Origin: an uncultured Chthoniobacter sp.
Lineage (GTDB): Bacteria > Verrucomicrobiota > Verrucomicrobiia > Chthoniobacterales > JACTMZ01
DNA length: 64,000 bases
Direction: 5' to 3'
Assembly (NCBI GenBank): GCA_964609925.1
Contig: CAZSUJ010000009.1
Coordinates: forward strand, 4,290-68,289
Part shown: positions 1 through 64,000 of the stretch, piece after piece
How positions within the stretch are numbered: the stretch's first letter is position 1
How the letters are laid out: every line of letters begins with the position of its first letter
Notes under the pieces: model-generated
What the model saw: the letters and a program-made list of their open reading frames with translations, nothing else
What the model was told of the DNA's origin: nothing
Database searches by the model: none
Program-made: the position numbers and the translations under genes

Positions 1-646
1 TGCCCGGCCAGCGGACTTGGATGCGCTGGTTCACGGTGAAGTTGTGTCCGGTGATGGGGATGACGCTGGTGCCGGCTGGGACGTAGACGTTGTCCACGAG
101 TGTGCGCGTGGCGGTGTCGACCGTGTTCGAGTTGCCGTCGAAGGCGATCACGCGGGAGTTGCGCGTGTTGCCGGACTCCTGCTCGTTGGTGGTGCCCATG
201 GCGTAAATGCGCGTGCCGGTGAGCGGGTGGTCGCCTTCGCCGCGGATGACGACGCCGGACGCGCGGACGGTGATGCGGTTGATCGAGTGGATCTCCCATC
301 GTCCGGCCTTCAGGAGGAGGGCGCCGCGGAAGCCGTTGACCAGCGGACGCGCCGCGATGAAGTCGAGGGCGGTCTGGATGCGGTCGGTCTGGTCACCGGT
401 GCCGGGTGAAAGCGTGACGACGACCGGGACTTGGTAGCCGCCGGGTGCGTTGGGCAGCGGGGAGTTGCCGTAGTTGTAGCCGACGGTGGAGAAATCCGGG
501 ATGCGGTCGCCCTTCGGGGTTGGTTGGTAGGTGATGGATTGGTCCGCGTTGATGATGACCGGAACGGCGAACTGCGGGTTCTGCGCATCCGCCGAGGCGG
601 CGAGGACCGCAAAGGCGATGGCGGCGCGAACAGGGCGGGTGGTCAC
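1..646 (-). CDS. Secreted right-handed beta-helix (pectate-lyase-fold) protein, N-terminal part only; the gene runs off the left edge
   Basis: Absent from the ORF track because there is no stop in the window. Minus-strand translation from GTG at 646 gives VTTRPVRAAIAFAVLAASADAQNPQF...SPGTGDQTDRIQTALDFIAARPLVNGFRGALLLKAGRWEIHSINRITVRASGVVIRGEG. That is a signal-peptide-like start followed by a pectate_lyase_3-type N-terminal motif. The GTG overlaps the TGA of the upstream gene (GTGA, 643-646). Confidence 0.6.
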   Translation of the reverse strand, partial: MTTRPVRAAIAFAVLAASADAQNPQFAVPVIINADQSITYQPTPKGDRIPDFSTVGYNYGNSPLPNAPGGYQVPVVVTLSPGTGDQTDRIQTALDFIAARPLVNGFRGALLLKAGRWEIHSINRITVRASGVVIRGEGDHPLTGTRIYAMGTTNEQESGNTRNSRVIAFDGNSNTVDTATRTLVDNVYVPAGTSVIPITGHNFTVNQRIQVRWPG

Positions 647-3600
647 GGCGTCCCTTTCTTGAAAAGTCTCTCGACGTCGGGGGCCGCGAGTTCGCGGTTG
701 TGGACGGTCAGGCCGGCGATGGCGCCGGGGTGGTCGGCGAGGATGTCGAGTGCGTCGGTGGCGAGGTCGGGTGTGCCCGCGGCCGACGAGACAAGCTTTC
801 CGTCGAGGTAGAGCGTGATGCGGTCCGGCGTCGCGGTGAGGACGACGTGGTGCCATGTGCCTGGCTTGATCTCGGCGCTCTCGAGGTCGCCGGGGCCGGC
901 GCGGAGGCGGTTGTTGCGGAGGTCGGCCCAGACGGTGCGGTAGCGCTTGCCGAACGCGGTGAGCCCTTGCTTGCCGAAGAGCATGCCGTCACCCGTGTCG
1001 CTGCGGAACCACAGGCCGACGCTGAACTCTGGGTCGAGCATGTTGAGCCGTTGCAGCTTGAGCGGCACGCGTCCGGTGCCGCGGGTCATGTTGATGTCCA
1101 CGCCGCCGGGTCCTTCGGCGACGGTGAATGGACGCGAGACCATGGCTGTGCGCCCGTCCACCACCTCGCGCTTGGCGAAGTCGGCAAACCAAACGCGGCA
1201 CCGCTTGTCCAATTCGGCGAAACCCGGCTTGCCGTCCCACGCGTCGAAGTTCACCGAGGCAATGAGGTCTGCTTCGGCCGGGCGGGCGGGGAAGGACTGT
1301 CCTGACGCACGCTTGAGATCGCCGCCGCCCAGAGCCACGGTCTGGCCATCGGGGTGGGTGACGGTCAACTCGGCCGGGCTGGAGCCGAGCCGCAGCGAGA
1401 TCGGATACCATCCGGACTTGAGCCCGATCCGGCCGGGCGGCATGCGGCCGGGAACTCCGTGTTGGACAACCACCTCGCCGCCGAGGCGCAGTTGGTTCTG
1501 GTAAACCGAGCGGAACTTGCCGAGGTGCTGGCTGCTGCTGCTTCGGGTTGGCAGATGGAATGAGTAAACGCCGTCTGCCGGGGCGTGGAACCATCCATCG
1601 TAGGCGACAACTTGGCCGGGGTTGCCGTTGCCGTCGATGAGTGGGGTGGCCTCCTGCCGACGGGGCGTGGCGCCATCGATGTCGAGGTAGTCCGGCGAGC
1701 GGGACTTGCCGCTCCGTTCGTAGGCTGTGCGGATCACGCCGGTCTCGAGCGCTGCCGGCGGGCGGCCCGGTTCGAGCCACTTGATGTCGGGTTGTGCGGG
1801 CCGCGCATCCGGCGGGAGCACGGCGGCCAGTTGCGATGGAGGCACGGGTGCGAAGGATGCCGAGTCCGGCCCGCGGACGGCGACGCGGAACGGCATGACG
1901 CCGTGGGTTGACATGTTCCAGAAGATCGGGTCAGTGACGACGAGTTCGAGGGCATGCCATCCGGCGCCCAGCACGACGCTGCCGCGCCGCTCCGCCTGTT
2001 GCTGGTGGAACACGCCTGTCTCGGCGATGGCGTCCTGTGCGCCGACCGTCAAGAGCACGGGCCCCGACGAATCGACTGCGAAGTCGTGCACGCCCGCGCT
2101 GTCCGCCTTGAACCAGCCTGTGAAGCGGTAGAATCCCTTGGCCTGCTTCTCGATCGGCGCGGCGGGGACGACGTGCGGGAGCGCAAAGCCGTCGGCCGAT
2201 GCGGCGGTGACGAGCGGTTCCGATTTGTCGAGGTCGGGGAGCATGACCTTGTGCGCGCGGAAGAGCCCGCGGTCGTCCCACATCTTCGTCGCCATCTCGT
2301 AAACGCGGGCGAGGAGTCCCGGCTTCGCGTCGGTCGGCGGTGCGGGTGTGCCCGGAGTGGCTGCGCGTGATTCGAAGCGGGCGACCGTTTCGGAACCCGC
2401 ACGGTTTTCGCCCGGCCACGAAGGGTCGAAGACGCGGGCCCGCAGGGTGGCGGATTCCTTGACCGCGAACGGGGCCTCGTAGAGCGCAGAGGAGGGGCCG
2501 GGTTCGCTCCCGTCGAGCGTGTAACGGATTTCTGCGGGTGCCGGCACGCGTTCGAAGGCCGCCATGATCCCGTCCGCAAAAGGATACACCGGCGTCTCGC
2601 CCTCGCGGCGGGTGGTGCGGAGGTCGTTCGGATCGAAATGGTCGCCGCGCACGACAAGAACGGGCCGGGCTGGCGCCGCGGGGTTGGGCAAAGCCGGCTT
2701 CCCGTCGCGTTGGAAGTCGAAGACGGTGCGCCCGCCATCCGTCGTCGCGAACTTGTAGGTATCGCGCTGGCCGCCGAGAACGACCTCGAGGGAATTGTCC
2801 GCCCACTTCGTCTCCGGCAGCGGATCGCCGTGCCGGTGCGGGTAGAACATGATGCGGAACTCGGGGGATTCCGAAATGGCGGGGACGACGAGCTGCGAGA
2901 AGCCGCGGAATGGCTGTTCGGGGCGTCCTGGCACGACATGGATGCGCGGCACGGGGTAGCCGTAGTCGGTGTTGCGGTGGAGCACGCGCACGAGCATCAG
3001 CGGGTCGCCCTTCGCCACGATGGGGCGTCCAGTTTGCGGGTCGCGCGAGGTGTTGCCCGGGGCGAGGAGGAACTCGCTCTGGCGCAAGGCGGATGGCTCG
3101 ACGTTCTGGAATTGCACCTCCGTGGTTTTCGAGTCCACGACCACGACGTCGTTGGGAAGGTTGAACGAGGACTCGAAGAGGTGCTTCTCGTCGCCGGGTT
3201 TCGCGGCGTCGTCGATGACCAGCACGTAGGGATGGGGGCCGCGGGCGAGGTGCACCGTGCGGTAGGCGCGCTCCATCGGATTGTTGGTCGTGTAGTGCTC
3301 GACGAGGCGCGTCTCGCCGCTCCATGGGCCGTAGTCGGTGTGCGCGTAGCCGTCGTTGAAGGCGACCGTTCCGGGGTGGAACGCCACCTGCAGGTCGCGG
3401 GTGAGGTCGAAGTTCTTCTCGGTGAAGGGCGCGTAGTAGGGCAGGGCACCGGAAGGAGAGTCGAGCGGGTGGACCTGCATGACCTTGCCGTAGCTATAGG
3501 CCATGCGCGCATCGCCCGCGGCGGAGAGTCCGTGCGGTCCCTCGTTCACCCCGAGCCATACGCCCGACACAGGCGGCCAGGCGAGGCCGCGTCCGTCGAC

Positions 3601-5097
3601 CGTGAGCATGTTCTGGAGTCCGGTGGCCTTGACCGCGAGCAGGTCCTCGTCACGCAGCCAGTTCACACCGTCCTTCCACAAGGTGAGGCGGTTGGCCTCG
3701 GAGCCCTCGTGTCCGCCGTAAAAGAAGTCCTGCTTGTTGACGAAGCCGAGGTGGAGGTCGCCGATCTGCCAGGAGTTGCGCGCCTCGACGTAGCCGCGCA
3801 GATCGTCCTTCCAAGTGAGGGGCAGTTTGAGCGGATCGATGGACTTCTGGTCGTTCCAATCGGCGAGTTTGCCCGCGCGGTTGTCGTCCGGGCCGCCACC
3901 GGCGAAGAGCAGGAGCAGCTCGGGAGCCACGCCGACGGGATCGGGCCAGCGCGCCTTGGTGTCGGTGAGGAACGGGTGCGTGCTGATCGTCGCGCTATAG
4001 AGCAGGTCGAATTTCTTGTCTTCCGGGTAGAGGAAGCGCATCAGCCAGATGACGTGGAAGGCGGACGCGCGCATCTCCTCGCGGATGACCCAGCGGCCGT
4101 TCTCCCAGCGGAGGGTGGAGAGGAAGAAGCGGAGTTTGGCGACGAGGTGGTCGTGGCGCAGGAGGTCGCGGTCGCGGCGTCCGACGGCGACGAAGGCGGA
4201 CGTGTTGAGCCAGCCCTTGATCGACTCGTAGCACATGCCATCCGGGCTGAGGAACCAGTCGAGCATGGCGCGGACCTTGTGCGCGGACGCGCGGAAGGTG
4301 GCCTCGGGAAATCCGGGCTGCCCCTCGATGAGGAGCATCAGGCGGATGAACTCCATCCCGAATCCCTTGTGGTTGTTGATCATGAAATGGTCCGGTTCGG
4401 CGAGGTAGTTGGTGAACCGGTCCTTCACGAGCCGCGCGATGACGCGTTCCGTCTCGGCGCGCTCGTCCGGCGTGAGCCAGCGGTGGAGGTAGTCGTAGTC
4501 GAGGAGTTTCCAGATCTCGTGCGGCGGGTCGGGATCGCCCGACGCGACGAGCGAGCGCTCGGCTGACCAGATGTTCGCGGCGTCCGGCTGGGCGTCGATC
4601 CGGTCGATCTTCGGCTCAAGGTGCCGCACCATTTTCATGAACTGCCGGGCGAGCGCCTTGCCCAGGGCGTCGTCCTCTGCCACCAGCGCGTAGAACGGGC
4701 TGCGGCTTTCCTTCAGGCGTTCCCAGAGCGTGCTGAACTCCGGAGGCGCAGCCTCGCCCTGCTTGACGCGGCGGCGGATGTCAGCCACGTCGTCAGGGGT
4801 GACGAGCACGCGGGGGTGGATGCCGGGGGCCGGCGGCGGATGCAGTTTCTGCGCGGCGAAGCCCGGCGTGTCGTAGGTGACCGGCGCGGGCAGGGCGGGC
4901 GGGGCGGGATGGAAGTTGGTGCCCGTGACCTCGGCGTAAGTCGGGTGGGCCCGCGGTTGCCACGCCGGTTCCTGGTAGAATGTGCGCGGGGTCGGTGAAG
5001 GGGATGGCTCAGCCGCGCCGGCCTGGGGAGGCTGGACGAGAAAAGACGCCGCGGCAACCGCGGGCATCAGGAAGGAAGTGCGAACCGGGCCGTTCAT
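643..5097 (-). CDS. Secreted multidomain heparinase II/III-like (alginate-lyase-fold) protein with PA14-like, chitobiase/Fn3_assoc-like and C-terminal LamG modules
   Basis: A 1492-aa ORF. The likely start is ATG 5097 (MNGPVRTSFLMPAVAAASFLVQPPQAGAAEP, signal-like). Module evidence: an alpha/alpha-toroid-like N-half; a Hepar_II_III-like segment (GGHEGSEANRLTLWKDGVNWLRD...NMLTVDGRGL); IRYTLDGSEPGPSSALYEAPFAVKESATLRARVF (CHB_HEX_C-like); GFYRFTGWFKADSAGVHDFAVDSSGPVLLTVG and DGWFHAPADGVYSFHL (PA14-like); LWFRSDTGDGMLFGK...WHHVVLTATPDRITLYLDGKLV (LamG). Confidence 0.8.
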   Translation of the reverse strand: MNGPVRTSFLMPAVAAASFLVQPPQAGAAEPSPSPTPRTFYQEPAWQPRAHPTYAEVTGTNFHPAPPALPAPVTYDTPGFAAQKLHPPPAPGIHPRVLVTPDDVADIRRRVKQGEAAPPEFSTLWERLKESRSPFYALVAEDDALGKALARQFMKMVRHLEPKIDRIDAQPDAANIWSAERSLVASGDPDPPHEIWKLLDYDYLHRWLTPDERAETERVIARLVKDRFTNYLAEPDHFMINNHKGFGMEFIRLMLLIEGQPGFPEATFRASAHKVRAMLDWFLSPDGMCYESIKGWLNTSAFVAVGRRDRDLLRHDHLVAKLRFFLSTLRWENGRWVIREEMRASAFHVIWLMRFLYPEDKKFDLLYSATISTHPFLTDTKARWPDPVGVAPELLLLFAGGGPDDNRAGKLADWNDQKSIDPLKLPLTWKDDLRGYVEARNSWQIGDLHLGFVNKQDFFYGGHEGSEANRLTLWKDGVNWLRDEDLLAVKATGLQNMLTVDGRGLAWPPVSGVWLGVNEGPHGLSAAGDARMAYSYGKVMQVHPLDSPSGALPYYAPFTEKNFDLTRDLQVAFHPGTVAFNDGYAHTDYGPWSGETRLVEHYTTNNPMERAYRTVHLARGPHPYVLVIDDAAKPGDEKHLFESSFNLPNDVVVVDSKTTEVQFQNVEPSALRQSEFLLAPGNTSRDPQTGRPIVAKGDPLMLVRVLHRNTDYGYPVPRIHVVPGRPEQPFRGFSQLVVPAISESPEFRIMFYPHRHGDPLPETKWADNSLEVVLGGQRDTYKFATTDGGRTVFDFQRDGKPALPNPAAPARPVLVVRGDHFDPNDLRTTRREGETPVYPFADGIMAAFERVPAPAEIRYTLDGSEPGPSSALYEAPFAVKESATLRARVFDPSWPGENRAGSETVARFESRAATPGTPAPPTDAKPGLLARVYEMATKMWDDRGLFRAHKVMLPDLDKSEPLVTAASADGFALPHVVPAAPIEKQAKGFYRFTGWFKADSAGVHDFAVDSSGPVLLTVGAQDAIAETGVFHQQQAERRGSVVLGAGWHALELVVTDPIFWNMSTHGVMPFRVAVRGPDSASFAPVPPSQLAAVLPPDARPAQPDIKWLEPGRPPAALETGVIRTAYERSGKSRSPDYLDIDGATPRRQEATPLIDGNGNPGQVVAYDGWFHAPADGVYSFHLPTRSSSSQHLGKFRSVYQNQLRLGGEVVVQHGVPGRMPPGRIGLKSGWYPISLRLGSSPAELTVTHPDGQTVALGGGDLKRASGQSFPARPAEADLIASVNFDAWDGKPGFAELDKRCRVWFADFAKREVVDGRTAMVSRPFTVAEGPGGVDINMTRGTGRVPLKLQRLNMLDPEFSVGLWFRSDTGDGMLFGKQGLTAFGKRYRTVWADLRNNRLRAGPGDLESAEIKPGTWHHVVLTATPDRITLYLDGKLVSSAAGTPDLATDALDILADHPGAIAGLTVHNRELAAPDVERLFKKGTP

Positions 5098-5238
5098 GGG
5101 GGAGGAGCGGATACAATACACTTGCCGCCGAGAGCGCTCGACGTTTCGCGAGAATTTAAATGCAAAACTACCGCAACTTTATCGGGCATTGCCCGACAGT
5201 CATGGTGTCGCCCGCGGTCGCCGGGCGCTGCTTTGCGG

Positions 5239-5655
5239 CTATCGGATGAAGTAGCCGGAGACCCGCCAGGCGCCCTCGGGGTCCTTCATGGGGGTGACCG
5301 TCTCGACCGCCTCCGCCTTTTGGGCGAACTTCGCCTTGAACTGGATGACAACGTATTCGCCGTCCGGTGCGCCGGGGAGCGTCGTGGTGAACTTAGCTCC
5401 CATCAACTCCCGCGATTCCAGTTTGCCCAGCGGGCTTCGGACCGACTTCACCGCCGCCTCCCATTGAGCCTGCGAAACCGCCTCCTTGAAGACCGGGGCC
5501 GCCTCCTTCCAACTCGCGGCGTAGTCGCCCGAGTCCACGAGCGAGAGCCACGCCTCGGCGGCCTTCACGGCGGGGGCGGTTTGGTCATCGGCTTTCGCGG
5601 AAAGCGCGAGGGCGAGAAGGAGAGCGGTGGCGGCTGGGAGGAGGAATGATTTCAC
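5239..5655 (-). CDS. Small secreted DUF4019-like protein
   Basis: 138 aa with a GTG start. MKSFLLPAATALLLALALSAKA is a signal peptide. AWLSLVDSGDYAASWKEAAPVFKEAVSQAQWEAAV...GEYVVIQFKAKF matches the DUF4019 pattern from memory. Confidence 0.75.
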   Translation of the reverse strand: MKSFLLPAATALLLALALSAKADDQTAPAVKAAEAWLSLVDSGDYAASWKEAAPVFKEAVSQAQWEAAVKSVRSPLGKLESRELMGAKFTTTLPGAPDGEYVVIQFKAKFAQKAEAVETVTPMKDPEGAWRVSGYFIR

Positions 5656-5798
5656 AAGCGAAGCCTAGGCCCCTGCCGCAGGATGGACCACGATAATGGG
5701 TAGCCTGCTCTTCGGGAATCTATGGCACGCGTCACAAAGCGCGTTTGCGCCGCCCGCATCTCCATGCTGGCGGTGCCCGGCTTCAGGAGGCACGAATC

Positions 5799-7337
5799 AT
5801 GGCATCTGTGAAGATCATCAACCCCATCATTGCCGGCTTCCATCCCGATCCCAGCGTCTGCCGGGTCGGTCGCGACTATTTTCTGGTCAACAGCACCTTC
5901 GAGTATTTTCCGGGTGTCCCGATCCACCACAGCCGGGACCTCGTGAACTGGAGGCTGATCGGGCATTGCCTCACGCGCGAAAGCCAGTTGGCGCTGCACG
6001 GCGTTCCTCCTTCCGACGGCATTTACGCGCCGACCATCCGCCATCATGCCGGGCGCTTCTACATGGTGACGACGAACATCCGGGGCGGCGGCAACTTCTT
6101 CGTCCACGCCGAGGATCCCGCCGGCCCGTGGTCCGAGCCGGTGTGGCTGGCCCAGCGGGGCATCGACCCTTCGCTGTGGTTCGCGGCGGACGGACGGGTC
6201 TTCCTGACTTCCAATGGAACGGGCTGGGCGCCGGTGCGTGGGCTTTACCAATGCGAGATCGATCCGCAGACGGGCGAGCAACTCACCGAAACGCGATTCC
6301 TTTGGCCGGGAACCGGTGGCGCTTATCCGGAGGCGCCGCATCTTTTCGAGCGCGGTGGTTACTACTACCTCGTGGCGGCCGAGGGCGGGACGGCCGAGGG
6401 ACACATGGTGACCATCGCCCGCTCGCGCGATCCCTACGGGCCGTTCGAGTCGTGTCCGCGTAATCCGGTGCTGAGCCATCGCAGCCTGATGGGCGACATC
6501 CACGCCACGGGGCACGCGGATTTCTTCGAGGACCACCGGGGCGACTGGTGGGTGGTGTTCCTCGGCATTCGCTACGGCGAGCACGGTTGGCACCACCTCG
6601 GGCGCGAGACCTTTCTGGCGCCGGTCGAGTGGGATGCCGACGGCTGGCCGGTTGTGAATGGAGGCCGCCCCGTGACTCTCGAAATGGAAACCGACCGCGC
6701 GATCGAACCGCATGTCTGGCCCGCCGCAGCCGTCCGCGATGATTTCGACGCGCCCGAGTTCTCGCCGGTCTGGGTGCATCTCCGCAACCCGCGGCCCGGC
6801 AGCTTTTCCCTCGCCGCGCGCCCCGGTTTCTTGCGCTTGCACGGATTGTCTGTCTCGCTCGACGAAGCGGCTGATCCGTCGTGCGTCCTGCGCCGCGTGC
6901 AGCATATGGAGTTCGCAGCCCGCGCCTTGCTCGATGCTGGTGCGGAGGCGCCGGAAGAAGCCGGCCTCACGGTGCTGATCGACAACCGCCACCGGGCAGA
7001 TCTCGTCGTGCGGCGGTGCGACGGTCGGCGCGAAGCGGTCTTGCGGCGTCGTATCGGTCCGGCGACGTGCGAGGGCGATGCAGTTCCCGTTCCCGACGGT
7101 CCGCTTACCTTGGAAGTCTCTGGTTCACCGCGCGCCTGTCGATTCGCGGTGATTGCGGGCGACTTCCGTGCCGACCTCGGCGAGCACGAGACGCGCTATC
7201 TCTCGACCGAGGTGTCCGGCGGATACACGGGTGCGATGATCGGGCCGTTCGCGTTTTCGTCCGACGGCAGCGGGCACGCAGACTTCGATTGGTTCGAGTA
7301 TCAGCCGGGGCCGACGGGCGGCGCGCTCAGGCCGTGA
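5799..7337 (+). CDS. GH43 beta-xylosidase/alpha-L-arabinofuranosidase (XynB-type, with C-terminal beta-sandwich)
   Basis: ATG 5799 lies 8 nt after AGGAGG (5785-5790). MASVKIINPIIAGFHPDPSVCRVGRDYFLVNSTFEYFPGVPIHHSRDLVNWRLIGH is the canonical GH43 N-terminus. There is no signal peptide. The 18-aa extension in the ORF track (5745) is unsupported. Confidence 0.9.
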   Translation: MASVKIINPIIAGFHPDPSVCRVGRDYFLVNSTFEYFPGVPIHHSRDLVNWRLIGHCLTRESQLALHGVPPSDGIYAPTIRHHAGRFYMVTTNIRGGGNFFVHAEDPAGPWSEPVWLAQRGIDPSLWFAADGRVFLTSNGTGWAPVRGLYQCEIDPQTGEQLTETRFLWPGTGGAYPEAPHLFERGGYYYLVAAEGGTAEGHMVTIARSRDPYGPFESCPRNPVLSHRSLMGDIHATGHADFFEDHRGDWWVVFLGIRYGEHGWHHLGRETFLAPVEWDADGWPVVNGGRPVTLEMETDRAIEPHVWPAAAVRDDFDAPEFSPVWVHLRNPRPGSFSLAARPGFLRLHGLSVSLDEAADPSCVLRRVQHMEFAARALLDAGAEAPEEAGLTVLIDNRHRADLVVRRCDGRREAVLRRRIGPATCEGDAVPVPDGPLTLEVSGSPRACRFAVIAGDFRADLGEHETRYLSTEVSGGYTGAMIGPFAFSSDGSGHADFDWFEYQPGPTGGALRP

Positions 7338-8466
7338 AGACGGAAAGATCCCAACGGTCGCGCCATTCGATCACGGGGCGTTCATTCTCGAAGCGGATGG
7401 GAAGCCAGACGTAGCCGCTCGTGCGGTGGGCCTCGGGGCGCCATGTGTCGAACATGGCGATGAACGCACCGGGGATTCCCGGCACCGGCAGCACGTGCGT
7501 GCTTTGTCCGCCGAAGGTGAGTTCGGGGCCGAGGCGGTTCGCGGGAGTCGGTCCGGCACAGGGGTTGCCGCGTTCGCGCCACGGTCCCCAGATGCTTTCG
7601 GCGACGGAGGCGCGGGCCGTATTGGGGTTCCAGCCGGTGCAGTGCGAGGAGAGCATCCAGTAGAGGCCCGCGTGTTTGAAGAGCGCCGGGGCCTCGTGCC
7701 AGAGGTAGGGGAACGCGCGGCTCCAGTGGCCGTCGTGCGTGATGAAATCCGCGGCGAGCCGCGCGATGTGGAGCGTGGCGTTCTCCTCCGAGGAATAGAC
7801 GTGGTAGGCGGAGCCGTCGTCATCCACGAAGAGGGTCATGTCCTTGGCCATCTGGCCGCCGTGGAAGTCGCGGCCGAGGAAGTTCATCTTGGCGCGGTCG
7901 GGATGCGGACTTCCCCAGAAAGCAGTGCCGAGGAGTTTTTCGCCCTCGGGCAGCGCGGCGATTTGTGCGGCAGTGACGTCGGCGGGCCAGACGCCGGGGT
8001 TGGGGCGGAGTGAATGCAGAAAGCGGTAGGGGCCCGTCGGGCTGTCGGCGATGGCGACCCCGCTGCGGGCGGCTTTGCGTCCGTGTCCCTTGAGCTCGAG
8101 GTGGAACCACATGACGAACTTCCCGGTGGTCGGATTGAAGATGACCTTCGGACGTTCGAGGATGCAACCGCGCTCGATTTCGTGTCCGGGTTCGTCAACG
8201 ACGGCCAGAGCGATGCCGCGATCGGTCCAGTTGTAGAGGTCGGTGGAGGAGTAAACGTGGACACCGACCTCGGCGGTGTCGCCGTCCTCCTTGTGCTCGC
8301 CGAACCAGTAGAAGATGCCGTCGTGGACGAGGATGCCGCCGCCGTGGGCATTGATGTGGTTGCCTTGGTCGTCCGGCCACGGCTCATCCGGAATGAAGCA
8401 GGAACGGCGTGGGTAAGTCTCCAAAGTGCGTGGCGCGCGAGGGGGAGGGTGCGGGGTGGCGCTCAA
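7327..8466 (-). CDS. GH43 family glycoside hydrolase (five-bladed propeller, cytoplasmic; subfamily uncertain, possibly exo-galactanase-like)
   Basis: 379 aa. NAHGGGILVHDGIFYWFGEHKEDG...VYSSTDLYNWTDRG...ERPKVIFNPTTGKFVMWFH is a GH43-type motif series. A TTG start at 8466 overlaps the fucosidase stop (TTGA). The 3' end overlaps the convergent GH43 gene by 11 nt (7327-7337). Confidence 0.85.
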   Translation of the reverse strand: MSATPHPPPRAPRTLETYPRRSCFIPDEPWPDDQGNHINAHGGGILVHDGIFYWFGEHKEDGDTAEVGVHVYSSTDLYNWTDRGIALAVVDEPGHEIERGCILERPKVIFNPTTGKFVMWFHLELKGHGRKAARSGVAIADSPTGPYRFLHSLRPNPGVWPADVTAAQIAALPEGEKLLGTAFWGSPHPDRAKMNFLGRDFHGGQMAKDMTLFVDDDGSAYHVYSSEENATLHIARLAADFITHDGHWSRAFPYLWHEAPALFKHAGLYWMLSSHCTGWNPNTARASVAESIWGPWRERGNPCAGPTPANRLGPELTFGGQSTHVLPVPGIPGAFIAMFDTWRPEAHRTSGYVWLPIRFENERPVIEWRDRWDLSVFTA

Positions 8467-10193
8467 GGATTGAGCACCGGCTCGAGCCGGATCCTGCGGA
8501 CGCTAAGGCTCTTCCAGCCTTCGGCCACCGGCTTGAGAGCAATGGTGACCTCGCCGGCTGGCAACTCGATGCTTCCAAGTTCGACGGTCTTCCACTCAGC
8601 GTCGCCGCCGGTTGCCTCGACCGTTGCGGGGACGGATGTTTCTTTGCCCGAGACGAGCGTGAGCTTGGCCGGCTGCGCGGCTGCGACCTCGGCTGTGACC
8701 TTCCACGAGCCCGCGCGGTCCGTCTTGAGGAGATATGCCAGATACCAGTTGGGGTTCCGCCAGTCCGTCAGGAACTCATTCGGTCCCTGGTCGCGCAATT
8801 GGATGTTACCGCTGTGCGAACCGTGCGCGTCCGCGTCGCCCGGGGCGAGTGTGATGACACCATCGGGACCCGCGGTGAGGAAGGCCTCCTGCGTCGCGGT
8901 CACCGGGCCGGGGAAGTCGAGGCGGACGACCGAGACATCGGGGTCGGGAGCCTCGCCCGGGAGAGTCAGCTCAAGGCCTTTCTCTGAGGTCGCCGCGGTC
9001 ACGGCAGTTCCATTGGCGAGGAGTCGTCCGCCCGTCGGCTCTCCCTTGAGGGTGGGCAGGAGAATCTTGCCATCCGCCGGCCATTCCCAGACGTGGGCGT
9101 AGAGCGTGGTGGTGCCGTCCGCATTGCTCCGCATCGTCACGCGGCCCCAAGGCAGGCGGCGGGGGAAGGGGCCGGCCTGCGTCCCGTAAATCGCCTCGCC
9201 GTTCACCTTCATCCAGCGGCCCACGGCCTGCAGGCGCTCCACGCTTTCCGGAGGGATGACGCCGTCGGCTGTCGGGCCGACGTTGAGGAGGAAGTTGCCG
9301 CCCTTGCTAGCGATGTCCGAGAGGTTGCGGAGCAACTGGCGCACGCTCTTCCAGTTCTTGTCGCCCTTCTTGAATCCCCATGTGTCGTTCATCGTCATGC
9401 AGACTTCGAACCGTTCACCGGGATAGCCGCGCGGCGGGATGTGCTGCTCGGGGGTCTTCGTATCACCGGCGAAGCCTTGGCCGAGGCGGTTGTTGTTGAT
9501 GATGCGCGGGTGCTGCGCCATGAACTCGGCGAAGGGTTTGACCCTTTCGTGCGTCATGTCCCTCGGCGTGTCCCACCAGAGGATGTCCGGTTGGTAGCGC
9601 TCCACGATCTCCTTGACCTGCGGCAGGGCGATCTTGCCGAGGTAGTCGTCGTAGTTGCCCGCATGTGCGGGGTCCCAATCCTTGCCGTCACCCAGCTTCG
9701 CGCCGCCGGGATGCGTCCAATCCTGCGCCTGCGAATAGTAGAGGCCGAACTTCAGTCCCTCCTTGCGCGCAGCTTCGGCGAGCGGGGTGAGGAGGTCGCG
9801 CTTCGCTCCGGACGACATCACGTCCCAATCGGTGACCTCGGAATCGTAGAGCGCGAAGCCGTCGTGGTGCTTCGAGGTGATGACGATGTATTTCATGCCG
9901 GCCTCCTTGGCCAGGCGGGCCCAGGCGGCCGGATCGTAATTCGCGGCGGTGAAGTCCTTGGCGAACGCTTTGTAGTCGGCCACCGGAATCTTGCCGTTCT
10001 TCATGATCCACTCCCCGATGCCCGGGATCTGCTTGCCCTGCCATTCGCCGGCCGGAACGGCATAGACGCCCCAGTGGATGAACATCCCGAACCGCGCGTC
10101 GTCGAACCATGCGAGCCGGTCGGCGGACGTGTCGGGGGCTGCTGCATGGATGGTGAGTGGGGTCATGGCGAGAGAGAGGAGGGCGGACTTCAT
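8463..10193 (-). CDS. GH29 alpha-L-fucosidase, secreted
   Basis: The real start is ATG 10193 (MKSALLSLAMTPLTIHAAAP, signal). RLAWFDDARFGMFIHWGVYAVPAGEW is the GH29 signature. The upstream 129 aa of the track ORF is Arg-rich junk that overlaps the preceding gene. ATGA overlap at 10190-10193. Confidence 0.9.
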   Translation of the reverse strand: MKSALLSLAMTPLTIHAAAPDTSADRLAWFDDARFGMFIHWGVYAVPAGEWQGKQIPGIGEWIMKNGKIPVADYKAFAKDFTAANYDPAAWARLAKEAGMKYIVITSKHHDGFALYDSEVTDWDVMSSGAKRDLLTPLAEAARKEGLKFGLYYSQAQDWTHPGGAKLGDGKDWDPAHAGNYDDYLGKIALPQVKEIVERYQPDILWWDTPRDMTHERVKPFAEFMAQHPRIINNNRLGQGFAGDTKTPEQHIPPRGYPGERFEVCMTMNDTWGFKKGDKNWKSVRQLLRNLSDIASKGGNFLLNVGPTADGVIPPESVERLQAVGRWMKVNGEAIYGTQAGPFPRRLPWGRVTMRSNADGTTTLYAHVWEWPADGKILLPTLKGEPTGGRLLANGTAVTAATSEKGLELTLPGEAPDPDVSVVRLDFPGPVTATQEAFLTAGPDGVITLAPGDADAHGSHSGNIQLRDQGPNEFLTDWRNPNWYLAYLLKTDRAGSWKVTAEVAAAQPAKLTLVSGKETSVPATVEATGGDAEWKTVELGSIELPAGEVTIALKPVAEGWKSLSVRRIRLEPVLNP

Positions 10194-11827
10194 GGTTTGG
10201 TGAGGCGGAAGGTTTTGGTCACCGGTTTGGCGGTGCGGATGGCGGGCTCGCTGGCGCGGCCCCATTGCCAGGCGGTCACGGCGACTTCTATGGGAAACTT
10301 CGCACCGGGTGGCACCGGCGTGAGACGGACGCTGTCGCCTTCGACAATCGCCGGTCCGTGGGCGACGAAGAATGAGACGGGCAGACCCGAGTCGGAAGTG
10401 GCGGAGACTTTGACGGACTCCGTGCCCGCGGGCACGTCCGGGATATCGTCGAAGGTGATCGTTTGCTGCGTCCCGGTGTCGTTCTTCTCGATGGTAACGT
10501 GCACAGGCTGGATCGTGCGGCGCACGCGGTCGTTCCCCTCGTGTTTCACGATGAGGTAGGTCGCCGCGCGTGCGGTCCACGTTCGGTCGGCGGCGATGCG
10601 GAATTTTCCGTCACCCAGCGGGGCGAAAGGCCCGCAGATCCACTCGGCCACCGGTGCGCCTTCGGCACGGGCCAGAGGTTCACCGGCACCGACGAAGCCG
10701 TCCGGGATGCTTTCGAGCAGGACAGGTTCAACCGTGAATTCTCCATCGCTCTTCACGAAAAGCTTGGTCACGGAATTCAGCGCGAAGGGTTCGGTGCGGC
10801 AGCCTTCGCCGGGCTCGATCGAGGCGAATTGCGCCTCCGTTGCCGGGCCCGGTTCCGAAAGGCGCTGCGCGGCTTTGGCCAGGTCCTCGTCGAAGAACCA
10901 CGGACGCTTCCGCTGTTCCTCGGTCGCCTCGGCGTAGGGAATGACAGCGAGGTCCGTCTGGCCGTCCAGCGGCAGATTCGCCAGCACGCCGCGGTTGAGA
11001 TCGACCGGCTTCAACGCCGCGGTGCCATCGTCCGGCAGGCGCGCCCGGACCGCGGCGTTGATGTATCGGGCGAAATAATCCGCCATCGGCTCCGAGCAGT
11101 AGAAGTGCCCCGTGCCGTGCTCGATCACGATGCTCAGCGGCCATCCTTGGGCGGCGCGGTTGGCGCCCCACTGTGGGTAGGAACCCGTGTCCCGCCATGT
11201 CGTGCGGATGTCCTTCTTGGACTGACCCCATTCCTGCGCTGTGCCGAGCGTCCAGAGGAGAGGGACGGTCTTGTTCTGCGGTTCGTGGGGATTCTTGACG
11301 CAGATGCCGGCGATGCAGCGGTCCGGGCGCTGGTTGAGCAGGCCGCAGACCATGAGGAGGTGGCCGGACTCGCCGACGGGAAGCCATGGCGCGGTGGCGA
11401 CCTCGGGGTAGCCGGAAACGTCGGCGAGTTGCTTCAGCAATCGCTCGAGGAACGCCACCTGCGTCTCATCCTGTCCTTTCGTCTCCTTGCGGAAGTTCCA
11501 GAAAGTCGGCACGGCCCAGACGATGCCGAGGTCGTTCTTGGCGCAGGCCTCGCGGATGGACGAGTGTCCGACCAGCATGTGCTCGGGGACGTTGGCACCG
11601 AGGATGAGAAGTCCTCGGAGCTTAGCGCAGTCATCCGGGATCCAGAGGTAGGCGGTGGATGTGTTGCGCGACTCCTCCGGCCAATCCTCATTGGTCGCGG
11701 TGACCGCCCACTGGAAAACCTGATTTTCCGGCGAGCGCGGGCCGGGAGTTGCGTGGCCTGCGGAGATTGCTGCCAGAAAAGCGGCTGCAGCGCAGCAAGA
11801 CCGGCGAGCTGCCACGAAGGCTGTCAT
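10190..11827 (-). CDS. Secreted hypothetical protein (possible alpha/beta-hydrolase-like N-half plus Ig-like C-terminal region)
   Basis: Start ATG 11827 (MTAFVAARRSCCAAAAFLAAISAGHA, signal). Coding-like composition. VGESGHLLM weakly resembles a nucleophile elbow. The C-terminus has VKVSATSDSGLPVSFFVAHGPAIVEGDSVRLTP (Ig-like). ATGA overlaps at both ends. Confidence 0.7.
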   Translation of the reverse strand: MTAFVAARRSCCAAAAFLAAISAGHATPGPRSPENQVFQWAVTATNEDWPEESRNTSTAYLWIPDDCAKLRGLLILGANVPEHMLVGHSSIREACAKNDLGIVWAVPTFWNFRKETKGQDETQVAFLERLLKQLADVSGYPEVATAPWLPVGESGHLLMVCGLLNQRPDRCIAGICVKNPHEPQNKTVPLLWTLGTAQEWGQSKKDIRTTWRDTGSYPQWGANRAAQGWPLSIVIEHGTGHFYCSEPMADYFARYINAAVRARLPDDGTAALKPVDLNRGVLANLPLDGQTDLAVIPYAEATEEQRKRPWFFDEDLAKAAQRLSEPGPATEAQFASIEPGEGCRTEPFALNSVTKLFVKSDGEFTVEPVLLESIPDGFVGAGEPLARAEGAPVAEWICGPFAPLGDGKFRIAADRTWTARAATYLIVKHEGNDRVRRTIQPVHVTIEKNDTGTQQTITFDDIPDVPAGTESVKVSATSDSGLPVSFFVAHGPAIVEGDSVRLTPVPPGAKFPIEVAVTAWQWGRASEPAIRTAKPVTKTFRLTKP

Positions 11828-12816
11828 GCCATGCGGGCGAGGCGCTCGTAGTCCACGCGGTGGCGCAGATCGACACCCGTGAGGTAACGCTCGGCTTCCT
11901 CGAGCATCCAACGTCCGAGGCGCCGGACTTCCGATCCCATGCTTCCGGCGATGTGCGGCGTGAGGATGACGTTCGGCAGTGTGCGCAGCGGCGAGTCAGG
12001 CAGCGGCGGTTCGGGATGCGTGACGTCGAGGATCGCGGTGATGTCGGTCCGCTCGCGCAACGCGGTGCAGAGCCCGGCCTCGTCCACGACAGCGCCGCGG
12101 CTGGTGTTGAGGAACGTGGCCCCCTTCTTCATCAGCCGGATCTGGTCCGCACCGATGAGTCCCTCCGTCTCGGCGATCCATGGCGTGTGCAGGCTCACCA
12201 CGTCGCTCGTGCGGAAGACCTCGTCTAGGGAGGCGAGGGTGGCGCCATGACGCGCGGCGTCCTCAGGCTCGAGGTAGGGGTCGTGCACGATGACGCGCAC
12301 TTCGTGGTTGGCGAGGAGGTCGGCGAGTCGTCGTCCGACCGCGCCAAGCGAAACCAGTCCGACCGTTGCGCCGTAGACGCCGTGGGGCTCGCCTCCGATC
12401 TTGGTGAATTTGTCGGCGGGGTCCTGCCTCGGGTAAGCCCAGAAATTCTTCAAGCTCAGGAGAATCACCGCGAGGCAATACTCCGCCACGGGGAGGCCGT
12501 TGGCTTCGGCGGCGCTCGAGATGACCAGCCCGCGTTCGACCGCGGCCGGTGTGACGAAACCCTTGACCGTGCCGGCTGCGTAAAAGACGGCTTCGAGCGA
12601 CGGGGCGGCCTCGAGGAATTCCTCGTCGAGGGTGGGGATGCCCCAGGTCGAGAAGATGAGCTCGGCGTCGGAGAGTGCGTCGCGATGCTCGCGCCAAGCG
12701 GCAGGATTGATCTCGACGGGATCCAAATCCACGAGGCGGGAAATCTCGGCGCGAATTGACGGTGGATACGCGGCGGCGAGGAGGTGCAGAGGTCCGAGGA
12801 GAATGGCTTTTTTCAT
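11824..12816 (-). CDS. D-isomer-specific 2-hydroxyacid dehydrogenase (NAD-binding), cytoplasmic
   Basis: 330 aa from ATG 12816 (MKKAILLGP...). GLVSLGAVGRRLA is the Rossmann GxGxxG motif. Also LHTPWIAETEGLI...FLNTSRGAVVDE...DVTHPEP...TPHIAG. The rest of the 670-aa track ORF is a spurious N-terminal extension. Confidence 0.9.
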   Translation of the reverse strand: MKKAILLGPLHLLAAAYPPSIRAEISRLVDLDPVEINPAAWREHRDALSDAELIFSTWGIPTLDEEFLEAAPSLEAVFYAAGTVKGFVTPAAVERGLVISSAAEANGLPVAEYCLAVILLSLKNFWAYPRQDPADKFTKIGGEPHGVYGATVGLVSLGAVGRRLADLLANHEVRVIVHDPYLEPEDAARHGATLASLDEVFRTSDVVSLHTPWIAETEGLIGADQIRLMKKGATFLNTSRGAVVDEAGLCTALRERTDITAILDVTHPEPPLPDSPLRTLPNVILTPHIAGSMGSEVRRLGRWMLEEAERYLTGVDLRHRVDYERLARMA

Positions 12817-12845
12817 GGTTGGAGACTGTCCGGTAGCACGCCTGA

Positions 12846-15236
12846 TCAGGGCGGTGGCACGGACACGTTCAGGCGCATGAAGCGTTGCGCGGGGTTGTCC
12901 CCCGGATCCAACACATCGAGCACGGTGACGTTTTCTCCCAAGTTCCCGGGGTTCTCGGCGAGAACTTTCCACGAGGTGAGGTTCGAGGTGGCTTCGACGC
13001 GGTAGGTCACGTCGCCGCGCAGACGGGGGAACGTCAGCGACTCGGGCGACGTGTGCATGGTCACAGGCGTGTTGTTGCCGCAGGCGTAGCCCATGAGTTC
13101 GTTGATGTAGGCCGGAGCGCCGTAAACGTCGGCCGAGGTGCGGTGGGAGTTGGTGTGATCTCCGTCCTGGTTGCTGTTGACGGCGATCATGTGACCGAAG
13201 GGCGGGATGGTGTCGGCCACGGTGGTGGTGCCGTTCGTGGCGGCGAGCGGGGTGACCGTGTTGGTCCAACTGCGGTGCAGTGTGGTGCGGGCGTAGTTGG
13301 TCCCGACGACGAAACTGCCGGAGTAGCTGCGGGCCGTGCCGGTGAGGTTCTGCACGATGCGGACCTTGCGCGCGTTTTCGTGGAACTGCAGCACGGCCCA
13401 GTTGGTGTTGTTCGTGAGGACGTTGTAGACGGGGGATGCTGCGGCGTTGGTGCCGCGGTGGACGTCGAGAACGAGCCAGCGGCGGGTTCCGGCGGGGAAG
13501 ATCACGGGCGCGTCGTCGCCCGCGATGGCCGGATCGTGCAGGCGGACGAGGGCGGAGAAGTCGTCGGTCGAATTGGGATCGGAAATGGCGAGGCGCTGGG
13601 TGGTGATGTTGCCGGTGAAGGTGGAAAGGGGCACCCTGGCCCGCAGATCGCCGAAGGCGAACGAATTGGTGGCCGGTTGCGTGAGGTCGAGGTAGCTGCC
13701 CATGATGCCGCGGCGGCCGCCGGAGAAGACGAGGCGCGCATCGAGTCCGTAGACCGTGCTTTGCGCGTCGGAAACGATCTGGAGGAGGCCGATGGCGCGC
13801 TCCCCGGTCAGCACCCAGAGTTGCTGTCCCATCCACGGGGTGACGCCGTTGCTCCAGTTGGGCGACGCGGCGGCGCTGGTCCGCCTCGAGATGCGGTAGG
13901 TGGTGGAGAGAGTTCCGAAGTTCCGCCTCGTGATCGTGCGCGTCCGCTCGTCCTGCGCGAGGTAGCGATACTTCGACCCGCGCATCAGGTCGGTCTCTTC
14001 ACCGGGGGATTCTTTGAATTCGACCAGCACGGTATCGAGGGCACCCTTGAGCGACGTTCTGTTGGTGACCGCGCCCAGCGCAAAGGCGCCGACGAACGTG
14101 GCCTTGCCGCACTGCCGTCCGTCGTAGCCTTGGGTCGCGATGAGGTCGGCGTTCTCGGGGCCGCCATCCTGCACGTTCCGCCCGTTGACCGTCCATCCCC
14201 ACACCCCGCCGAAGCGGCCGCGCGGGCCCTGGATGTTGGCGTCGAAGAATACCCCGACGTCCGTTGGCGGTGTGCGCGTGATGCGGTCGGGTTGGTAGAG
14301 GATCGTGTTGAGGAGTTCGGTCGAGGTGGCGGTCTCCTCGGGTTTGCCGAAGAAGTAGTTGTAGCCGTCGTTGTAGAGGTAGGCCTTCCACAGCGAGGAC
14401 TTCGTGCTGCGGATGTTGTTATACATGTGCTTGTAGGGGATGTTCGACGACTGCTCGGTGAAGCCGTCGGGCTCGTTGGCCACGACGGAGTAGCGCAGCG
14501 TCGCATCAACGAGGCGCTTGGCCGCGGGCGAGCCGGTGATTTTCCACCACCAGAGGAAGCAGCGGATGGTTTCGTCATGGTAGGTCGAGACCTCGCCCCA
14601 GAATCCGACGTAGCGCGTGGCTCCGTCGCCGAGGGCGTTGAGCGCGAGGACATCGTCGATGGATTTGCGCGCCGTCTCCGCCGTGGCGGCATCGCCCCGG
14701 GCTAGGGCGCCGAAGTAGAGCGCCATGGCCAGGCGGATGTCGCCGTTCAGCCAGCCCTGAGCGAGGATGCCCTGGTTGTAGAGGAGGGGGTTGTCCGAAA
14801 GGATCGAGTTCTGGTTGGTGAGGATGGCATCCTCATAAAGGGCGATGCGGGTCGGTGACAGCGATTCGGGGGCGTGTTGCTTGAGCAGGTAGTAGGCGTA
14901 GTGCGCCTGCCAGATGCTGCCGATATCTCGCAACTCCTGGCCGGATCCCCAGAGGCCGAAGCGGTGATCGAGAAGGACGAGAAGACGGTCGAGGTAGGCG
15001 CTCTGCCCCTTCACGGGGCTGTCCGGTGAAAGATAGCCGTAGACTGCGAGCAGGATTTCATCGCCAGCCTTGCCGGTGTCCGGTTGCGGGACGGGGTCGC
15101 CGGTCTTCACTCCCCGCGGAAAGACCGCGGCGATGTTCGGTGCGTCCGGGTTCAGCGCGACGAATTCATGCGGCGCGGCGGCCGCCCCGCGGATGGCGCA
15201 CAAGATGACGGCTGCGATGAGGGGCCCGGTCTTCAT
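12846..15236 (-). CDS. Secreted hypothetical protein: alpha/alpha-toroid-like N-half, beta-rich C-half, shared C-terminal module (possible novel polysaccharide lyase/hydrolase)
   Basis: 796 aa. MKTGPLIAAVILCAIRGAAAAP is a signal peptide. The protein ends ...INELMGYACGNNTP...LTFPRLRGDVTYRVEATSNLTSWKVLAENPG...PAQRFMRLNVSVPPP. ATGA overlap with the upstream gene at 15233-15236. Confidence 0.8.
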   Translation of the reverse strand: MKTGPLIAAVILCAIRGAAAAPHEFVALNPDAPNIAAVFPRGVKTGDPVPQPDTGKAGDEILLAVYGYLSPDSPVKGQSAYLDRLLVLLDHRFGLWGSGQELRDIGSIWQAHYAYYLLKQHAPESLSPTRIALYEDAILTNQNSILSDNPLLYNQGILAQGWLNGDIRLAMALYFGALARGDAATAETARKSIDDVLALNALGDGATRYVGFWGEVSTYHDETIRCFLWWWKITGSPAAKRLVDATLRYSVVANEPDGFTEQSSNIPYKHMYNNIRSTKSSLWKAYLYNDGYNYFFGKPEETATSTELLNTILYQPDRITRTPPTDVGVFFDANIQGPRGRFGGVWGWTVNGRNVQDGGPENADLIATQGYDGRQCGKATFVGAFALGAVTNRTSLKGALDTVLVEFKESPGEETDLMRGSKYRYLAQDERTRTITRRNFGTLSTTYRISRRTSAAASPNWSNGVTPWMGQQLWVLTGERAIGLLQIVSDAQSTVYGLDARLVFSGGRRGIMGSYLDLTQPATNSFAFGDLRARVPLSTFTGNITTQRLAISDPNSTDDFSALVRLHDPAIAGDDAPVIFPAGTRRWLVLDVHRGTNAAASPVYNVLTNNTNWAVLQFHENARKVRIVQNLTGTARSYSGSFVVGTNYARTTLHRSWTNTVTPLAATNGTTTVADTIPPFGHMIAVNSNQDGDHTNSHRTSADVYGAPAYINELMGYACGNNTPVTMHTSPESLTFPRLRGDVTYRVEATSNLTSWKVLAENPGNLGENVTVLDVLDPGDNPAQRFMRLNVSVPPP

Positions 15237-18200
15237 GGGGCGGCGGCGAGTTCGGGGCTGATCGTTTCGCCTTCGCGGAGGATCCGTGCGCGGGTCCGTC
15301 CATCATCCCCGGAAACGAACTCCACGCGATCCTCGCCCTTGGGCCAGGCAATGGTGGTGCGGGAATCCCCGGGGGCGGAGGAGATGCGGGGCAAAGGATC
15401 GCCCGCGCGCACGGGCAGAAGGAGGACGCGGAAACGGGCCTCCTGGCCGCGGTTGTTGATGAGAAGCTGGTTCAGGAACTGGCTGGATCCGTCCTTCGCG
15501 GGCGGACAGGCGATGCGCTTCACCTCGAAGAGTGGCAGGTCCTTGCGCGGGTCGGCAGAGAGTCCGGCCGCGTGCAAAAGAAGAAGCGGTTGGCCGCGGG
15601 CGGGACGAATGGTCGAGGGGGCAGCCGAGGATTTCGGATCGGCGTCCTGCCCTGTGGAGGCGAGCGCGATGGTATCCGCCGGCAGGCCGGGCACATCGGC
15701 CAGCCAGACGCCGCCGTTGAGCATGGCCGACCACTGGTAGAGGCGCTCCTTCTCGTCCTTCTTCAGGTCATCCACGACAAAGCCCCACGGATGCGGGCCA
15801 CGCACCAGGCCGACGGTGCGGAAGACGCGCTCCATCGGGTTGAATTTCGCGCGGGAGGTGGCGATGTAGTTCGAGGAGTTGTAGTTCGGCCACCACGGGC
15901 GCCACTTCGAGCGGGCTGTGCCGGCGAAGATGCGCGCGATCTGCGGCGAGGGGTCCATTTCCCAATCGAGCGCGGACCACTCGGCTGTCCAAACCGGCGG
16001 CGGTTGCGTGTTCCATCTCCACGAGTAGGCGTAGGCGAGGTCGGCTGCAGCGAGCGAGCCGGCTGCGGTCGCGGCGGCGCCGAGATAGCGGGCCGCGGCG
16101 TTGTAGCCGTTCGAGACACCCGGAACGCCCCCGTCCAGTCCGCCCGGTTGGGAGAGCCCGTCCACCATGACGAGGTTATGGAAGTTGCCCGAGTAGGCCT
16201 GCGTGAAGGGCGATTCGGTGATCCAATCGACCCCGAGGGCCGAGAAGTGGAACATACCCGCGTCCGCGTGGTGGTGCCCGGCGCCGAGGTAATGGCTGGG
16301 GCGCACCATCATGTTGATCCATGCCGCGTCCGGCGAACGGTCGCTATAGGCCGAGAACACGCCGTGGGACGGCGCGTCGAAGTCGAGCGGCAGGCCGAGG
16401 TCGGCGCGCGTGGTCGGTTCAAGGTCGCTGTCGAAGAGGACGGCTGCGACGAATCCCGGGTAGGTCAGGCTTGGCAGCCGCAGGCGCTTGTCGGCGGCGG
16501 CCGCCTTGCGGTGGGCCTCCGCGTCGAAGTCCGGCCCCGGAAACCGCGTGCCGACGAGCCCGGCCGCGGTGGCGAGGTAGTCCGGCAGTCGGCTCTGCGG
16601 GTAGAACGACTTCCACTGGGGAAGGAGGCTGGCGGACAGGGCCTCGCGGCTGTGCGGGACGAACTGCGTGCCGCTGTTGGGAATGACGCGGCCGTTGGGC
16701 GAGGTCATCTGGACCTGACCCTCCAGCAGACGTCGCCAATGCGGGTGGGCGAAGAGGTTTTCGCCGCGCCGCGAGCTGATGACCATCGAGAGAAGCTGGA
16801 ATTGCAGGCCGCCTCCCGTCTTGCCGTTGCTCTCGAAGATGACGCCTGCCGGGTCGATGCCCCACTCGCAGAACGCGCGCACGCTTTCGCGGCCGACGGC
16901 GAAGGCCTCCTCGTCGAACCCCGGCAATCCCTCGATCGCCGCCACGGCGATGAAGTGGGTCAGATCCCAGGCCATCCAGTTGACGTCCCGGACGCGCGGA
17001 GGGCCGTCCTGTCCGTGCGAACGCCGTCCGTAGGTCGCCTTGGCGATGACGCGGCGCATGGTGTCCTTCTGCTCCGGCGTCATCCAGCGGCCGGCGAGGT
17101 CGAGGCTCAGCCCGAGGTTCATGTGCGCGACGAGACCGTGGATGTTGCGCCAGTGGGTGCGGGCGCCCGAGCCGTTGAGCGGATCGAGGGAGCCGTCGGG
17201 CAGGCGCAGGGAGGAACCGAACTCGGAGTCGCTGATGGCGAGCCATTGGTCGATCAGGGGTTCGCGCAACTGGTAGTAATTGGCCACGGCTGCCGCAACC
17301 TCGCGGCCGCGCTCGTCATCGTTCGCGAGCAGGCAATAGAGCGCCATCGCGGTGAGGCACTCCGGGACGTAGGCGACGTGGGACGAGTAGATGCCCGCTT
17401 TCTGGTCCTTGAACATGTGCGCGGCCGAGCGGGTGGCAACCTGCTCGGGTCGCACGTTGTCGGGCCACTCGAGGCCGTCGAGTTGTCCGGTTGCGAGTTT
17501 GCGGAAGACCTGTCCGTCGCTCGTCGTGGGGTCCCACCACGACTTGCGGAAAAGCTCCTCCATCTCGATCAGCGCCTTGCGACCGGTGCCGGTCGCCTTC
17601 ACGCGCGCGCGGATCGCAGGCAGGTCGGATTCGCTGAAGAGAAGGCGCGGGTAGACTCCCGGTTCGGGCACGGCCGAGCCGAACATCGCCTTGTTGATGC
17701 CCGTTTCATCGTAATCGCTCGCGGGGACCATCGGCCATTGCGTCTGCGGTCCTTCCAGAAGCGCGATCTGCTCCGCGGTCACCTTGACGTGATTCGTCCA
17801 TTCGCCCTGCCGCGCGAGGAGAGGGATGTTCCTCGCGGCGATCCCGGGATCGGCGAATGACTCGGGCGTGTCGAAGAGCGTCACGATGCTTTCCATCAAC
17901 GAGGGCTCCGCGGGCGCCTTCCATTCTTCCTTCGCCGCGACCATGAGCCCGGAGGGATGGCGCGTCACCTTGAGGCCCGCGGCGGCGGCCGCGGCGTCGA
18001 ATGCGACGTAAGGCTCGCCAGCGATCTCCACCGTCGGTGTTGCTGTCGCAGCCGCTGCGGATGGCGCCAGTAGTTCGCTCGGCCGGTAAACCCAGCGGTC
18101 GGAGATTTTGGCGAGATCGGCTGGCACTGGCGACGGTTGCGTTGCGCCGTCGCCGAGCAATCGGGCGAACGATGCCGGGACGAACATCGTCCCGCCGCGG

Positions 18201-18475
18201 AGTTCCGCCGCAGCATGAAGAAGGTTGGTCTCGCTCAGGCGGGTGCGTGCGCCTCCGACGTAGCCGTAGCGGCTGCCGGGAAAGACGGCGATGCCGGGGC
18301 CGAGCGCATCGAGCGCCATGCCGATCGAACTGCGCGTGTAGGGCAGTCCCTTGTCCTGCAGCGGTGGGGGCAAGACCACCGGTTCTCCCGCGTGGGCAGC
18401 GGCGAGGGCGCAGGCCATGACCAACACGGCTGCGGACAGGCGCCGTGGCATGGAGGCATGCGGTGAGGGTAGCAT
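15233..18475 (-). CDS. Secreted heparinase II/III-like protein with N-terminal copper-amine-oxidase-N (stalk)-like domain
   Basis: 1080 aa, starting at ATG 18475 or 18451. The signal is RRLSAAVLVMACALAAAHA. GGTMFVPASFARLLG is a stalk-domain motif. GAGHHHADAGMFHFSALGVDWITESPFTQAYSGNFHNLVMVDGLSQ is the classic Hepar_II_III motif. VFRTVGLVRGPHPWGFVVDDLKKD is shared with the two paralogs. Confidence 0.85.
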   Translation of the reverse strand: MLPSPHASMPRRLSAAVLVMACALAAAHAGEPVVLPPPLQDKGLPYTRSSIGMALDALGPGIAVFPGSRYGYVGGARTRLSETNLLHAAAELRGGTMFVPASFARLLGDGATQPSPVPADLAKISDRWVYRPSELLAPSAAAATATPTVEIAGEPYVAFDAAAAAAGLKVTRHPSGLMVAAKEEWKAPAEPSLMESIVTLFDTPESFADPGIAARNIPLLARQGEWTNHVKVTAEQIALLEGPQTQWPMVPASDYDETGINKAMFGSAVPEPGVYPRLLFSESDLPAIRARVKATGTGRKALIEMEELFRKSWWDPTTSDGQVFRKLATGQLDGLEWPDNVRPEQVATRSAAHMFKDQKAGIYSSHVAYVPECLTAMALYCLLANDDERGREVAAAVANYYQLREPLIDQWLAISDSEFGSSLRLPDGSLDPLNGSGARTHWRNIHGLVAHMNLGLSLDLAGRWMTPEQKDTMRRVIAKATYGRRSHGQDGPPRVRDVNWMAWDLTHFIAVAAIEGLPGFDEEAFAVGRESVRAFCEWGIDPAGVIFESNGKTGGGLQFQLLSMVISSRRGENLFAHPHWRRLLEGQVQMTSPNGRVIPNSGTQFVPHSREALSASLLPQWKSFYPQSRLPDYLATAAGLVGTRFPGPDFDAEAHRKAAAADKRLRLPSLTYPGFVAAVLFDSDLEPTTRADLGLPLDFDAPSHGVFSAYSDRSPDAAWINMMVRPSHYLGAGHHHADAGMFHFSALGVDWITESPFTQAYSGNFHNLVMVDGLSQPGGLDGGVPGVSNGYNAAARYLGAAATAAGSLAAADLAYAYSWRWNTQPPPVWTAEWSALDWEMDPSPQIARIFAGTARSKWRPWWPNYNSSNYIATSRAKFNPMERVFRTVGLVRGPHPWGFVVDDLKKDEKERLYQWSAMLNGGVWLADVPGLPADTIALASTGQDADPKSSAAPSTIRPARGQPLLLLHAAGLSADPRKDLPLFEVKRIACPPAKDGSSQFLNQLLINNRGQEARFRVLLLPVRAGDPLPRISSAPGDSRTTIAWPKGEDRVEFVSGDDGRTRARILREGETISPELAAAP

Positions 18476-18622
18476 CGTTCGAAGGGAGGTGGACCGACGT
18501 TCCGGCCGGGAACTTACAGGAAGTTGCGGTCAGAGTCCCCGGCAAGGATTGGTTGTCTTGCGGGAATCCCGCGGCGCGATTCCCTGGAATGATGGGCTGG
18601 AAACATGTCGTGGCTGCCGGGT

Positions 18623-20134
18623 TCAGGGCTCGACGGAAAGCCGCCACGGAGAGACGGGGAGAGATTCGTCGGTGAAGATCGTCAGCGTGCAGAAGTTCCG
18701 CCAGCCGTAGCGCACGTGTTTTGCTTCGCCGGGCGGGGTGAGGATGAGCGTGCGGCCGTCTTCCGAAACAGCCGTCGCCGTGGGGGCCTGCCAAGTTGAG
18801 CCGTCTGCCGAGACCTCGAGCGTGGGGACCAGAGGGTCGCGCAGTTCAAGGCGACCGGGCAGATCATCGAAGGTGATTTCCAAACGTCCGTCCCGCGTGA
18901 CCACCCGGCTTGCGTTCGGGCTCTGCGCGGCGGAACCCGTCTCGCCGTAAACGCGCGACAACGCGAGTCGCGCGAATCTCTCGCCGATGGGTTGCTTGTC
19001 GATCGGGTGGACGTTGTGGCGTTCCCCGCGATCGAGTGTGACGACGAAGCCCGAATGCGGGTCGGCCTTGGCGACCGCCGTCTGGCCCTCGCGCAGTTTG
19101 GCGAAGGCATCCCCGTCGTCGGGTTGCCGGTGGGTCGGAGTCGAGACCTGAGCGATGAAGAACGGCATTTCGGACTGACCCCAATCGCGACGCATCTCCG
19201 CACGGAGCGCGGTGAGCAGGGCCGGGTAGTCGTCCGGCTTCCCGGCATTGTTCTCGCCCTGATACCAGAGCACGCCGCGCGCCGTGTAGGGCGTGATGAG
19301 CGAGAACATGGATTCGCGCAGGCCCGCCGGACGCGACTTGCTGCGGAAGCCGTAGGGTTCCTTGGGCTCGGGTCCGAGTTCCGCCTCGGGCGTGCCCGCC
19401 TTCTTCCTCTCCTCGTAGCTCTTCTTCGCGACCTGGAATTCCTGCCACGCCTTCTCGTAGGAAGCGGCGTCTGGGAACAACGCGCGCTTCTTCTCATCCT
19501 CATCGAGAGTGGCCTTGAACCCGGCGCCCGCGATGGCCTCGCGGCTCATCCATGCCTCGATGGGGGTGCCCCCGAAGCTGCAGTTCACGAGCCCGACCGG
19601 CACGCCGAGTTTCTTTTGCAACGCATCGGCGAAGAAATAGCCGACGGCACCGAAGAACGGCGCGGACGCCTTGTCGAACGGCTTCCAGCCGAACGCGGGG
19701 AGGGGATCGCCTTCGTAGGGACGCAACGGGATCTTGAGCTGCCGGATGCGCGGGTTGTCGGCCGTCGCCAGCAGAGCGTCAGTGAGTGGGGCGCATTGGT
19801 TGAGCCTCCACTCCATGTTCGACTGTCCGGTCAGCAGCCACACCTCGCCGACGGCAATGTTCTTCAACTCCACGACCGAATCACCGCGGAGGGTAAGCGT
19901 GGCGGAATCCGTCGCGGGCATGGCTGGCAGGGTGACCGACCATTTCCCGTCCCGCACCTCAGCCGAGGCCTTGTGGCCGAGCATCTCCACTTCCACTCTC
20001 TCCCCGTCACGTCCCGTGCCCCAGACCTCAACCGGCTTGTCGCGCTGCAGCACGGCGTTGTCGGTGAACACGGGCGCGAACTGCGCGGCCGACGCCGCGG
20101 AGATGAGAGTCAGGAGTGCGATGAGTGTTTTCAT
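18623..20134 (-). CDS. Sialate O-acetylesterase-like SGNH carbohydrate esterase, secreted
   Basis: 503 aa. MKTLIALLTLISAASAAQ is a signal peptide. PVFTDNAVLQRDKPVEVWG...GEVWLLTGQSNMEW is the family signature (GQSNM block). Confidence 0.9.
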   Translation of the reverse strand: MKTLIALLTLISAASAAQFAPVFTDNAVLQRDKPVEVWGTGRDGERVEVEMLGHKASAEVRDGKWSVTLPAMPATDSATLTLRGDSVVELKNIAVGEVWLLTGQSNMEWRLNQCAPLTDALLATADNPRIRQLKIPLRPYEGDPLPAFGWKPFDKASAPFFGAVGYFFADALQKKLGVPVGLVNCSFGGTPIEAWMSREAIAGAGFKATLDEDEKKRALFPDAASYEKAWQEFQVAKKSYEERKKAGTPEAELGPEPKEPYGFRSKSRPAGLRESMFSLITPYTARGVLWYQGENNAGKPDDYPALLTALRAEMRRDWGQSEMPFFIAQVSTPTHRQPDDGDAFAKLREGQTAVAKADPHSGFVVTLDRGERHNVHPIDKQPIGERFARLALSRVYGETGSAAQSPNASRVVTRDGRLEITFDDLPGRLELRDPLVPTLEVSADGSTWQAPTATAVSEDGRTLILTPPGEAKHVRYGWRNFCTLTIFTDESLPVSPWRLSVEP

Positions 20135-20141
20135 GAGTGGG

Positions 20142-21095
20142 TCACCAAGGTGGGGTCGCGGACGTGGTCAAGGTTGGCTCGCCCTCCAGCCAGCCGAGCG
20201 AGGCGAGGAACTTATCGGCTTCGCGGATCGCGGGGACCACGACGGATTCCGGCCACTTGTAGCCCGCAATGGCGAATGCGTGGCCGATCTCGGGCCCGTA
20301 GAGCACGAGGTCGCAGCGGTTGCCGGCGGACTTCATGGCGGCAGCGAACCGCTCGGCTTGTTCGACGCGGACCACCTTGTCGCCGCGTCCGTGGACGACG
20401 AGCGCGGGTGGTTGTCCGGGCGCGACATGGAAGATCGGGGAGAGATCCCGGGCCCGCGCGACCGAAGCTGCGTCCGTGGGGCGTGGCACGGACTTGTCCG
20501 CGAGGGCCGACCCGCCGACCGCGTAGCGGATCCAGTTGTCCTCGGTCATGTCCACGATCGGGTTGTAGAGCACCATCGCATCCGGGCGGCCACGGACGGC
20601 GGTGTCGTCGTCCGGGTGGTCGAAACCGTCGAGCGTTCCGAGCGAAGCCGCGAGGTGCCCCCCGGCGGACTCGCCGACCACCGCGATGCGGTCGGGGTCA
20701 ACGCCGAGCTCCGCGGCATGGGAGCGCACCCAACGCAGGGCGGAGCGGGCATCGGACAGACAATCCGCAACGCCAGGACCTTCGGGCAGCGCCTTGCGGT
20801 AGGTGATGACGAACGCCACGGCGCCGCGGTCGGCGAAGTAGCGCCCGAACGGGAGGGATCCAGCGGGTGATCCGCCGACCCACGCGCCGCCATGGATCCA
20901 CAGGATGGCCGGGCGGTGGTCGCCGGCTTTCCAGTCGTGCGGCTTGAAGGTGTGGAGCAGCAGGTCCTGTCCGTCGCGTCGTGCGTAAACGATTTCCTCC
21001 GGCGCCGGCTCGTTCATGAAATCCGACAACGGCCGGGCATCCGGGGCGGCGGCGAGGGAACCGGCAGCCAACACGGCGGTCAGCCCGGCCATCAT
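20142..21095 (-). CDS. Alpha/beta-hydrolase carbohydrate esterase/lipase (HGG + GxSxG type), secreted
   Basis: Start ATG 21095 (MMAGLTAVLAAGSLAAAP). ILWIHGGAWVGGS is the oxyanion HGG motif and VVGESAGGHLA is the GxSxG motif. ATGA overlap with the giant upstream gene (21092-21095). The upstream part of the track ORF (to 21680) is spurious. Confidence 0.9.
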   Translation of the reverse strand: MMAGLTAVLAAGSLAAAPDARPLSDFMNEPAPEEIVYARRDGQDLLLHTFKPHDWKAGDHRPAILWIHGGAWVGGSPAGSLPFGRYFADRGAVAFVITYRKALPEGPGVADCLSDARSALRWVRSHAAELGVDPDRIAVVGESAGGHLAASLGTLDGFDHPDDDTAVRGRPDAMVLYNPIVDMTEDNWIRYAVGGSALADKSVPRPTDAASVARARDLSPIFHVAPGQPPALVVHGRGDKVVRVEQAERFAAAMKSAGNRCDLVLYGPEIGHAFAIAGYKWPESVVVPAIREADKFLASLGWLEGEPTLTTSATPPW

Positions 21096-24000
21096 GGGGC
21101 AACCGGGGCGCTCACCTTGATTCGCATGAAGCGCTGGCGCGGGTCCAAGGTCGAGATGTCCACCTCGTCGGTCACGGTCACCGGTCCGGGCACGTTGGCA
21201 GCGCCCGAGGATTGCCAGATCGGCGACCAATTGGTGCCCGGTGTCGAGGTGGCCTCGACTTGGTAGGTCACACGCGGGTCCGCGATGCGGTTGAAGGTCA
21301 GCGTGAGGCGGTCCTCGCTGATCGCACGGGTGAGAAGGTTCGTCTGGCCGGTGGCGTTGGTCGGCGAGGTGCCGAGGGCGTATTCCATCACGTTGGGCAT
21401 GCCGTCGCGGTCGGGATCCGCGCCATCCGCCGCGGTGCCGGAGTTGTTGGTGGCGCCGAAGTTGCCCTGACGCCACGTGTCTCGCGGGGCGGCAAACGTG
21501 ATGTTCTCGAAGAGATTCGTCGCGCTCTGTCCGCCGGTGCGCGGGGCGACGAAAAGGCCGACGCTGAGGTTGGCACCGGTCAGCGGGTTGGTGCGCGGCG
21601 GCCCGATCTGGGTCCAGTTCGTGCCATCGGGCGAACGGAAGCAGGTGAAGACATCGCCCCGGCGGACGAGGCGGACCCATTCGGGGATGCCGACGCCGTT
21701 GGTCGAGCTGCTGAAGAAGTTCACGTTGTTCGAGCTGCCGCTGGGCGCCGTCTTGTGCTGGGCCCAGGCATTGCCGCTGCGCAGCATGTAGGTCGCGCTG
21801 TAGCGCGCGCCCGTGGCGGTGGACTCGCGGAAGATGATCCCCGCCTTGGCCGACGAGTCGGGCGCCCCGAAAGTGGTCAGTCTGGCGGTGAACGTCCCGT
21901 CACCCTGCCACGGCTGCGAGACGTAGGTGAACGAGTCGTTGTTGCCGGTCCAAAGGTCGCCCGTCGTGCCGCCGTTGGTCGCGCCGCCGCGTCCGACGAC
22001 GAGGATTCCGTTGCCGTTGGTGATGGCGGCGGTGCCCGCGGTGGCGCCGGTGTAGGGGTGGACCTGTTGAACGGTCCACGGCGCGGGGAGCGGCGGCACG
22101 GTGACGGTCACGGTGAAGCTGGCGGTGCTCGTGTTGCCCGCCGCGTCAGTCGCGCTGACGTTCACCGTGGTCGTGCCGAGGTTGAAGAACGAGCCGGAGG
22201 CGGGTGTGACGGTGGGCGTGACATCGCCCGACAGGGCGTCCACCGCAACGACGTCGAACTCGACGTTGGCCCCGGTGGCCGTGGTGCCGGACACGCTGAT
22301 GTTGCCCGGCGTGGTGATGACGGGGCCCGTGGTGTCGGGGGCGACCTGCGGCGAGTAGAGGCGCAGTTCGGCCAGTTGGAGGAGCGACGGATCGCCGTTG
22401 TTGGCCGTGACATTGAGCCGGTAGAACTTGAACGCCGCGTTGTTGGCGAAGTTGAAGGCCAGGGTCTGCCCGCGCGCGGTGAAGGCGACGTTCGTCCGCG
22501 TGTCGAGCAGCACCCAGTTGACGCCGTCGTAGGAGCCGAGGAACTGCCAGTCTCGCGGGTCGGCGGCCGGTGTGTCGGCCGAACTGGTCACCTCGTAGCG
22601 GGTGACGCGAACGGCGGCGTCGCCGGCGAACTGGTAGTCGAGCCGCGCAGTGGTGGTGCCGCCTTGCGATTGCCATGAGGTGGCGGCATTGCCGTCGAAC
22701 GCGTTGGCCGCGGGTTGCCCCGCGCTGTCCGTCGAGGCCGTGCCGCCGCCGGGCGCCGCGGCCAGCGGGAAGGTGGTGGTCGAGTTGCCCGTCTCCGCCC
22801 AGTGCTCACCGGCGCTGTTGACCGCGTAGAAACGGAAGAAGTAGCGCGTGGAAGGAGCGAGGTTCACCGGCGTGTGCGAGATGTGGCCCGAGCCGGGCGA
22901 GCCGAGGTTGGCGGCGAACTGCCAGCTCGCGGCATCGGTGCCGCCGTCGGAAGTTCCGAAGTAGCAGTAGACCGTGGCGTTGGCGTCGAACTGCGGGTAG
23001 ACCAGCGTGCCCGTGAAAGTGGCGGTGTTGGCTCCCACGGCCGAGGCGCCGCGCGTCACCACGAACGGCGTCTGGACCGCGGCGTCGGAGCGGTATTCGT
23101 CGTTGTAGAGGCCCGCCATTTCGTGGGGGATCGGAACGAAGCCGGGCATGTTCGAGTAAACGATCGAGTCGGGCCGCAGGCGGAGGTCGTCGTTGGCGAA
23201 GTCGATGAAGCCGGGTTCGGACGCGTAGCCGATGTTCGGCCCCGACCCGAGCGCGGCGGCGCTCGATGTGCTCACGCTGTGTGTGCGTGTGTTGGTGTCC
23301 GTGGTGACGCGGCGCCAGTTGAAATCGGCGGAGAGCGGGCGGTAGGCCACGTTGTTCTGGATCACGCCGTTGGTGGCCGAGTGGAACACGAAGTTAACGC
23401 GGCTGTTGACCATGATGTTGTTGAAAACGTTGAGGCGCATGTCCACGCCGGCGACGGCCTCGCCCGGCCCGGTCGGGGTGGTCGTCCATAATCCGTAGCC
23501 GCGGGTCGCCCCGAAGGTCGCAGCCCCCGCGGCCGCACGGAGGTTGGCCACGTTGCCGTAGATGGCGACTTTCACGTGATCGAAGTCGTTGTAGTAGGCG
23601 TCGCCCACCGGGCTGGAGCCGACGTGGTTGTAACGGATGACCGAGTTCGCCTGGTAGTTCGGGCCGAAGCGGTAGATCGCGCCCATGTCGTCGGACACGC
23701 GGACGTGGTCGCGGATGTCGTTGTATTCGATGACCTGATTGTGTCCGCCCCAGTAGAGCGCGCCGTGCGGGGTGGTGCGGATGTCGTTGTGGGCGATGCG
23801 GGTGCCGACCGAATTCTGCGACCACGAGCCGATGGGACCGCCGAAGCCGGTGTCGATCGCGCCTTGGTAAACGCGCACGACCTCGCCGAAGTTGCGGAAC
23901 TTGTTGTTCACGACGAAGTGGTCGGTGTTGACGAGGGCGGGGTTGGTCTGGCCGCCGCGGAGCATGACGCCTCCGGCGGCGAGCTTCTCGAAGTCGCCCG

Positions 24001-27000
24001 AGACGACGCCGTTGGAAGCGCCACCGTTGATGTCCACGGCGAGGGCGCCGGTCTGGCGGAAGTCGCAACCGAGCAGGAGGTTGTTCGTGCTGTTGACGAT
24101 CTGGAACGTGTTGCCCAGGTGGCGCTGGAAGGTGAGTGACTGGAACCGGACGTTGCTGACGTTCGTCATGGCAACGAGCGGGGAGGCGAGGTCTGACAAC
24201 TCGACGCTGCCATCGGTCGGTGCGTTCGTAGTGTCGCGCAGGAGGTAGAGGCGGGCGCGGCTGAAATCGATGGCCCACTCGCCGGGGACGTCCATCTCCT
24301 CGAGGAGGTTCAGCGCCCAGTAGGGCTCGTTCGAGCTGCCTGCGGGCCGCGCGTATTTGCTGCCGATGCCGTTCGGCACGATCGCATTGGTCGCGACTGT
24401 GTTTGTGACGAACCCGATCGTGCGCTTGGCGCCGGTGTCCAACACTGTGACGCGCACGCCGTTGACCTGCCACGGGACGCGCCAGCGCCCTTGGAGCCAG
24501 AGGCCGCCGCGCGTCAGGGCGGTCTGCCAGCGGGCGATGCGGGCGGCGTCCGCCGCCTTGAATCGGAATGCGCCGCCCACCCGGTTGGTCACGCCGTTGC
24601 TGTCAACGTAGAGGCCGGCGCCGTTGAGGAAGCCCGTCCCGTCGTCAGCCGTGCCGGTCGCCACGCCGTCCATCGTGAGACTCGTCGTCAGTGTGTCGTC
24701 GGTCGGGTTCACGTTCGGGTAGCGCGACAATTGCATCCGCTCGCCGTTCTGGAACACCTCGAGCAGCCCGCCGTTGAGCGACGAGCGCTGGGGATTGAAG
24801 ATGATCCACTCGTTGAAGACCGAAGGGAAGTTGGTGGCGCGGGCGATGCCGGCCACGCTGACCTCGAAGATTTGCGCGGGGTTGACGCCCGGTGCGACGC
24901 GGTTGGTTTCGCTCGCGGCCAGCGGGCTGAATTGCGATCCGAGGAGGGAGCGGGCGCCGGTGAGGATCGGCGTTTCGCCGGGGAAGGCTGTGTAGATGAC
25001 CGGGGCGGCGGGCGTGCCGGAGTCGGTCGCGCCGAGAACAAAGCTGTTCGTGCGACGGTGGACGCCGTCGCGCAGGAAGACGGTGACGCCGCCCGCGGGG
25101 AGCGGACGCGAGAGGCCGCGGATGGTGTCGCGCGCCTTCTCGAGCGTGCGGAAGGGCGCCCCGGCCGAGCCGTTGTTCGTGTCCGATCCGCCCGGCGCGA
25201 CGTGGTAGCTGACGGTGCTCGTTGGAACGGGGATACGGACGCGGACGAGGAAGTTGCGCGTGACCGGGGCTCCTGCGGAATATGTTTCCACCACGCGCAG
25301 CCAATGAGTGCCGACCGCCTTGTTGTTCGGTGTGTAGGTGAAGGTCTGGGCGGTGCCCACGGTGTCGCCGTCGAGGATCCACTGGTAGGACGTCGCGCCG
25401 GGCGAGGCCTCGAACGTGCGGCTGGCGCCGGCGTCCACGACGAAAGCCGCGGTGGAGGGTGGCGTGGTCACGCGGAGGTTGAAGGTGCGCGTGACCGTGC
25501 CGGCCGCGTTGGACGCCGTGACCTCGTAGTTGCCGAGGTCGGAGGCCTGCAATGCGATGAGCGTGAGCGCGCTCGAGTTGGCCCCGGGGATGATCTCGCC
25601 ATCCTTGCGCCAGACGTAGGTGAGGGGGCCGTTGCTGGTCGCGGTGAGACCGAGAACGACCGAGTCGCCGAGCGAGACTTCGGGCGGGGCGTTCGTTGAG
25701 ACGACGACGGGCGCGGTGACGCCTTGGAATTGTCCGAGCACCACGGAATTCGACGACTGCGAGACGACGAACGTCTGGAGCCCGTCCGTGCTGACCACGC
25801 GGGATCCGAAGGGGACGTTGGTGAAGGCGCCGGTGAGGTTCGTGCTGGTGAGGATGGTGAACGTGTGGTTCGTCGCGGGCGTGAAGCCGGGCAGGACGTT
25901 GACCGAAAGCGCGCCGCCGAGGACGGCCGAGCCCGTGACAACGACATTGTCGTGGGAGGGGGCGTTCGTTTGGAAGACAGTCGCCGCGTTGGTCCCGCCG
26001 AGGTCGATGGCCAGCGTGCCGCCGCGGACGTTGTAATTCCCGGTGACCGTGGTGCGTCCGGCTGTGCCGTTGCCCCCGGGCGCGAGGGTGCCGCCGTGGT
26101 TGTAGAGCGTGCCTTGGCCGACGGAGTTCGTGCCCGGGTCGGCGTGGGGCGCCCCGCCAGCGAGGCCGGTGGCGGAGGCGTAGCCGAGGTTCGTCGCGGT
26201 GAAGGTGGACACCGCGAGGGTGCCGCCGAGGAAGTTGAAGTTGCGGACGTTGTTCGTGCCGGGCTGGACGACGGTTCCCGCGTTGGTCGCGCCGGTGCCG
26301 TTGGTCGAGGCGGATGCCGGCGTGGTGCCCTGGATCGGTCCGGCGACGAGGAGCGTTCCGCCGGCCAGCGTGTAGGACGCGGAGAGGTTCGAGACCGGGG
26401 TGTAGGCGATGTTCGTGCCGCTGCCCGCGCTGGTCATGCCGCTGTGGCCGATGGTGAGCGACGTGGACGTGCCGCCGTTGGTGCCGCCACCGGGCGTCAG
26501 GCCGATCTGCACGGTGCCGCCGGTCTGGGACATGCGGGCGTTCATGCCCACGCCGAGGGAGTTGCCGCCGTTCACGGCGTTGTTGGCCTGGGCGAGATCG
26601 AGCAGGCCGCCGGAGACGTTGACCACGGCGGTGCCGGTGGAAACGACCGAACCGGGGGCGAACTTGCCGCCGTTGACGTAGACCGAGGCGTTGTTGGCCG
26701 CGCGCAGCACGCCGCCGCTGACGTTGATCGTGCCGCCGCCGAGGAAGCGCGCCGCGCCCAACGTGATCGTGCCGCCCTTGACCGCGAGCGTGCCGGAGAA
26801 GAAGTCGGCGCTGCCATTGCGGCCGAGGTCGCCGACGTTCCATGTGCCCGAGTTGACCTCGACGAGGCCGTTGCTGTTGACCGTGAGTGCGCCGTGCGGG
26901 CCGCTGTTCTGGATCGAGTTGGTCGAGGTGGTGGCCGGGTTGTTCGTGCCGTCGCCGCCGAGGCGCAGAACGCCGCCGGCACGCACGGCCACGGCCATGT

Positions 27001-27556
27001 TGCTCGCGCCACCGGTGAGACTCATGCTGCGCCCCGGTTCTGGGCTTAGCACCACGGGGCCGGTGGCGTTTGTCGCGCCGACGGCAAGGAGGAAGGCGTT
27101 GGTGCCGGTGACAGATCCGCTGACGAGCAGCGTGCCGCCGGTGCCGGCGGACCAAGTCTGCGCAGCCCCGAGGAACAGGTTGGCGGAGATGGTGTTCGTG
27201 CCGTTGGTCTGTCCGAAAGATGAGATGCCGTTCGTGCCGACCGAAAGCGTGGCCGAGTTCGTTCCCGATAACGCCCAACCACCGCCCGGTGTCCCGAAGG
27301 CAAGGCCGGCGATGCTCCGGTTCGTCGTCAATTGTGGCTGGGCGACCGCCGCTGAACCGGTGAAGACCGCCGAGTCATTCGTCAGGTCGTTGGCCGGCAG
27401 GGCGGACCAGTTGCCGGGATTCTCGAAGTCGTTCCCCGCCAAGCCACTCCAAGTCACCGGCGCGGCTTGGATCACAGGCGGGAGCACGGCGAGGCCCAGC
27501 ATCATGACGATGCTGCGACGCAGTAAGCCTGCGGCGATGGGGGACGCTGGGGGCAT
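21092..27556 (-). CDS. Giant (2154 aa) secreted multidomain protein: PATR repeats, Ig/PKD-like, beta-helix catalytic-like core, discoidin, HYR, jelly-roll, TSP3-like and shared C-terminal module
   Basis: - Signal: MPPASPIAAGLLRRSIVMMLGLAVLPPVIQAAP.
- About 500 aa of G/T/N-rich autotransporter-associated beta-strand repeats (GTLLVSGSVTG..., GGTLAIDLGG...).
- Ig I-set-like: LTYVWRKDGEIIPG...DLGNYEVTASNAAGT.
- Beta-helix entry: YHVAPGGSDTNNGSAGAPFRTLEKARD, followed by many helix turns.
- F5/8 type C: NAFDGNAATSWQS...FYRLNV.
- HYR-like: TTGPVITTPGNISVSG...ATDAAGNTSTASFTVTV.
- DUF1349/LamG-like: AKAGIIFRES...PEWVRLVRRGD.
- Ca-site-like: DPDRDG.
- C-terminal end: ...RQRFMRIKVSAPVAP. Confidence 0.9.
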   Translation of the reverse strand: MPPASPIAAGLLRRSIVMMLGLAVLPPVIQAAPVTWSGLAGNDFENPGNWSALPANDLTNDSAVFTGSAAVAQPQLTTNRSIAGLAFGTPGGGWALSGTNSATLSVGTNGISSFGQTNGTNTISANLFLGAAQTWSAGTGGTLLVSGSVTGTNAFLLAVGATNATGPVVLSPEPGRSMSLTGGASNMAVAVRAGGVLRLGGDGTNNPATTSTNSIQNSGPHGALTVNSNGLVEVNSGTWNVGDLGRNGSADFFSGTLAVKGGTITLGAARFLGGGTINVSGGVLRAANNASVYVNGGKFAPGSVVSTGTAVVNVSGGLLDLAQANNAVNGGNSLGVGMNARMSQTGGTVQIGLTPGGGTNGGTSTSLTIGHSGMTSAGSGTNIAYTPVSNLSASYTLAGGTLLVAGPIQGTTPASASTNGTGATNAGTVVQPGTNNVRNFNFLGGTLAVSTFTATNLGYASATGLAGGAPHADPGTNSVGQGTLYNHGGTLAPGGNGTAGRTTVTGNYNVRGGTLAIDLGGTNAATVFQTNAPSHDNVVVTGSAVLGGALSVNVLPGFTPATNHTFTILTSTNLTGAFTNVPFGSRVVSTDGLQTFVVSQSSNSVVLGQFQGVTAPVVVSTNAPPEVSLGDSVVLGLTATSNGPLTYVWRKDGEIIPGANSSALTLIALQASDLGNYEVTASNAAGTVTRTFNLRVTTPPSTAAFVVDAGASRTFEASPGATSYQWILDGDTVGTAQTFTYTPNNKAVGTHWLRVVETYSAGAPVTRNFLVRVRIPVPTSTVSYHVAPGGSDTNNGSAGAPFRTLEKARDTIRGLSRPLPAGGVTVFLRDGVHRRTNSFVLGATDSGTPAAPVIYTAFPGETPILTGARSLLGSQFSPLAASETNRVAPGVNPAQIFEVSVAGIARATNFPSVFNEWIIFNPQRSSLNGGLLEVFQNGERMQLSRYPNVNPTDDTLTTSLTMDGVATGTADDGTGFLNGAGLYVDSNGVTNRVGGAFRFKAADAARIARWQTALTRGGLWLQGRWRVPWQVNGVRVTVLDTGAKRTIGFVTNTVATNAIVPNGIGSKYARPAGSSNEPYWALNLLEEMDVPGEWAIDFSRARLYLLRDTTNAPTDGSVELSDLASPLVAMTNVSNVRFQSLTFQRHLGNTFQIVNSTNNLLLGCDFRQTGALAVDINGGASNGVVSGDFEKLAAGGVMLRGGQTNPALVNTDHFVVNNKFRNFGEVVRVYQGAIDTGFGGPIGSWSQNSVGTRIAHNDIRTTPHGALYWGGHNQVIEYNDIRDHVRVSDDMGAIYRFGPNYQANSVIRYNHVGSSPVGDAYYNDFDHVKVAIYGNVANLRAAAGAATFGATRGYGLWTTTPTGPGEAVAGVDMRLNVFNNIMVNSRVNFVFHSATNGVIQNNVAYRPLSADFNWRRVTTDTNTRTHSVSTSSAAALGSGPNIGYASEPGFIDFANDDLRLRPDSIVYSNMPGFVPIPHEMAGLYNDEYRSDAAVQTPFVVTRGASAVGANTATFTGTLVYPQFDANATVYCYFGTSDGGTDAASWQFAANLGSPGSGHISHTPVNLAPSTRYFFRFYAVNSAGEHWAETGNSTTTFPLAAAPGGGTASTDSAGQPAANAFDGNAATSWQSQGGTTTARLDYQFAGDAAVRVTRYEVTSSADTPAADPRDWQFLGSYDGVNWVLLDTRTNVAFTARGQTLAFNFANNAAFKFYRLNVTANNGDPSLLQLAELRLYSPQVAPDTTGPVITTPGNISVSGTTATGANVEFDVVAVDALSGDVTPTVTPASGSFFNLGTTTVNVSATDAAGNTSTASFTVTVTVPPLPAPWTVQQVHPYTGATAGTAAITNGNGILVVGRGGATNGGTTGDLWTGNNDSFTYVSQPWQGDGTFTARLTTFGAPDSSAKAGIIFRESTATGARYSATYMLRSGNAWAQHKTAPSGSSNNVNFFSSSTNGVGIPEWVRLVRRGDVFTCFRSPDGTNWTQIGPPRTNPLTGANLSVGLFVAPRTGGQSATNLFENITFAAPRDTWRQGNFGATNNSGTAADGADPDRDGMPNVMEYALGTSPTNATGQTNLLTRAISEDRLTLTFNRIADPRVTYQVEATSTPGTNWSPIWQSSGAANVPGPVTVTDEVDISTLDPRQRFMRIKVSAPVAP

Positions 27557-27611
27557 GGGGCATTTCCTCTTCAGGAATCGACCGTAAATCTATACATCCG
27601 TTTGGATTCCG

Positions 27612-28382
27612 GTGACGCGAAACAATGGCACAGTTTCCAGAAGCGCGCCTCTGATTGTTGCGGCCCCTTCCGGCGGCCCGGCAAAGCCCATGCAAGTCAA
27701 CCCGCGCAAACACCGCCCCTTGCAGGTGGAGAGGGTCCCTCCGCTTCCACCGGCAACCGTGCTCCGGTTGGTCCGGCTCTGGCCGCATGCCCGGAAACAG
27801 GGGCGTGAGATCGGGCAATTGTATCGGGTCGGATACTATTCCAAGATGGATGGCTTGGACTGCGTCTGGTTGGTCGATTCCGGAGGTCACTATGGCTGGA
27901 CGGCCGACCACGCCTTTGTCTCCCGGCACTTTGAGGTGGTCCGTCGTTCATCCGAGCGATCCCTTTACGGTTCGAACCGCCCGAAACTCGGCCCGTTGCG
28001 CGGCCGACCATTGGCCGCGATGAACCAACGTCCTGATGCCGCGAGCGCCGACCTGCTCCGTCCCATCCGTTCGCTCATTGGCAAATCGGAGAAAGCGCAG
28101 CAGAAACTGACGCCTGGCACGTGGCAGCACGGCATGTTGCAGGAGAACATGCGGGCCTTGCGCCTGGCGGCGGCGCTCATGAACGGTGTGGGGCAGGGGC
28201 CGGAAGATCCGACGCGGGAGGAATGCGAATCGGCGCTCCGCGCCTTGGCCGGCATGATTTCCAAGAGCAGAAAAGCTCAGGCCAAGTTCATCCCGGGAAC
28301 TTCCCACCACACGCTGCAGCGGGCTCGTCTCCGGTCGCTCCGCGCGGCAAACTCACTGATCAAAGCCAGACTTGGAGGATAG
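27612..28382 (+). CDS. Hypothetical protein with C-terminal internal repeat; start uncertain (GTG 27612 or ATG 27690)
   Basis: This is the only sizeable plus-strand ORF between the two minus-strand blocks. It uses many TTG/CGT/TCG/AAA codons, unlike its neighbours. The C-terminal half has two about 35-aa repeats: KSEKAQQKLTPGTWQHGMLQENMRALRLAAALM and KSRKAQAKFIPGTSHHTLQRARLRSLRAANSLI. I recognise no family confidently. Confidence 0.55.
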   Translation: MTRNNGTVSRSAPLIVAAPSGGPAKPMQVNPRKHRPLQVERVPPLPPATVLRLVRLWPHARKQGREIGQLYRVGYYSKMDGLDCVWLVDSGGHYGWTADHAFVSRHFEVVRRSSERSLYGSNRPKLGPLRGRPLAAMNQRPDAASADLLRPIRSLIGKSEKAQQKLTPGTWQHGMLQENMRALRLAAALMNGVGQGPEDPTREECESALRALAGMISKSRKAQAKFIPGTSHHTLQRARLRSLRAANSLIKARLGG

Positions 28383-28418
28383 GACGCCTGTCATCCGATT
28401 CCCGTGAGCGCTACGACC

Positions 28419-31400
28419 TCAGGGGGCGTGGACTTTGAGGCGGAGGAAGCGGGAGGGGACGAGGCCGGAGGTCAGGTCCAGGGTGTCGGAAGCGGTGACG
28501 AGGCCGGGCGTGTTGTTCGTGCCGGTGGACTGCCAGACGGTCTGCCAGGTTGCGGCGATTGATGGGGCGCCTTGGACGAGGTAGGTGAGGCTCGGGTCGG
28601 GCGTTCGGTTGAAGGTCAGGGTGAGGAAGTTGCCGGTCCGCCCGATCATGCCGCGGTCGGAAGAGTGCGGAGCCCAGGGGTCCGTGCCGGTCGCATATTC
28701 GTGGAGGTTGGTCAGGCCGTCGCCATCCGGGTCGGCGATATCGGCGCCGTCGCCGACGTTGTCCGCGTTGCCGAACTGGTCTTCGCGCCAACTCTGGCGC
28801 GGGGTGAGGAAGCTGATGTTGTCGAAGAGGACGGTGGCGGGGTTGGTGCCGGTGCGCGGGCCGACGGCGAGGCCGACGCGCACATTGGTGCCGGCGAGGG
28901 TGTTTGTGATGGTCGGTCCGACCTGGGTCCAGGTGATCCCGTCGCCGGAGAAGAAGCTGCGCGAGGTGTTGTTCGAGCGCACGAGGCGGACCCATTCCGG
29001 GATACCGCGGCCAGAGGACTGGGTGTTGGTGACATTGCCGCCGGGGGTGAGCTTGTTCTGGTTGAAGCCGCTGCCGGCGCGGGTCATGTAGGTGAACGTG
29101 TTCTTGGCGCCGTTGGTGAGTGACTCGCGGATCATGATGCCGGCCTTGGCGGCGGAGTCGCTGCTGGAGAAGCTGACCAAGCGGGCGGTGAAGATGCCGT
29201 CGCCGGTCCATGGCATGTGGGCGAAGGTGAAGTTCTCGCTGGAGCCGTTCCAGATGTCGCCGCCGCGGCCTTGGAAAGTGAAGGCGCCGGTGCCGAAGTC
29301 GTAGCTCACGGTGCCGTTGGTGCCGCTCGTGCCATTGCCGATCTGCGAGACGGTCCAAGGGGTGGGAGGAAGGGGCAGGACGGTGACCATCCAGACGAGT
29401 TCGGCCGTGTTGCCGGCGGCGTCGGTCGCGGTGGTGGTAACGGGAGTGGTGCCGATGGGGAAGAGCGTGCCGGAGGCGGGCGTGTTCACGGTTGCGACGG
29501 CGCCATTCACGTTGTCGAGAGCGCTAGTGGTGAAGTTCACCACGGCACCGGTGGCGCCGGTGGCGGGGACGGAGAGGGCAGCGGGTGCGGTGATGACGGG
29601 TGCGGTGGTGTCCGTGCCGTTGGCGTCAGCAACTGCGCCGGTGACGATCGCGTAGTCGGAGAGCCCGGCCGGCGAGACGCAACGCACGCGGTAGTCGTAG
29701 GTGTGGCCGGGCTGGGTTGCGGTGTCGAGCCAGGTGGCGGTTCCCGCGGCGAGAGTGGTCGCGACGGGCTTCCAGTTCTCCGCGCCGGTCTCCGAACGCT
29801 CCACGACGTAGGCGGTTTCGGTCGTGGCGTTGTCCGACCAGTTCAGCCGGATGGCCGCCGCGGGTTGGCTGGCGGCGAGGAGGTTGGTCGGCGCTGCGGG
29901 GAGCGTCGTGGCCGTCCCGGCGGGGGTGCGCGAGGGCGCGGGTTCGATCTGGTTGCGATAATCGAGGAGTCGCGTGCCGTTCCGGTCGAGCGTGAACTCG
30001 TTCATGGTCACGCTCTGTCCGGCCACGGTCGCTGTGCGGGGCGTGAAGGCAAACGTATCCGTCTGCGCGCCGATCGTGACGGTGAGGTTTGAGCCGGAAA
30101 GCGTGGTGGCGGGCAGGGCGTCGCCTGCGCGGAAGGGGAAGAGGAGGATGCGGTATTCCGGCGCCGGGGTCGCGCCGCGTTCGATGACGAGGCGGTTCCA
30201 GTTTTCCGCGGTGGTCGGGCTGTTGACCGTCTCGATGTAGGCAAGGGAGCTGCCGGAGGTTCCGGCGGCTTGGGCCGGGGTGCCGTCCGCGCGGAGGATG
30301 CGGACGAGCAGGCGGCGGTTGCCGGTGGCGGCCGGTTCGGTCAGGACGACATCTGTGGCGGGGTCTGCACCGGAAGGAAGTCCTGCGCCGGTGAGGATGG
30401 TCAGGTCCTTGGGCAGGGCGGCGAACCATTTGTAAGTGCGCGCGGTGTCGTCCTTGCGCACATCGTCCACCACGAGGACGTAGGGTTTCGCGCTGCGGAC
30501 GAGACCGATCGTGCGGAAGACCTGCCGCATCGGGTTGAAGGACCGGGCCTGCAGGCCTTCGAACTGGCCGGGGTTGACCCAATGGGGGAAGGCGCGGAAG
30601 GGGGTGTTACCGAAAGCCTCGGGGATCTTGTTGCCGGCGCGGCGGAAGGTGTTGTGATTGTTCTGCTCGAGGGTGAAGCCGCTCGTGACGGTGGGGGTGG
30701 TGGTGTAGGCGTTCCAGCGCCATTCCTGGCTGTAGGCGTAGGTGGCGTCGCCCGTAGCGAAGACGGCGTCCCCGCCGGTGGGCGTCCACGCCGCGAGCTT
30801 CGAGGGGATGCGCTGCTTGTCGCCCTCCTGGTTGGTCAGCTTCATGCTGAGGCCGTCCACCTCGACGATGCTCTGGTAGCGGGCCTCCTGGATCATCGAG
30901 TCGCTGCCGCCGCTGTTGTAGTTGATGAAGAGGCGGCCGAGGGCCGAGAGGGTGAAGGTGTTGCGGTCGGCGAAGGTGTGGCCGCCGAAGTCCTGCCGCA
31001 CGTGGAAGAGGAGCGCCGCGGCCTCGGGGTCGTAGCCGGAGCGCGCGATCACGCTGCCTCCCTCGGGGTCCACGTAGTCGAGCGCGCCCTGCGCCTCGGT
31101 GTTGTGGGCGGTCCACGAGCTGGTCGAGGACACATCGGTCGCGTAAACGGCGGCCGGCAGGAGCATATTGAAATAGACGCTGCGCGGGGAGAACTTGCCG
31201 TCCCGAAAATCGGGGAACGTGCGCCATTGGCCTGCGGAGTCCTTGTATTCCGTGTTGATGAAGTTCCGCCACGCGAAGTCGGCCTGCGTGCTGTCCGGAT
31301 ACATCCACTTGAGCGCGATGTAATCGAGGCCGTTCATGAACTGGCGGCCCTTCTCGGGATTCGGTCCGCTGCCGCCGAGGAGATCGTAGAGGATGAACGA

Positions 31401-32561
31401 GTAGCCGAACGGCTGGGTGGAGGCAGGCATCCATTCCTTCGCGTAGGCGCGGACGTGCGGGTGGGCGAAGAAGTTCCAGCCGCGCCGTGCGAACGGGACC
31501 ATGTGTGCGCCGAAGAGGTAGTTCTTGCCCTGCCCCTCGAGGCCCGAGCCGGACTTGAACCAGCCGTAGGTGAAGAATTTGTGGTAGGAGCCCATGGCCC
31601 GGGCGAACCAGTCGGCGAGCTGCTGCGAGGAATATCCGGCGTCCGCCACGCCGACCTCGCCCTCGATGGCCATGGCGGTGATGAGCTTGAACGAGTTGAT
31701 GGCGACCCAGTTTGTCGCGACCGCTTCGGCGGCGCAGCCCACGCCGGTGTATTCCGTGTTCGACGCGTCGCTGGAGAAAAAACCGCCCATCAACTTGGCC
31801 AGCGCTTGGCGGACGGTGTCGCGCTGGGGCTGGGTCATGGCGTTGAAGACCATGTCGTAGGCCAGAGCGGTGTGGTGTCCGCCGAAGCGGTGCTGGTTGG
31901 AGCGCTTGCCGTTGAGCGTTGCCCCCGGCGGGCCGGGGAAATCAGGGTCGGCGAGGACGTCCGCCGCCCAGGTGGCGAGCGCGGTGGCGAGGTTGGCCTG
32001 ACGTTGCGCGATGCCGGGTTGCCCCTCGAGCACGAGGCACTCGAAGGCCTCGAGCGCCATCGAACTGCCGAGCACGTAAAGGCCGGTGCCGTCGTTGGCG
32101 GCGATCATCGCGTCGAGCGCGGCGGTGTTCCCGGCCACGAGTTGGTTGTAGACGGCCGACCTGTCGTAGAGACCGGCGTTGGCGCGCGAGGTGCCGTCCG
32201 GCATGAGCTTGAACGAATTCGGCTTCGGGTCCCACGCGACGGCGCGGCCGTTCCGCAGGAGGTCGGTGTAGAGCTGGATCTGCTTGAACGCCTCGATGCC
32301 GGCGGTCGTGTTGGCCAACCGGTCCCTGATGTCGGGCAGGTCCTCGGCGTTGAAGTAAACGCGGGGATGGACTCCCGCAGCCGGGGCGGGGGACAAGGTC
32401 CTCAGACCGCTGTAGTCGTAGGTGATCGAGCGCTGGCCGAGCACCTCGGGTCCGAAGAGTGTGCCGGGCTGCGATTGGGCATGCAGGCTTCCGGCCGAGG
32501 CGCAGAGCATTGCGACCGCAGCTGCGCGGAGGAGCGCGGAGAAACGATGGGGGTTTGGCAA
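28419..32561 (-). CDS. Secreted heparinase II/III-like protein with Fn3, HYR, jelly-roll, TSP3-like and shared C-terminal module
   Basis: The track ORF is 1462 aa, but the first in-frame ATG that makes sense is missing. TTG at 32561 gives MPNPHRFSALLRAAAVAMLCASAGSLHA|QS, a good signal peptide. Module evidence: a toroid N-half; GGHTFADRNTFTLSALGRLFINY...SIVEVDGLSM (Hepar_II_III-like); VFRTIGLVRSAKPYVLVVDDVRKD; Fn3 (IRLNWSDNATTETAYVVERS...YDYRVRCVS); HYR (TTAPVITAPAALSV...ATDAAGNTAELVWMVTV). It ends ...PSRFLRLKVHAP. Confidence 0.85.
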   Translation of the reverse strand: MPNPHRFSALLRAAAVAMLCASAGSLHAQSQPGTLFGPEVLGQRSITYDYSGLRTLSPAPAAGVHPRVYFNAEDLPDIRDRLANTTAGIEAFKQIQLYTDLLRNGRAVAWDPKPNSFKLMPDGTSRANAGLYDRSAVYNQLVAGNTAALDAMIAANDGTGLYVLGSSMALEAFECLVLEGQPGIAQRQANLATALATWAADVLADPDFPGPPGATLNGKRSNQHRFGGHHTALAYDMVFNAMTQPQRDTVRQALAKLMGGFFSSDASNTEYTGVGCAAEAVATNWVAINSFKLITAMAIEGEVGVADAGYSSQQLADWFARAMGSYHKFFTYGWFKSGSGLEGQGKNYLFGAHMVPFARRGWNFFAHPHVRAYAKEWMPASTQPFGYSFILYDLLGGSGPNPEKGRQFMNGLDYIALKWMYPDSTQADFAWRNFINTEYKDSAGQWRTFPDFRDGKFSPRSVYFNMLLPAAVYATDVSSTSSWTAHNTEAQGALDYVDPEGGSVIARSGYDPEAAALLFHVRQDFGGHTFADRNTFTLSALGRLFINYNSGGSDSMIQEARYQSIVEVDGLSMKLTNQEGDKQRIPSKLAAWTPTGGDAVFATGDATYAYSQEWRWNAYTTTPTVTSGFTLEQNNHNTFRRAGNKIPEAFGNTPFRAFPHWVNPGQFEGLQARSFNPMRQVFRTIGLVRSAKPYVLVVDDVRKDDTARTYKWFAALPKDLTILTGAGLPSGADPATDVVLTEPAATGNRRLLVRILRADGTPAQAAGTSGSSLAYIETVNSPTTAENWNRLVIERGATPAPEYRILLFPFRAGDALPATTLSGSNLTVTIGAQTDTFAFTPRTATVAGQSVTMNEFTLDRNGTRLLDYRNQIEPAPSRTPAGTATTLPAAPTNLLAASQPAAAIRLNWSDNATTETAYVVERSETGAENWKPVATTLAAGTATWLDTATQPGHTYDYRVRCVSPAGLSDYAIVTGAVADANGTDTTAPVITAPAALSVPATGATGAVVNFTTSALDNVNGAVATVNTPASGTLFPIGTTPVTTTATDAAGNTAELVWMVTVLPLPPTPWTVSQIGNGTSGTNGTVSYDFGTGAFTFQGRGGDIWNGSSENFTFAHMPWTGDGIFTARLVSFSSSDSAAKAGIMIRESLTNGAKNTFTYMTRAGSGFNQNKLTPGGNVTNTQSSGRGIPEWVRLVRSNNTSRSFFSGDGITWTQVGPTITNTLAGTNVRVGLAVGPRTGTNPATVLFDNISFLTPRQSWREDQFGNADNVGDGADIADPDGDGLTNLHEYATGTDPWAPHSSDRGMIGRTGNFLTLTFNRTPDPSLTYLVQGAPSIAATWQTVWQSTGTNNTPGLVTASDTLDLTSGLVPSRFLRLKVHAP

Positions 32562-32658
32562 GGTGTCCGGGGTTTCGGATAGTGTGACACAGGTCGCACA
32601 ACTCTGTCGGACAGCTCGCGCGGCAAAGAATGGTAAACCTTCCGCGCGTGCCGGGCGG

Positions 32659-34053
32659 TCACCGCGCCGGTCGTTGCGCGGGCGCAAGCGCCGGATCGTC
32701 GAGGTCCAACCGGTAGAGCACTTGATTATACTCGTGGCGCGGCGTCGGCACTGCACCGTCTGCGAACATGGCCGTGTAGGTTCCCTCGAAAAGAACGAAG
32801 GCCGCATCGTCGGGCGTGAGTTCAGGGTGCAGACGCACGTTGTAGAAGGTGTGCTTACGGTGGCTGAGGACTTTCACGGCTGGACTCCAAGGACCAAGCG
32901 GCGAATCCGCCTCGGCATACCAAATCTCGCCCAGTTTCGACGGCGAGCCGTCGGCTTGCTGGAACACGGCGATCCACTTCCTGCGGTAGCCGCTCCACGC
33001 GATCGAGCCGCTGTGCGGTCCGTCGGCGGGCTTGATCTCGCCGCTGCCGTCCGCAGCCTTGAGCGGGGCGGGCTTGGTGAGCTGTTCCCATTGCTCCGGG
33101 TCAGACCAAGCTTCGAAGGTGGCGGGGCACTTGAGGGAGGGAAACGGATGTCCGAACAGGATCCAATCGCGCCCGGCGTCGTCGGCCCACCGCACGGCAT
33201 GGCCGGTTGGCAGCGGCGGCGGTTGGCGCGAGGTGGCCGACTTTTTCCAGACCTTGCGATGGGCTTGGAAGTTCTGTCCGTCCCAGACAGCGAGCCCCCA
33301 CTCATCGATGTCGTCGAGCGAACGGACCTTCATGTAGGTGGCCACGAGTCTTTCGTTGCCATCCTTGTCCGGGAGGTTGGCCAGCGCCGTTAGCCATGTC
33401 GGGCCCTCGCCCGGGACCTCCGCGATGTTGCGCGGGTTTCCGTTCTTGTCGCGGAAGAGATCGAATGGCAGCCGAAGCGGCGGCTCGAACGAGGCAAGGG
33501 GGTGCTGCGCGGTCGTCGCGCCTGAGCAGTGGAACAATCCGAGCGGACGGTCTGGCAGCGTCGTGTCGCCCCACAGCCGGAAGAGGCGTTCGCCGAGTCG
33601 CGCAACCTGCACGCTGTCGCACCCGGCCACGCCCGACTCCTCCCATGCTGTGTCCCGTCCCGTCTTCTGGCTCTCCGCGAACAACCCGGCCCCGGTGAGG
33701 CGTCCGAGGCACTTGGCGATCGAAGTCCTGCGCACCTCGATGCGCCGTGTTTCCCCGGAGGCAGGGGTGAGCTTGGCTCCGCGGAATCCCATGCCATCCG
33801 GCGGCAACTCGTAGCCGTCCGCCGCGACCTCGAGCCAGACCTCGCGTCCCATGAGTTCCGGCAGATCGAAGGCCGCCACCCCTGCGTTGTCTGTGAAGAA
33901 GCTCACGCCGTGCGTCGTGCGCAGCTCCACCCGCGGCACGGGCCATCCGTTCTCGCCATCCACCACCTCGATGCGGAATGGATCCGCTGCGTGCGCAGCC
34001 GCCGTGGCGGCACACCAGATAACGACAAGGCACCGCTGGAGGCTCTCAGCCAT
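32659..34053 (-). CDS. Secreted hypothetical protein (CarboxypepD_reg-like N-domain plus beta-propeller/DUF4185-like body; function unknown)
   Basis: 464 aa. MAESLQRCLVVIWCAATAAAHA is a signal peptide. FRIEVVDGENGWPVPRVELRTTHGVSFFTDNAGVAAF fits a small beta-sandwich. LFRLWGDTTLPD resembles a DUF4185/GH-like motif. The ATG at 34053 overlaps the vapC 3' end by 8 nt. Confidence 0.75.
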   Translation of the reverse strand: MAESLQRCLVVIWCAATAAAHAADPFRIEVVDGENGWPVPRVELRTTHGVSFFTDNAGVAAFDLPELMGREVWLEVAADGYELPPDGMGFRGAKLTPASGETRRIEVRRTSIAKCLGRLTGAGLFAESQKTGRDTAWEESGVAGCDSVQVARLGERLFRLWGDTTLPDRPLGLFHCSGATTAQHPLASFEPPLRLPFDLFRDKNGNPRNIAEVPGEGPTWLTALANLPDKDGNERLVATYMKVRSLDDIDEWGLAVWDGQNFQAHRKVWKKSATSRQPPPLPTGHAVRWADDAGRDWILFGHPFPSLKCPATFEAWSDPEQWEQLTKPAPLKAADGSGEIKPADGPHSGSIAWSGYRRKWIAVFQQADGSPSKLGEIWYAEADSPLGPWSPAVKVLSHRKHTFYNVRLHPELTPDDAAFVLFEGTYTAMFADGAVPTPRHEYNQVLYRLDLDDPALAPAQRPAR

Positions 34054-34441
34054 ACCCGCGCAGTTCCAAGCCCCGGATGCGCGCGAGGTGCGTCAGATCG
34101 CGGGTCACGAGAGGGCAGGATTTGGCCAGCGCCGTGGCTGAGATCCAGAGGTCGTTCGACCCGATGAGCCTCCCCGATTTCCTGAGCCGCCGGGCTTGCT
34201 CGGCGTATCTCTCCGCGATCGCCGCGTCAACCGGGATGAGGTCGAAGCATTCCACCATCGAAAGGATGGCGGAGGCGCGAGGATCAGGGAATCCCTCACA
34301 GAACTCCCCGTAAGCAACCACGGGCAGCAAGGCGGCGCAGTCCGCATGTTCGCGGAGGAATTCATGGGCCGGGCCGCGTCCCGACTTCCTCTCGCGTTGG
34401 AAATCGATGAGGAAAGTCGTGTCGAAGATCAACGACTCCAC
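34046..34441 (-). CDS. vapC: PIN-domain ribonuclease toxin VapC
   Basis: 131 aa. MESLIFDTTFLIDFQRE carries the first acidic residue. The PIN pattern continues ...VVAYGEFCEG...GSNDLWISATAL...LVTRDLTHLARI. It sits immediately downstream of, and overlaps, a small antitoxin gene. Confidence 0.9.
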   Translation of the reverse strand: MESLIFDTTFLIDFQRERKSGRGPAHEFLREHADCAALLPVVAYGEFCEGFPDPRASAILSMVECFDLIPVDAAIAERYAEQARRLRKSGRLIGSNDLWISATALAKSCPLVTRDLTHLARIRGLELRGYG

Positions 34442-34665
34442 GGATTCTCCGGCGGCTTGTCTGCATGCTGGGCGGCGTCGAGGCGGTCCAAGACCTCATC
34501 GTTCACTCTGCCGGCGGACCGTCGGAGAAGGTCGCCGCACGTCCGACTTCCCGAATCCCACTTGGCCCGCTTGATGACTTTGGAGAAGGACTCGGTGGCA
34601 TGGCTTCTGGCGCGGACGAGGGTGCGGTAGGCCTCTTCATCGACTGAGAGTGTCCTTGTCGCCAT
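34429..34665 (-). CDS. vapB: VapB-type antitoxin (PF02697-like 'putative antitoxin' family)
   Basis: MATRTLSVDEEAYRTLVRARSHATESFSKVIKRA matches the (T)IsvddEvYerLkklK..geSFSdvIrrl pattern of this family. It overlaps vapC by 13 nt. ATG 34665 is preferred over 34677 because 34677 lies inside the predicted -10 box. Confidence 0.7.
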   Translation of the reverse strand: MATRTLSVDEEAYRTLVRARSHATESFSKVIKRAKWDSGSRTCGDLLRRSAGRVNDEVLDRLDAAQHADKPPENPWSR

Positions 34666-34672
34666 ACACAGA

Positions 34673-34700
34673 TGCATACACAGAGCCTCAAGACAGTCAA
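34673..34700 (-). promoter_or_regulatory. Candidate sigma70-type promoter of vapBC; predicts a leaderless or near-leaderless mRNA
   Basis: The minus strand reads TTGACT (34700-34695), 16 nt, TATGCA (34678-34673), 7 nt, ATG (34665). An imperfect palindrome GACAGTCAACTGAC overlaps the -35 and may be an autoregulatory operator. Confidence 0.45.
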
Positions 34701-34723
34701 CTGACAGCCTTCAGCACCGCGCT

Positions 34724-36217
34724 CTAGCGGGAGGGAGGAGAGAACTGGAACGGTCCGAAGTCGGCGTGCGAGGGCGCATCGCCCTCAGCGTGGTGAAACA
34801 AGCCGACGCGGGAGCCGACCCAGCCACCCTCCTTCGCTGCGAAGATGCGCTCGGGCAGCACATCGAAGAAGAACGAGCCGTCCGGTTGCACGTTCACGCC
34901 AACCGGAGTTGTCCCCGCAGGGCTCAGGCCGAGCAACTCGAGGCCGTCGGGCGTGCCGAGCACCAACTCGCAGCCGTCCGCGCCGCGGCGCAGTCCGACG
35001 AAGTGGGCGTCGGCCCCGCTGGTGACCGCGAGGCCGGCCACGCTGGCGACCACCCCCTGCGCGAGATCGATGGTTGTTTCGACTCGGAAACTGCCGGCGG
35101 GGAATTTCTGCCCGACGAAACGCGGATAGCGGGCGACGCCCTCGGCGGGTGACGGGCCAGCGAACAGGCGGAGTTGCCCGGGGCGCGCAGCCATGGACCA
35201 CCACGAGTCCTCATGATTTGCCTGCCATTGCCATTGGAGCCCGAGTGATGAGCCGGTGAACTCGTCGCTCGTGGCCGGGATCTCCGGACCGAATCCCGGC
35301 ACGGGCTTGCGGCAGCGGCTCACCGGTTGGCAAACGCCATTGCGGACCTCGCCGCAGAGCGGCCAACCGTCCACCCATTCCACGGGCTGGAGGTGGGTGA
35401 TGCGGCCGAACGGACCGCGGTCCTGGAAATGCGCGAACCACCATGAGCCGTCGGCGAGATCGACCAGCGCGCCTTGGTGCGGGCCATTGATCTCGGTCTC
35501 GCCCTGCGCGAGGACGACTTTCTCCTCGTAGGGACCCCAGATGTCGCGTGAGCGGAACGCGACCTGCCATCCGGTCTGCACACCGCCGCCGGGGCACATG
35601 ATGTAATACCAGCCGTCGAGTTTGTGGAGCTTCGGGCCCTCGAGGTAAAGGTGGTGCGGGGTGTGGAAAAGCTCGCGTCCTTCACCGAGCAATCGCCGCG
35701 CGTCGGGCGACATGGGCCGCAGGTGAATGCGCTCCTTCAGCCCGCTGCGCGAGAACGCGTAGGCGTGGGCGAGATAGGCTTGTCCGTCGTCGTCCCAGAA
35801 AAGGCACGGATCAATCCACCCCTTGGCTTCCTGCAGGCACCACGGCTCCTCCCATCGGCCGAGCGGGTCGTCGGTGCATGTGACGTAGATGCCCTCGTCC
35901 GGCATGGGAAAGACGATCCAGAACTTTCCTGCGTGGTGGCGGATGGCAGGCGCCCACACACCGCTGCCGAGGCGGACATCGCGGTAGGACGGGTGGGGGA
36001 CGTTGCGGATGGCGTGGTTGACGAGGCGCCAGTTGACGAGGTCGCGCGAGTGCAGGATCGGCAGCCCGGGCGTGCAGTTGAAACTCGAGGCCGTCATCCA
36101 GAAATCATCGCCGACGCGGATGATGTCCGGGTCGGAATAGTCGGCGTGGATGATCGGGTTGGAATAGGTCCCGTCGCCGTTGTCGGGGATCCAGAGATAA
36201 GGGCAGGCGTTGCTCAT
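34724..36217 (-). CDS. GH43 beta-xylosidase-like glycoside hydrolase with C-terminal beta-sandwich, cytoplasmic
   Basis: Start ATG 36217. MSNACPYLWIPDNGDGTYSNPIIHADYSDPDIIRVGDDFWMTASSFNCTPGLPILHSRDLVNWRLVNH is a canonical GH43 N-terminus. ATGA overlap with the GH52 gene (36214-36217). The rest of the 1094-aa track ORF is a spurious extension. Confidence 0.9.
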   Translation of the reverse strand: MSNACPYLWIPDNGDGTYSNPIIHADYSDPDIIRVGDDFWMTASSFNCTPGLPILHSRDLVNWRLVNHAIRNVPHPSYRDVRLGSGVWAPAIRHHAGKFWIVFPMPDEGIYVTCTDDPLGRWEEPWCLQEAKGWIDPCLFWDDDGQAYLAHAYAFSRSGLKERIHLRPMSPDARRLLGEGRELFHTPHHLYLEGPKLHKLDGWYYIMCPGGGVQTGWQVAFRSRDIWGPYEEKVVLAQGETEINGPHQGALVDLADGSWWFAHFQDRGPFGRITHLQPVEWVDGWPLCGEVRNGVCQPVSRCRKPVPGFGPEIPATSDEFTGSSLGLQWQWQANHEDSWWSMAARPGQLRLFAGPSPAEGVARYPRFVGQKFPAGSFRVETTIDLAQGVVASVAGLAVTSGADAHFVGLRRGADGCELVLGTPDGLELLGLSPAGTTPVGVNVQPDGSFFFDVLPERIFAAKEGGWVGSRVGLFHHAEGDAPSHADFGPFQFSPPSR

Positions 36218-38316
36218 CGTTCGTTCAGCCACAGCCACGACGTGACTCCGCGGGGGTAGTATTTGCTGCCCCGCGCCTCTCCGGCGACCATCTGGTCGCT
36301 CCAAGCGAAGTAGGCGTTGCGCTCGTCGACCAGCCAGGCGCGGTGTGCGGCGTCCGCCTTCGGGTCGGGCCCGAATCGGAAGATCTCGCGGGCCACGTGC
36401 TGGCACAGGTAGATCTTGCTCAGCCAGGAGTTGTCGTTGGTTGAGCTGAGCTTCCATCCGCCATCGGTGAACCGGCAGGTGCCCTTGACGAGGATCTTCC
36501 GCAGGTGGACGGAGAGCGCGTCGCGAAGGAATCCGAACTCCCCGCGGGCGCCGAGGAGCGGGGCGAGGTCCCAAGCGAGCGCGAAGACGAGGCCCTCGAT
36601 GGCGGGGATGATGCGCGAGGTGTTGCCCTCGCCCATGACGGCGGGAATCCAGCCGGCGCGGTCGCGGTTCGAGACGATCGTGCGGGCGCAGAGCATTGCC
36701 TGGTGACCGGCGCGCTTGGCTTCGGCCTTGCGTCCGAGCCGGCTCAGGATCTCGCGGAGGCCCACGTAAGCGGCCCATGTTTTCACCGCGAGGTAGAGGT
36801 TGTTGCGAGCCTGCCCGAGCGAAACGTCGAGGCTGTCGTAGGTGGTGATCTCCGCGCCACCGGCGCAGCGGGACGAGTCGGCGCTCATCACGCCGTCGCG
36901 CTTGCGCGGATCCGGATGGTCGCGGTTGACGAGGCTGGACAGACAGCGGCGGAAGACGCTGCCGTTCGCACGCAGCCATTTCGCATCGCCCGTCTTCAGC
37001 ACGTAGGTCGTGGCGCAGCAGACCCAATTGACCAACTGCTCGTGCGTCATGTGCGAGAAGCAGCCGGTCAGTCCGGCCTTCTCGTAGGACGAATGTCCTG
37101 GGCGGGACACGCAGTTCCCGATGCCCATGTCGTGGGTGAAACTGATGCCGCCGGGGTATTCGCGGGCGTCGCCCGGCAACCGCACCCGGTCGGTGTAGGC
37201 GTAGCGCCGCACGAACCAATCGAGCTGGTTGCGCACGACCCACGGGTTGCGGTCGAGTTCGAAGAAGAGGTGGTCCACCGTGAGGTCGAACGTGTTGAGC
37301 ATCCGGTATTCGCCCTCGTTGGCGCACCAGAACGGCTCGTCCTTGGCGGTGACGAGAAACTCGGTCGCGCCGAGGTAGCTGCGGACGGCGTGGCAGACGT
37401 GGAACCGCTGGTCGTCGCTCAGGTGGGAGCGGTCGATGCGGCGGTCGGCTTCGAGCGCCAGAGCCTTCTGCTCGTCCCAGCGCCCGAGCGCGTAAACGGC
37501 GACCTCCTCGATCGAGCCGAACAGGCGCGTGTAGTAGTAACTGGCCGGGAGGCCGCTGGTCACCGTGCCGTCGCGGTGGAAACACACCGCGAAGCGGTAG
37601 CGGACGAGGCGGCCGGCGGGAACGACGGCCATGAGCACACCAACGCCGCCGAGTCCGAAGGCGAGGTTCTCGGGCAGATCCGGCTCGAGGCATTGGTCGA
37701 GGGTGAAGCCGCAGCCCGAGAAGACGTCCGGGTTGTCGCTCACGATGGCCGTGACGGGGCCTTGGCCGACGCCGGTGAATCGTCCGCGGGAAACGTCGTC
37801 GAGGCGGCGGGTGTTGTAGAATGGACTGGATCCCTCGTAGCCGAAGAACGCCTTGCGCGGGCGACGTCCCTTGCGGTTGTCGATGATTAGCTCGGCGAAG
37901 ACGGCTGGGACGAGTGCGCTCCGCAGGGCGGATGCCGATGCCCGTGCGGGGTCTGGAACCGGTTTGGGCGCGGAGTAGATCGAGAAGGTGAGGTCGCCCG
38001 CAGTCCATGTGTCGCTTCCCAGGGAGAAACGGCGGGTGATCGCCGAGGCGGCAAACGGGCGCACGCGGCCGGGCTTGAGCTTCGCATCGGCCGCAACGTC
38101 GTAGCGCCGCGCCGAGTCCGCGCTGCTGGCGAAGAAGGGAAGCGCCTCGTAGCCGCGGCCGTCGCGCCGCTCGACGCCGATGAAGACGTTCTCGTCGGCT
38201 GGGCCGCCGAGCTCAAGGCCGAGCCCGCCCTTGGGCCCCGGGAAGCCGAGGGTGAAACTCGCGAACGCGCCGACCGGCGAGTGGTGCGCGTTGAAGAGCG
38301 CGGACCGGCCCTTCAT
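36214..38316 (-). CDS. GH52 beta-xylosidase
   Basis: Start ATG 38316. MKGRSALFNAHHSPVGAFASFTLGFPGPKGGLGLELGGPADENVFIGVE...DTWTAGDLTFSIYSAPKPVPDP is near-identical in pattern to the N-terminus of Geobacillus XynB2-type GH52 enzymes, recalled from memory. About 700 aa, the typical GH52 size. Confidence 0.9.
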   Translation of the reverse strand: MKGRSALFNAHHSPVGAFASFTLGFPGPKGGLGLELGGPADENVFIGVERRDGRGYEALPFFASSADSARRYDVAADAKLKPGRVRPFAASAITRRFSLGSDTWTAGDLTFSIYSAPKPVPDPARASASALRSALVPAVFAELIIDNRKGRRPRKAFFGYEGSSPFYNTRRLDDVSRGRFTGVGQGPVTAIVSDNPDVFSGCGFTLDQCLEPDLPENLAFGLGGVGVLMAVVPAGRLVRYRFAVCFHRDGTVTSGLPASYYYTRLFGSIEEVAVYALGRWDEQKALALEADRRIDRSHLSDDQRFHVCHAVRSYLGATEFLVTAKDEPFWCANEGEYRMLNTFDLTVDHLFFELDRNPWVVRNQLDWFVRRYAYTDRVRLPGDAREYPGGISFTHDMGIGNCVSRPGHSSYEKAGLTGCFSHMTHEQLVNWVCCATTYVLKTGDAKWLRANGSVFRRCLSSLVNRDHPDPRKRDGVMSADSSRCAGGAEITTYDSLDVSLGQARNNLYLAVKTWAAYVGLREILSRLGRKAEAKRAGHQAMLCARTIVSNRDRAGWIPAVMGEGNTSRIIPAIEGLVFALAWDLAPLLGARGEFGFLRDALSVHLRKILVKGTCRFTDGGWKLSSTNDNSWLSKIYLCQHVAREIFRFGPDPKADAAHRAWLVDERNAYFAWSDQMVAGEARGSKYYPRGVTSWLWLNER

Positions 38317-38317
38317 C

Positions 38318-40678
38318 TCAGTGCGCCGGACGGTTGGATGCGTTGACGTCCGTCTGCGAGTCGAACCCGCCGTCGGTGTCGGCCGTGCGCAGGAGTTCCA
38401 TGTCGCGTGGCGGGACCGAGGTGCGGTAAGCGTCGGCGAACAGCCCGATGCGCGCCATGGGGATCTGCGGGAAGCCTGAGATCTCATGGAAAACGGCGGC
38501 ATCCGGTTTGAGGGAGAAGTCGAGTTCCGCCGGATTGACGAACATGCCGAGGTCATCGCTTTCCACGTTGCCGGCGAACGACAGTCCCTCGAAATCGCCT
38601 TCCTTGCCGGAGGTGCGCAGCCCCTTCTCGCAACGGACGAAGAGGTTGTCCTCGATGACAATGTTGCTCGGCTTTTGCGTCTCCGTCTCGAGGATGCCGA
38701 CGAGTTCCGGGTAGCGCTCGCTCCATGGCGGCTGGGTGTAGGGGACGGAGTCGAGGTCGCCGCGCAGGCGCTTGTCCGTGATGGTGTAGCCGCGGGCGAT
38801 CCCCCGCGAATCGATGTGCATGGCGCGGGGGCTTTCGACGATCACGTTGTTGACGAAGGTCTGGTAATGACCCCCGCCGATGAATCCGCCGGACTCGGTC
38901 TTGTAGGCCACGTTGCCGACGAAGGTGTCGCCGCAGTCGCCGTCGTCCACATAGAAGGCGTTCGCGTTCATCGAGTGGTGGACGAAGTTGTGGCGGATGA
39001 TGTTCCCCCGCGAGGTCCAGCCGGAATTCGTGTAGAAGCAGCCGAGGTCGCTCGAGCCGAGGCCGACGCGGTAGATTTCGTTGAATTCGAAAACATTGTC
39101 GTTGCCCGCGTAAACGATGCCGCTGTTCATGCAGTCGTGGATGCGGTTGTTGGCGATGAGGACGCCGACCGCCTCGGCGCGCGGGCCGAGGCCGCCGTTG
39201 ATGCCCGGCGCCGGGAAGAACAGTCCGGCGCGGGTCACGAGGTTGTTGACGATGCGGTGGCCTGAGGGGGAAAGCGTGGCGCGGTCCCCGCCGGTGTAGG
39301 CGATGCCCGAGTAACCGGTCTCCGCCGTGTCGCACGAGAGCACCGTGTGGCGCCAACCGCCCTCGAGCACAATGCCGTCACGCGAGACATTGGAAACCCT
39401 GCATCCGGCGATGAGGACATCCTCGCCCCCCGTCACGCGGATGCCGTCGCCCAGTCCGCTGTCCACGGAAAGGCCCTTGAGCGAGACGTGCGAAACGTTG
39501 CGGAGGTGAACGACGGGCTTGGTCACGTCGGTGACAAGCAGTTCGGCGGCGCCTTCCGGCGGCAGGATGTAGAGCGTGTCGTCGGTGAAGCGGACAGCCC
39601 ACTCGCCGGGCGTGCTGATTTCCTCGATGAGGTTGATCGCCTCCCAAGGTTCCTCGCCGGATCCCGGGCCGGGGCCGTTGTTGGGGGCGCGGGTGTATTT
39701 GGAACCGATGCCGCCGCCGATGCGTCCGGCCAGGGTGATCGATCGGTTGCCCGGGTCGATCTGCCCGACGCGGGCGGCCTCGATGACCCAGGGAACGCGC
39801 CAGAACCCGCGCAGCCAGAGGCCATCGGCGACCGCCTGCTGCCAGCGGAGCACGTCGTCCTCGTTGAACACGAACACGCCGTTGGAATCCGGCGTGATGC
39901 CGTTGTCGAGCACCTTGGCCATGCGGGCGAAGCGTCCGGCGTCGGGCCAACGGGAGAGGGGAAGGCGGCGCCCGTCGGTCTGCACCTCGAGGAGTTCGAT
40001 GCCGCGGAAGTTGTCGGGAAACCGGCGTGCCTTCAGCCCCCCCTCCGCCAGCGGGAGGATGCGAACCTGGTCGCGCACTTCCTCGCGGAGGCGTTCCCGG
40101 AGTGCCGGGTCGGTCACGGGGGCGAGTGAAGAGATGGGAACAAGGACGCCGGAAGAGATGCGCACATCCTCGCCGGGTGCCGCCGTGTAGACGATCGGCC
40201 GCTCGGGGGAACCCGAATCCTCCTCGGCCAAGACGAGTCCGTCGCGCACCACGTAGTGCCCGCCGCCGATGACGATACGCACGGGGCGGTCCTTGATCGT
40301 GCGGGCCGCATCGCGGGCCGCTTCGATCGTGCCGAAGGGCTTGGCGGCGGAGCCATCCCCGCCGGACGCGGCGGAGACGGCGACGTGCAGGATGGCCGAG
40401 TTATCGGGAAGGTTTTCCTGCGGTGATGCCGTTACTGGTGCTTGTGCAGGCGTTGCAGTTGCGGCGACAACCGGTGTCTCGGCCGGTGCCGCGGCGGGTG
40501 TCGAGGCAACGGTCTGCGCGGGCGTTTGCGGGGGTGTCTCAGCGGGTGCAGCTTGCGCAGGCGCGGCGGCCGCAGGCTTGGTCGCCGGCGGGGTGGGGGC
40601 GGAGACCTGCCCCAGAATGAAATACAGGCCGCCGCCGACGACAACGAGGGCGATGAGAAGACTGAGCGCGGTCTTCAT
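38318..40678 (-). CDS. Membrane-anchored right-handed beta-helix protein (pectate-lyase fold) with Pro/Ala-rich linker
   Basis: 786 aa. MKTALSLLIALVVVGGGLYFILG is a TM anchor, followed by about 70 aa of P/A/T linker. LHVAVSAASGGDGSAAKPFGTIEAARDAAR is the same entry motif as the giant 21092-27556 core. Beta-helix turns follow (NNRIHDCMNSGIVYAGNDNVFEFNEIYRV...). Confidence 0.85.
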   Translation of the reverse strand: MKTALSLLIALVVVGGGLYFILGQVSAPTPPATKPAAAAPAQAAPAETPPQTPAQTVASTPAAAPAETPVVAATATPAQAPVTASPQENLPDNSAILHVAVSAASGGDGSAAKPFGTIEAARDAARTIKDRPVRIVIGGGHYVVRDGLVLAEEDSGSPERPIVYTAAPGEDVRISSGVLVPISSLAPVTDPALRERLREEVRDQVRILPLAEGGLKARRFPDNFRGIELLEVQTDGRRLPLSRWPDAGRFARMAKVLDNGITPDSNGVFVFNEDDVLRWQQAVADGLWLRGFWRVPWVIEAARVGQIDPGNRSITLAGRIGGGIGSKYTRAPNNGPGPGSGEEPWEAINLIEEISTPGEWAVRFTDDTLYILPPEGAAELLVTDVTKPVVHLRNVSHVSLKGLSVDSGLGDGIRVTGGEDVLIAGCRVSNVSRDGIVLEGGWRHTVLSCDTAETGYSGIAYTGGDRATLSPSGHRIVNNLVTRAGLFFPAPGINGGLGPRAEAVGVLIANNRIHDCMNSGIVYAGNDNVFEFNEIYRVGLGSSDLGCFYTNSGWTSRGNIIRHNFVHHSMNANAFYVDDGDCGDTFVGNVAYKTESGGFIGGGHYQTFVNNVIVESPRAMHIDSRGIARGYTITDKRLRGDLDSVPYTQPPWSERYPELVGILETETQKPSNIVIEDNLFVRCEKGLRTSGKEGDFEGLSFAGNVESDDLGMFVNPAELDFSLKPDAAVFHEISGFPQIPMARIGLFADAYRTSVPPRDMELLRTADTDGGFDSQTDVNASNRPAH

Positions 40679-40683
40679 CTCGA

Positions 40684-41985
40684 TCAGGCGAGAGGCTCGT
40701 TGTTGGCAGTGACGTTGGTGAAACGCTGGCCTTCGACGTCCTCGAGGTGGAGGGCGGGACGTTCGTCCGCCTCGCGGGTCGAGAACTCGCAGTCGCGGAA
40801 GCGGATGTTGCGGGTGTGGCGCAGGAACAAGGCCCAGCTCGGCAGCGGGTGGAAGGCGGGGAATTCCGGATACTCCCCCTCCTGCTCGGGCACCGGGGCG
40901 TCGGAGCGTTTCCCTCCTCCGGGATACACGACGCGGACGTTATCGAACGTCACATCCTCGACGTTGTGGCCGGGGATGCCGGTGACGATGATGCCGGCCT
41001 TCCGCGGGTATTTCCCGTAGAGGAGGAAGCCCTCTTCCCAGACGTTGATGCGGACGTTGCGGATGACCACACCGCGCAGGATGCCGACGGGGCGGTCGGG
41101 TTGGTCGGCGAAATACTTGCGCAACCGCGAGCCGAGCCGGATGAAAATCGGCCCCGAAACGTTGTCCATGATGATGTTGTCTACCAGCACGTTCTCGAGG
41201 CGGCATCCATCCATGCTGATCACCTTGAGCCCTCCACCGTTCGTGTTGTGGATCACGATGTTGCTGAAGATGATGTTGCGGAAATCGCCAGCCGACTCGG
41301 TGCCGAGTTTGAGCGCACCCCAGTCGCTCGAGATGCGGCAACCGGTGACCACGATGTCCTCCGAAGGCGTGGCCCGCGTGGCCTTGATGCAAACGGCGTC
41401 GTCCCCCGTGTCGATGTCGCAGTCGCTGATCCGCACGCGGCGGCAGGAATCCACGTCGATGCCGTCGTTGTTGCTGTTGACCCGGCTGCGGATCGTCACG
41501 CCGTGGATGAGCACGTTCTCGCACCCGAGGTAGTGGCTGACCCAGCCGGGAGAGTTCTGCAGGGTCACGCCGGTCACCTGCACGTCGCGGCAGTCGATGA
41601 AACGCACCATGAACGGCCGTCCATCCTCCTCGAAGCCGTATTCCCCGCCGCTTCCGTCAATGATTCCCTGCCCAGTGATGGCGGTCCCCACGGTATCCTC
41701 GGCGTAGATGAGGCAGCGGTTGCGCTTCTGCCCGACGGCGTCGGTGAAGCCGCCCGCCACCTCCGGGTAATCCTCGATCCGGGGGCTGCCCTTCAGCGTG
41801 CAGCCGTTGTCGAGGTGGAGGGTGACGTTGGAACGGAGGTGGATCGTCCCGATGAGGTAGAGCCCGGCTGGCACGCGGACCGTGCCACCGCCGGCGGCCG
41901 CGGCTGCGTCGATGGCTCTCTGCAGGGCCTTGGTCTGGGGTTGGTCGGTGCTGGGGCGCACGCCGTGTTCGGTGGCGGTGGTCAT
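40684..41985 (-). CDS. GH28 polygalacturonase-like glycoside hydrolase
   Basis: The start is probably ATG 41985 (MTTATEHG...). KALQRAIDAAAAAGGGTVRVPAGLYLIGTIHLRSNVTLHL...NNDGIDVDSCRRVRISDCDIDTGDDAVCIK are GH28 catalytic motifs (NxDGID / GDD). No signal peptide is evident. Confidence 0.9.
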   Translation of the reverse strand: MTTATEHGVRPSTDQPQTKALQRAIDAAAAAGGGTVRVPAGLYLIGTIHLRSNVTLHLDNGCTLKGSPRIEDYPEVAGGFTDAVGQKRNRCLIYAEDTVGTAITGQGIIDGSGGEYGFEEDGRPFMVRFIDCRDVQVTGVTLQNSPGWVSHYLGCENVLIHGVTIRSRVNSNNDGIDVDSCRRVRISDCDIDTGDDAVCIKATRATPSEDIVVTGCRISSDWGALKLGTESAGDFRNIIFSNIVIHNTNGGGLKVISMDGCRLENVLVDNIIMDNVSGPIFIRLGSRLRKYFADQPDRPVGILRGVVIRNVRINVWEEGFLLYGKYPRKAGIIVTGIPGHNVEDVTFDNVRVVYPGGGKRSDAPVPEQEGEYPEFPAFHPLPSWALFLRHTRNIRFRDCEFSTREADERPALHLEDVEGQRFTNVTANNEPLA

Positions 41986-42102
41986 GGTGGGGAGGCTTTG
42001 GAATGTGTGGTCGCCGCGGCGCGGAGACACAGCATGTTCCTAACCCGGGCCGCACCCGCGGGCCAGCGGCGGGTGCGAGTAAGGAGGGAATAATTCTCTA
42101 AG

Positions 42103-42144
42103 TTTGCCGGCATTTGGCCGGGAAAAATTGGCATGTATTTGCCA
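42103..42144. promoter_or_regulatory. Candidate operator/promoter region between the divergent GH28 block and the transporter-xylA-fuc operon
   Basis: This is a locally AT-rich segment. It has repeated half-sites TTTGCC / TTGGC: gTTTGCCggcaTTTGGCCgggaaaaaTTGGCAtgtatTTGCCAc. It includes the inverted repeat TGGCA-N6-TGCCA (42129-42144) and the palindrome TGCCGGCA. Confidence 0.3.
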
Positions 42145-42200
42145 CTGTCGCCCTTGGCTGCAGGTGCCACTTCATTCACCCTCGGCCCCACATCCCCCCT

Positions 42201-44627
42201 ATGACACCGCGCCTGCCTTCCCTTCTTCTCCTCGTTGTTGTCTGCTGCTGCTCCGCCTCCGCGGCGCTGCCGACCCAACCGATGCGGGTGGGAGAACTGC
42301 CCCCTCCGCCCTTCGACCCTTCCGGCGGCTTCGTCGTCTCGTTTCCGGATGCCCTCGTGGCAGCAGGACGCGGGCCCGATGGCGCCATGGTTCTCTGGAC
42401 GAACTCCCCGGATGGCCGGCAGCAATGGCAGCCCGCGGGTGGAACGGTGCCGCGCGATGCCGCGGTGGCACGCCATGGCGGCGTGTGGATTCTCGCCGGC
42501 GGTGTCGAGAACGGCGCGCCAACGGCGGCGGTTCGCACGCTGAGATTCGACGGGGGCGTTCCCGTTCTTGAGCCTCTTCCGGATCTGCCGTCCGTCATCG
42601 CCGGCGCCGCCGCTGCCGTGGTTGGTGAGAAGCTCTATGTTTTCGGCGGAAGCAAGTCGGGCGACATGCTGGCTCCGACGGCCGAGCTTTGGGAACTGGA
42701 CCTCGGCACGCCCGGTGCGACATGGAACGCCGCCCCGCCGCTTCCCGGGGAGGCCCGGGCCTTCGCGGCCTACGCGGGGCATAGCGGCATGCTCTGCATT
42801 TTCGGTGGGACCGACGCCGCGGGCACAGCATTGCGTGACACGTGGGTCTACCGCCCCGTGCCGCTGGAGGGAACAAAGGAGTCCGGCTGGAAGCGCTTGG
42901 GCGATGCGCCTGCACCCTTGGCGCGCGGCGCGGCCCTGCCGCTCGGGCAATCGCAGTTGCTTGTCATGGGTGGCGCGCAACCTCTGCTCTTCCACACCGT
43001 CACCGATGCGTGGTGCGCCTTCGACGCCTTGCCGCGTCTCGCCGGAACGGCGCTCGCGCGGTCGAAGGACGCGGTGGTGGCGCTGGGCACGGGCGAGGGG
43101 GGCGCGCCGGGGGCGGCCGAGCTGTCGACTCCGCGCAGTGTTCGCAACCTCGCGCTGATCGATTACGCGATGATCATCGCCTACTTCGTCGTCATCTTCC
43201 TCATCGGCGTCTATTTCTCGCGCAAGCAGGACACGAGTGCCGAGTTCTCGCTGGGCAACCGGCAGGTCAAATGGTGGGCCGCCGGCATCAGCATGTTCGC
43301 GACCGGGGCCTCGGCCATCAGCTTCATCGCCATCCCCGCGCTTGCTTTCTCGACCAACCTCGTCTGGCTCTTCCCGCTCGTGGCCATGATCCCGGGGTAT
43401 TTCGTCACAGCCTACCTCATCTACCCGATGCTCCGGCGGCTCGAGATCGCCTCGACCTACGAATACCTCGAGCGGCGGTTCAGCCGTGCCCTGCGCGTGA
43501 TCGCGAGCCTCCAGGCCATCATCTTCCAGTCTTTCGTCCGCGCCGCCGTGGTCCTGCTCCTGCCCTCGCTCGCTATCTCGTCGGTCACCGGCATCAACGT
43601 CTACACCAGCGTGCTGATCATGGGCGTGGTCACCACGATCTACACCGCGATCGGCGGATTCGAGGCGGTGATCTGGACCGAGGTGCTGCAGGCCGTGCTC
43701 ATGTTGCTGGCCCCTCTGGCCATCATCTGGGTGTGCATCGCCAGCCTGCCGGGCGGCATGGGCGAGTTCTGGTCCACCGGGCTCGCCTACTCGAAGTTCG
43801 ACTTCGCCGTGCTCTCGTGGGACCCGACCGTTCCGGCCTTGTGGGTTCTCGTGTTGGGAACCTTCCTCACGGCAACCGTCGCCTCGGCGGGCGACCAGCC
43901 GGTCATCCAGCGCGTCTTCTCCGCCCCGCTGCCGGAGGTCCGCAAGGTCAATGCAACGTTCACCATCTGCGGCATCATCATCGGCATCATGACCAATGTG
44001 ATGGGCATCGCGATTTTCGCCTACTTCCGCGCCCACCCCGAGATGCTCGATCCGCTCTCGCAGAACGACCAGATCGTGCCGCTCTTCGTGACCCAAGCCA
44101 TGCCGCTGGCCTTCCCGGGCATCGTCATCGCGGCGATCTTCGCCGCTGCCATGTCCACCGTGGCGAGTTCCATGAACAGCGTGGCCACGATCTTCACCGA
44201 GGATTTCTACGTTAAGCTGCGTCCCCAGTCCTCCGACCGGGAACGCCTGCTCACGCTGAAGATCGGATCCTACGTGGTCGGCGTCATCGGCACGGTGATG
44301 GCACTGCTGCTTGCCGCCCAGGACCTCAAGTCCATGATGGTCGTCTGGAACCAGTTGGTCGCTCTGGTGGGCGGCGGCATCGTCGGCGTGTATTCGCTCG
44401 GCATGTTCAGCAAGCGCGCCAACGGCTTCGGGGCGATCTGCGGGGCGATCGCGAGCATCGTGGTCACGGCGCTGGTGCGGATCTACACTCCGCTGCATTG
44501 GGGCACCTACATCCCGATCGCCATTTTCAGTTGCATCGTCGTCGGCTACCTCGCCAGTCTTTTGCGTCCGCAAACCAAGGACCTGAAGGGCCTGACGGTC
44601 TTCACTCCGTCCGCAGCTTCCGCCTAA
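42201..44627 (+). CDS. Fusion protein: signal peptide + Kelch/beta-propeller (NanM-like mutarotase fold) + sodium:solute symporter (SSS family)
   Basis: ATG 42201 ([21 protein letters not shown]). Kelch-like blades: [35 protein letters not shown]. From about 43149 it is an SSS permease: [58 protein letters not shown]... with many TM segments running to 44627. Confidence 0.85.
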
Positions 44628-44640
44628 CCAGTCCAGGATC

Positions 44641-45948
<1,308 letters not shown>

Positions 45949-46040
45949 TGATCCCCCCGCGGTTCTCCGCCATCCAAATCTTCGCGGCTCTCGCTGCCAT
46001 GGGCCGCAGTCGGGCGCTTCGGTGCCCTGCTGTCTGAGTC

Positions 46041-46478
46041 ATGCTCAAAGGAATCCATCCCGCCGTCAGCCCGGAACTCCTCAAGACCTTGGCCGAGATG
46101 GGCCATGGTGACGAAATCATCCTCGCGGATGCGCACTTTCCCGGGCATTCCGTGAATGCGAGAGTTCTCCGAGCCGATGGTTTGTCCATCGCGACTCTGC
46201 TCGACGCCATCCTGCCGCTCTTCGAGTTGGACAGCTACGCACCTCCGCTCGTCATGATGGCTGCGGTCCCGGGGGACACCCTCGACCCCGCTGTCGAGGA
46301 GAGTTACCTGCGCGCCATCCGTCTTCACGTGCCTGACGCGAAGCCGCCGGAGCGCATCGACCGCTTCGATTTCTACGACCGGGCGCGCGCCGCCTTCGCC
46401 GTGGTCATGAGCGGCGAGACCGCCAAATACGGCAACATCCTGCTCAAGAAAGGCGTCACGCCGACCGCAGTTCCCTGA
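46041..46478 (+). CDS. fucU: L-fucose mutarotase (RbsD/FucU family)
   Basis: 145 aa. [35 protein letters not shown]...[11 protein letters not shown] is the FucU pattern. Confidence 0.9.
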
Positions 46479-46530
46479 GCGCAGAAGACTTCGCTGAAAC
46501 CGAACACTGAAAACTGAACACTTCCGACCC

Positions 46531-48306
46531 ATGAACCCCGTCCTCACCAACCTCCCCAAAGTCGGCATCCGTCCGACCATCGACGGCCGCCTCGGCGGCG
46601 TCCGCGAGTCGCTTGAAAACCAGACCATGGCCATGGCCCGCGCCACAGCCAAGCTGATCAGCTCGACGCTGCGGCATCCCACCGGCGAGCCCGTCGCGTG
46701 CGTGGTTGCCGACACTTGCATCGGCGGTGTCGCGGAGGCCGCGGCGTGCGCCGAGAAGTTCCGCCGCGAGAACGTCGGTGTCTCGCTCACGGTCACGCCC
46801 TGCTGGTGCTACGGGTCCGAGACCATGGACGCAGACCCGCTCACTCCCAAGGCGATCTGGGGCTTCAACGGCACCGAGCGTCCGGGAGCGGTCTATCTCG
46901 CCGCCGCGCTGGCCGGACACACCCAGAAGGGCCTGCCCGCGTTCGGCATCTACGGGCACGATGTGCAGGACGGCGGGGACAAGGAAATCCCGGACGACGT
47001 GCGGGAGAAGATCCTCCGCTTTGTCCGCGCCGGACTCGCCACCGCGACCATGCGCGGCCGCGCCTACCTCGCCATGGGCGGAACGTCCATGGGCATCGCG
47101 GGTTCGATCGTCAGCCCGGACTTCTTCGAGCACTGGCTCGGCATGCGCAGCGAATCGGTCGACATGACCGAGTTCATCCGGCGCATCGACCGGGGGATTT
47201 ACGACAAAGTCGAGTTCACCAGGGCGCTCGCCTGGGTGAAGACCAACTGCCGCGAGGGCAAGGACTGGAACAGCCCGAAGACGAAGCGCTCCCGCAAACG
47301 TGTGAACGCCGAGTGGGAGACCTCGGTCAAGATGGCCCTCATCGCCCGCGACCTCATGGTCGGCAATCCGAAACTCGCCAAGTTGGGCTTCGGCGAGGAG
47401 GCGCAGGGACACCACGCCATCGCGTCCGGTTTCCAGGGCCAGCGCCAATGGACCGACCACATGCCCAACGGCGATTTCCTCGAGGCCATCCTCAGCACAT
47501 CCTTCGATTGGAACGGCCGCCGCGCTCCCTACATCGTGGCGACGGAGAACGACGCCATGAACGGTGCCGGCATGCTCCTCGGTTACCTGCTCACCAACAC
47601 GGCCCAGGTGTTCGCTGACCTGCGCGCCTATTGGAGCCCGGAAGCCATACGCCGCGTCTCCGGCGAGGCGCCGACCGGCCTGGCCGCCCAGGGGCTTCTG
47701 CACCTCATCAATTCCGGCCCCGCCGCCCTCGACGGGTGCGGCCAGCAAAGCATCAATGGGCAGCCGGCGATGAAGCCGTTCTGGGAGATCACCAACGCCG
47801 AGGTCAAGGCGTGCCTCGCCGCCACGACATGGCATCCCTCGATCACAGAATACTTCCCCGGTGGCGGCTGGAGCACTCGCTACGTCACCCGTGGCGGCAT
47901 GCCGGCCACCATGTTCCGGCTCAACCTCGTGCACGGCCTCGGCCCCGCGTTGCAGATCGCCGAGGGCGAGACGGTCGAGCTTCCGCCGAAGACCCACAAG
48001 CTTCTCGAGGAGCGCACGAACCCGACGTGGCCGACCACTTGGTTCGTCCCGCGGTTGACCGGGCGCGGCCCCTTCTCCGACACCTACTCGGTCATGAACA
48101 ACTGGGGCGCCAACCATTGCGTGATGAGCTACGGCCACATCGGGGCCGACCTCATCAGTCTCGCCAGCATGCTGCGAATCCCGGTCTACATGCACAATGT
48201 GGATCGCGCGCGCGTGTTCCGGCCCAGCGCATGGGCCGCGTTCGGCACCGACGATCTCGAGGGCGCGGACTTCCGTGCCTGCGCGAACTTCGGCCCGCTC
48301 TACTGA
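46531..48306 (+). CDS. fucI: L-fucose isomerase
   Basis: 591 aa, the FucI size. [26 protein letters not shown]...[13 protein letters not shown]...[17 protein letters not shown] are FucI N-terminal motifs. Confidence 0.95.
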
Positions 48307-48327
48307 CCCGGTGCCCGGGGCGCCTTT

Positions 48328-48389
48328 TGTAGCGGCGGTCTCCGACCGCCGAACGCAACCATCCGCCGGTGGAGACACCGGCGCTCCAG
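48328..48389. repeat. REPIN-like doublet: two inverted REP units, slightly degenerate
   Basis: tGTAGCGGCGGTCtccGACCGCCG, a 12-nt spacer, then CGCCGGTGgagaCACCGGCGCTCCAg. Each unit is GTAG/GGAG plus an 8-bp hairpin. It lies 22 nt after the fucI stop. Confidence 0.6.
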
Positions 48390-48447
48390 CCGATCCATCT
48401 CGTCGCCCGCCGCGTGGCTGCTAAACTGCAGCCTCGCGCCCCGTCGC

Positions 48448-49848
48448 ATGACACGCTTCCTACTCGTCGTCCTCGTCCTTCTCGTTGCCGCCTACTTCGG
48501 TTGGCGGCAGGTGCAGCAGCCACCGCCGCCACCCGCGCCGGCGGTGGTGGTTGAGGCGACTCCTGCTCCGACTCCGGAGGCAACCCCCGAACCGGTCGCC
48601 ACACCACGCGTCGCGCCCGAGGGGATGGTCTACGTGGTCCGTCGCTTCACGGTGTCCACTCCGCAGGGTATTCATGCCTTCACGCCCGGGCGCGAGGTGC
48701 GCTTCATTCGCGAGGAGCCCGGCTACTACGTCGTGGCGGACGGCGATGTGGAGGGCCGCGCTCCCCGGCTTTGGTTCACGAGGGATGCAGAGGAGGCCCA
48801 TGCGCTGCGTGAGGAGCACCTCAGCGCGGAGGAGGTCGCCGCGCGCCTGCTCGAACAATCGCAGCGGCAGGCGGCCGATTTCGAGGCGCGGGAGCGGGCC
48901 AAGGTGGACGCTTTTGCGGGGGCCCTGCAGGGCCGGGGCGCCACGCCGGCACCGGCGACCAAGCCTGAGCCGGCGCCCGCAGCGGCATCACCGGCCGAGG
49001 CGCCTTCCGGCCCCCTTCGCATCGGGGCGTGGAACCTGGAGTTTTTCGGCAGCCGCAAGGATCCGCCGAGGACGAAGGACGACGTGCAGGCGATCGCGGA
49101 CTACATCCGGGGCCTCGGCGTGGCGGCGCTCGTGCTGACGGAGGTGGACGGCGAGGGGCCGGTGCACGAACTCTGCCGCCTCATCGGTCCCACGTGGAAG
49201 AGCGTCGTCGGCTCGAGCAAAAAGGGCGGCAACGCGTCCGCCCCGGAACAGGCCGTGGCCATCATCTGGGACGACTCGCGGCTCGACTTGGTTTCCGGCG
49301 GCGAACTGCGGCAGATGCCGCGCACGCTCGACGGCCTGCCCATCTTCCACCGATTGCCCGTGACGGCCGCCCTGCGCGATCGACGGGGCGGTCCCGATTT
49401 CCGCCTCGTGGGCGTGCACTTCAAGGCCGGACGCGACCCCGAGTCCAACCGCAAGCGCCAACTCGAGATCGGGGAGATCCGGCGCTACCTCGACGACCTG
49501 CGCGAAAACGACGGCGAGGACCGCGACGTCGTGGTTCTCGGTGATTTCAATTCCGGCGATGACTTTCCCGAGGCCAAGACGCTGACGGCGGGGCGTGAGT
49601 TTTCCTACCTCACCAAGCCGGGCGGGGGGACCAGCATCATCCACTTCAACCGGCAGATCGACCACATCGTTCCCGCGTCGGACTTCGACGAAATCCAGGC
49701 GGGCTCGTTCGACATCCACAACCGTGAAGGGTTGGCCAACCGCGAGGAATGGCGCAACCGCTACTCCGACCACTTCCCGATCACCGTGGGCGTCAGCCAG
49801 AAGCCCGATGACGACCCGGACGCGGCATTCTCACCTCCGGGGGGATAG
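48448..49848 (+). CDS. Membrane-anchored endonuclease/exonuclease/phosphatase (EEP) family protein
   Basis: 466 aa. MTRFLLVVLVLLVAAYFGW is an N-terminal TM segment. It is followed by a Pro-rich linker, a small domain, a charged helix (EEHLSAEEVAARLLEQSQRQAADFEARERAKVD) and an EEP core (LRIGAWNLEFFG...VLTEVDG...VGVHFKAG...VVLGDFN...IDHIV...SDHFPITV). Confidence 0.85.
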   Translation: MTRFLLVVLVLLVAAYFGWRQVQQPPPPPAPAVVVEATPAPTPEATPEPVATPRVAPEGMVYVVRRFTVSTPQGIHAFTPGREVRFIREEPGYYVVADGDVEGRAPRLWFTRDAEEAHALREEHLSAEEVAARLLEQSQRQAADFEARERAKVDAFAGALQGRGATPAPATKPEPAPAAASPAEAPSGPLRIGAWNLEFFGSRKDPPRTKDDVQAIADYIRGLGVAALVLTEVDGEGPVHELCRLIGPTWKSVVGSSKKGGNASAPEQAVAIIWDDSRLDLVSGGELRQMPRTLDGLPIFHRLPVTAALRDRRGGPDFRLVGVHFKAGRDPESNRKRQLEIGEIRRYLDDLRENDGEDRDVVVLGDFNSGDDFPEAKTLTAGREFSYLTKPGGGTSIIHFNRQIDHIVPASDFDEIQAGSFDIHNREGLANREEWRNRYSDHFPITVGVSQKPDDDPDAAFSPPGG

Positions 49849-49877
49849 AAGAGCCTCATCGTTGGCGGACGGTTCTT

Positions 49878-49940
49878 CTGTAGCGGCGCTGTCCCCAGCG
49901 CCGGTGAGTTGCGTCGCCGGTGGGGACACCGGCGCTACAG
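49878..49940. repeat. REPIN doublet (two inverted 26-nt REP units)
   Basis: CTGTAGCGGCGCTGtccccAGCGCCG, an 11-nt spacer, then CGCCGGTGgggaCACCGGCGCTACAG. This shows the GTAG head plus hairpin architecture. Confidence 0.75.
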
Positions 49941-50041
49941 TGCGATCATTGTGAGCGTGATGACCGACGCCCGATGACGATCCGGAGGCGGCATTCTCAC
50001 CTCCGGGGGATAGAGAGCCTCACCGTCGGCGGGCGATTCTC

Positions 50042-50088
50042 CTGTAGCGGCGATGTCCCCATCGCCGGTGGGGACACCGGCGCTACAG
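50042..50088. repeat. REPIN doublet with the two units abutting (5-nt overlap)
   Basis: CTGTAGCGGCGATGtccccATCGCCGGTGgggaCACCGGCGCTACAG. Confidence 0.75.
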
Positions 50089-50189
50089 ACCGATCATCGT
50101 GAGCCAGATGCCCGGTGGTGGTCCGGGCGAGGTCGGCTCACCGCAGGACTCTGCTCGAATGAAGCCCCCCGTCCTCTTGGACCATAAGC

Positions 50190-50219
50190 AAAACCCCGCG
50201 CCGTTGCCGGCGCGGGGTT
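50190..50219 (-). terminator. Rho-independent terminator of the 50248-52326 gene
   Basis: The minus strand reads AACCCCGCGCC-ggcaac-GGCGCGGGGTT followed by TTGCTTAT. This is an 11-bp GC-rich stem and a T-rich tail, about 29 nt after the stop. Confidence 0.65.
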
Positions 50220-50247
50220 GCTTGATGATCGATGATGGAGCCTGCGG

Positions 50248-52326
50248 TCAGGGCTGCAGCACGGCCTCGATGCCCAGGAACTGGTTCGTCGAGGTGCGCG
50301 GGGTGCTGAAGATCTGACGCGCCGTGCCGAAGGGCACGCCGGACTGATCAACCGCATTGCTCTGCGTCACGGTATTCGTGGTCCACGGACCGGTAGCCAG
50401 GTTGGTCGTGGTCCGTCCGATGACCGAGAGGCTCGGGTTGTTCGTCCGGACGATGGCCGTGATGGACAGCAGGTTCGTCGTCAGAGTGGTGACGGACGGA
50501 ACGCTGTTGTTGTTCGTCGGGCCGCTGGCGCCGCCGACCGCGTAGAGGCTGAGGTTCGTCGTGTTGAGCGGTGCGCCCTGCGCCCAGCTCGTGAACGTCG
50601 CCCCTCCATTGTCGTTGCTCCAGAAGACCAAGGGCAGGGTCTGCACCACATTCGAGGGCCCGAGCACCCAGCTGCGGTTCTCGAAGAGGTCGTTCGGGTT
50701 GACGATCTCGTAGCCGTTGTTCACGGGGAAGCCGGGGCTGTAGAACTTGTATTGGTTGGTCGTGCCGGGGGCGCCCGAGATCGCGAACTCGCCCACGTAG
50801 ATGTTCGAGCCGGCGTTGGTCAGGTTGTAGTTCGTGTTGCCGGTCTCGTAGTTCTGCCCGTTGAAGTTGCCGATGACACGGACGACTCCGCCGTTCGTGT
50901 TGAAGTTGCCGTTGGCCACCTGCACGGTCATGTCAACCGAGAAGGACACGGGGCGGCTGGCCGGGACGTTGGTCTGGTTGTTCCAGAACACGGTGGGCTC
51001 GACCTGCGCGGGAGTCGGGCTGCCGTTCGTGTTCAGGGCGAGCACCAACTGGCGGTTGGGATCGTTCTCGTAGCCGCTGTTGGGCATGCCGACGCTGTAG
51101 AATTTGTAGGCGATGTTTTGCCCGTCCAAGCCGGCGATGTTCGAGATCGTTCCGGTGAAGACGCTGTTCGTGCCGGGGGTCAGGATGTTCCCCGAGGCCC
51201 CGCTGGTGTCCCAGTTGTTGAACGCGCCGACCACGAGCACATCGTTCGTGCCGTTGTAGTTGCCGAGCGCCTCTTGCACCGACATGTCCACGGAGAAGGT
51301 CACGTCGCGGAAGCCCTGGATGTTGTTGTAAAACACCGTGGGGAGGGTGAGGGGAGGCGGGGTGGAATTGGTCCCGACCGCGAAGGTCCGGTCAGGCGAG
51401 GTTTCGAGTGAGGCATCGATGGCGAATTTGTAGTTCACCGATGTCCCGTAGAACCCCGGGATGGCAAAGGTGCCTTCGAAGATACCGTTGGTGTCCCCGT
51501 CCGAGAGTTCATAAGCGAGATCACCGGGCGTGAACCCGTTCCAAGCGCCCGCGACGGTGACCACGTTCAGGGCCGGGTTGAAGTTAGTTATGGCCGTCTG
51601 CACGTTCATGTCCACCGAGAAGGTTACGGTGTTGGTGATGGAGAGCGCCGAGTTGGCCAGCGTGTAGGAATTGATGGGGTTAGTGCCGCCCGAAGTGTAG
51701 GGGCCGCCCCAACCGGTGACCGATACGTTCGGGTTCGCCAAGGCATCAAGCGCGCTATCTCCGCCGCCGCTGCCGGAGGAATAAGCATCAAAATAAAGGA
51801 CGCTGCCCAGATTGGTGGTCCCCAAACTGGCTTTGCTCACCGTGTAGTTGATGGTCGAGGTGCCGTTGGTGTTGGTGGCGAACGTGTAGGCGGTGAGGTT
51901 GCCAAGGTTGGTGCTCCAGTTGGTGCCAGTATAGCCCCAGATCTGTGAGCCGCCACCGCCGTTGACCCAAGAACCGATCCAGCGCGTCATGCCGCCAGTC
52001 GGGCCGTTGAGCTGGATCGGGCGATTCCAGCCGTTGCCGGTGTTGGTGTTTGTTGTGGCACCCGTCGCTATGCCGATCATCAAGTTGGCCCAGTCGTTAG
52101 GAGAGGCGATGATGCCATTGACGGTGAGGTTGAAGATCACGTCGCTGCTCGTGTCGGACACCTCCATCTTCACGATGTCCAAGGTGCCTCCGGCCGTCGG
52201 GAGGTTCGTCGCGATGTCACCGATCGCATCCGTGTAAATTGTCGGCTGCGCCAGCAAAGAGCCGGCGGTGAGGCTGAAAACGGCGAAGAACGCGCAGACG
52301 CGCACAACGAGGGGGCGGATTTTCAT
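50248..52326 (-). CDS. Secreted N/T/G-rich protein: glucodextranase-C-like N-domain, three tandem CBM20-like (starch-binding-fold) modules, shared C-terminal domain
   Basis: 692 aa. The signal is MKIRPLVVRVCAFFAVFSLTAGSLLA|Q. DAIGDIATN...LDIVKMEVSDTSSDVIFNLTVNG forms the N-domain. There are three about 105-aa repeats, each opening (T/D/P)V(T/S)FSVDM.VQ and containing ...V.G.(W/F)N....YKF... The C-terminus is NLSLYAVGGASGPT...LSITAIVRTNNPSLSVIGRTTTNLATGPWTTN...RQIFSTPRTSTNQFLGIEAVLQP. Confidence 0.85.
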   Translation of the reverse strand: MKIRPLVVRVCAFFAVFSLTAGSLLAQPTIYTDAIGDIATNLPTAGGTLDIVKMEVSDTSSDVIFNLTVNGIIASPNDWANLMIGIATGATTNTNTGNGWNRPIQLNGPTGGMTRWIGSWVNGGGGSQIWGYTGTNWSTNLGNLTAYTFATNTNGTSTINYTVSKASLGTTNLGSVLYFDAYSSGSGGGDSALDALANPNVSVTGWGGPYTSGGTNPINSYTLANSALSITNTVTFSVDMNVQTAITNFNPALNVVTVAGAWNGFTPGDLAYELSDGDTNGIFEGTFAIPGFYGTSVNYKFAIDASLETSPDRTFAVGTNSTPPPLTLPTVFYNNIQGFRDVTFSVDMSVQEALGNYNGTNDVLVVGAFNNWDTSGASGNILTPGTNSVFTGTISNIAGLDGQNIAYKFYSVGMPNSGYENDPNRQLVLALNTNGSPTPAQVEPTVFWNNQTNVPASRPVSFSVDMTVQVANGNFNTNGGVVRVIGNFNGQNYETGNTNYNLTNAGSNIYVGEFAISGAPGTTNQYKFYSPGFPVNNGYEIVNPNDLFENRSWVLGPSNVVQTLPLVFWSNDNGGATFTSWAQGAPLNTTNLSLYAVGGASGPTNNNSVPSVTTLTTNLLSITAIVRTNNPSLSVIGRTTTNLATGPWTTNTVTQSNAVDQSGVPFGTARQIFSTPRTSTNQFLGIEAVLQP

Positions 52327-52353
52327 GGGGGGATTGTTTGGTAGTTGTTGCGT

Positions 52354-52381
52354 AAATTAGCAGGAGCCGCTTGGGGCGCAA
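52354..52381 (-). promoter_or_regulatory. Weak candidate sigma70-like promoter for the 50248-52326 gene
   Basis: The minus strand reads TTGCGC (52381-52376), 16 nt, TAATTT (52359-52354), about 27 nt before ATG 52326. It overlaps the two CGTAAAT motif copies. Confidence 0.25.
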
Positions 52382-52411
52382 CGTAAATCTGTCCCGTGGC
52401 GCCGCGGCAAG

Positions 52412-52438
52412 CACCTCCCCGGCTGGGCCGGGGAGGTG
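52412..52438. repeat. Perfect 11-bp inverted repeat (stable hairpin) in the divergent intergenic region
   Basis: CACCTCCCCGG-ctggg-CCGGGGAGGTG. There is no flanking T-tract on either strand, so it is not a classical terminator. Confidence 0.7.
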
Positions 52439-52496
52439 ACAGATCCCATCCCGCAGCGGGTGGGCGGCTGGTTTTGGCGACACCACAAAAAACCAG

Positions 52497-52525
52497 TTGA
52501 CATTGCTCCGCGGTATTTACATTGT
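52497..52525 (+). promoter_or_regulatory. Candidate promoter of the pseudopilin operon (A-tract, TTGACA, weak -10); predicts a leaderless or very short-leader mRNA
   Basis: acaaaaaaccag-TTGACA (52497-52502), then either 15 nt and TACATT (52518-52523) or 17 nt and CATTGT (52520-52525). ATG follows at 52532. There is no Shine-Dalgarno sequence. Confidence 0.35.
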
Positions 52526-52531
52526 GATTAC

Positions 52532-53062
52532 ATGAATCAGCCAGAGTTGGCAGTCCGCAGTCCGCAGTCTTCAGGTTCGCAGCTGGCCTCCCGCTCCCTG
52601 ACTCCCGATGCCTGCTGCCACCGCGCCCGGCGCCCCTTCGATGCCTTCACCATGATCGAACTGCTCGTGGTCATCGCCATCATCGCGATCTTGGCCGGCC
52701 TCACTCTCTCCACTCTCGGCTACGTGAACCGCAAAGGCGCGGAATCCCGCGCCCGCGCCGAGGTGGCGGCGCTCTCTACCGCCATCGACAGCTTTTTCGC
52801 CGATTACGCGGCCTACCCGGCCTCGAACAACCTTTTCCGCGAACTCACGGGCCACAGCGCGGCGCCCATCAACACCAATCGCAAAGTCTTTTTCGAGCCC
52901 CCCGCCAACATCACGACCAACCTGACCACCGGTCCATTCATTGATCCTTGGGGAGCGGCCTACAACTACAACCCCAGCAACCCCGTCAACAACGTTGGCT
53001 TCTACGACCTGTGGACAACTGCTGGCGGGAAAACCAACCAGCGCGACTGGATACGAAATTGA
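52532..53062 (+). CDS. GspG-like major pseudopilin (prepilin-type N-terminal methylation domain) with a 38-aa leader
   Basis: ...RARRPFDA|FTMIELLVVIAIIAILAGLTL has the class III signal core with E at +5. The GspG-like body has RAEVAALSTAIDSFFADYAAYP, IDPWGAAYNYNP and YDLWTTAGGKTNQRDWIRN. Confidence 0.85.
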   Translation: MNQPELAVRSPQSSGSQLASRSLTPDACCHRARRPFDAFTMIELLVVIAIIAILAGLTLSTLGYVNRKGAESRARAEVAALSTAIDSFFADYAAYPASNNLFRELTGHSAAPINTNRKVFFEPPANITTNLTTGPFIDPWGAAYNYNPSNPVNNVGFYDLWTTAGGKTNQRDWIRN

Positions 53063-53802
53063 GCGAGGTGCTTCCAGTCGTTAGTCGTCAGTCGTCAGCA
53101 GGAAGAGACTGCGGCCACGCCTGGGTTCGCGCGCTGGGCCGCATTCTTCATTACCGCTCGACTCGTCACTCGCCACCCGTCACTCGTCACCGCGCCCGCC
53201 GCGCGGGCGCCTTCACCCTTCTCGAACTTCTCATCGTCATCGGCCTTATTGCCGTTCTCATGGGGCTGACCCTTCCTGCTTTGCAGGGCCTCTTCGGTGT
53301 GGCCGGTCGGCGGGGCGGGGTGAACGTCCTCGCCGGCGCGATGGAGCAAGCCCGCCTGATCGCTATCCAGCACGGTGTGTCCTCCTACGTGGGTTTCCCG
53401 ATGGCTTTGGCCGACAAGGAGACGGCCTGGAACTCGGTGATTGTGTTCCGTGAGACACGTGCCGATGAGCGAGCGACCAACCCGGCGCAGTTCGCGGTGA
53501 TCAGCCGGTGGTTGCGTTACCCCACCGGCGTTTTTGTTGATCCCGGGACCATTCCTTCTGCCACCGTGAGCATTACTAACCTTCCGCGCTTAGCCAACCA
53601 GCCCGTCACACAGGTGTCAGCCGTCCAATTTGACCGTTTCGGCAAGCTCCGGCCCGAATCGCCCCTCCGGATCCATGTGGGTGAGGGTGTCGTGCAGGGA
53701 TCCACGGTCCGGTTCCGGCCGACGACGAACAATTTCAACGCCCTCAATATCCTCCCGCTCACCGGGCGCGTCAAAATCACCGACGGGGTCCTCGGCGAAT
53801 GA
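53059..53802 (+). CDS. GspH-like minor pseudopilin; start inferred (TTG 53059 overlapping the upstream stop, or GTG 53068)
   Basis: RARRAGA|FTLLELLIVIGLIAVLMGLTLPAL is followed by VNVLAGAMEQARLIAIQHG, a GspH/FimT-like helix. There is no ATG/GTG/TTG between 53068 and the hydrophobic segment, which implies a 48-51 aa leader. Confidence 0.7.
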   Translation: MSEVLPVVSRQSSAGRDCGHAWVRALGRILHYRSTRHSPPVTRHRARRAGAFTLLELLIVIGLIAVLMGLTLPALQGLFGVAGRRGGVNVLAGAMEQARLIAIQHGVSSYVGFPMALADKETAWNSVIVFRETRADERATNPAQFAVISRWLRYPTGVFVDPGTIPSATVSITNLPRLANQPVTQVSAVQFDRFGKLRPESPLRIHVGEGVVQGSTVRFRPTTNNFNALNILPLTGRVKITDGVLGE

Positions 53803-54440
53803 AAACGTCACAGTTTCCGACGCGCACGCGCAACGCACGGGCTGCGGGCACTCGGGCTTTCCCCTGCCTTCCTTCCCCCGTCCCCCGCTCAACCTCTGCC
53901 GCTTCGCCCCAGCGCTCCGCTTTCAGCCTCGTCGAAGTCGTCATCTCCATCGGCATCTTTGCCTTCGTTATCGTCGGGATCGTGGGACTGTTTCCGGCCG
54001 CCCTGCGGGTGCGGTCCGAGTCCGCCCTCGACACCCGGGCCGCCATGATCGCGCAGCAATTGATGGCTGCGGTGGATTCCTCGTCCAGCCTGACCAACGT
54101 GGTTGTGCCCACCGGGGCCTACACGGGGAACCCGGCGACCCGGACGGTCAATGTCCTGCAGAGCAATTTCCCCACGGTCCTTGGCTACCAGTCGCGCAGC
54201 ACCTTTCCGTTCTGGTATTTCCGGACGGCTCCCAACAGCTCCTGGACCAATGCCGGGGGGAGTGACCAAGAAATCGCGCAGTCAGCCGCCAATGAGATCA
54301 CCACCTTGGTGCGCATGTCGGCCACCACCAACAATCTCAACAACCTGGCACAGATCACGATAGAAGTGCGCTCGCCGGCCGCCTTGTCCCTCTCGAATTC
54401 CCGCGTCGTCACATTCACCACCCTGCGCCCGCTGCAATGA
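53799..54440 (+). CDS. GspI-like minor pseudopilin with a 41-aa leader
   Basis: MKTSQFPTRTRNARAAGTRAFPCLPSPVPRSTSAASPQRSA|FSLVEVVISIGIFAFVIVGIVGLF. ATGA overlap with the upstream gene. Confidence 0.75.
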   Translation: MKTSQFPTRTRNARAAGTRAFPCLPSPVPRSTSAASPQRSAFSLVEVVISIGIFAFVIVGIVGLFPAALRVRSESALDTRAAMIAQQLMAAVDSSSSLTNVVVPTGAYTGNPATRTVNVLQSNFPTVLGYQSRSTFPFWYFRTAPNSSWTNAGGSDQEIAQSAANEITTLVRMSATTNNLNNLAQITIEVRSPAALSLSNSRVVTFTTLRPLQ

Positions 54441-55171
54441 AGACGTCGCCACCCTCCTCATCGCTCCCCGCCCGTCATGGGGTGGCCGTCGGAGGCTTCA
54501 CCCTGATCGAGTTGCTGGTCTCATCCGCCATCCTCGGCATCGTGATGTTCATTCTGCTCTCGACGCTCACGACGTCCCTGTCGTTGTGGCGGACAACCGA
54601 GGCAAGTATCTCGTCCGACCGCGAGGGTCGCTCGGCGAACCTCCTGCTCGCCCAGGATCTTGCCAACGCCGTCATGCCCACGAACCCGGCCCTCTGGCCG
54701 CAGGTCACCCCGAACTCGCTGCGCTTCCTCACCCTCCGTTCGCCGGAGTATCAAGGAGCCACCAACGGCGTCGGTGACCTGTGTTTCGTGGAGTATCGGG
54801 TCGGGCCCGACACCACCAGCAGCACGACCAACTTCGTTGCGCTGACTCGCAACTTCGTGGGGAGCACGGCTACTTATGCGGCGCTCAAGAATGGCAACTT
54901 CCCGACGGTTGACGCGTCGCGGGCCCAGTTGCTTGCGGCCAACGTGGTCCCGAACCGCCGCGTCCTTTATTATAACAACGACATCACGGACGCCTATTTC
55001 AACGCCCTCGGCACAAACGGCCTTCCGGTCACCGCCAACGCCCGTCCGGCCATTATCGACGTGACCATCTCCACCGCCGACGAGGAAGGCGTGCGCACTC
55101 TCGACATAACCAACAAGCAGTTGCGGAGCGGGGGGTATTTCTCCTTCCGTGTCGCTCTGCCCAGACCATGA
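54437..55171 (+). CDS. GspJ-like minor pseudopilin
   Basis: MKTSPPSSSLPARHGVAVGG|FTLIELLVSSAILGIVMFILLSTLTTSLSLWR is PulJ-like. ATGA overlaps at both ends. Confidence 0.75.
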   Translation: MKTSPPSSSLPARHGVAVGGFTLIELLVSSAILGIVMFILLSTLTTSLSLWRTTEASISSDREGRSANLLLAQDLANAVMPTNPALWPQVTPNSLRFLTLRSPEYQGATNGVGDLCFVEYRVGPDTTSSTTNFVALTRNFVGSTATYAALKNGNFPTVDASRAQLLAANVVPNRRVLYYNNDITDAYFNALGTNGLPVTANARPAIIDVTISTADEEGVRTLDITNKQLRSGGYFSFRVALPRP

Positions 55172-58100
55172 AGAAAACCCCCAACTGCCCACACGAGGAA
55201 AAGGGCGCCGTGCTCGTCACGACGCTCATCGTCCTCACCGTTCTTGCGGTCGTTGCCGTCGCTTTCATGCAGAGCAGTTCGATGGACCAGCTCGCCTCGC
55301 GCAGCGTGTCCGGCGCCTACCAGGCCCAGTTGATCGCCGACGCGGCCGTCGGGGTCGCGCGCGGGGAGGTGGCCCGCCTGATCCAGCGCTACCCGGATTC
55401 CGCCACGGTCTGGCAGAACATCGGGGGAGGTCAGACCAACGAGGCCACCGTTCTCTATGTGCGTGCCGACGCCAACAACACCAGCACCAACGCCCGGCCC
55501 GGCCAGTCTGGCGCCGAGGTGGCCTTCCTCGGCTACCCGCTCGTCTCCCGCACAAATACGAATCCGCTGACGCTTCCTGTCCTGGCGACCAACATGCCTT
55601 TCACCACGGCCAATCGGGAGATGGTCAACCTGAACGCGACAAACTCCAGTCGCTCGAACGCCTTCATCGGCCAACGCTCGATGACAAATCCCGGCGCACC
55701 AGTCGCCGCCGCCGACTGGATCTACATCGGGCGGAACCCCGGCCCGACCAACACCACCAATCCGCCGATTGGCCGGTATGCCTACTGGGTTGAGGACGAG
55801 AGCTTCAAGGTCAACGTCAATACCGCTACCAACGGGGCCCGGGGCACCAGCACGAACATCGGTCCCGACGGCGTCCGCTTGGACGGCTCGTGGCAGAGTT
55901 CCTCCAACGCCGCCGTGCGCGCCGCCGCAGCCGCCACCGTGGTGTCGGATCGCGGAACCAACGCATCCTTCTTCCCGACGGCCGGCTCGGCTGCCGTGGC
56001 CGCGGGCTTGCCCGATTCGCGCTCGGCTGACGAGTTCCGCTTCCTCACCACCGCGCACTCCGCCGGTCTCGACCTCTCCCGCGGCGGATTCCGGCGTTTC
56101 AACCTCAACACCATCACCAACGGCGACAAGCGCACTGCTCTCAACCGCGTCATCACCGCGATAACCAACTCCAACGCAGCCCCGCTATTCGGCCAGCGGT
56201 TTTACCGCACCAACAACAACGTTTTGGGCATCAACGACACCAACGCCGTCTCTACGAACCACGCGGCCATCTACCTCCAGAAGATCGCGGCGAACATCTA
56301 CGACTACCTCGACAGCGACGACCAGCCGACCATCATCAATAACGACGCCACCTACACCCTGCGCACCGGGCGGCCGACGGAGCCGATCTTCGCCGTCGGT
56401 GGAGGATATGACGGCAGCAATTCCATCGCGGCTTTCGGCGTCGAGAGTTTCCCGCGTCTGCAGGAATGGGCCATGCACGCGAGGGTGTGGCGGATGTCCT
56501 ACAGCAACGGCCCCGACAGCCGCAGCAATTTCGGGTTTGTGCACAACGCCACCAACCCCACCGCGAATCCCACTCGGGCTGACTACGAAATCTGGCTGGA
56601 CTACTACTTCGAGTTTTACAACCCCGGCACGCGAGACATCACGGTCAGCAATGCGTTCATCACGCTCGACAAGTTGCCGGCGTTCGACGGCGGCGGGTCA
56701 GGGGATGCACTCGCCAACGAACGCTCGATCACCAACATCCCGTTGAATGCCACCTTCCCCGCGGGCCGGGTCACGATCCTCTCCACGGCACCCATCGGGG
56801 AGGACAGCTTTTCGAGCAGCAGCTCCGGAGGCATCATCACCAACCGGGCGGACGTCGTTTATCTGACAGTTGCCGATACCAACCGCAAATTCACGGGCTT
56901 CACCACCAATATTGCAGTGCAAACTTACGACCCTGTCGGCGACAACCGGGTTCCGCCGAATCCGAACTTCAATCGCCTTTTCCAAGTCTCGATGAGGACC
57001 GGTCCCCAGACCAAAGGCTCCATCTTGATCGGAAACGACGCTGGCATCTTGGAAAGCTTTGTCGGGCTTCCATTCAACGCCCAGACTAACCCCAACGTCA
57101 GCGGTATGGCACTGAGGATCGGAAGCGGCTGGATCCGCAATGGGCTGATGACCATCGGCGATGGCAACAACGACAATGTGCGTGCGGCGAGCCTTTTTGG
57201 GAACAGTAATGACGGCAACGCCCGCCCTTCAGCCACCGAGGGCGATCCGCGGGCACTGAACGATCAATTGGAGTTCTTCAACTTTGCGACGAGCAACGCT
57301 GACCGCGACCAGACGCGCTTCTATGTCGCCGTCACCGGCAACTCGGGGCTCCCCGAGAACTCGACATTCGGCAGCCTCAACACCAATTACGTGTGGGCGA
57401 CGAACTGGACGGACTACACGCCTTGGCAGCCGAACTCGAACAATGCCCCGCTTTTCGTCCGAAACAGCCCCATGCTCAGCGTCGGTGAACTCGGCCACAT
57501 CACCGATCCGGCCCGGACGCTTGGCTCCTCCGGCAACATCGCCCGCTCGCGGGGAGGCGGGAGAACATTCCGGATCGGGCAGCCCGAGTTGACCAACGCG
57601 AACAGCCCCTGGCGCCAGGCCTGGTATACAGGAAGCCAGACCAATGCCAGCCGCACATGGACGTCTTGGCGTCTGGCCGACATCTTCACCGTCACCACAA
57701 ACACGAACGTGGCCATCCGCGGCCTGGTCAACCCGAACGGCGCCCTGCGTGACAACGGCGCCGCCCTGCGCGCCGCCCTCTTCGGACTTACCTTCCTCCC
57801 CGTCACCCCCGAAGGCGCCTCCTCCCTTGCGGGACGGGGAGCCAACGTTAGCAACGTGGTCAGCAATGTGGTGGCCCGCCTCACCAACGGTGCCGCGTCA
57901 GGCTTCGGCGCCGGGACCTTTAACCCGTTCTGGGAGCGTGGCGAGATCTCGGAACTGGCCGTCCTCAACTCATCCGCCTCGGGCACCGTGGCCGGTGGTG
58001 CGGTCATGTCGAACGCATTCGACCGTGGCCGCGAAGAGTTGGTGCGCCGCTCCATCGAGATGATTACCACGCGTGGTAGCGTCTTCACGGTCTATGCCGT

Positions 58101-58302
58101 CGGCCAGTCGTTGCGCGTCACCCCCAACTCAACTAATGTCACCGGCACGGTGACCGCCAAGAGCACCTTCGAGATCACTCCGCAGTTTGCGATCGGTGGA
58201 ACGAATGACGCTTTTGATCTGGCCAATGCCAACGCTGTCACCCGGCGTTTCCTGCCCCCCACCAACTACACCACCAAGGTCATCTCCACGTCCTACGATT
58301 AG
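55168..58302 (+). CDS. Giant (1044 aa) GspK-like pseudopilin-tip protein
   Basis: EEKGAVLVTTLIVLTVLAVVAVAFMQSS is a GspK-type non-cleaved hydrophobic N-terminus (RG.AL..VL...). GRYAYWVEDESFKVNVN matches the T2SSK signature (F/YA.wieDE..KiNlN). The remainder is N/T/S/G-rich with no family I recognise. Confidence 0.8.
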   Translation: MKKTPNCPHEEKGAVLVTTLIVLTVLAVVAVAFMQSSSMDQLASRSVSGAYQAQLIADAAVGVARGEVARLIQRYPDSATVWQNIGGGQTNEATVLYVRADANNTSTNARPGQSGAEVAFLGYPLVSRTNTNPLTLPVLATNMPFTTANREMVNLNATNSSRSNAFIGQRSMTNPGAPVAAADWIYIGRNPGPTNTTNPPIGRYAYWVEDESFKVNVNTATNGARGTSTNIGPDGVRLDGSWQSSSNAAVRAAAAATVVSDRGTNASFFPTAGSAAVAAGLPDSRSADEFRFLTTAHSAGLDLSRGGFRRFNLNTITNGDKRTALNRVITAITNSNAAPLFGQRFYRTNNNVLGINDTNAVSTNHAAIYLQKIAANIYDYLDSDDQPTIINNDATYTLRTGRPTEPIFAVGGGYDGSNSIAAFGVESFPRLQEWAMHARVWRMSYSNGPDSRSNFGFVHNATNPTANPTRADYEIWLDYYFEFYNPGTRDITVSNAFITLDKLPAFDGGGSGDALANERSITNIPLNATFPAGRVTILSTAPIGEDSFSSSSSGGIITNRADVVYLTVADTNRKFTGFTTNIAVQTYDPVGDNRVPPNPNFNRLFQVSMRTGPQTKGSILIGNDAGILESFVGLPFNAQTNPNVSGMALRIGSGWIRNGLMTIGDGNNDNVRAASLFGNSNDGNARPSATEGDPRALNDQLEFFNFATSNADRDQTRFYVAVTGNSGLPENSTFGSLNTNYVWATNWTDYTPWQPNSNNAPLFVRNSPMLSVGELGHITDPARTLGSSGNIARSRGGGRTFRIGQPELTNANSPWRQAWYTGSQTNASRTWTSWRLADIFTVTTNTNVAIRGLVNPNGALRDNGAALRAALFGLTFLPVTPEGASSLAGRGANVSNVVSNVVARLTNGAASGFGAGTFNPFWERGEISELAVLNSSASGTVAGGAVMSNAFDRGREELVRRSIEMITTRGSVFTVYAVGQSLRVTPNSTNVTGTVTAKSTFEITPQFAIGGTNDAFDLANANAVTRRFLPPTNYTTKVISTSYD

Positions 58303-58347
58303 GCCCGGAGATTGACTTTTTTGGCGGCTTCCTTTCCCTCTCTCTTC

Positions 58348-59337
58348 ATGATGATAAAGACGTTCGTCCATTCCGTTTGCGCCATCACCTTGCTGTTCTC
58401 GATCACCGTTTGCTCGGCCCAGACCAGCCCGGATGGAGTGGTGGGGGTCGGGGCCAGCGAAGTGCCCAAGGCCCAGTTGAGGCTGTTTGTCTTCCCCTTC
58501 GACGACTCCTCTCCGGCGCTCGTGGCCCGCGCCCAGGTCAAGGGCATGGAAGCACCCGCGGTGGTCGCCTCCGCGCCGGCCGGACGCAGCTCTGCTGAAC
58601 CGGGCTACGTTGATTTTCCCGCCGGCGATGGCGGCTACGAGGTGCTCGCGGGGGACAAACCCGTCGCCACCGGCCCCCTGCGGCTCGCGCCCAACCGCGC
58701 TTACACCATCGTCGCTTGGCAGGGTGGAGACCGCGCCTGGCAGGCCAAGCTGTTTTCGGATGATTCGGCGTCTTCCGCGCGTGCTATGCGTGTTCTGAAC
58801 TTCGTTCCCGGCCGCAAGTCGGTCGTGAGCGCCGGCGAGGCCGAGCCGGCCGCCGTGCCTGCCGCCACCGTGCAGGAGGTCCAGGTTCCGGCCAAGACCC
58901 TCGATATCCGCGCCCAAGTCCAAGACCCCGCAGGCGGCGCTCCTTTCCAGACCTCCACCGCATTCGACTTCTCCCAGGCCGGAAGCGGCTACCTGCTGAT
59001 CGCACCCGACTACCGCGGCAAGCCGGACATCAGAATGGTTCCCGGCGGTTTCGTCACCGCGACCGCCGAGGTTGCGGCGGCCGCCTCGGCCCCTGTGGCG
59101 CCGCCCAGCGCCTCGGACATCCAGAAAGAGGCTCAACAGACCCGTAAGCGTAGCCTGGCCTACCTCAAGCAGGCCCTCGCCGATCTGGAGGCCCTGCAAG
59201 CCGGACCGAATCCTCCCCCCAACGCCGACGCCATCCGGCGGGAGCTCCAGCAGCAACTCAAGGCCGTGGACCAACCCGCGGCTCCGGAGCCTGCTCCCGC
59301 CGCCCCTCGGGGAGCTGCGGCCGAGGCCGCGAGGTAG
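58348..59337 (+). CDS. Secreted hypothetical protein (beta-rich body plus C-terminal coiled-coil/Pro-Ala tail)
   Basis: MMIKTFVHSVCAITLLFSITVCSA|Q is a signal peptide. The 5' end is locally AT-rich. The C-terminus is DIQKEAQQTRKRSLAYLKQALADLEALQ...IRRELQQQLKAVDQPAAPEPAPAAP. The TTG at 58312 in the track is less likely as a start. Confidence 0.7.
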   Translation: MMIKTFVHSVCAITLLFSITVCSAQTSPDGVVGVGASEVPKAQLRLFVFPFDDSSPALVARAQVKGMEAPAVVASAPAGRSSAEPGYVDFPAGDGGYEVLAGDKPVATGPLRLAPNRAYTIVAWQGGDRAWQAKLFSDDSASSARAMRVLNFVPGRKSVVSAGEAEPAAVPAATVQEVQVPAKTLDIRAQVQDPAGGAPFQTSTAFDFSQAGSGYLLIAPDYRGKPDIRMVPGGFVTATAEVAAAASAPVAPPSASDIQKEAQQTRKRSLAYLKQALADLEALQAGPNPPPNADAIRRELQQQLKAVDQPAAPEPAPAAPRGAAAEAAR

Positions 59338-59593
59338 GGCCTCACCCGGCTTGACGAATCGGAAGGGCGCGCCGCTTACGCCTCCAACGGTCCGCGAAAG
59401 CTCAGGTTTTATGCTCGCGTGTCCCGTGCTGGCACGCGACTTGCTGTATTCTTGTCCGAAAAGGACCGCTCCGGCACCCGTTTCTCCTCAAGCCGACCGT
59501 TACAATCCCGTCACGGCCGGATATTTGGGTTGAAGCTGGGTCCTTCCCGGCCCACGTTTCACCAGCACCGTCGAACGCCCACCCATCCCAATC

Positions 59594-62500
59594 ATGACCA
59601 CCACCCGCCCCGCCCTCCGACTCCTCGCCGCTGCTGCTCTGGCGTCCTGCCTCAGCGCCACTGCTCACGCCCAACAGACATTCTTCAACTTGGCTGCCGG
59701 CAACTACTCGCAGGATTTCTCGAGCATAGGAGCATGGTCGAACAGCTACGCTGGCGGGACAGGGGCTGAAAACTGGCGGGTGGCCACCAGCGTGGCCTCC
59801 TCTCTGGTCACCAACGTCAACGTCTTTACCACCGCCACAAGCGGAGGCGTGCAAAGGGGCACGAACTCCATGGTGTTCCTCGCCACCGGCGCAAACACCG
59901 GCGGCACGGATCTGCTCCTTAACTTTTCCGGGCGCACATCGGGAATAATGAGCTTCAATTGGAGCAAGATCGCCAACACGCCTAACGAGACCAACGCCCG
60001 TTCCTCAGATCTGAAGGTGCAATACAGCACGGACAATGGAACCAACTTCACGGACATTACCAACTACGCTATCCCCCGCATCAACAACAACAGCACTCCG
60101 GAAAGCGGCAGCCTGAATTTCTCACTGCCCTCCGCGCTTTCCGGCCAACCCCAAGCCGTGCTGCGCTTCTTTTTCTGGAACAACGGGCAGGTCGGCGGTG
60201 CAGGCAATCGCCCCAAATGGAACATCGACGACGTCTTGATTACGTCGTCGGGTGCCGCCACCGCCCCGGTTGTGACCTCCTTCTCTCCGGCGACTGGTGC
60301 GGCAGGGACCTCGGTGACCATCGGCGGTTCGAATTTCACCGGCGCCACCAACGTCTCGTTCAATGGCGTGGCAGCTACTTTTCTCTTCAACAGTGACACC
60401 AGTATCACCGCTTCCGTTCCCGTTGGTGCCTTGAGTGGTCCGATTTCGGTCGCCAGCACCAATGGGACGGGCCTGAGCAGTAGCAATTTCCTCGTGCCTA
60501 CGCTCTCTGTCATCCTACCGGCCACCATCAACGAAGGTGATACCAGCTTCGGCGAGGTCACGCTTAACGAGACAAACGCCTCGGACATCAACGTGACCGT
60601 GACCAGTTCAAGCACGAACGATCTCGTGATCGACCCTGCGCCTATCGTCATCTTCGCCGGCCTTACCAACGCCTTCTTCAATTTCACCGCACCGCTGGAT
60701 AGCACGATCGACGGCGACACCAACGTGACCGTGACACCCTCCGCGGCTGGTTTTGCCTCCATCCCCGACACCATCACAGTAGTCAATGTGGACGCGGTGA
60801 AGATCCCGCTGACCTCGTTCTCCACGAACAGCTACATTCAGAATTTCGACAGCCTCGGCACCACCACGGTCTCCAATGTTGTTTCGCTCACCAGCGGAGT
60901 GCAGACCAGCTTGGGGACCGCCATAAGCACCAACCTGAACGGATGGTTCGCGGCCAAGATCGCCGGTAGTGCTGGTATCCCGAACGTGGTGGCCGATAAC
61001 GGCAGCAGCTCCAGCGGAGCGGTCTACAACTACGGCACAACTGGTGCCACGAACAGGTCGCTGGGCGGGCTCGCCAGTGGCAGTCTGACTCCCGCGTTTG
61101 GCGCATTGGTGGTAAACAACACCGGATCCACCATCAACTCCATTATCCTCAACCTCACGGGCAAATTCTGGCGGCCCTCGGCAGCCAACACTAACTCACT
61201 CAACTTCGCCTTCGGCGTCGTGGACGGAGTCAGCGTCAACAACAACAACTTCCTCACCACAGCCTCGGCCACCAATCTCTCGCTAGCGAACATAGTCGGT
61301 CCGGTGGTTGCTACCACCAACGACCAGACTCCCCTGGACGGCAACCTTGCCACCAACCAAGTCTTGATCAGCAACGTCGTCATTCCAGTGAGTTTGGCGC
61401 CCGGCGAGACGATGTTCTTCCGCTGGCAAGATTTCGACAACGTGAATGCCGACGCCGGCCTCGCCATCGACGACCTCAGCCTGACCGCGTCAACTAACCT
61501 TGCCGCTCCGTCGGTTGCCGCGGTCACCGTCAATCCGTTTGCCCTCGCCCAGGATCAGGCCCAGATCGCCTCCTCGGTTGTTTCCGAGGGTGGCTCAACC
61601 CTGACGGCCCGAGGCTTCGTCTATTCCGAGAGCTTCTTCAATACGAACCCGGTCATCGGCGGTCCGAACACGACGGCGATCACGAACACACCGGCCGAGG
61701 TTGGTGCCTTCACCAACACGATCACCGGCCTCCTCGCCAGCACGGCCTACACAGTTCGTTCCTTCGCCATCAATGCCCAGGGCACAAACTACAGCGTCGG
61801 GACGACCTTCAATACACTCGCGCCCAACCCGGCCTTCAGCGGGGTCTACACCCAGAGCTTCGACGGCCTGACCAATACGTTCTTCCCGAACGGTTGGCGC
61901 TGCCTCTCGACCAGCAACGTGAACAACTATGCGGGCGATTGGAACAGCACCAATGCTGTGGCCGTGGGCTTCTACGGCCGCACCAACATCCCCGGCATCC
62001 TCGGCTACCTCCACGGCAACGCGACTGGTATCCTCAGCAATCGCCTGACACTGGTGAACAACACAGGTGGAACACTGACCAACCTCTGGGTGTCTTACAC
62101 CGGTGAGGTCAATGTGCTGAATCCCACCAGCAACACCCGCTTCCCTGAGTGGACCGTGGTGGTGGACGGGCAGACCAATAGCGCCCTCTTCTACTCCACC
62201 GCGGGCGGCGTCAGCTCGAACCTCGTGGCGGAGATCACCGGGCTTAGCATCACGAATGGCGGTAACATCATCATCTCGTGGTCGTCCGATCGCGGCGCTG
62301 GCACCGGCTCGTCCCGCATGATCGGCATGACGGATGTCCGCGTGGCGACCAACGCGCCGCCGATCGGGACCCCGACCATCAACGTGAGCGGTTCGCTGAC
62401 GAACTTCACCACCACGGTCGGCACGGCCTCCGCCTCGCAGTCCTTCACGGCCTCGGGCACCAATCTGGTTGGCGACATCGAGGTGTCGACGCCGGCCTTC

Positions 62501-63049
62501 TACCAAGTGAGTGTGGACAACACGAACTTCTCGGGGGCCTTGAACCTGGCGCCGTCCGGCGGCGTGGTGACCAACACCTTGCTCTACGTCCGCCTCGCCG
62601 CGAACGCACCGGTCGGCAGCCCCGCCGGTAACGTGCTGCTCGGCAGCACCAACGCCGCGATCCAGACGGTGCCGGTGACCGGCACGGTCTTCAGCACCTA
62701 CACGGCATGGCTCAATGGTGCCCCGACGAACAATGCCAACCTGCTCAAATACGCCATCGGCGGCGCGAGCAGCCCGACGGCGACGGACGGCACGGCGCCC
62801 GCCACGGCAGTGACCAGCAGCAACCTGTCCATCACCGCCATCGTGCGCACGAACGACCCGGCCCTCGACGTCATCGGCGAAGGCCTGACCAACCTGAGCG
62901 TCGGTCCTTGGAGCACGAACGGCGTGACCCAGACGGTCTCGACGAACCAGGCGGGCGTGCCCACCGGCACCGAGCGGCAGATCTTCAGCATCCCGCGCGG
63001 CACGAACACCAGCCAGTTCCTCCGCCTCGACAGCATCCTGCAGCCGTAA
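59594..63049 (+). CDS. Large (1151 aa) secreted adhesin-like protein: three Y.Q.FD.LG-type sensor/binding modules, IPT/TIG, Calx-beta-like and Fn3-like domains, shared C-terminal domain
   Basis: The signal is MTTTRPALRLLAAAALASCLSATAHA|QQ. IPT/TIG evidence: PVVTSFSPATGAAGTSVTIGGSNFTGATNVSFNGVAA. Three modules begin YSQDFSSIG / YIQNFDSLG / YTQSFDGLT and end in ...IDDV/IDDLSL/MTDVRV. The C-terminus is NLLKYAIGGASSPT...LSITAIVRTNDPALDVIGEGLTNLSVGPWSTN...RQIFSIPRGTNTSQFLRLDSILQP. Confidence 0.85.
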   Translation: MTTTRPALRLLAAAALASCLSATAHAQQTFFNLAAGNYSQDFSSIGAWSNSYAGGTGAENWRVATSVASSLVTNVNVFTTATSGGVQRGTNSMVFLATGANTGGTDLLLNFSGRTSGIMSFNWSKIANTPNETNARSSDLKVQYSTDNGTNFTDITNYAIPRINNNSTPESGSLNFSLPSALSGQPQAVLRFFFWNNGQVGGAGNRPKWNIDDVLITSSGAATAPVVTSFSPATGAAGTSVTIGGSNFTGATNVSFNGVAATFLFNSDTSITASVPVGALSGPISVASTNGTGLSSSNFLVPTLSVILPATINEGDTSFGEVTLNETNASDINVTVTSSSTNDLVIDPAPIVIFAGLTNAFFNFTAPLDSTIDGDTNVTVTPSAAGFASIPDTITVVNVDAVKIPLTSFSTNSYIQNFDSLGTTTVSNVVSLTSGVQTSLGTAISTNLNGWFAAKIAGSAGIPNVVADNGSSSSGAVYNYGTTGATNRSLGGLASGSLTPAFGALVVNNTGSTINSIILNLTGKFWRPSAANTNSLNFAFGVVDGVSVNNNNFLTTASATNLSLANIVGPVVATTNDQTPLDGNLATNQVLISNVVIPVSLAPGETMFFRWQDFDNVNADAGLAIDDLSLTASTNLAAPSVAAVTVNPFALAQDQAQIASSVVSEGGSTLTARGFVYSESFFNTNPVIGGPNTTAITNTPAEVGAFTNTITGLLASTAYTVRSFAINAQGTNYSVGTTFNTLAPNPAFSGVYTQSFDGLTNTFFPNGWRCLSTSNVNNYAGDWNSTNAVAVGFYGRTNIPGILGYLHGNATGILSNRLTLVNNTGGTLTNLWVSYTGEVNVLNPTSNTRFPEWTVVVDGQTNSALFYSTAGGVSSNLVAEITGLSITNGGNIIISWSSDRGAGTGSSRMIGMTDVRVATNAPPIGTPTINVSGSLTNFTTTVGTASASQSFTASGTNLVGDIEVSTPAFYQVSVDNTNFSGALNLAPSGGVVTNTLLYVRLAANAPVGSPAGNVLLGSTNAAIQTVPVTGTVFSTYTAWLNGAPTNNANLLKYAIGGASSPTATDGTAPATAVTSSNLSITAIVRTNDPALDVIGEGLTNLSVGPWSTNGVTQTVSTNQAGVPTGTERQIFSIPRGTNTSQFLRLDSILQP

Positions 63050-63077
63050 GCGGCACGGACCACGCATAACGAAATGT

Positions 63078-63112
63078 GCAGAGCGGGGAGCAATCCCCGC
63101 TCTGCCTTTTTT
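63078..63112 (+). terminator. Rho-independent terminator
   Basis: GCAGAGCGGGGA-gcaa-TCCCCGCTCTGC followed by CTTTTTTG, 29 nt after the stop at 63049. Confidence 0.8.
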
Positions 63113-63134
63113 GTCATGGAGGCCCAACAGCCTC

Positions 63135-63192
63135 CTGTAGCGCCGGTGTCCCCACCGGCGTGCGGTGCGCGCCCACGGCGACTGAAGTCGCC
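63135..63192. repeat. REP unit (perfect consensus) plus a degenerate inverted partner
   Basis: CTGTAGCGCCGGTGtccccCACCGGCG (63135-63160) is identical to the reverse complement of the units at 49915-49940 and 50063-50088. The downstream partner is CACGGCGACtgaaGTCGCCGCTCC. Confidence 0.6.
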
Positions 63193-63322
63193 GCTCCGTC
63201 ATGGGCCGCCGGAGCGGCTGCTTCAGCTGCCGCCGACCGCCACCGCCAGACCGGAGTTCTGGCCACACAGGGCGCAATGCGGACTGCTTGCCCGTGCTGG
63301 GGGTTCGTCCTAATTTGACGCG

Positions 63323-63565
63323 GTGAAGCAATACCGTCCGGACGTCGAGCGCCAGAAGTGGCTTTACTCGATGGAGAAGTCGCGCGCGATCATGCGGCGA
63401 CGCCAAGGCAAGCTGCCCGGACCTGACCCGGCCAAGAGGCCGATTCCCGACAACTCCGAGCCATGGCTGCCCGGCGGGGTGCGCTCGGTGGCCGGCGCGC
63501 TCTGGATTTCGGACCGGATCAAGGAGGACATGCAGCGATGGGGAGTCAAACCTCCGACGACCTGA
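63323..63565 (+). CDS. Small hypothetical protein (weak call)
   Basis: 80-aa ORF with a GTG start and no recognisable motif. It overlaps the next ORF by 28 nt. It may be real only from an internal ATG. Confidence 0.3.
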   Translation: MKQYRPDVERQKWLYSMEKSRAIMRRRQGKLPGPDPAKRPIPDNSEPWLPGGVRSVAGALWISDRIKEDMQRWGVKPPTT

Positions 63566-64000
63566 TCCGGCGCCTTGCGGGGGAGTTCCGGGTGCTCACG
63601 CTCGGGGGCGTGGCCGTCATCGCCACCGGGCTGAGCCGCAACACCTTCGATGCGGACATCTGGGTCGAACCGTTCTCGTCGCCGGCCAACTGGGCCGGGC
63701 GCCTGGCGCCTCTGATTTATGATTCGGGGGCCGCGAAACCCGTGGCCATCGGATCGTGGAAAAGTATTGAGAGGGAGAACCTGGCCGGGGTAATCGGGCG
63801 CGACAGGGTGATCCGGATCAACGGCTTGGAGCGTCCACTGGACATTTTCCGCGAACCCAACCAGCTCGAAATGGACAGCTTCGACGAAGTGTGGGAGCGG
63901 GCTCGACCGATGGACGACGGCACCCGGCTGCCGGACGCGATCGATCTCCTGGTCAGCAAGGAGGAGACCGGGCGGACATCATCTTTCTGGAGGGCAAGAT
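63538..64000 (+). CDS. Nucleotidyltransferase-fold (MNT/DUF6036-like) protein, partial at the right edge
   Basis: Absent from the track because there is no stop in the window. The ATG at 63538 lies 10 nt after AAGGAGG (63521-63527). MGSQTSDDLIRRLAGEFRVLTLGGVAVIATGLSRNTFDADIWVEP has the GG-(x)n-G-x-R-x-T-x-D-x-D pattern of minimal nucleotidyltransferases. Confidence 0.4.
   Translation, partial: MGSQTSDDLIRRLAGEFRVLTLGGVAVIATGLSRNTFDADIWVEPFSSPANWAGRLAPLIYDSGAAKPVAIGSWKSIERENLAGVIGRDRVIRINGLERPLDIFREPNQLEMDSFDEVWERARPMDDGTRLPDAIDLLVSKEETGRTSSFWRAR

Follow-up and report, generated by a model that had tools for sequence, protein, structure and literature searches.

The question raised by this locus is whether the similar tail at the end of five large proteins directs them to a place in the cell envelope. 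Verrucomicrobia are major polysaccharide degraders of soil, freshwater, ocean, and gut, and how they bring their large sets of adhesins and glycan-degrading enzymes to or through the outer membrane is poorly understood. A sequence-only reading of the window (the whole 64-kb stretch of DNA that was analysed) had proposed that one module closes five proteins and is a candidate sorting or anchoring domain. The translations agree as to the starting point: the five ORFs lie where they had been placed, each with the same tail at its C-terminus, and the modules are homologous. They form two subfamilies, A (p2154, p1380, and p796) and B (p692 and p1151):

21095..21484, (-) strand: p2154 subfamily-A module, in ORF 21092-27556 (earlier core range 21095-21427), from the translation
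28422..28799, (-) strand: p1380 subfamily-A module, in ORF 28419-32561, or to 32807 as the longest ORF
12849..13136, (-) strand: p796 subfamily-A module, truncated and divergent, in ORF 12846-15236
50251..50595, (-) strand: p692 subfamily-B module, in ORF 50248-52326, from the translation
62699..63046, (+) strand: p1151 subfamily-B module, in ORF 59594-63049, from the translation

Module length is ~100-140 aa across the five ORFs, and the upstream edge lies ~20 aa beyond the earlier limits, where it takes in a conserved helix with a W (WRxxxFG in A, FxxWxxG in B). In p2154 the module opens with the WRxxxFG helix; an EF-hand/TSP3-like loop (DPDRDGMPNVME) and the helix NVMEYALG follow, and a six-strand sandwich completes it with the end RFMRIKVSAPVAP. 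In translation, p1380 has the loop DPDGDGLTNLHE and ends in SRFLRLKVHAP, while p796 keeps the sandwich, has lost the calcium loop, and ends in QRFMRLNVSVPPP. For subfamily B, p692 reads FTSWAQG...YAVGGASGP...SITAIVRTNNP...NQFLGIEAVLQP and p1151 reads YTAWLNG...YAIGGASSP...SITAIVRTNDP...SQFLRLDSILQP. The regular expression first written for all five holds approximately; taken literally it fails, as p1380 reads N-L-H-E-Y and p692 and p1151 have G-x4-P. The subfamily-A lead-in (DPDRDGMPNVME and DPDGDGLTNLHE) fits a 12-residue DxDxDGxxNxxE calcium loop followed by a helix, and we regard it as a putative calcium-binding loop of TSP3/EF-hand type; the TSP3-like Ca2+ motif reported earlier before two copies is readable in the p2154 and p1380 translations. 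TSP3_bac (PF18884) matched the p1380 tail at E 0.0026 (18 bits, below the 25-bit cutoff) and did not match the tails of p2154, p796, p692, or p1151. All five carriers begin with a signal-peptide-like N-terminus, and a search of all six frames found no sixth copy in the window. The carriers there are large multidomain proteins; the GH43, GH29, and GH28 proteins and esterases of the window are without the module.

Tail-versus-tail BLAST joins p2154 to p1380 (E 2e-26), p692 to p1151 (E 1e-37), and p2154 to p796 (E 1e-7 over 67 aa), and is weak between A and B (about 0.07). HMMs built from two or three window tails did not detect the other subfamily, so deeper profiles and hhalign were required. 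Database-derived alignments of A and B matched by hhalign at 94.7% (E 6e-8) over 91 collinear columns, and deeper profiles without any window sequence at 96.8% (E 2.5e-10). The deep A profile, also free of window sequences, recovered p2154 (8e-52), p1380 (2.5e-42), p796 (1.3e-8, aligned at profile positions 93-155 only), and, weakly, p1151 (1.9e-4); the deep B profile recovered p692 (4.5e-48) and p1151 (4e-58). In two natural intermediates, P0103 and P0104, a B-type body follows a TSP3-like lead-in of type A. All five tails are copies of one homologous domain in two subfamilies. What had been described as a single uniform pattern is therefore right in that the five tails are homologous and wrong as to uniformity, the two subfamilies being divergent.

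The five carriers had also been called otherwise unrelated, which does not hold for p2154 and p1380. Residues 984-1380 of p1380 and 1741-2151 of p2154 are 46% identical (BLAST E 4e-93), and since both proteins contain an HYR + DUF1349-like block, the pair has a common C-terminal cassette of 412 aa. The HYR call comes from Pfam, and the DUF1349 match from an ortholog on locus L066. The two blocks are:

21485..22336, (-) strand: HYR + DUF1349-like block of p2154, directly upstream of the p2154 module
28800-29612: HYR + DUF1349-like block of p1380, the counterpart of the p2154 block

AF2 models were obtained for one module of each subfamily. That of p2154 (pLDDT 89.6, pTM 0.81) has helices H11-16 and H24-27 and six strands, and that of p1151 (pLDDT 93.3, pTM 0.84) has two helices and six strands. 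We are confident that the two subfamilies are predicted to have one fold, in which short helices lead into a six-stranded Ig-like sandwich and the F-[LM]-R-[LI] motif forms the final strand. Foldseek found no significant match in the PDB for either model, and no solved sorting domain. The best matches were generic Ig/fn3-like sandwiches (E about 8e-3, TM <= 0.45), with weak resemblances to a CBM21 variant (E 0.017) and to fn3/TENCON (TM 0.34-0.44), and PDB sequence searches with both profiles returned nothing meaningful. At 30 of the 116 B-type positions, identity reaches 80% or more across 205 representatives of clusters made at 50% identity; these positions include R50, T51, D53, Q84, P88, G90, R93, and R109, and this polar and loop conservation suggests a conserved interface.

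Searched against Pfam and NCBIfam, the five tails matched no described family above cutoff, and no CBM or fn3 (PF00041) profile at E <= 10. The module accordingly corresponds to no characterised carbohydrate-binding domain, one of two findings that had been named as refuting a sorting role. The same early reading had held that it matches neither a T9SS CTD nor a PEP-CTERM, and profile searches of both, which gave no match, bear this out. The T9SS CTD profiles (TIGR04183, TIGR04131, and PF18962) matched neither the full proteins at E <= 0.01 nor the tails at E <= 10; no solved T9SS CTD was among the top Foldseek matches for either model; and no T9SS gene (SprA, PorU, PorV, GldKLMN) is annotated within the 64-kb window. 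No T9SS is known in Verrucomicrobiota. The resemblance lies in layout. Like the module, the T9SS CTD of Bacteroidota is a sandwich (~80-100 aa) at the extreme C-terminus, one per protein; it is borne by many Sec-exported enzymes and adhesins that are otherwise unrelated, a genome has several copies, and it is confined to one bacterial lineage; the module too occupies the extreme C-terminus of diverse cargo with signal-peptide-like N-termini. The window module differs in its helical or TSP3-like lead-in.

Other terminal devices were compared in the same way. The PEP-CTERM profiles (TIGR02595 and PF07589) did not match, and the module contains no PEP motif. PEP-CTERM, GlyGly-CTERM, and MYXO-CTERM are alike in terminal slot, in kinds of passenger, and in phylum, but they consist of a ~25-35 aa motif with a transmembrane helix and a basic cluster, whereas the module is a folded unit of 100-140 aa, and none of 260 carriers has a C-terminal hydrophobic helix (maximum KD17 1.33). 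The dockerin profile (PF00404) gave no match at E <= 10; dockerin has two calcium loops, whereas subfamily A has one and is otherwise a beta-sandwich. TSP3 (PF18884) and dockerin do resemble the calcium loop-helix of subfamily A, but the loop is gone in subfamily B and p796, and the beta-sandwich that makes up the bulk of the module is absent from both. As for an autotransporter beta-domain or OMP beta-signal, the module has neither a barrel of ~250-300 aa nor the terminal aromatic pattern. The last residue of the carriers is P in 42%, R in 22%, Q in 16%, and N in 10%; it is never F or W, and is Y in 2 of 260.

An exhaustive search at E <= 1e-3 identified 2,828 cluster representatives, of which 703 reached E <= 1e-10. 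In 256 of 260 database carriers the module lies at the C-terminus, with <=6 aa left before the stop, and none of the 260 has two copies; 24 of 27 metagenomic subfamily-A carriers stop <=2 aa past it. Internal copies, the other finding that had been expected to count against a sorting tag, are rare, and the proposal withstood both checks. Four of the 260 carriers, all of one subfamily, have an extra ~131-aa domain behind the module, so the C-terminus need not be free in every case. Apparent internal copies at loci L079, L082, and L093 were judged to be lost stops or assembly errors, with Arg-rich or low-complexity read-through after the module. The genome locus scan covered subfamily B only, and the metagenome scan close subfamily-A relatives only; alignments A4 and A1 diverge too far to serve in a back-translated locus search, so A2 and A5 were used, which narrowed the scope of the scan. 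Nearly all the sequences from the indexed protein search were short contig-end fragments.

Named hosts are almost all Verrucomicrobiota, and the loci closest to the window (71-76% identity) are in Chthoniobacterales MAGs. Two to five copies were detected per MAG, as a lower bound, and the window has five. A signal-peptide-like N-terminus is present in 58 of 72 full-length carriers. Passengers include He_PIG, surface Ig-like, PATR, fn3, HYR, NHL, LTD, cadherin, CBM48, GH44, PL11, and FG-GAP domains, and 6 of 41 carriers are PATR proteins with the module at the end. Some passengers match autotransporter repeats, the PEP-CTERM protein ScyF, ExeM (GlyGly-CTERM), the autotransporters ShdA, fusolisin, and EprS, or a choice-of-anchor Z repeat, and canonical members of such families carry other terminal sorting devices. 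At locus L095, a PATR protein with a canonical PEP-CTERM end adjoins an A-type carrier. We found no earlier description of the module in the literature searched. It is an unannotated, Verrucomicrobiota-restricted domain family of ~100-140 aa that merits a Pfam/NCBIfam model, with which thousands of hypothetical proteins would gain an informative annotation.

Our best reading, which we hold tentatively and on circumstantial grounds, is that the module may be a C-terminal localisation domain of a new class. A sorting or anchoring role would fit the range of passengers, their signal peptides, the presence of more than one copy in a genome, and the confinement to a single phylum, and the terminal slot on diverse Verrucomicrobia surface proteins and enzymes suggests that the module is probably a destination tag. 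That it takes the place which another sorting device holds in canonical members of some passenger families adds the argument that it fills an anchor slot. We infer a localisation function as follows: carriers would cross the inner membrane via Sec, by their N-terminal signal peptides; the folded tail would then bind, presumably non-covalently, a conserved envelope component; and this binding would retain or deliver cargo at the cell surface. The logic would be that of a T9SS CTD, dockerin, or SLH, without a membrane-spanning or covalent anchor. As to the identity of the partner, we infer that for subfamily B it may be a pseudopilus. A strictly C-terminal, phylum-specific folded tag would predict which enzymes are surface-exposed or make the first attack, would serve as bait for an envelope partner or machine, and could be a portable display tag in Verrucomicrobia. 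The sorting or anchoring proposal is consistent with position, diversity, and phylum, but the neighbourhoods did not supply a conserved partner gene: unbiased clustering of neighbouring ORFs in ~1 Mb of related loci found no conserved partner or processing gene. Recurrent neighbours were rejected as partners, being antisense shadow ORFs of carriers, parts of the p692/p1151 synteny block, or sulfatases, which are abundant in these genomes.

A strict C-terminal position could also come from, for example, a folding cap. More broadly, the module could be an ordinary terminal Ig-like accessory domain, a cap, spacer, or low-specificity glycan or protein binder without a localisation role, that owes its place to 3' domain shuffling; we consider this somewhat unlikely. 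The generic Ig/fn3-like fold and the weak CBM21-variant match are what such a domain might show, yet no CBM or fn3 profile matched even at the permissive threshold, and the polar and loop conservation, maintained below 50% identity, is much above spacer expectation. The larger shuffled cassette common to p2154 and p1380 and the four carriers with a further domain after the module also speak for an accessory domain; against it, CBMs and fn3/Ig spacers normally vary in position and occur in tandem, whereas the module is >98% terminal and never repeated. Many carriers are CAZymes or lie within glycan-degradation clusters, but the module is found equally on non-enzymatic, adhesin-like passengers (cadherin, He_PIG, PATR, and NHL). 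The failure to find a partner gene likewise favours an accessory domain.

A second alternative starts from the pseudopilin operon between p692 and p1151, both B-type, whose genes are:

52436..59337, (+) strand: the whole pseudopilin operon
52436-53062, (+) strand: GspG-like gene
52948-53802, (+) strand: Verru_Chthon-cassette-like D gene
53799-54440, (+) strand: Verru_Chthon-cassette-like B gene
54437-55171, (+) strand: Verru_Chthon-cassette-like C gene
55168-58302, (+) strand: A/GspK-like gene with PilX_N
58312-59337, (+) strand: gene for a 341-aa protein (X341)

All NCBIfam and Pfam matches of the operon are under curated cutoffs. The best matches to the Verru_Chthon families (TIGR02596-TIGR02600) are D, B, C, and A in cassette order, with A at 54.9 vs 332 bits and C at 37.6 vs 256. 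With scores below cutoff, curated membership was rejected, and by sequence comparison we take the operon to be related to the Verru_Chthon cassette and not a curated member of it. No paper on this cassette was found in the literature searched. The arrangement [p692-like]<->[G,D,B,C,A,X341]->[p1151-like] recurs in Chthoniobacterales and Methylacidiphilales: at least 10 loci have it, with identities of 28-76%.

The adjacent GspG/H/I/J/K-like machine might recognise the module, at least in subfamily B, as a docking or export tag of a pseudopilus or T2SS-like system, for display at the fibre tip or export of cargo through the outer membrane. We think this improbable. Both genes flanking the cassette are B-type and the synteny is conserved, but all cassette-adjacent carriers belong to the p692-like and p1151-like passenger orthogroups, so these proteins, rather than the module they carry, may be what is tied to the cassette. 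A same-strand prepilin gene (H-X9-DG-type or other) lies <500 bp downstream of 5 of 87 carriers vs 0.40 expected (Poisson 6e-5), and the arrangement at L095 is similar; against this, L060 and L063 are probably orthologs, which leaves fewer independent cases, and these genomes abound in pseudopilin genes. Subfamily-A loci contain 3 prepilin motifs in 306 kb vs 57 in 720 kb, which is no enrichment. We therefore rejected a general linkage of cassette and module: the operon link that had been proposed applies to p692, p1151, and their orthologs, and not to the module in general, with subfamily A excluded. The A-type lead-in has a weak similarity to the Amuc_1099 pilus-like system family, but at 20 bits it is far below the 50-bit cutoff, and we treat it only as a lead, since the apparent likeness is centred on the TSP3-like loop. 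In an Opitutales isolate, PulG-like pseudopilins are amplified, lie in polysaccharide-utilisation clusters, and are alginate-induced (PMC13274419), which would suit recognition by a pseudopilus.

The widest form of this idea, to which we give still less credence, is that the module is the docking or recognition element of a Verrucomicrobia-specific type-IV-filament (T2SS-like pseudopilus) system, in which PulG-like/Verru_Chthon-type fibres would export or display a wide variety of enzymes and adhesins by way of the shared C-terminal domain. The T2SS is not known to use a modular secretion signal. If filament docking were true, the module would be the first modular, transferable T2SS-like cargo signal and would explain the PVC pseudopilin expansion; if the pseudopilin link held generally, it would bear on T2SS-like cargo recognition and on the dozens of PVC pseudopilin paralogs.

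PilY1 offers a comparison for p1151. This non-pilin adhesin of type IVa pili is encoded together with the minor pilins that carry it, and its C-terminal domain is a beta-propeller. The p1151 protein is likewise large and adhesin-like and carries a signal peptide; its gene lies immediately downstream of a GspH/I/J/K-like minor-pseudopilin set, its N-terminal region varies, and its C-terminal domain is conserved. Unlike that of PilY1, this domain is a small Ig-like sandwich without a PF05567 match, and the module is also present on hundreds of proteins that are not beside pilin genes.

Finally, that the likeness of the tails arose by chance or from the composition of high-GC, Thr/Ser/Asn-rich secreted proteins, as the non-significant A-B BLAST and the small HMMs without cross-detection might suggest, has next to no probability and is refuted by the within-subfamily BLAST (E 1e-26 to 1e-37), the window-free profiles (1e-8 to 1e-58), the hhalign match of the deeper profiles, the intermediates, the confident and congruent AF2 models, and thousands of homologs.

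Five window proteins end in a common C-terminal module, a tail of about 100-140 aa. All five open reading frames are present as the sequence-only reading described them, with translations identical to the sequences it quoted, and each begins with a signal-peptide-like N-terminus (5/5). The carriers of the module, all translated ORFs, are as follows.

12846-15236, minus strand: p796, subfamily A carrier
21092-27556, minus strand: p2154, subfamily A carrier
28419-32561 (longest ORF: to 32807), minus strand: p1380, subfamily A carrier
50248-52326, minus strand: p692, subfamily B carrier
59594-63049, plus strand: p1151, subfamily B carrier

We note a lipobox-like LASC at residues 16-19, within the p1151 signal peptide (window 59594-59680); p1151 could therefore be a lipoprotein rather than a type-I signal peptidase substrate.

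A single module with a single motif had been proposed for all five proteins. The tails are indeed homologous throughout, but they form two subgroups rather than a uniform set, the literal motif is only approximate, and a conserved helix containing Trp marks the true start, some 20 aa upstream of the one proposed. Pairwise BLAST joins p2154 to p1380 (E 2e-26) and to p796 (E 1e-7), and p692 to p1151 (E 1e-37), with an E value of only about 0.07 between subfamilies A and B. HMMs built from the window tails alone did not cross-detect the other subgroup and revealed no sixth copy in any frame of the window. The subfamilies align by hhalign, both with database-derived alignments (94.7% probability, E 6e-8, 91 collinear columns) and with deeper profiles made without the window sequences (96.8%, E 2.5e-10). 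Two database proteins, P0103 and P0104, are natural intermediates that combine an A-type lead-in (DSNGDGISNLMAYALG) with a B-type body. The two hhalign results and these intermediates show A and B to be one family.

When 1.84 billion cluster representatives were searched exhaustively with an HMM, 2,828 proteins passed E <= 1e-3; stricter thresholds left 703 (E <= 1e-10) and 128 (E <= 1e-30). Terminal and internal locations were compared, and the position is strictly terminal: the module ends at most 6 residues from the protein end in 256 of 260 carriers, and none of the 260 has two copies. Credible internal copies are limited to the four exceptions (P0208, P0224, P0228 and P0235), a single subfamily where a further conserved domain, about 131 aa long (SGTNTTVSVARDSGGATFLQVTGATAG...), comes after the module. 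Among metagenomic subfamily A carriers, 24/27 end at most 2 residues past the module; the other three read on through stretches that are Arg-rich or of low complexity, apparently because a stop was lost or the assembly is wrong. The family is restricted to one phylum. A scan of species-representative genomes with subfamily B patterns returned 65 loci, and the lineage-labelled loci, one MAG excepted, belong to Verrucomicrobiota (Chthoniobacterales, Methylacidiphilales, Opitutaceae and Akkermansiaceae-labelled MAGs); the remainder comprises two contigs from a single 'Pirellulaceae' MAG plus two MAGs labelled only 'bacterium'. The loci nearest to the window are in Chthoniobacterales MAGs (71-76% identity). 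Genomes carry several copies; the 2-5 detected per MAG are a lower bound, because the scan demands exact peptide patterns. The study behind the two 'Pirellulaceae' contigs (L010 and L053, MAG 'Pirellulaceae bacterium M30B19') also yielded the Chthoniobacterales M30B17 and Akkermansiaceae M30B22 MAGs, and the two contigs probably reflect mis-binning, or possibly horizontal transfer.

The domain family is real, sizeable and unannotated, and it is positioned as a sorting or anchoring module would be; its mechanism is a proposal. We tentatively favor the reading that the module is a new class of C-terminal localisation domain, for surface retention or delivery, on Sec-exported Verrucomicrobiota proteins. 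Confident AlphaFold2 models of the p2154 tail (pLDDT 89.6, pTM 0.81) and the p1151 tail (pLDDT 93.3, pTM 0.84) agree in their layout: a short helix or two on the N-terminal side, then six beta-strands, the last strand being the F-[LM]-R-[LI] motif. Foldseek against the PDB matched nothing more specific than Ig, fn3, cytokine-receptor and MHC-alpha3 sandwiches of generic type (best E about 8e-3, TM <= 0.45), with no T9SS CTD among them, and profile searches of PDB sequences gave no meaningful match. An alternative to which such sandwiches would be congenial, an Ig-like domain of ordinary accessory or glycan-binding function at the protein end, is in our judgement unlikely, though a serious contender. 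Neither Pfam nor NCBIfam has a model that covers the tail (full proteins searched at E <= 0.01, isolated tails at E <= 10), and no already characterised carbohydrate-binding domain was matched. This result, together with the lack of a C-terminal hydrophobic helix in any of the 260 carriers, upholds the earlier view that the module matches neither the T9SS CTD nor PEP-CTERM. About 90% of these carriers terminate in P, R, Q or N, and hardly any in an aromatic residue (Y in 2/260, F or W in none). Public sources label carriers 'hypothetical protein', full-text literature searches found no prior description, and we found nothing tying the tail to any known family. The proposed localisation domain is like the T9SS CTD in logic, but lies outside that family and outside every other known sorting-signal family.

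Conservation is strong. In subfamily B, taking 205 representatives drawn one per 50%-identity cluster, identity reaches 80% or more at 30 of 116 positions, and many of these are polar or in loops (including R50, T51, D53, Q84, P88, G90, R93 and R109). This exceeds the needs of a hydrophobic core and suggests a conserved interaction surface. We infer a localisation function in which the module would bind a partner non-covalently. The subfamily A lead-in (DPDRDGMPNVME / DPDGDGLTNLHE) conforms to the calcium loop pattern DxDxDGxxNxxE, 12 residues long, and in p1380 scores 18 bits against the bacterial TSP3 repeat PF18884 (under its 25-bit cutoff); subfamily B and p796 have lost the loop. The A-type lead-in (window 21300-21427 and 28620-28751; residues 54-118 of the database protein P0001) also weakly resembles, below cutoff, NF042425, 'Amuc_1099 family pilus-like system protein' (E 3.2e-4 and 20 bits versus 50 for P0001; E 1.7e-7 for one sampled carrier). 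Amuc_1099 is an uncharacterised component of the pili-like MUL2 locus of Akkermansia (PMC5332112, PMC13174399).

The cargo is highly varied. Passengers in 41 sampled carriers include He_PIG, bacterial surface Ig-like, PATR, fn3, HYR, NHL, lamin-tail, F5/8 type C, CBM48, TIG, cadherin, PL11, GH44 and FG-GAP types. For several, the best NCBIfam match is a family in which the canonical proteins carry a different sorting device at their end:

autotransporter-associated repeats
ScyF NHL PEP-CTERM protein
ExeM GlyGly-CTERM exonuclease
ShdA, fusolisin and EprS autotransporter passengers
choice-of-anchor Z repeat

At L095, a Verrucomicrobiota MAG locus, an A-type carrier adjoins a PATR protein (238-2079) with a canonical PEP-CTERM end (IPEPSTYAILAGVSALGLVAYRRRR). 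The same passenger class in this phylum therefore ends in either PEP-CTERM or the module, and the two coexist in one genome. Signal-peptide-like N-termini occur in 58/72 full-length carriers, and the other 14 look N-terminally truncated. In the same window cluster, GH43, GH29, GH28 and the SASA and BD-FAE esterases are untagged, which fits a putative tagging of large, outward-facing proteins. The window carriers had been called otherwise unrelated, which is untrue of p2154 and p1380: their C-terminal 412 aa are 46% identical (21095-22336 and 28422-29612) and comprise HYR, a DUF1349-like domain and the module in both, an arrangement that points to 3' domain shuffling in blocks between two distinct enzymes. 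The beta-helix region of p2154 is related to BT_1002 and to a solved parallel beta-helix protein.

A link to the pseudopilin operon at 52436-59337 had also been raised. Both subfamily B carriers flank this cassette, which encodes a GspG-like protein, Verru_Chthon-cassette-like D, B, C and A proteins (GspK-like, PilX_N) and a 341-aa protein, all scoring under curated cutoffs. The whole arrangement (EEP-family protein, p692-like <-> cassette -> p1151-like) is found again in no fewer than 10 loci, at 28-76% identity:

48448-63049: synteny block in the window; also in L001/L007, L002, L003, L004, L006/L020, L018, L021, L023 and L024 (Chthoniobacterales and Methylacidiphilales MAGs)
48448-49848: EEP-family protein of the block
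58312-59337: 341-aa cassette protein, without family assignment

The link stands for these carriers but does not extend to the module. Passengers of cassette-adjacent carriers are always p692-like or p1151-like, and subfamily A loci show no prepilin enrichment (3 motifs in 306 kb versus 57 in 720 kb); therefore a general cassette-module linkage is rejected. A tag specific for docking to, or export by, a pseudopilus or T2SS-like machine, which the flanking arrangement would suit, is quite improbable. A separate, weaker signal is that a same-strand prepilin gene starts <500 bp downstream of 5/87 carriers, about four of the five independent, versus 0.40 expected (Poisson 6e-5):

L028 7348-8160: prepilin-type gene directly downstream of a carrier
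L052 4584-5414: the same
L060 10301-11029: the same
L063 8543-9274: the same
L012 3181-3894: the same
L095 2306-3115: prepilin-type, similar arrangement, PATR gene in between

Three of the five (L052, L060 and L063) are of the H-X9-DG type; these and the L095 gene are H-X9-DG/DUF1559-like. In an Opitutales isolate, PulG-like pseudopilins are amplified (67 homologs), one of them lying within an alginate-utilisation cluster and induced on alginate (PMC13274419). When every ORF from about 1 Mb of related loci was clustered without bias, no gene emerged as a universal neighbor; the clusters held only synteny-block genes, antisense shadows and sulfatases. Chance or compositional similarity among the tails is effectively refuted; an A profile built without window sequences recovers p2154 (8e-52), p1380 (2.5e-42) and p796 (1.3e-8), and weakly p1151 (E 1.9e-4).

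At L006, a p1151-like gene (7169-10351) has an in-frame stop (9566-9568) just ahead of the module, which could mark a pseudogene or a sequencing error, and a separate EEP-like (endonuclease/exonuclease/phosphatase) protein (11288-12562) also ends in a B-type module. Window GC is 63-68%, giving many long antisense or shadow ORFs (e.g., 12885-14705 and 30270-32582, both plus); shadows of the module region cluster across loci as a pseudo-family. Downstream of p2154, the longest ORF of a BD-FAE/alpha-beta-hydrolase esterase (20142-21680) runs across the p2154 tail in a different frame. Since the Pfam domains of this ORF begin only at residue 240, its true start is probably just past the p2154 stop; both genes are likely transcribed together.

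Follow-up and report, generated by a model that had tools for sequence, protein, structure and literature searches.

A Kelch Propeller-SSS Permease Fusion of PVC Bacteria on a Branch Apart from the Sialic Acid Transporters

Fusion gene and its occurrence

On the plus strand of the window (the whole 64-kb stretch of DNA analyzed here), an open frame at 42201..44627 encodes an 808-residue protein, P0001, composed of a signal peptide, a Kelch propeller, and an SSS permease; this assignment draws on the stop-free translation, on Pfam and NCBIfam domains, and on more than 500 full-length homologs. The longest ORF opens upstream, at TTG 42114. With ATG 42201 as the start, the protein begins with a typical signal peptide of 21 residues and cleavage before A (42201..42263; hydropathy peak at residues 5 to 23), the putative site being the motif A-S-A/A, and homologs of the fusion likewise start with signal peptides. 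Residues 24 to 310 (42270..43130) form a six-bladed Kelch propeller that is cyclically permuted relative to Escherichia coli NanM/YjhT, as seen from an AF2 model, the Kelch fold, and a profile match to PDB entry 2UVK. An eight-residue linker, PRSVRNLA (43131..43154), connects the last propeller strand (residues 303 to 309 by DSSP on the full-length model) to the first membrane helix, which begins at residue 319. The permease core (residues 319 to 788; 43155..44564) has 13 helices in an N-out/C-in arrangement, according to PF00474, TIGR00813, the match to SiaT (5NV9), hydropathy, and AF2.

The SSF profile PF00474 aligns with residues 349 to 750 over profile positions 1 to 404 of 406 (169 bits), and NCBIfam TIGR00813 scores 234 bits (cut-off, 184); these full-length matches above threshold, together with the presence of the Na2-site residues, place P0001 in the SSS family. 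In the propeller, Pfam identifies Kelch families and, at residues 127 to 268, NANM (PF24996), the latter at 46.7 bits (cut-off, 45) with only profile positions 2 to 134 of 350 aligned. An earlier reading made from the sequence alone had proposed a single frame with a signal peptide, Kelch blades, and a complete SSS permease, and the data agree with it in each of these parts; all four blade motifs that it quoted, LLVMGG among them, are present in P0001.

That the propeller and the permease belong to one gene rather than two is evident from the assembled sequence, in which 43100-43200 is free of stops and frameshifts, and from the recurrence of the architecture in more than 500 proteins and 51 related loci. 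An assembly artifact, or a pair of separate genes, was ruled out by the open frame and by the same fusion in hundreds of independent assemblies. The homolog search returned 528 matches among the scored candidates, nearly all of them combining NANM/Kelch with SSF. Species-representative genomes hold 58 fusion loci, every one from PVC bacteria, and the same-clade fusion accounts for 51 loci in such PVC genomes. Among the genomes searched, the clade is confined to PVC bacteria (Verrucomicrobiota, Planctomycetota, and Kiritimatiellota), and the branch is common among Verrucomicrobia of soil and freshwater. Propeller-fused SSS transporters as a whole are abundant in Verrucomicrobia, Planctomycetes, and related bacteria, which account for much of the breakdown of complex glycans in these two habitats. 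The sequence-only reading had regarded such fusions as sporadic and uncharacterized; instead, they are widespread, and the sialic acid branch of the architecture has been published as SiaF (PMC8461474). In a literature search, no relevant account of Kelch-SSS fusions from Verrucomicrobia that degrade polysaccharides turned up.

Gene neighborhoods

Thirteen nucleotides separate the stop codon of the fusion from the ATG of xylA (xylose isomerase, 44641..45948, plus strand; TIGR02630, 662 bits versus a cut-off of 533). Next on the same strand are fucU, for an L-fucose mutarotase of the RbsD/FucU family (46041..46478; NF011949, 222 bits versus 141), and fucI, for L-fucose isomerase (46531..48306; NF008220, 1,050 bits versus 775). 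All three reach equivalog-level NCBIfam scores, in line with the earlier naming of these genes. A consensus scan found no terminator pattern between the fusion and the end of fucI, and 3' of fucI it found a terminator-like hairpin (48310-48324) followed by a T-run (48310..48334, plus strand; pattern match only). The fusion is probably cotranscribed with xylA-fucU-fucI in the source genome, and the hairpin pattern probably marks the end of a four-gene transcription unit. A sigma-70 consensus scan upstream of the fusion found no promoter, a result that carries no information in this phylum.

Divergent from the fusion, on the minus strand, lies a GH28 gene (40684..42030; PF00295) whose product resembles exo-polygalacturonosidases (PDB 3JUR at 9e-39) and, with its N terminus read, has no signal peptide. 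The same operon contains a gene for a membrane-anchored right-handed beta-helix protein of 786 residues (38318..40678, minus strand; PF13229), in which an N-terminal anchor is followed by an Ala/Pro/Thr-rich linker. A GH52 beta-xylosidase-like gene (36214..38316, minus strand; PF03512, 533 bits) has its probable ATG at 38316. A signal peptide is missing from GH28, GH52, and one GH43 of the 64-kb window. A GH29 fucosidase is encoded in the same island as the fusion.

Neighbor counts were taken over the 51 loci of the fusion's clade. A GH28 homolog adjoins the fusion in nine of them and is the most often kept neighbor in the closest relatives; the closest one, L009 (79% identity), retains GH28 and not xylA or fucI. 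Near the fusion we also found GH43 (11/51), GFO/IDH/MocA (10/51), LacI (9/51), homologs of the beta-helix protein (7/51), and GH29 (3/51). By comparison, xylA adjoins the fusion in none of the 51 loci, nor does fucI, and fucU does so in two, directly upstream (L027 and L035, Akkermansiaceae). The xylA-fucU-fucI linkage is specific to the source genome, and the recurrent neighbors of the clade are cytoplasmic GH28, GH43, and other plant-glycan genes. A Verru_Chthon pseudopilin cassette lies beside the fusion/GH28 block in at least eight related loci as well as in the source locus.

Conserved neighbor families of 752 residues (without assignment; near the fusion in 14/51 loci), 580 residues, and 819 residues gave no Pfam or NCBIfam match, and those of 752 and 580 residues gave no match to PDB sequences; none of the three offers a clue to the substrate. 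Neighbor content differs across the clade, and its members may thus differ in substrate.

Substrate site of the permease

The best solved relative of the permease is SiaT of Proteus mirabilis (PDB 5NV9, 3.2e-73; Wahlgren et al. 2018, PMC5931594), with homology over the full permease length, although SiaT has no propeller. The next solved relatives, SMVT, NIS, and SMCT1, are all anion or carboxylate carriers. We mapped the residues that define the Neu5Ac site of SiaT (PMC5931594) onto P0001. Ser60, Thr63, and Arg135 of SiaT correspond to S371 (nt 43311), S374 (nt 43320), and R447 (nt 43539), all on the plus strand, which would form a carboxylate clamp; the position of Arg135 is occupied by Arg in 45 and by Lys in 2 of the 47 clade members, whereas distant SSS paralogs of the same genome lack the clamp Arg. 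The Na2 site is kept, with A56, S342, and S343 of SiaT represented by A367, S652, and T653. At the Na3 site, Asp182 is kept as Glu, and Ser345 is Ala.

The rest of the pocket differs. T58 is replaced by G, F78 by W, G81 by P, N247 by T, Q250 by A, and Q82 by L, V, I, or G; Gln at the last position occurs in 0/47 clade members, and P0001 has Leu there (L393, nt 43377, plus strand). The SiaT residues that contact Neu5Ac at its glycerol tail, N-acetyl group, and anomeric OH have given way to others in P0001. Judged by this site mapping, the Neu5Ac pocket has been rebuilt, while the Ser/Ser/Arg carboxylate clamp and the Na2 site are retained. A pocket Arg alone is no proof of a carboxylate cargo; sugar-binding sites often contain basic residues (PMC5931594).

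Propeller and comparison with NanM

AF2 models the propeller with a pLDDT of 95. It superimposes on Kelch structures with Z scores of 28 to 29 (rmsd, 2.2 to 2.5 A over 246 to 266 residues), the best matches being peptide-binding Kelch domains. Foldseek and a second pass gave only generic Kelch folds among the matches listed, with 2UVK not among them, and these fold searches neither support nor exclude NanM ancestry. In a profile comparison, the propeller matches 2UVK at 3.4e-18 through all blades, in cyclically permuted order, and the similarity is no stronger than that to eukaryotic Kelch domains. NanM is nevertheless the nearest named relative, as the earlier reading had it, and E. coli NanM/YjhT (2UVK) is likewise a periplasmic six-bladed Kelch propeller. 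Unlike it, the P0001 propeller is fused to a permease and is probably monomeric. The NCBIfam models for NanM score P0001 far below their cut-offs (TIGR03548, 40.9 bits versus 243; TIGR03547, 32.2 versus 256).

We take the catalytic residues of NanM, at one end of its central cavity, to be Glu209 and Arg215; NanM was reportedly studied by Severi et al. in 2008 through structure and mutagenesis. Both residues are seen in the 2UVK chain sequence. PMC10017367 confirms only that such a site was located by mutagenesis. In the alignment, NGE209AKPGLR215 of YjhT faces G101-V102...P107 of P0001, so that the Glu/Arg pair is missing. The motif GE..PG.R, searched as G[ED]..[PA]G.R, occurs nowhere in P0001's clade; it was found only in L082 and L084, two nan-linked fusions of the same phylum, which also score 128 and 150 bits with PF24996 (P0001, 46.7 bits). 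The idea that the propeller acts as a mutarotase, put forward from sequence, finds no backing in this comparison, since the active-site pair is lost clade-wide and kept in the nan-linked fusions; the P0001 propeller is, we infer, not a NanM-type sialate mutarotase.

Topology and predicted docking

The propeller follows a signal peptide, the first membrane helix (TM1) runs from out to in by the positive-inside rule, and the 13 permease helices are as in SiaT. The propeller is therefore predicted to be periplasmic, as had been supposed. The full-length AF2 model has a pTM of 0.89. When the propeller and the permease were modeled as split chains, the complex scored 0.77 versus 0.00 for the best of three controls. 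Of 80 solved complexes, 58 reach that mark, as do 2 of 110 mismatched pairs; the use of our own alignment makes these counts only rough. The split-chain runs share at least 95% of their contacts, with a partner pLDDT of 85.

In these models, the propeller appears to sit rigidly against the periplasmic loops that follow permease helices 2, 6, and 8, and the docking would involve its most conserved loops (P221-E223, G249-Q250, and H265-W271). At the predicted interface, propeller residues exceed the remainder of the propeller in conservation (0.67 versus 0.52; permutation p ~0.005), whereas those of the permease show no excess conservation over the remainder of their domain. Conserved polar residues occur in the propeller at the predicted interface and nowhere else. 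The physical coupling of propeller and permease that had been suggested before is thus favored by the eight-residue linker and by both types of model.

Relation to SiaF

Fusions of NanM with SSS permeases were described as SiaF, a group of ST5 sialic acid transporters, by Severi et al. 2021 (PMC8461474). Like P0001, SiaF has a signal peptide and a cyclically permuted, NanM-like six-bladed propeller N-terminal to a 13-helix N-out symporter, and it too is found in Verrucomicrobia and Planctomycetes. Neither propeller has the long dimerization hairpin of E. coli NanM. P0001 differs from SiaF in several respects: the pocket is not conserved, GE..PG.R is missing, the gene lies outside a nan cluster, and the neighbors are plant-glycan genes.

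In a tree of 71 SSS domains, P0001 falls into a clade of 47 rows with a support of 100, whereas L082 and L084 group with a nanA-linked SiaT (L069 of genome G334; SH-aLRT, 98) apart from it; the tree is from a quick search with limited sampling, in which nan-linked relatives of the same phylum stand in place of published SiaF sequences. As far as sequences tell, the clade is a diverged, uncharacterized sister of the published SiaF/SiaT transporters. The source genome, 97.8% complete, contains no NanE, no AGE/NanE-II, and no NanA above the cut-off, and no sialic acid pathway is recognizable in it. One unassigned aldolase of the DHDPS family on contig C39 scores 165 bits with the NanA model (cut-off, 281), as well as it does with the DapA model, and with this enzyme a sialic-like 2-keto-3-deoxy acid stays conceivable as cargo. 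A nanA scan with the narrow model TIGR00683 placed 1 of 401 genomes of the phylum above the cut-off; given how narrow the model is, this count does not show NanA-like lyases to be rare in the phylum.

In Terrimicrobiaceae relatives, the fusion and a GFO/IDH/MocA oxidoreductase gene overlap by 4 nt, which recalls the pairs of anhydro-sialic acid transporters with NanY/NanOx (GFO/IDH/MocA). The source genome has no homolog of this oxidoreductase, and xylA takes its position.

Proposed function and alternatives

On balance, we lean toward the view that P0001 is a Na+-coupled SSS importer with a periplasmic N-terminal Kelch propeller, that it represents a non-sialic clade of PVC bacteria, and that its cargo is a carboxylated plant-wall sugar. 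The cargo would be a sugar or small oligosaccharide that carries a carboxylate and is freed from plant-wall glycans of the pectin type; fragments that contain galacturonate or are substituted with xylose would fit best. The neighboring GH28 and GH52, both without signal peptides, would complete its breakdown in the cytoplasm, and its products would feed XylA and UxaC; UxaC and XylB are present in the genome. The propeller may be a capture or gating module built in above the mouth of the transporter, or else an anomerase that uses another active site.

A bolder version, which we hold only tentatively and rate as unlikely, makes the propeller a permanently docked, nonenzymatic receptor or lid at the gate loops, through which the clade would import acidic plant-wall oligosaccharides (which may include xylose-substituted or plain oligogalacturonides) for cytoplasmic GH28, GH52, and GH43. 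By analogy with TRAP and ABC systems, P0001 would then be a LeuT-fold SSS symporter whose built-in binding domain replaces the soluble binding protein. To our knowledge, no SSS transporter is known to carry acidic plant-wall oligosaccharides.

The sequence-only reading had favored L-fucose or D-xylose as the substrate, with a periplasmic propeller mutarotase handing the preferred anomer to a neutral-sugar permease for XylA, FucU, and FucI. The short spacer to xylA, the uninterrupted stretch to the end of fucI, and the fact that the only genes probably cotranscribed with the fusion act on neutral sugars speak for this proposal; the genome has no FucP-type permease, a propeller docked on the periplasmic side could hand over a substrate, the GH29 fucosidase of the island recurs at three related loci, and the fucU genes of L027 and L035 attest to a fucose link in at least two further loci. 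However, it draws on gene order in the source genome only, with xylA and fucI beside the fusion at none of the 51 related loci and L009 keeping GH28 but neither of these genes. In addition, the NanM catalytic motif is missing, conserved polar propeller residues occur only at the predicted interface, the clamp is kept, and the permease is nearer to carboxylate and anion carriers than to SGLT-type sugar carriers. The genome yielded no FucK or FucA equivalog; the candidates considered as partners of FucI turned out to be AraD (the best FucA-like match), a ribulokinase, and a rhamnulokinase-like gene. We regard this proposal as doubtful. Kelch domains mostly are platforms for protein-protein interaction, and the propeller might tether the permease to an envelope component (e.g., a secreted glycosidase or the pseudopilin cassette) with no role in substrate handling. 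The generic Kelch fold with its peptide-binding matches, the lack of conserved catalytic-looking residues outside the domain interface, and the recurrent cassette next to the fusion/GH28 block are consistent with a platform, but no partner was identified, and the synteny may merely reflect a shared glycan utilization island. The weak but detectable homology to NanM/CPM mutarotases, permuted as in SiaF, speaks for descent from a sugar-handling domain, and we consider a pure platform quite improbable.

Least probable by far is an ordinary SiaF that imports Neu5Ac or a related nonulosonic acid with the help of a NanM mutarotase domain. Its case consists of the domain order, permuted propeller, signal peptide, and 13 helices described in PMC8461474, along with SiaT as the best solved match, the Pfam NANM hit slightly above the cut-off, and the NanA-like DHDPS paralog on C39. 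Against it, the Neu5Ac-site residues are all conserved across SiaT, SiaX, and SiaF (PMC8461474), yet those corresponding to Q82, T58, N247, Q250, F78, and G81 are replaced here; the NanM motif, a nan cluster, NanE, AGE, and an above-cut-off NanA are all missing, the clade lies apart from the nan-linked SiaT and SiaF of the same phylum, and habitat and neighbor genes point to plant glycans.

For the clade of P0001, the label "SiaF, sialic acid" would be wrong in that it implies foraging on host glycans, whereas the genes suggest plant-wall use. Under the carboxylated plant-wall sugar reading, identification of the cargo would fill a gap in our picture of acidic plant-sugar uptake by PVC bacteria, and the predicted rigid docking on the gate loops offers a testable model of how an extracytoplasmic domain may feed or gate a LeuT-fold transporter. 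The two branches can be told apart in sequence by three marks: the motif GE..PG.R, Gln/Asn versus a hydrophobic residue at SiaT position 82, and the Pfam NANM score.

A Kelch propeller fused to an SSS permease

The fusion gene occupies window positions 42201 to 44627 (+) as one uninterrupted open frame of 808 amino acids, and its translation contains each of the four blade motifs that the sequence-only reading quoted. The longest ORF over it starts at TTG 42114; the true start is likely ATG 42201, because a classical signal peptide ([21 protein letters not shown]|A) begins there and homologues also open with signal peptides. The public gene call for the protein (P0002, 781 aa) begins at Met28 (window 42282) and so is without the signal peptide. 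Pfam assigns Kelch families, NANM (PF24996, 46.7 bits with a cut-off of 45, residues 127 to 268), and a full SSF domain (PF00474, residues 349 to 750, profile positions 1 to 404 of 406), while NCBIfam TIGR00813 scores 234 bits (cut-off, 184). The claim of a single-gene fusion is borne out: the open frame and the recurrence of the same architecture in many other genomes rule out two genes or an assembly artefact.

Of the candidates scored in a search of a large protein collection, 528 matched; the top 120 are nearly all 780 to 890 aa long with NANM/Kelch and SSF domains, and those that are named come from Terrimicrobiaceae, Methylacidiphilales, and other Verrucomicrobiota. Scanning one genome per species yielded 58 loci, all in PVC bacteria (Verrucomicrobiota, Planctomycetota, Lentisphaerota, and Kiritimatiellota). 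A propeller-fused SiaT-like frame is present in at least roughly three dozen of 401 sampled Verrucomicrobiota genomes, a lower bound obtained with two candidates scored per genome. In the genome that contains the window (3.55 Mb, 97.8% complete), the propeller-SSS fusion gene is present in a single copy, and no free-standing NANM gene was found. The fusion is a real and widespread SSS importer with a periplasmic propeller, a relative of SiaF that lacks the sialic-acid hallmarks.

Hydropathy indicates a signal peptide and 13 helices, and four Lys/Arg residues in the loop after permease helix 1 predict that this helix runs from out to in, with the propeller outside. In the full-length AF2 model (pLDDT, 88.6; pTM, 0.89), the final strand of the propeller extends to residue 309, and helix 1 of the permease begins at residue 319. 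Folded as separate chains, propeller and permease scored 0.77, and the best of three controls scored 0.00; by a count that is only rough, since our own alignment was used, 58 of the 80 solved complexes reach this mark, compared with 2 of the 110 mismatched pairs. At least 95% of contacts are shared between the split-chain runs, and the partner pLDDT is 85. To our knowledge, no similar propeller-permease complex has been solved. The predicted interface comprises propeller residues 24 to 26, 221 to 227, 248 to 254, 263 to 272, 290, and 310 and permease residues 383 to 388, 530 to 545, and 606 to 622, the permease segments being the periplasmic loops that follow helices 2, 6, and 8. The most conserved nonstructural residues of the propeller (P221, E223, G249, Q250, H265, T268, D269, and W271) fall within it, and mean conservation is 0.67 in the propeller interface versus 0.52 elsewhere (permutation P of about 0.005); conservation of the permease interface is not above its already conserved background.

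Relationship to the SiaF transporters

SiaF proteins were described as ST5/SSS sialic-acid transporters with an N-terminal NanM domain that bears a signal peptide and is cyclically permuted, and they were reported in Bacteroidetes, Planctomycetes, and Verrucomicrobia (Severi et al. 2021, PMC8461474). The same study proposed for SiaF the hand-over of substrate from propeller to permease. That publication thus anticipates both the architecture and the idea of coupling, and the earlier view that such fusions are uncharacterised does not stand. The published sample held only transporters encoded in nan clusters, from organisms whose sialic-acid pathway is complete, and all Neu5Ac-site residues of Proteus mirabilis SiaT were reported to be conserved across SiaT, SiaX, and SiaF (PMC8461474). 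Measured against that description, the window's fusion differs from SiaF in its permease pocket, its propeller, its position relative to nan-linked controls, and the pathway of its host. The architecture is known, but no description of this non-sialic clade was found in the literature searched.

The closest solved relative of the permease is SiaT (5NV9, 3.2e-73), followed by SMVT, NIS, and SMCT1, and the alignment with 5NV9 has no gaps from the conserved IPA block to the YEYLE block. Among the site residues defined in PMC5931594, A56, S60, T63 (as Ser), R135, S342, S343 (as Thr), and S346 are retained and D182 is conservatively changed to Glu, whereas T58 (Gly), F78 (Trp), G81 (Pro), Q82 (Leu), N247 (Thr), Q250 (Ala), and S345 (Ala) are replaced. 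In SiaT, Ser60, Thr63, and Arg135 hold the carboxylate, and the residues replaced here hold the glycerol tail, the N-acetyl group, and the anomeric hydroxyl (PMC5931594). Across the 47 clade members, position 82 is always L, V, I, G, T, or S and never Gln, and at position 135, 45 members have Arg and 2 have Lys; distant SSS paralogues in the window's genome are without this Arg. The retained clamp and the kinship with carboxylate or anion carriers suggest a cargo that bears a carboxylate.

The AF2 model of residues 22 to 318 is confident (pLDDT, 95) and shows a generic six-bladed Kelch fold (Z of 28 to 29 to NS1-BP, KLHL12, and Keap1). A profile of the 47 propellers matches YjhT/NanM (2UVK) at 3.4e-18, a similarity that does not exceed the one to eukaryotic Kelch domains, and the three stretches aligned to 2UVK stand in cyclically permuted order. 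The YjhT motif NGE209AKPGLR215 aligns to G101-V102...P107, with both E209 and R215 lost. Only 2 of 71 related proteins have G[ED]..[PA]G.R, namely, the nan-type fusions L082 (GERMPGVR) and L084 (GEVRPGVR), whose Pfam NANM scores are 128 and 150 bits, respectively, versus 46.7 bits for the window's fusion. The propeller is thus probably not a NanM-type mutarotase; it may capture or gate the cargo or be an anomerase with a different site.

L082 is followed by a DHDPS-family, NanA-like gene. In the SSS-domain tree, L082 and L084 group with an unfused SSS of another verrucomicrobial genome, G334 (SH-aLRT, 98), whereas the window's fusion belongs to a separate 47-row clade (support, 100). The G334 gene lies immediately 3' of a bona fide nanA (417 bits on NF003164), the only NanA above the TIGR00683 cut-off among the 401 genomes sampled. 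This locus (L069, G334:C1:2310368-2312729), a canonical nanA followed by the unfused siaT-like gene, is in a low-GC (37%) genome. No NanE, AGE, or NanA above the cut-off was found in the window's genome (97.8% complete), and one unassigned DHDPS-family aldolase (C39:10220-11356) scores the same, 165 bits, on the DapA model as on the NanA model. A third SiaT-like subfamily (L070 to L075 and L078; e.g., L074:8476-10422; 648 to 727 aa) retains Gln/Asn at SiaT position 82; its members carry a signal peptide, and their N-terminal domain is shorter. Their genes always adjoin a GFO/IDH/MocA oxidoreductase gene and genes for proteins of 437 and 308 aa, an arrangement that recalls the pairing of the anhydro-sialic-acid transporter with NanY.

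Gene neighbourhood and candidate cargo

Among 51 clade loci, an uncharacterised 752-aa family lies directly downstream of the fusion in 14 (e.g., L032:6969-9227), and the neighbourhood includes a 580-aa family in 12 (e.g., L017:4805-6547), GH43 with a C2 domain in 11, a GFO/IDH/MocA oxidoreductase in 10, GH28, an 819-aa family (e.g., L030:13780-16239), and a LacI regulator in 9 each, a beta-helix protein in 7, GH3 in 6, a SASA esterase in 4, and GH29, GH42, and GH88/105-like proteins in 3 each. The three unnamed families, which are probably glycoside hydrolases, gave no Pfam or NCBIfam match, and the 752- and 580-aa families, the two searched against PDB sequences, gave none there. These two are without signal peptides; four paralogues of the 819-aa family lie on the contig that holds the window. 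Window ORFs 643-5121 (-), 15233-18475 (-), and 28419-32807 (-) were entered with the unnamed families. In two Terrimicrobiaceae loci, L010 (3062-4105) and L012 (12382-13419), the GFO/IDH/MocA gene overlaps the fusion stop by 4 nt; no homologue was found in the window's genome, where xylA sits at that position.

A divergent operon in the window (36214-42030, -) encodes GH28, a beta-helix protein, and GH52, with intergenic gaps of 5 and 1 nt. The GH28 is exo-polygalacturonosidase-like (3JUR, 9e-39), the beta-helix protein is membrane anchored with a long Ala/Pro/Thr linker, and the GH52 (ATG 38316) is beta-xylosidase-like. GH28 is kept in the closest relatives (L009, with 79% identity, L011, L012, L015, and L016). 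The GH28 and GH52 have no signal peptide, and the presence of such glycosidases beside an importer suggests uptake of small oligosaccharides whose breakdown is completed in the cytoplasm. The wider island contains a GH29 fucosidase, several GH43 genes, and a SASA esterase, and UxaC and XylB are encoded elsewhere in the genome (uxaC at C2:1-1128, truncated by the contig end; xylB on C71). The GH28, GH43, GH52, GH88-like, and esterase neighbours, together with UxaC, point to a cargo derived from pectin-type or related plant-wall glycans.

The main rival to such a carboxylated plant-wall cargo is import of fucose or xylose, as the sequence-only reading proposed. Downstream of the fusion lie xylA (44641-45948, +), fucU (46041-46478, +), and fucI (46531-48306, +), each with an equivalog-level NCBIfam match. 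As 13 nt separate the fusion stop from the xylA ATG, and a terminator-like hairpin occurs 3' of fucI (48310-48324) with none convincing ahead of it, a four-gene transcription unit is plausible. Yet tblastn detected xylA and fucI in none of the 51 clade loci (42 of which are at least 9 kb) and fucU in 2, directly upstream of the fusion in L027 and L035; the linkage to xylA-fucU-fucI is peculiar to the window's genome. Neither FucP nor FucK and FucA equivalogs were found in that genome (97.8% complete), and its best FucA-like match is AraD of an araBAD-like cluster. We retain fucose or xylose as an improbable cargo in view of the operon in the window, the independent linkage of fucU to the fusion in two loci, and the lack of a FucP. 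The araBAD-like cluster is on C101, and C109 has a rhamnulokinase-like gene.

Pseudopilin-type Verru_Chthon cassette genes recur near the fusion in clade loci. The cassette adjoins the fusion/GH28 block in the window (50248-63049) and in at least eight related genomes (L012, L014, L015, L016, L033, L036, L045, and L046), and it may be part of the same glycan-utilisation island.

Follow-up and report, generated by a model that had tools for sequence, protein, structure and literature searches.

The locus formed by the genes G, H, I, J, K and X, together with the flanking genes A and B, is probably a paralogous accessory cassette, restricted to Chthoniobacterales and belonging to the T2SS pseudopilin class, that provides the priming or tip subunits of a type-IV filament (rough probability 0.55). 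This reading draws on protein families, gene order, translational coupling, synteny and paralogy, as well as on the adjacency of related cassettes to genes for a GspE-type ATPase. Both the class of machine and a Verru_Chthon-like cassette are already known; what appears to be new, judging from sequence comparison, is the subtype with its own GspG-type gene, the secreted protein X, and two proteins, A and B, which share a C-terminal (Ct) domain.

The window, by which we mean the whole 64-kb stretch of DNA analysed, derives from a soil and freshwater Verrucomicrobium of the order Chthoniobacterales; the Opitutales lineage suggested when only the sequence had been read was wrong.

Architecture of the locus

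The coordinates of the ORFs A, G, H, I, J, K, X and B were all confirmed (Table 1), as were the order G-H-I-J-K, with its giant K, and the absence of core secretion genes nearby (ORFs, Pfam, tblastn). Among the ORFs of the 64 kb, only G, H, I and J carry the prepilin motif [G/A]F-x-x-x-E together with a hydrophobic helix; the Pfam N_methyl model is passed by G, I and J and is borderline in H. The junctions H/I, I/J and J/K each consist of a 4-nt overlap, and these genes are therefore translationally coupled. Coupling had been proposed for all five genes, but since the start of H is ambiguous it cannot be asserted for G/H. The spacing from K to X is 9-45 nt. The terminator expected after B is present as a hairpin followed by a T run. 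Orthologues of the EEP gene adjoin A or the cassette in four related loci (L002, L010, L084 and L091; 45-64% identity), and this gene is a conserved neighbour that possibly lies outside the system.

Table 1. Features of the cassette and its flanks, in window coordinates; functional names are predictions.
Feature	Position	Strand	Description
EEP gene	48448..49848	+	Exo_endo_phos (EEP) family protein (Pfam PF03372), membrane-anchored, convergent with A
Hairpin 3' of A	50192..50219	-	Terminator-like; 12-bp stem, 10 G-C pairs
A	50248..52326	-	692-aa secreted protein; signal peptide, N-terminal beta-sandwich, three starch-binding-domain-like modules, Ct domain
Ct domain of A	50251..50616	-	About 120 aa, extreme C-terminus
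Modules of A	50662..51642	-	Tandem array of three CBM48/CBM20-like modules with the 'GAFNNW' motif; about residues 229-555
G	52532..53062	+	GspG-type major pseudopilin; prepilin signal ...DA|FTMIELL
H	53197..53802 (start uncertain, between 53011 and 53197)	+	Minor pseudopilin; ...GA|FTLLELL
I	53799..54440	+	Minor pseudopilin; ...SA|FSLVEVV; N_methyl; 4-nt overlap with H
J	54437..55171	+	Minor pseudopilin; ...GG|FTLIELL; N_methyl; 4-nt overlap with I
K	55168..58302	+	1044-aa GspK/PilX-type cap pseudopilin; KG|AVLVTTL, no Glu+5; PilX_N; 4-nt overlap with J
X	58348..59337	+	329-aa secreted protein; signal peptide, weak DUF4397-like beta domain, helical Pro/Ala-rich tail
B	59594..63049	+	1151-aa secreted multi-beta-sandwich giant; signal peptide, Reelin/F5_F8-like, TIG-like and repeated MAM-like modules, Ct domain
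Ct domain of B	62681..63046	+
Hairpin and T run	63078..63105	+	Intrinsic-terminator-like, end of the G-to-B transcription unit; 12-bp stem, 9 G-C pairs

Pseudopilins and the giant protein K

G exceeds the Pfam cut-offs for both N_methyl (28.5 bits) and T2SSG (26.0 bits) and has the C-terminal pattern DPWG...Y.Y. Its score against TIGR01710 is 44.5, under the cut-off of 88.85, and a member of its cluster bears the JGI name 'general secretion pathway protein G'. H scores 21.0 bits against N_methyl (cut-off 21.2). The best NCBIfam matches of the minor pseudopilins, all below cut-off, are Verru_Chthon D for H (E = 1.9e-6), Verru_Chthon B for I, in which XpsI and PilV match the N-terminus only, and Verru_Chthon C for J (E = 1.5e-9). 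Alignment with hhalign yielded 91% for H against E. coli GspH over 68 N-terminal columns, 57% for I against GspI, at the N-terminus only, and 95% for J against E. coli GspJ over 119 columns that extend into the globular domain. With the exception of J, the resemblance to known families covers the N-terminal helix and weak motifs only, in I and K, or scarcely more, in H.

K has more than 220 full-length homologues. PilX_N is its sole Pfam match, and it scores 54.9 bits against Verru_Chthon A (cut-off 332). In profile-profile comparison with GspK, residues 1-82 reached 95.7% and residues 280-407, which include the motifs RRFNLNT and IYDYLDSDDQPT, 47.5% (E = 2e-4); the first ~400 residues bear a remote resemblance to GspK. 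Pfam T2SSK matched none of 22 K homologues. The AF2 model of K is poor (pLDDT 54), and its body of ~960 aa yielded neither a confident model nor a structural match.

Conservation of the cassette and its partners

The G-H-I-J-K-X core is kept, with X directly 3' of K, in all 13 related loci with enough flanking sequence, and X is a core partner of the window's cassette subfamily. The description of X as a secreted coiled-coil protein was half right, as the signal peptide is present and 'coiled-coil' fits the last ~80 residues only. Among close loci with enough flank, A is found upstream and divergent in seven of nine, and B downstream in five of seven. Down to 28-31% K identity, in two other families, K is still followed by a Ct-bearing giant that resembles B; in one such locus (L055, K 31% identical) this giant is collinear with B, with E = 1e-6 over the TIG region and 49% identity in the Ct domain. 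In distant cassettes the passenger after K varies, but the Ct domain is kept. The flanking proteins are therefore syntenic with the pseudopilins, the opposite of the outcome that the sequence-only reading had named as speaking against itself. Two cassettes that are otherwise intact (L010 and L011) lack both A and B.

Secreted proteins and the Ct domain

The three CBM20-like modules claimed for A are partly borne out. Within A itself the AMPK1_CBM match is sub-threshold in Pfam; homologues of A, on the other hand, have precomputed CBM48, AMPK-CBM, CBM20 and CBM53 matches (PF02922, PF16561, PF00686, PF16760), and a Foldseek search with the model of A (pLDDT 80; 85-95 in the module region) retrieved cyclodextrin glycosyltransferases at probability 1.0. 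The N-terminal beta-sandwich has a weak Glucodextran_C match.

The homology between the C-termini of A and B was upheld (51% identity over 144 aa, E = 3e-34), and these are the only two copies in the window. The model of A gives the Ct domain a short helix and a six-strand beta-sandwich (pLDDT about 85-93) and no transmembrane segment; no model in Pfam or NCBIfam matched it. The domain is not special to A and B: at least 490 clusters of secreted proteins, whose passengers are unrelated, have it at their very C-terminus and nowhere else, and most of these are not encoded beside a cassette. Three unrelated giants in the window end with a looser version (collinear alignment, E = 9e-5 to 1e-3).

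Such breadth weighs on the proposal that the locus is a dedicated type-IV-filament-linked apparatus for glycan capture or adhesion, in which the Ct domain would dock or target A and B to the pseudopilus. We regard this as possible but rather unlikely. The modules of A, the synteny of both Ct proteins with the cassette and the retention of the Ct domain in distant cassettes speak for it. So do the genes found beside Ct-protein genes elsewhere, namely a prepilin-T2SSE-T2SSF-prepilin operon directly downstream in two loci (L099 and L119) and a PilT-like ATPase in two more (L127 and L131). Across 68 non-cassette Ct loci, moreover, the density of filament genes is 11 per 100 kb up to 1.5 kb from the Ct gene and drops to 1.1 per 100 kb at a distance of 5-10 kb, but dereplication weakens this trend, leaving roughly 6 against 1 independent contexts by a rough hand estimate. 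Most Ct-protein genes lie away from cassettes, some of them adjoining other pilin, GspE or GspF genes, and of 79 Ct loci sampled, most are out of reach of any filament gene. The alignment of the Ct domain with the generic C-terminal module of the three giants, and the cassettes devoid of A and B, likewise count against a dedicated apparatus.

The glycan component fares no better. A polysaccharide-degradation neighbourhood does exist in the window, where two GH43 genes, GH29, GH52, GH28, a SASA esterase, FucI and an SSF transporter are encoded, but it is not conserved: one related locus (L140) has housekeeping genes on its flanks, and FucI or GH28 neighbours occur in no related locus. The ligand class predicted for A, alpha-glucan, is mismatched with the fucose, xylan and pectin enzymes nearby. 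The term 'glycan capture' has its one basis in the starch-binding-like modules of A.

Core machinery and paralogous cassettes

Neither Pfam, applied to the large ORFs, nor tblastn with E. coli Gsp proteins, a search of low sensitivity for C, L and M, detected GspC, D, E, F, L, M or O in the 64-kb window, confirming the reported lack of core secretion and prepilin peptidase genes. This is compatible with a detached G-K block of a single housekeeping T2SS, to which A, B and X would be bystanders through phylogenetic inertia, a reading that we find improbable. Close relatives share the outer neighbours (the EEP gene and the ORF after B) as well, a pattern suggestive of plain orthologous synteny. 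Against a detached block stand the constancy of X and the linkage of K to a Ct giant at 28-31% K identity, where all other neighbours have changed. Several K-family loci are, furthermore, present per MAG (JTS-AC390, VE1, SRP242652_co1_74), and the closest relative has one window-type cassette (K 87% identical) and one distant cassette (L006 and L059).

It is the distant cassettes, not those of the window type, that adjoin ATPase genes: a T2SSE/MshEN ATPase gene is divergent to the cassette in five loci (L028, L031, L046, L051 and L053), and in L036 the cassette is divergent to GspF plus G. This places K-type cassettes within type-IV-filament machines, and the adjacency to a GspE-type ATPase leads us to regard the window locus as an accessory paralogous set. 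A cultured Verrucomicrobium offers a precedent, with 67 PulG-like paralogues scattered apart from a single T2SS core locus and a pseudopilin among its alginate-overexpressed genes (PMC13274419).

We consider it very doubtful that the cassette acts in priming a type IV pilus at the cell surface (MSHA-like or T4a-like, perhaps retractile) for attachment or motility, instead of a periplasmic T2SS endopilus, with K as a PilY1/PilC-type tip adhesin. The PilX_N domain of K, the MshEN-bearing ATPase of L046, whose neighbours are a Ras-like GTPase and a Roadblock protein reminiscent of the MglA/MglB pair, the PilT-like ATPase and LytS/LytTR genes adjoining a Ct gene, and the multi-copy minor-pilin-plus-PilY1 clusters of Myxococcus would suit this reading, but G is GspG-type by its T2SSG domain and C-terminal pattern, MshEN (PF05157) is found in GspE too, K has no PilY1/PilC beta-propeller match, and no PilT or secretin context was seen for the window's cassette type.

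Proposed function of the cassette

In the accessory filament cassette that we favour, G would be the polymerising GspG-type subunit and H, I and J minor pseudopilins, while K, a GspK/PilX-type cap without Glu+5, would sit at the tip of the filament with its ~960-residue body exposed. X would act as a co-translated secreted partner. Prepilin peptidase, ATPase, platform and secretin would be encoded elsewhere and are probably common to the genome's other cassettes. B, an Ig/TIG-rich giant, may be an ancient partner of cassettes of this kind, and A, a starch-binding-module protein, a gain of one subclade. Both are envisaged as secreted proteins working with the filament, which would most likely export them or keep them at the cell surface; filament assembly, the placement of K and any physical or functional link with A, B or the Ct domain are inferred.

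Relation to known systems

The nearest relative is the cassette Verru_Chthon A-D (TIGR02600, TIGR02598, TIGR02599, TIGR02596) of Verrucomicrobiota (Verrucomicrobium and Chthoniobacter, judged by family name), in which three prepilin-type proteins accompany a protein of >1000 aa with a pilin-like N-terminus. The curated family is multi-copy per genome, and no mention of it was found in the literature searched. The best NCBIfam matches of H, I, J and K correspond one-to-one to D, B, C and A, so that the H-I-J-K block does have a precedent, annotated if uncharacterised. Every window score is nevertheless far below cut-off, and of 15 other K-family proteins 13 score 35-68 against Verru_Chthon A (cut-off 332) and two do not match. 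The window cassette is a sister family, not a member, and its subtype adds a GspG-type gene of its own, secreted X, and the Ct proteins A and B.

The T2SS GspH-I-J-K tip with GspG (E. coli/ETEC, Vibrio Eps, Klebsiella Pul) shares the G-H-I-J-K order with overlapping frames, prepilin signals from G to J, a K without Glu+5, a G that passes Pfam T2SSG and a J that aligns into the GspJ globular domain; the N-terminal ~80 residues of K and its two internal motifs are also common to GspK. The window differs in that K is threefold longer (1044 versus about 330 aa) and no homologue matches T2SSK, in lacking C, D, E, F, L, M and O, in the extra conserved X, and in the several paralogous sets per genome. 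The T4a minor-pilin and PilY1 clusters (Pseudomonas fimU-pilVWXY1E; three clusters in Myxococcus xanthus) likewise combine 4-5 pilin-like genes with a tip-associated protein of >1000 aa, offer alternative clusters per genome serving one machine, and share PilX_N with K. In the window, by contrast, the large protein K would itself be the pilin-like cap, with no separate PilY1 and no PilY1/PilC domain, and the major subunit is GspG-type.

In Klebsiella, pulA, the gene for a T2SS substrate, lies divergently beside the secretion genes pulC-O, and A resembles its product as a secreted protein with CBM48-type starch-binding modules encoded divergently to a pseudopilin-containing operon. Unlike that arrangement, A has no catalytic domain and the window operon no core secretion genes.

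The Ct domain, finally, recalls the sorting domains of T9SS (CTD), PEP-CTERM/exosortase and, among T2SS substrates, GlyGly-CTERM/rhombosortase in being a ~120-aa module restricted to the extreme C-terminus of unrelated passengers and often encoded near putative machinery. It departs from them in matching no Pfam or NCBIfam model, in its predicted fold of helix and beta-sandwich free of transmembrane segments, and in the distance of most copies from filament genes; we know of no sorting enzyme for it. It is an unnamed domain, carried by large secreted proteins that stay linked to the cassette across related genomes.

Organization of the locus

The sequence-only reading of this window described a divergent secreted protein of 692 aa (A), a run of five pseudopilin-like genes (G, H, I, J and the giant K), a secreted protein of 329 aa (X) and a secreted giant of 1151 aa (B), and all eight ORFs were recovered at the positions it gave. 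The translational coupling it proposed holds for H/I, I/J and J/K, each pair overlapping by 4 nt; for G/H it cannot be asserted, as the start of H is ambiguous. X begins 9-45 nt downstream of K, and inspection of the sequence shows Sec-type signal peptides on A, X and B. The strong terminator reported 3' of B was found again as a hairpin with a T run, and A has a terminator of its own. No GspC, D, E, F, L, M or O gene was detected in the 64 kb, either by Pfam on the large ORFs or by tblastn with the E. coli Gsp proteins, in agreement with the same reading. Scanning the window for Rfam families and for tRNAs gave neither. Coordinates of the features discussed here are collected in the table below.

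A motif scan for prepilin signals followed by a hydrophobic helix identified exactly four ORFs in the 64 kb, namely G, H, I and J, each with a class III signal (G or A, then F-x-x-x-E with the Glu at +5). G exceeded the cut-offs of both Pfam N_methyl (28.5) and T2SSG (26.0, cut-off 21). I and J exceeded that of N_methyl (21.7 and 23.2, cut-off 21.2), H scored 21.0 against the same cut-off, and K matched PilX_N only. By its Pfam matches G is a GspG-type pseudopilin, with a score of 44.5 against the stricter NCBIfam equivalog TIGR01710, under the cut-off of 88.85. No match to Pfam T2SSH, T2SSI or T2SSJ was found in H, I or J, and family profiles of the three, built from 18-23 orthologues, matched PDB pilins over the N-terminal helix only. 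When aligned with the E. coli K-12 proteins by hhalign, J matched GspJ with 95% probability over 119 columns, H matched GspH with 91% over 68 columns, and I matched GspI with 57%, at the N-terminus only.

The N-terminus of K, a protein of 1044 aa, reads KG/AVLVT(+5)TL, and 22 homologues have the consensus G-x-ALVTT; K therefore lacks the Glu at +5 of assembling pilins. PilX_N (PF14341) scored 30.9 on K (cut-off 25.5) and was present in 21 of the 22 homologues, none of which matched the Pfam T2SSK models (T2SSK_1st, T2SSK); the NCBIfam GspK model NF037980 gave 19.6, under its cut-off of 130. Profile-profile comparison with 31 GspK sequences aligned residues 1-82 of K with 95.7% probability (E = 9e-9) and, more weakly, residues 280-407 (47.5%, E = 2e-4). 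The latter match takes in the FNLN and DY(I/L)DxDD(Q/S)P motifs, with RRFNLNT lying opposite CFNLNAL and IAANIYDYLDSDDQPT opposite IADYIDVDDSP. That K is a remote cap protein of the GspK/PilX type with very large insertions is accordingly supported but not proven. Its AlphaFold2 model, computed from a 22-sequence alignment, had a mean pLDDT of 54. Foldseek against the PDB returned nothing under E = 0.03, with weak lamin-tail and Ig matches to the central beta-sandwich only, and the K-family profile matched no PDB sequence. No Pfam match to a beta-propeller adhesin of the PilY1/PilC type was seen in K, X, A or B.

The body of K can apparently work apart from a filament. Stand-alone paralogues of about 1190 aa (in loci L003 and L008, with proteins P0045 and P0051 named alongside) have a Sec signal peptide, with an FN3-like domain ('...GFYRL') replacing the pilin helix at the N-terminus, and no pilin genes lie within 10 kb. 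Two further homologues of about 1470 aa have a precomputed match to FGE-sulfatase (PF03781).

Relation to known cassettes and filament machines

The best NCBIfam matches of the last four pseudopilins correspond one-to-one with the Verru_Chthon cassette (TIGR02596/02598/02599/02600): H with D (28.1, cut-off 70), I with B (27.6, cut-off 51.4), J with C (37.6, cut-off 256.5) and K with A (TIGR02600; 54.9 bits, cut-off 332.3). Of a further 15 K-family proteins, all encoded at other loci, 13 likewise had TIGR02600 as their best match, at 35-68 bits, and two did not match this model. As in the Verru_Chthon cassette, three prepilin-type proteins are combined with a giant whose N-terminus is pilin-like, genomes have more than one copy, and the host lineage is the Verrucomicrobiota. 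Since all scores fall far under the cut-offs, we regard H-I-J-K as a sister family of that cassette and not as a member. The Verru_Chthon cassette is annotated without a functional description, and a literature search for its name and for the TIGR0259x/02600 accessions found no paper. What is new here is the addition of a conserved set of partners, and of an unnamed C-terminal domain family, to a minor-pilin cassette related to it.

K has more than 220 full-length homologues in protein databases (44-76% identity), none carrying a name. Relatives of K are encoded at 59 loci, counting one genome per species, the nearest being 73-87% identical, and nearly all belong to MAGs of the Chthoniobacterales, Chthoniobacteraceae or Terrimicrobiaceae. 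As the nearest of these loci all come from the Chthoniobacterales, the lineage is that order, and an origin in the Opitutales is rejected. Several K-family loci may occur in one MAG (L002 and L003 in JTS-AC390; L004 and L008 in VE1; L006, L014 and L059 in SRP242652_co1_74).

Distant cassettes, with K 25-34% identical, usually comprise H-I-J-K alone. Five of them are divergent to a T2SSE/MshEN ATPase and one adjoins a GspF gene and a G gene; K-type cassettes therefore belong to type-IV-filament machines. Cassettes of the type found in the window have no adjoining ATPase within the flanks of 10 kb on either side. In one distant locus (L046) the ATPase operon also encodes a Roadblock/LC7 protein and a Ras/Arf-like small GTPase, a pair resembling MglA/MglB.

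The best-supported reading of the locus is an accessory pseudopilin cassette that primes, or forms the tip of, a type IV filament. G would be the major subunit, H, I and J the minor subunits, K a giant cap and X a partner, while peptidase, ATPase, platform and secretin would be supplied by genes at other sites. The filament may be an endopilus or a surface pilus, and K may display a binding surface. The earlier proposal, a filament-linked apparatus for glycan capture or adhesion, is confirmed as to what was observed and supported in part as to its interpretation. The locus defines a conserved and widespread unit with a full G-H-I-J-K set, a cap subunit of about 1000 aa and specific secreted giants.

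To our knowledge, the dozens of pseudopilin genes in PVC bacteria have so far been explained by no one; if the link between cassette and secreted giants is functional, part of this expansion would be explained. A cultured Verrucomicrobium offers a precedent: it has 67 PulG-like paralogues, many of them orphans away from its one T2SS core, and a pseudopilin is among its genes over-expressed on polysaccharide (PMC13274419).

Conserved partners of the cassette

Synteny was counted over loci with K at least 43% identical and with enough flank. X lies directly 3' of K in all 13 loci, A is upstream and divergent in 7 of 9, and B is downstream in 5 of 7, with a further partial copy at a contig end; the pairing of both flanking proteins with the pseudopilins thus extends to most of these loci. 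L010 and L011 keep G to X and are missing both A and B. Transposases of the IS200 type (Y1_Tnp), one at the position of A in L010 and one beside B in L140, hint at a way in which the flanks are remodelled.

At two distant loci, one (L047) with K 28% identical and the other (L055, from a Terrimicrobiaceae MAG) with K at 31%, a giant of 1456 or 1361 aa bearing the C-terminal domain of A and B comes right after K. The L055 giant is collinear with B (TIG region, E = 1e-6; C-terminal domain, 49% identity). Being kept at such distances, the pairing of K with a B-like giant is not explained by the mere common descent of close genomes. In L047 a 330-aa ORF after K is not detectably X-like. The association of the cassette with secreted giants goes back to an early stage of the family for B and belongs to one subclade for A. 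Different followers are seen in other distant cassettes. Giants with PATR repeats and, by eye, PEP-CTERM-like C-termini come next in L021, a tandem second gene of the K type in L026, and in L052 a giant that combines the generic C-terminal module described below with a pro-kumamolisin domain.

The three CBM20-like modules ascribed to A fall short of the Pfam threshold (AMPK1_CBM, 17.5 against 26.8) but are supported by predicted fold and by homologue matches. Homologues of A (47-68% identity) have precomputed matches to CBM48, AMPK-CBM, CBM20 and CBM53 (PF02922, PF16561, PF00686, PF16760), and the repeats contain 'G(A/S)FNNW', a motif characteristic of CBM48. The AF2 model (mean pLDDT 79.9, modules 85-95) consists of an N-terminal beta-sandwich, three SBD-like modules and the C-terminal domain. 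Many cyclodextrin glycosyltransferases were retrieved with it by Foldseek (probability 0.96-1.00, most 0.99-1.00; E from about 6e-6 to 1e-4), the matches being local ones within multi-domain chains. The modules are thus predicted from the model to have a starch-binding-domain fold. B is made up of multiple beta-sandwiches and has a TIG-like domain. Searches of PDB sequences with B and with the A profile gave nothing significant.

Glycan capture is a possible role suggested by A alone, and the ligand class predicted for it, alpha-glucan, is a mismatch with the fucose, xylan and pectin enzymes nearby. The polysaccharide-degradation neighbourhood is real in the window, where two GH43 genes, GH29, GH52, GH28, a SASA esterase, FucI and an SSF transporter surround the locus, but FucI and GH28 neighbours occur in no related locus. 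Around the cassette of L140 (K 64% identical) are genes for DHDPS, DapF, malate/lactate dehydrogenase and HU, together with a cation-efflux gene. Given this lack of conservation, we rejected a functional link with the fucose, xylan and pectin genes.

A C-terminal domain common to A and B

The similarity noticed between the C-termini of A and B is real, spanning about 120 aa (51% identity over 144 aa, E = 3e-34), and the window holds only these two copies. An exhaustive profile search ruled out a domain unique to the pair: at least 490 representative clusters matched with E <= 1e-3, of which 290 reached E <= 1e-10; no Pfam or NCBIfam model covers it. Among 150 matches listed, the proteins range from 57 to 2570 aa (the shortest are probably fragments), and in nearly all the match lies at the last residues. 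The domain in this respect resembles C-terminal sorting domains, being restricted to the very end of numerous secreted proteins whose passengers are unrelated. In the window, three further large proteins that are secreted end in a related but more generic, TSP3-like module ('DxDGDG..N..EYA.G..P ... RF(L/M)R(L/I)KV'), to which the profile aligned collinearly with modest significance (E = 9e-5 to 1e-3).

Among 79 metagenomic loci with the domain, only orthologues of A or B adjoin a cassette, and most have no filament gene nearby. L099 and L119 present the order giant with the domain, prepilin, T2SSE, T2SSF, prepilin, and the first step of this order, the domain-bearing gene followed by a prepilin, is also seen on three short contigs. 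Over the 68 non-cassette loci, filament-related genes number 11 per 100 kb within 1.5 kb of the domain-bearing gene and 1.1 per 100 kb at 5-10 kb, figures that are not dereplicated, because clustering by identity of the domain merged loci of different contexts; rough dereplication by hand leaves about 6 contexts against 1. This fall with distance is suggestive only. The locus also delimits an unnamed domain family recurring beside pilin, GspE and GspF genes.

The domain may be a signal for export or for docking, or simply a surface module that is common. A more specific proposal, which we consider unlikely at perhaps one chance in five, is that it acts as a new C-terminal targeting or docking signal by which large adhesins rich in Ig domains, as well as glycan-binding proteins, reach a type-IV-filament machine with K capping its tip and X possibly the adaptor. 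If so, the Verrucomicrobiota would possess a specific route of protein display or secretion built from swappable pseudopilin cassettes. A functional link would also show how abundant polysaccharide degraders of soil and lakes put binding proteins on their surface; failing that, a Verru_Chthon-related family not captured by the present models of Pfam and NCBIfam would remain useful for annotation.

Positions and properties of features in the window and in related loci (L-numbers)
Feature	Location	Strand	Description
A	50248-52326	-	Secreted protein
G to B	52532-63049	+	Consecutive genes G, H, I, J, K, X, B
K	55168-58302	+	Giant
B	59594-63049	+	Secreted giant
Terminator	63078-63105		Hairpin and T run, 3' of B
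Generic-module giants	12846-15236; 21092-27556; 28419-32807	-	Large secreted proteins
Exo_endo_phos gene	48448-49848	+	Membrane-anchored, convergent with A; kept in L002, L010, L084, L091 (45-64% identity)
ORF 3' of B	63427-63999	+	Runs off the window; no Pfam match; relatives after B in L002, L005, L061/L062, L140 (53-72% identity)
Propeller-transporter ORF	42114-44627	+	Kelch/NanM-like beta-propeller (about residues 156-297) and sodium:solute symporter (378-779)
Two small overlapping ORFs	34046-34710	-	Amid CAZyme genes; resemble PIN/VapC-type toxin and antitoxin by sequence alone
Lower G+C	50001-62000		0.59-0.64; 0.65-0.69 across most other parts (0.64 at 44-46 kb)
IS200-like transposases	L010:6433-7458; L140:19744-20181	-	Y1_Tnp
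Distant-cassette followers	L021:15187-21622; L026:14882-17875; L052:15037-19809		PATR-repeat giants; tandem K-like gene; pro-kumamolisin giant
ATPase operon	L046:682-6927	-	Divergent from distant K cassette; also an 824-aa protein, T2SSE ATPase with MshEN domain, TPR protein with MshEN domain
Stand-alone K-body paralogues	L003:9434-13003; L008:9128-12700
Giants with C-terminal domain	L099:2-7711; L119:1-5790		YDG, RCC1-like and cadherin domains
Gene with C-terminal domain	L127, L131 (1-3959)		Abuts PilT-like ATPase and LytS/LytTR two-component pair
Second GspG-like genes	L002:16533-17012; L004:17379-17741; L010:16792-17490; L011:11905-12336; L062:14781-15134; also L076, L081, L100	-

The second GspG-like pseudopilin gene recurs on the opposite strand a few kb 3' of B, X or other genes with the C-terminal domain, and the equivalent position here falls past the end of the window. 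The lower G+C around the locus could be caused by the Asn/Thr/Ser-rich secreted proteins or by a separate origin of the module. The propeller-transporter ORF, an unusual mutarotase-transporter fusion, adjoins the fucose genes.
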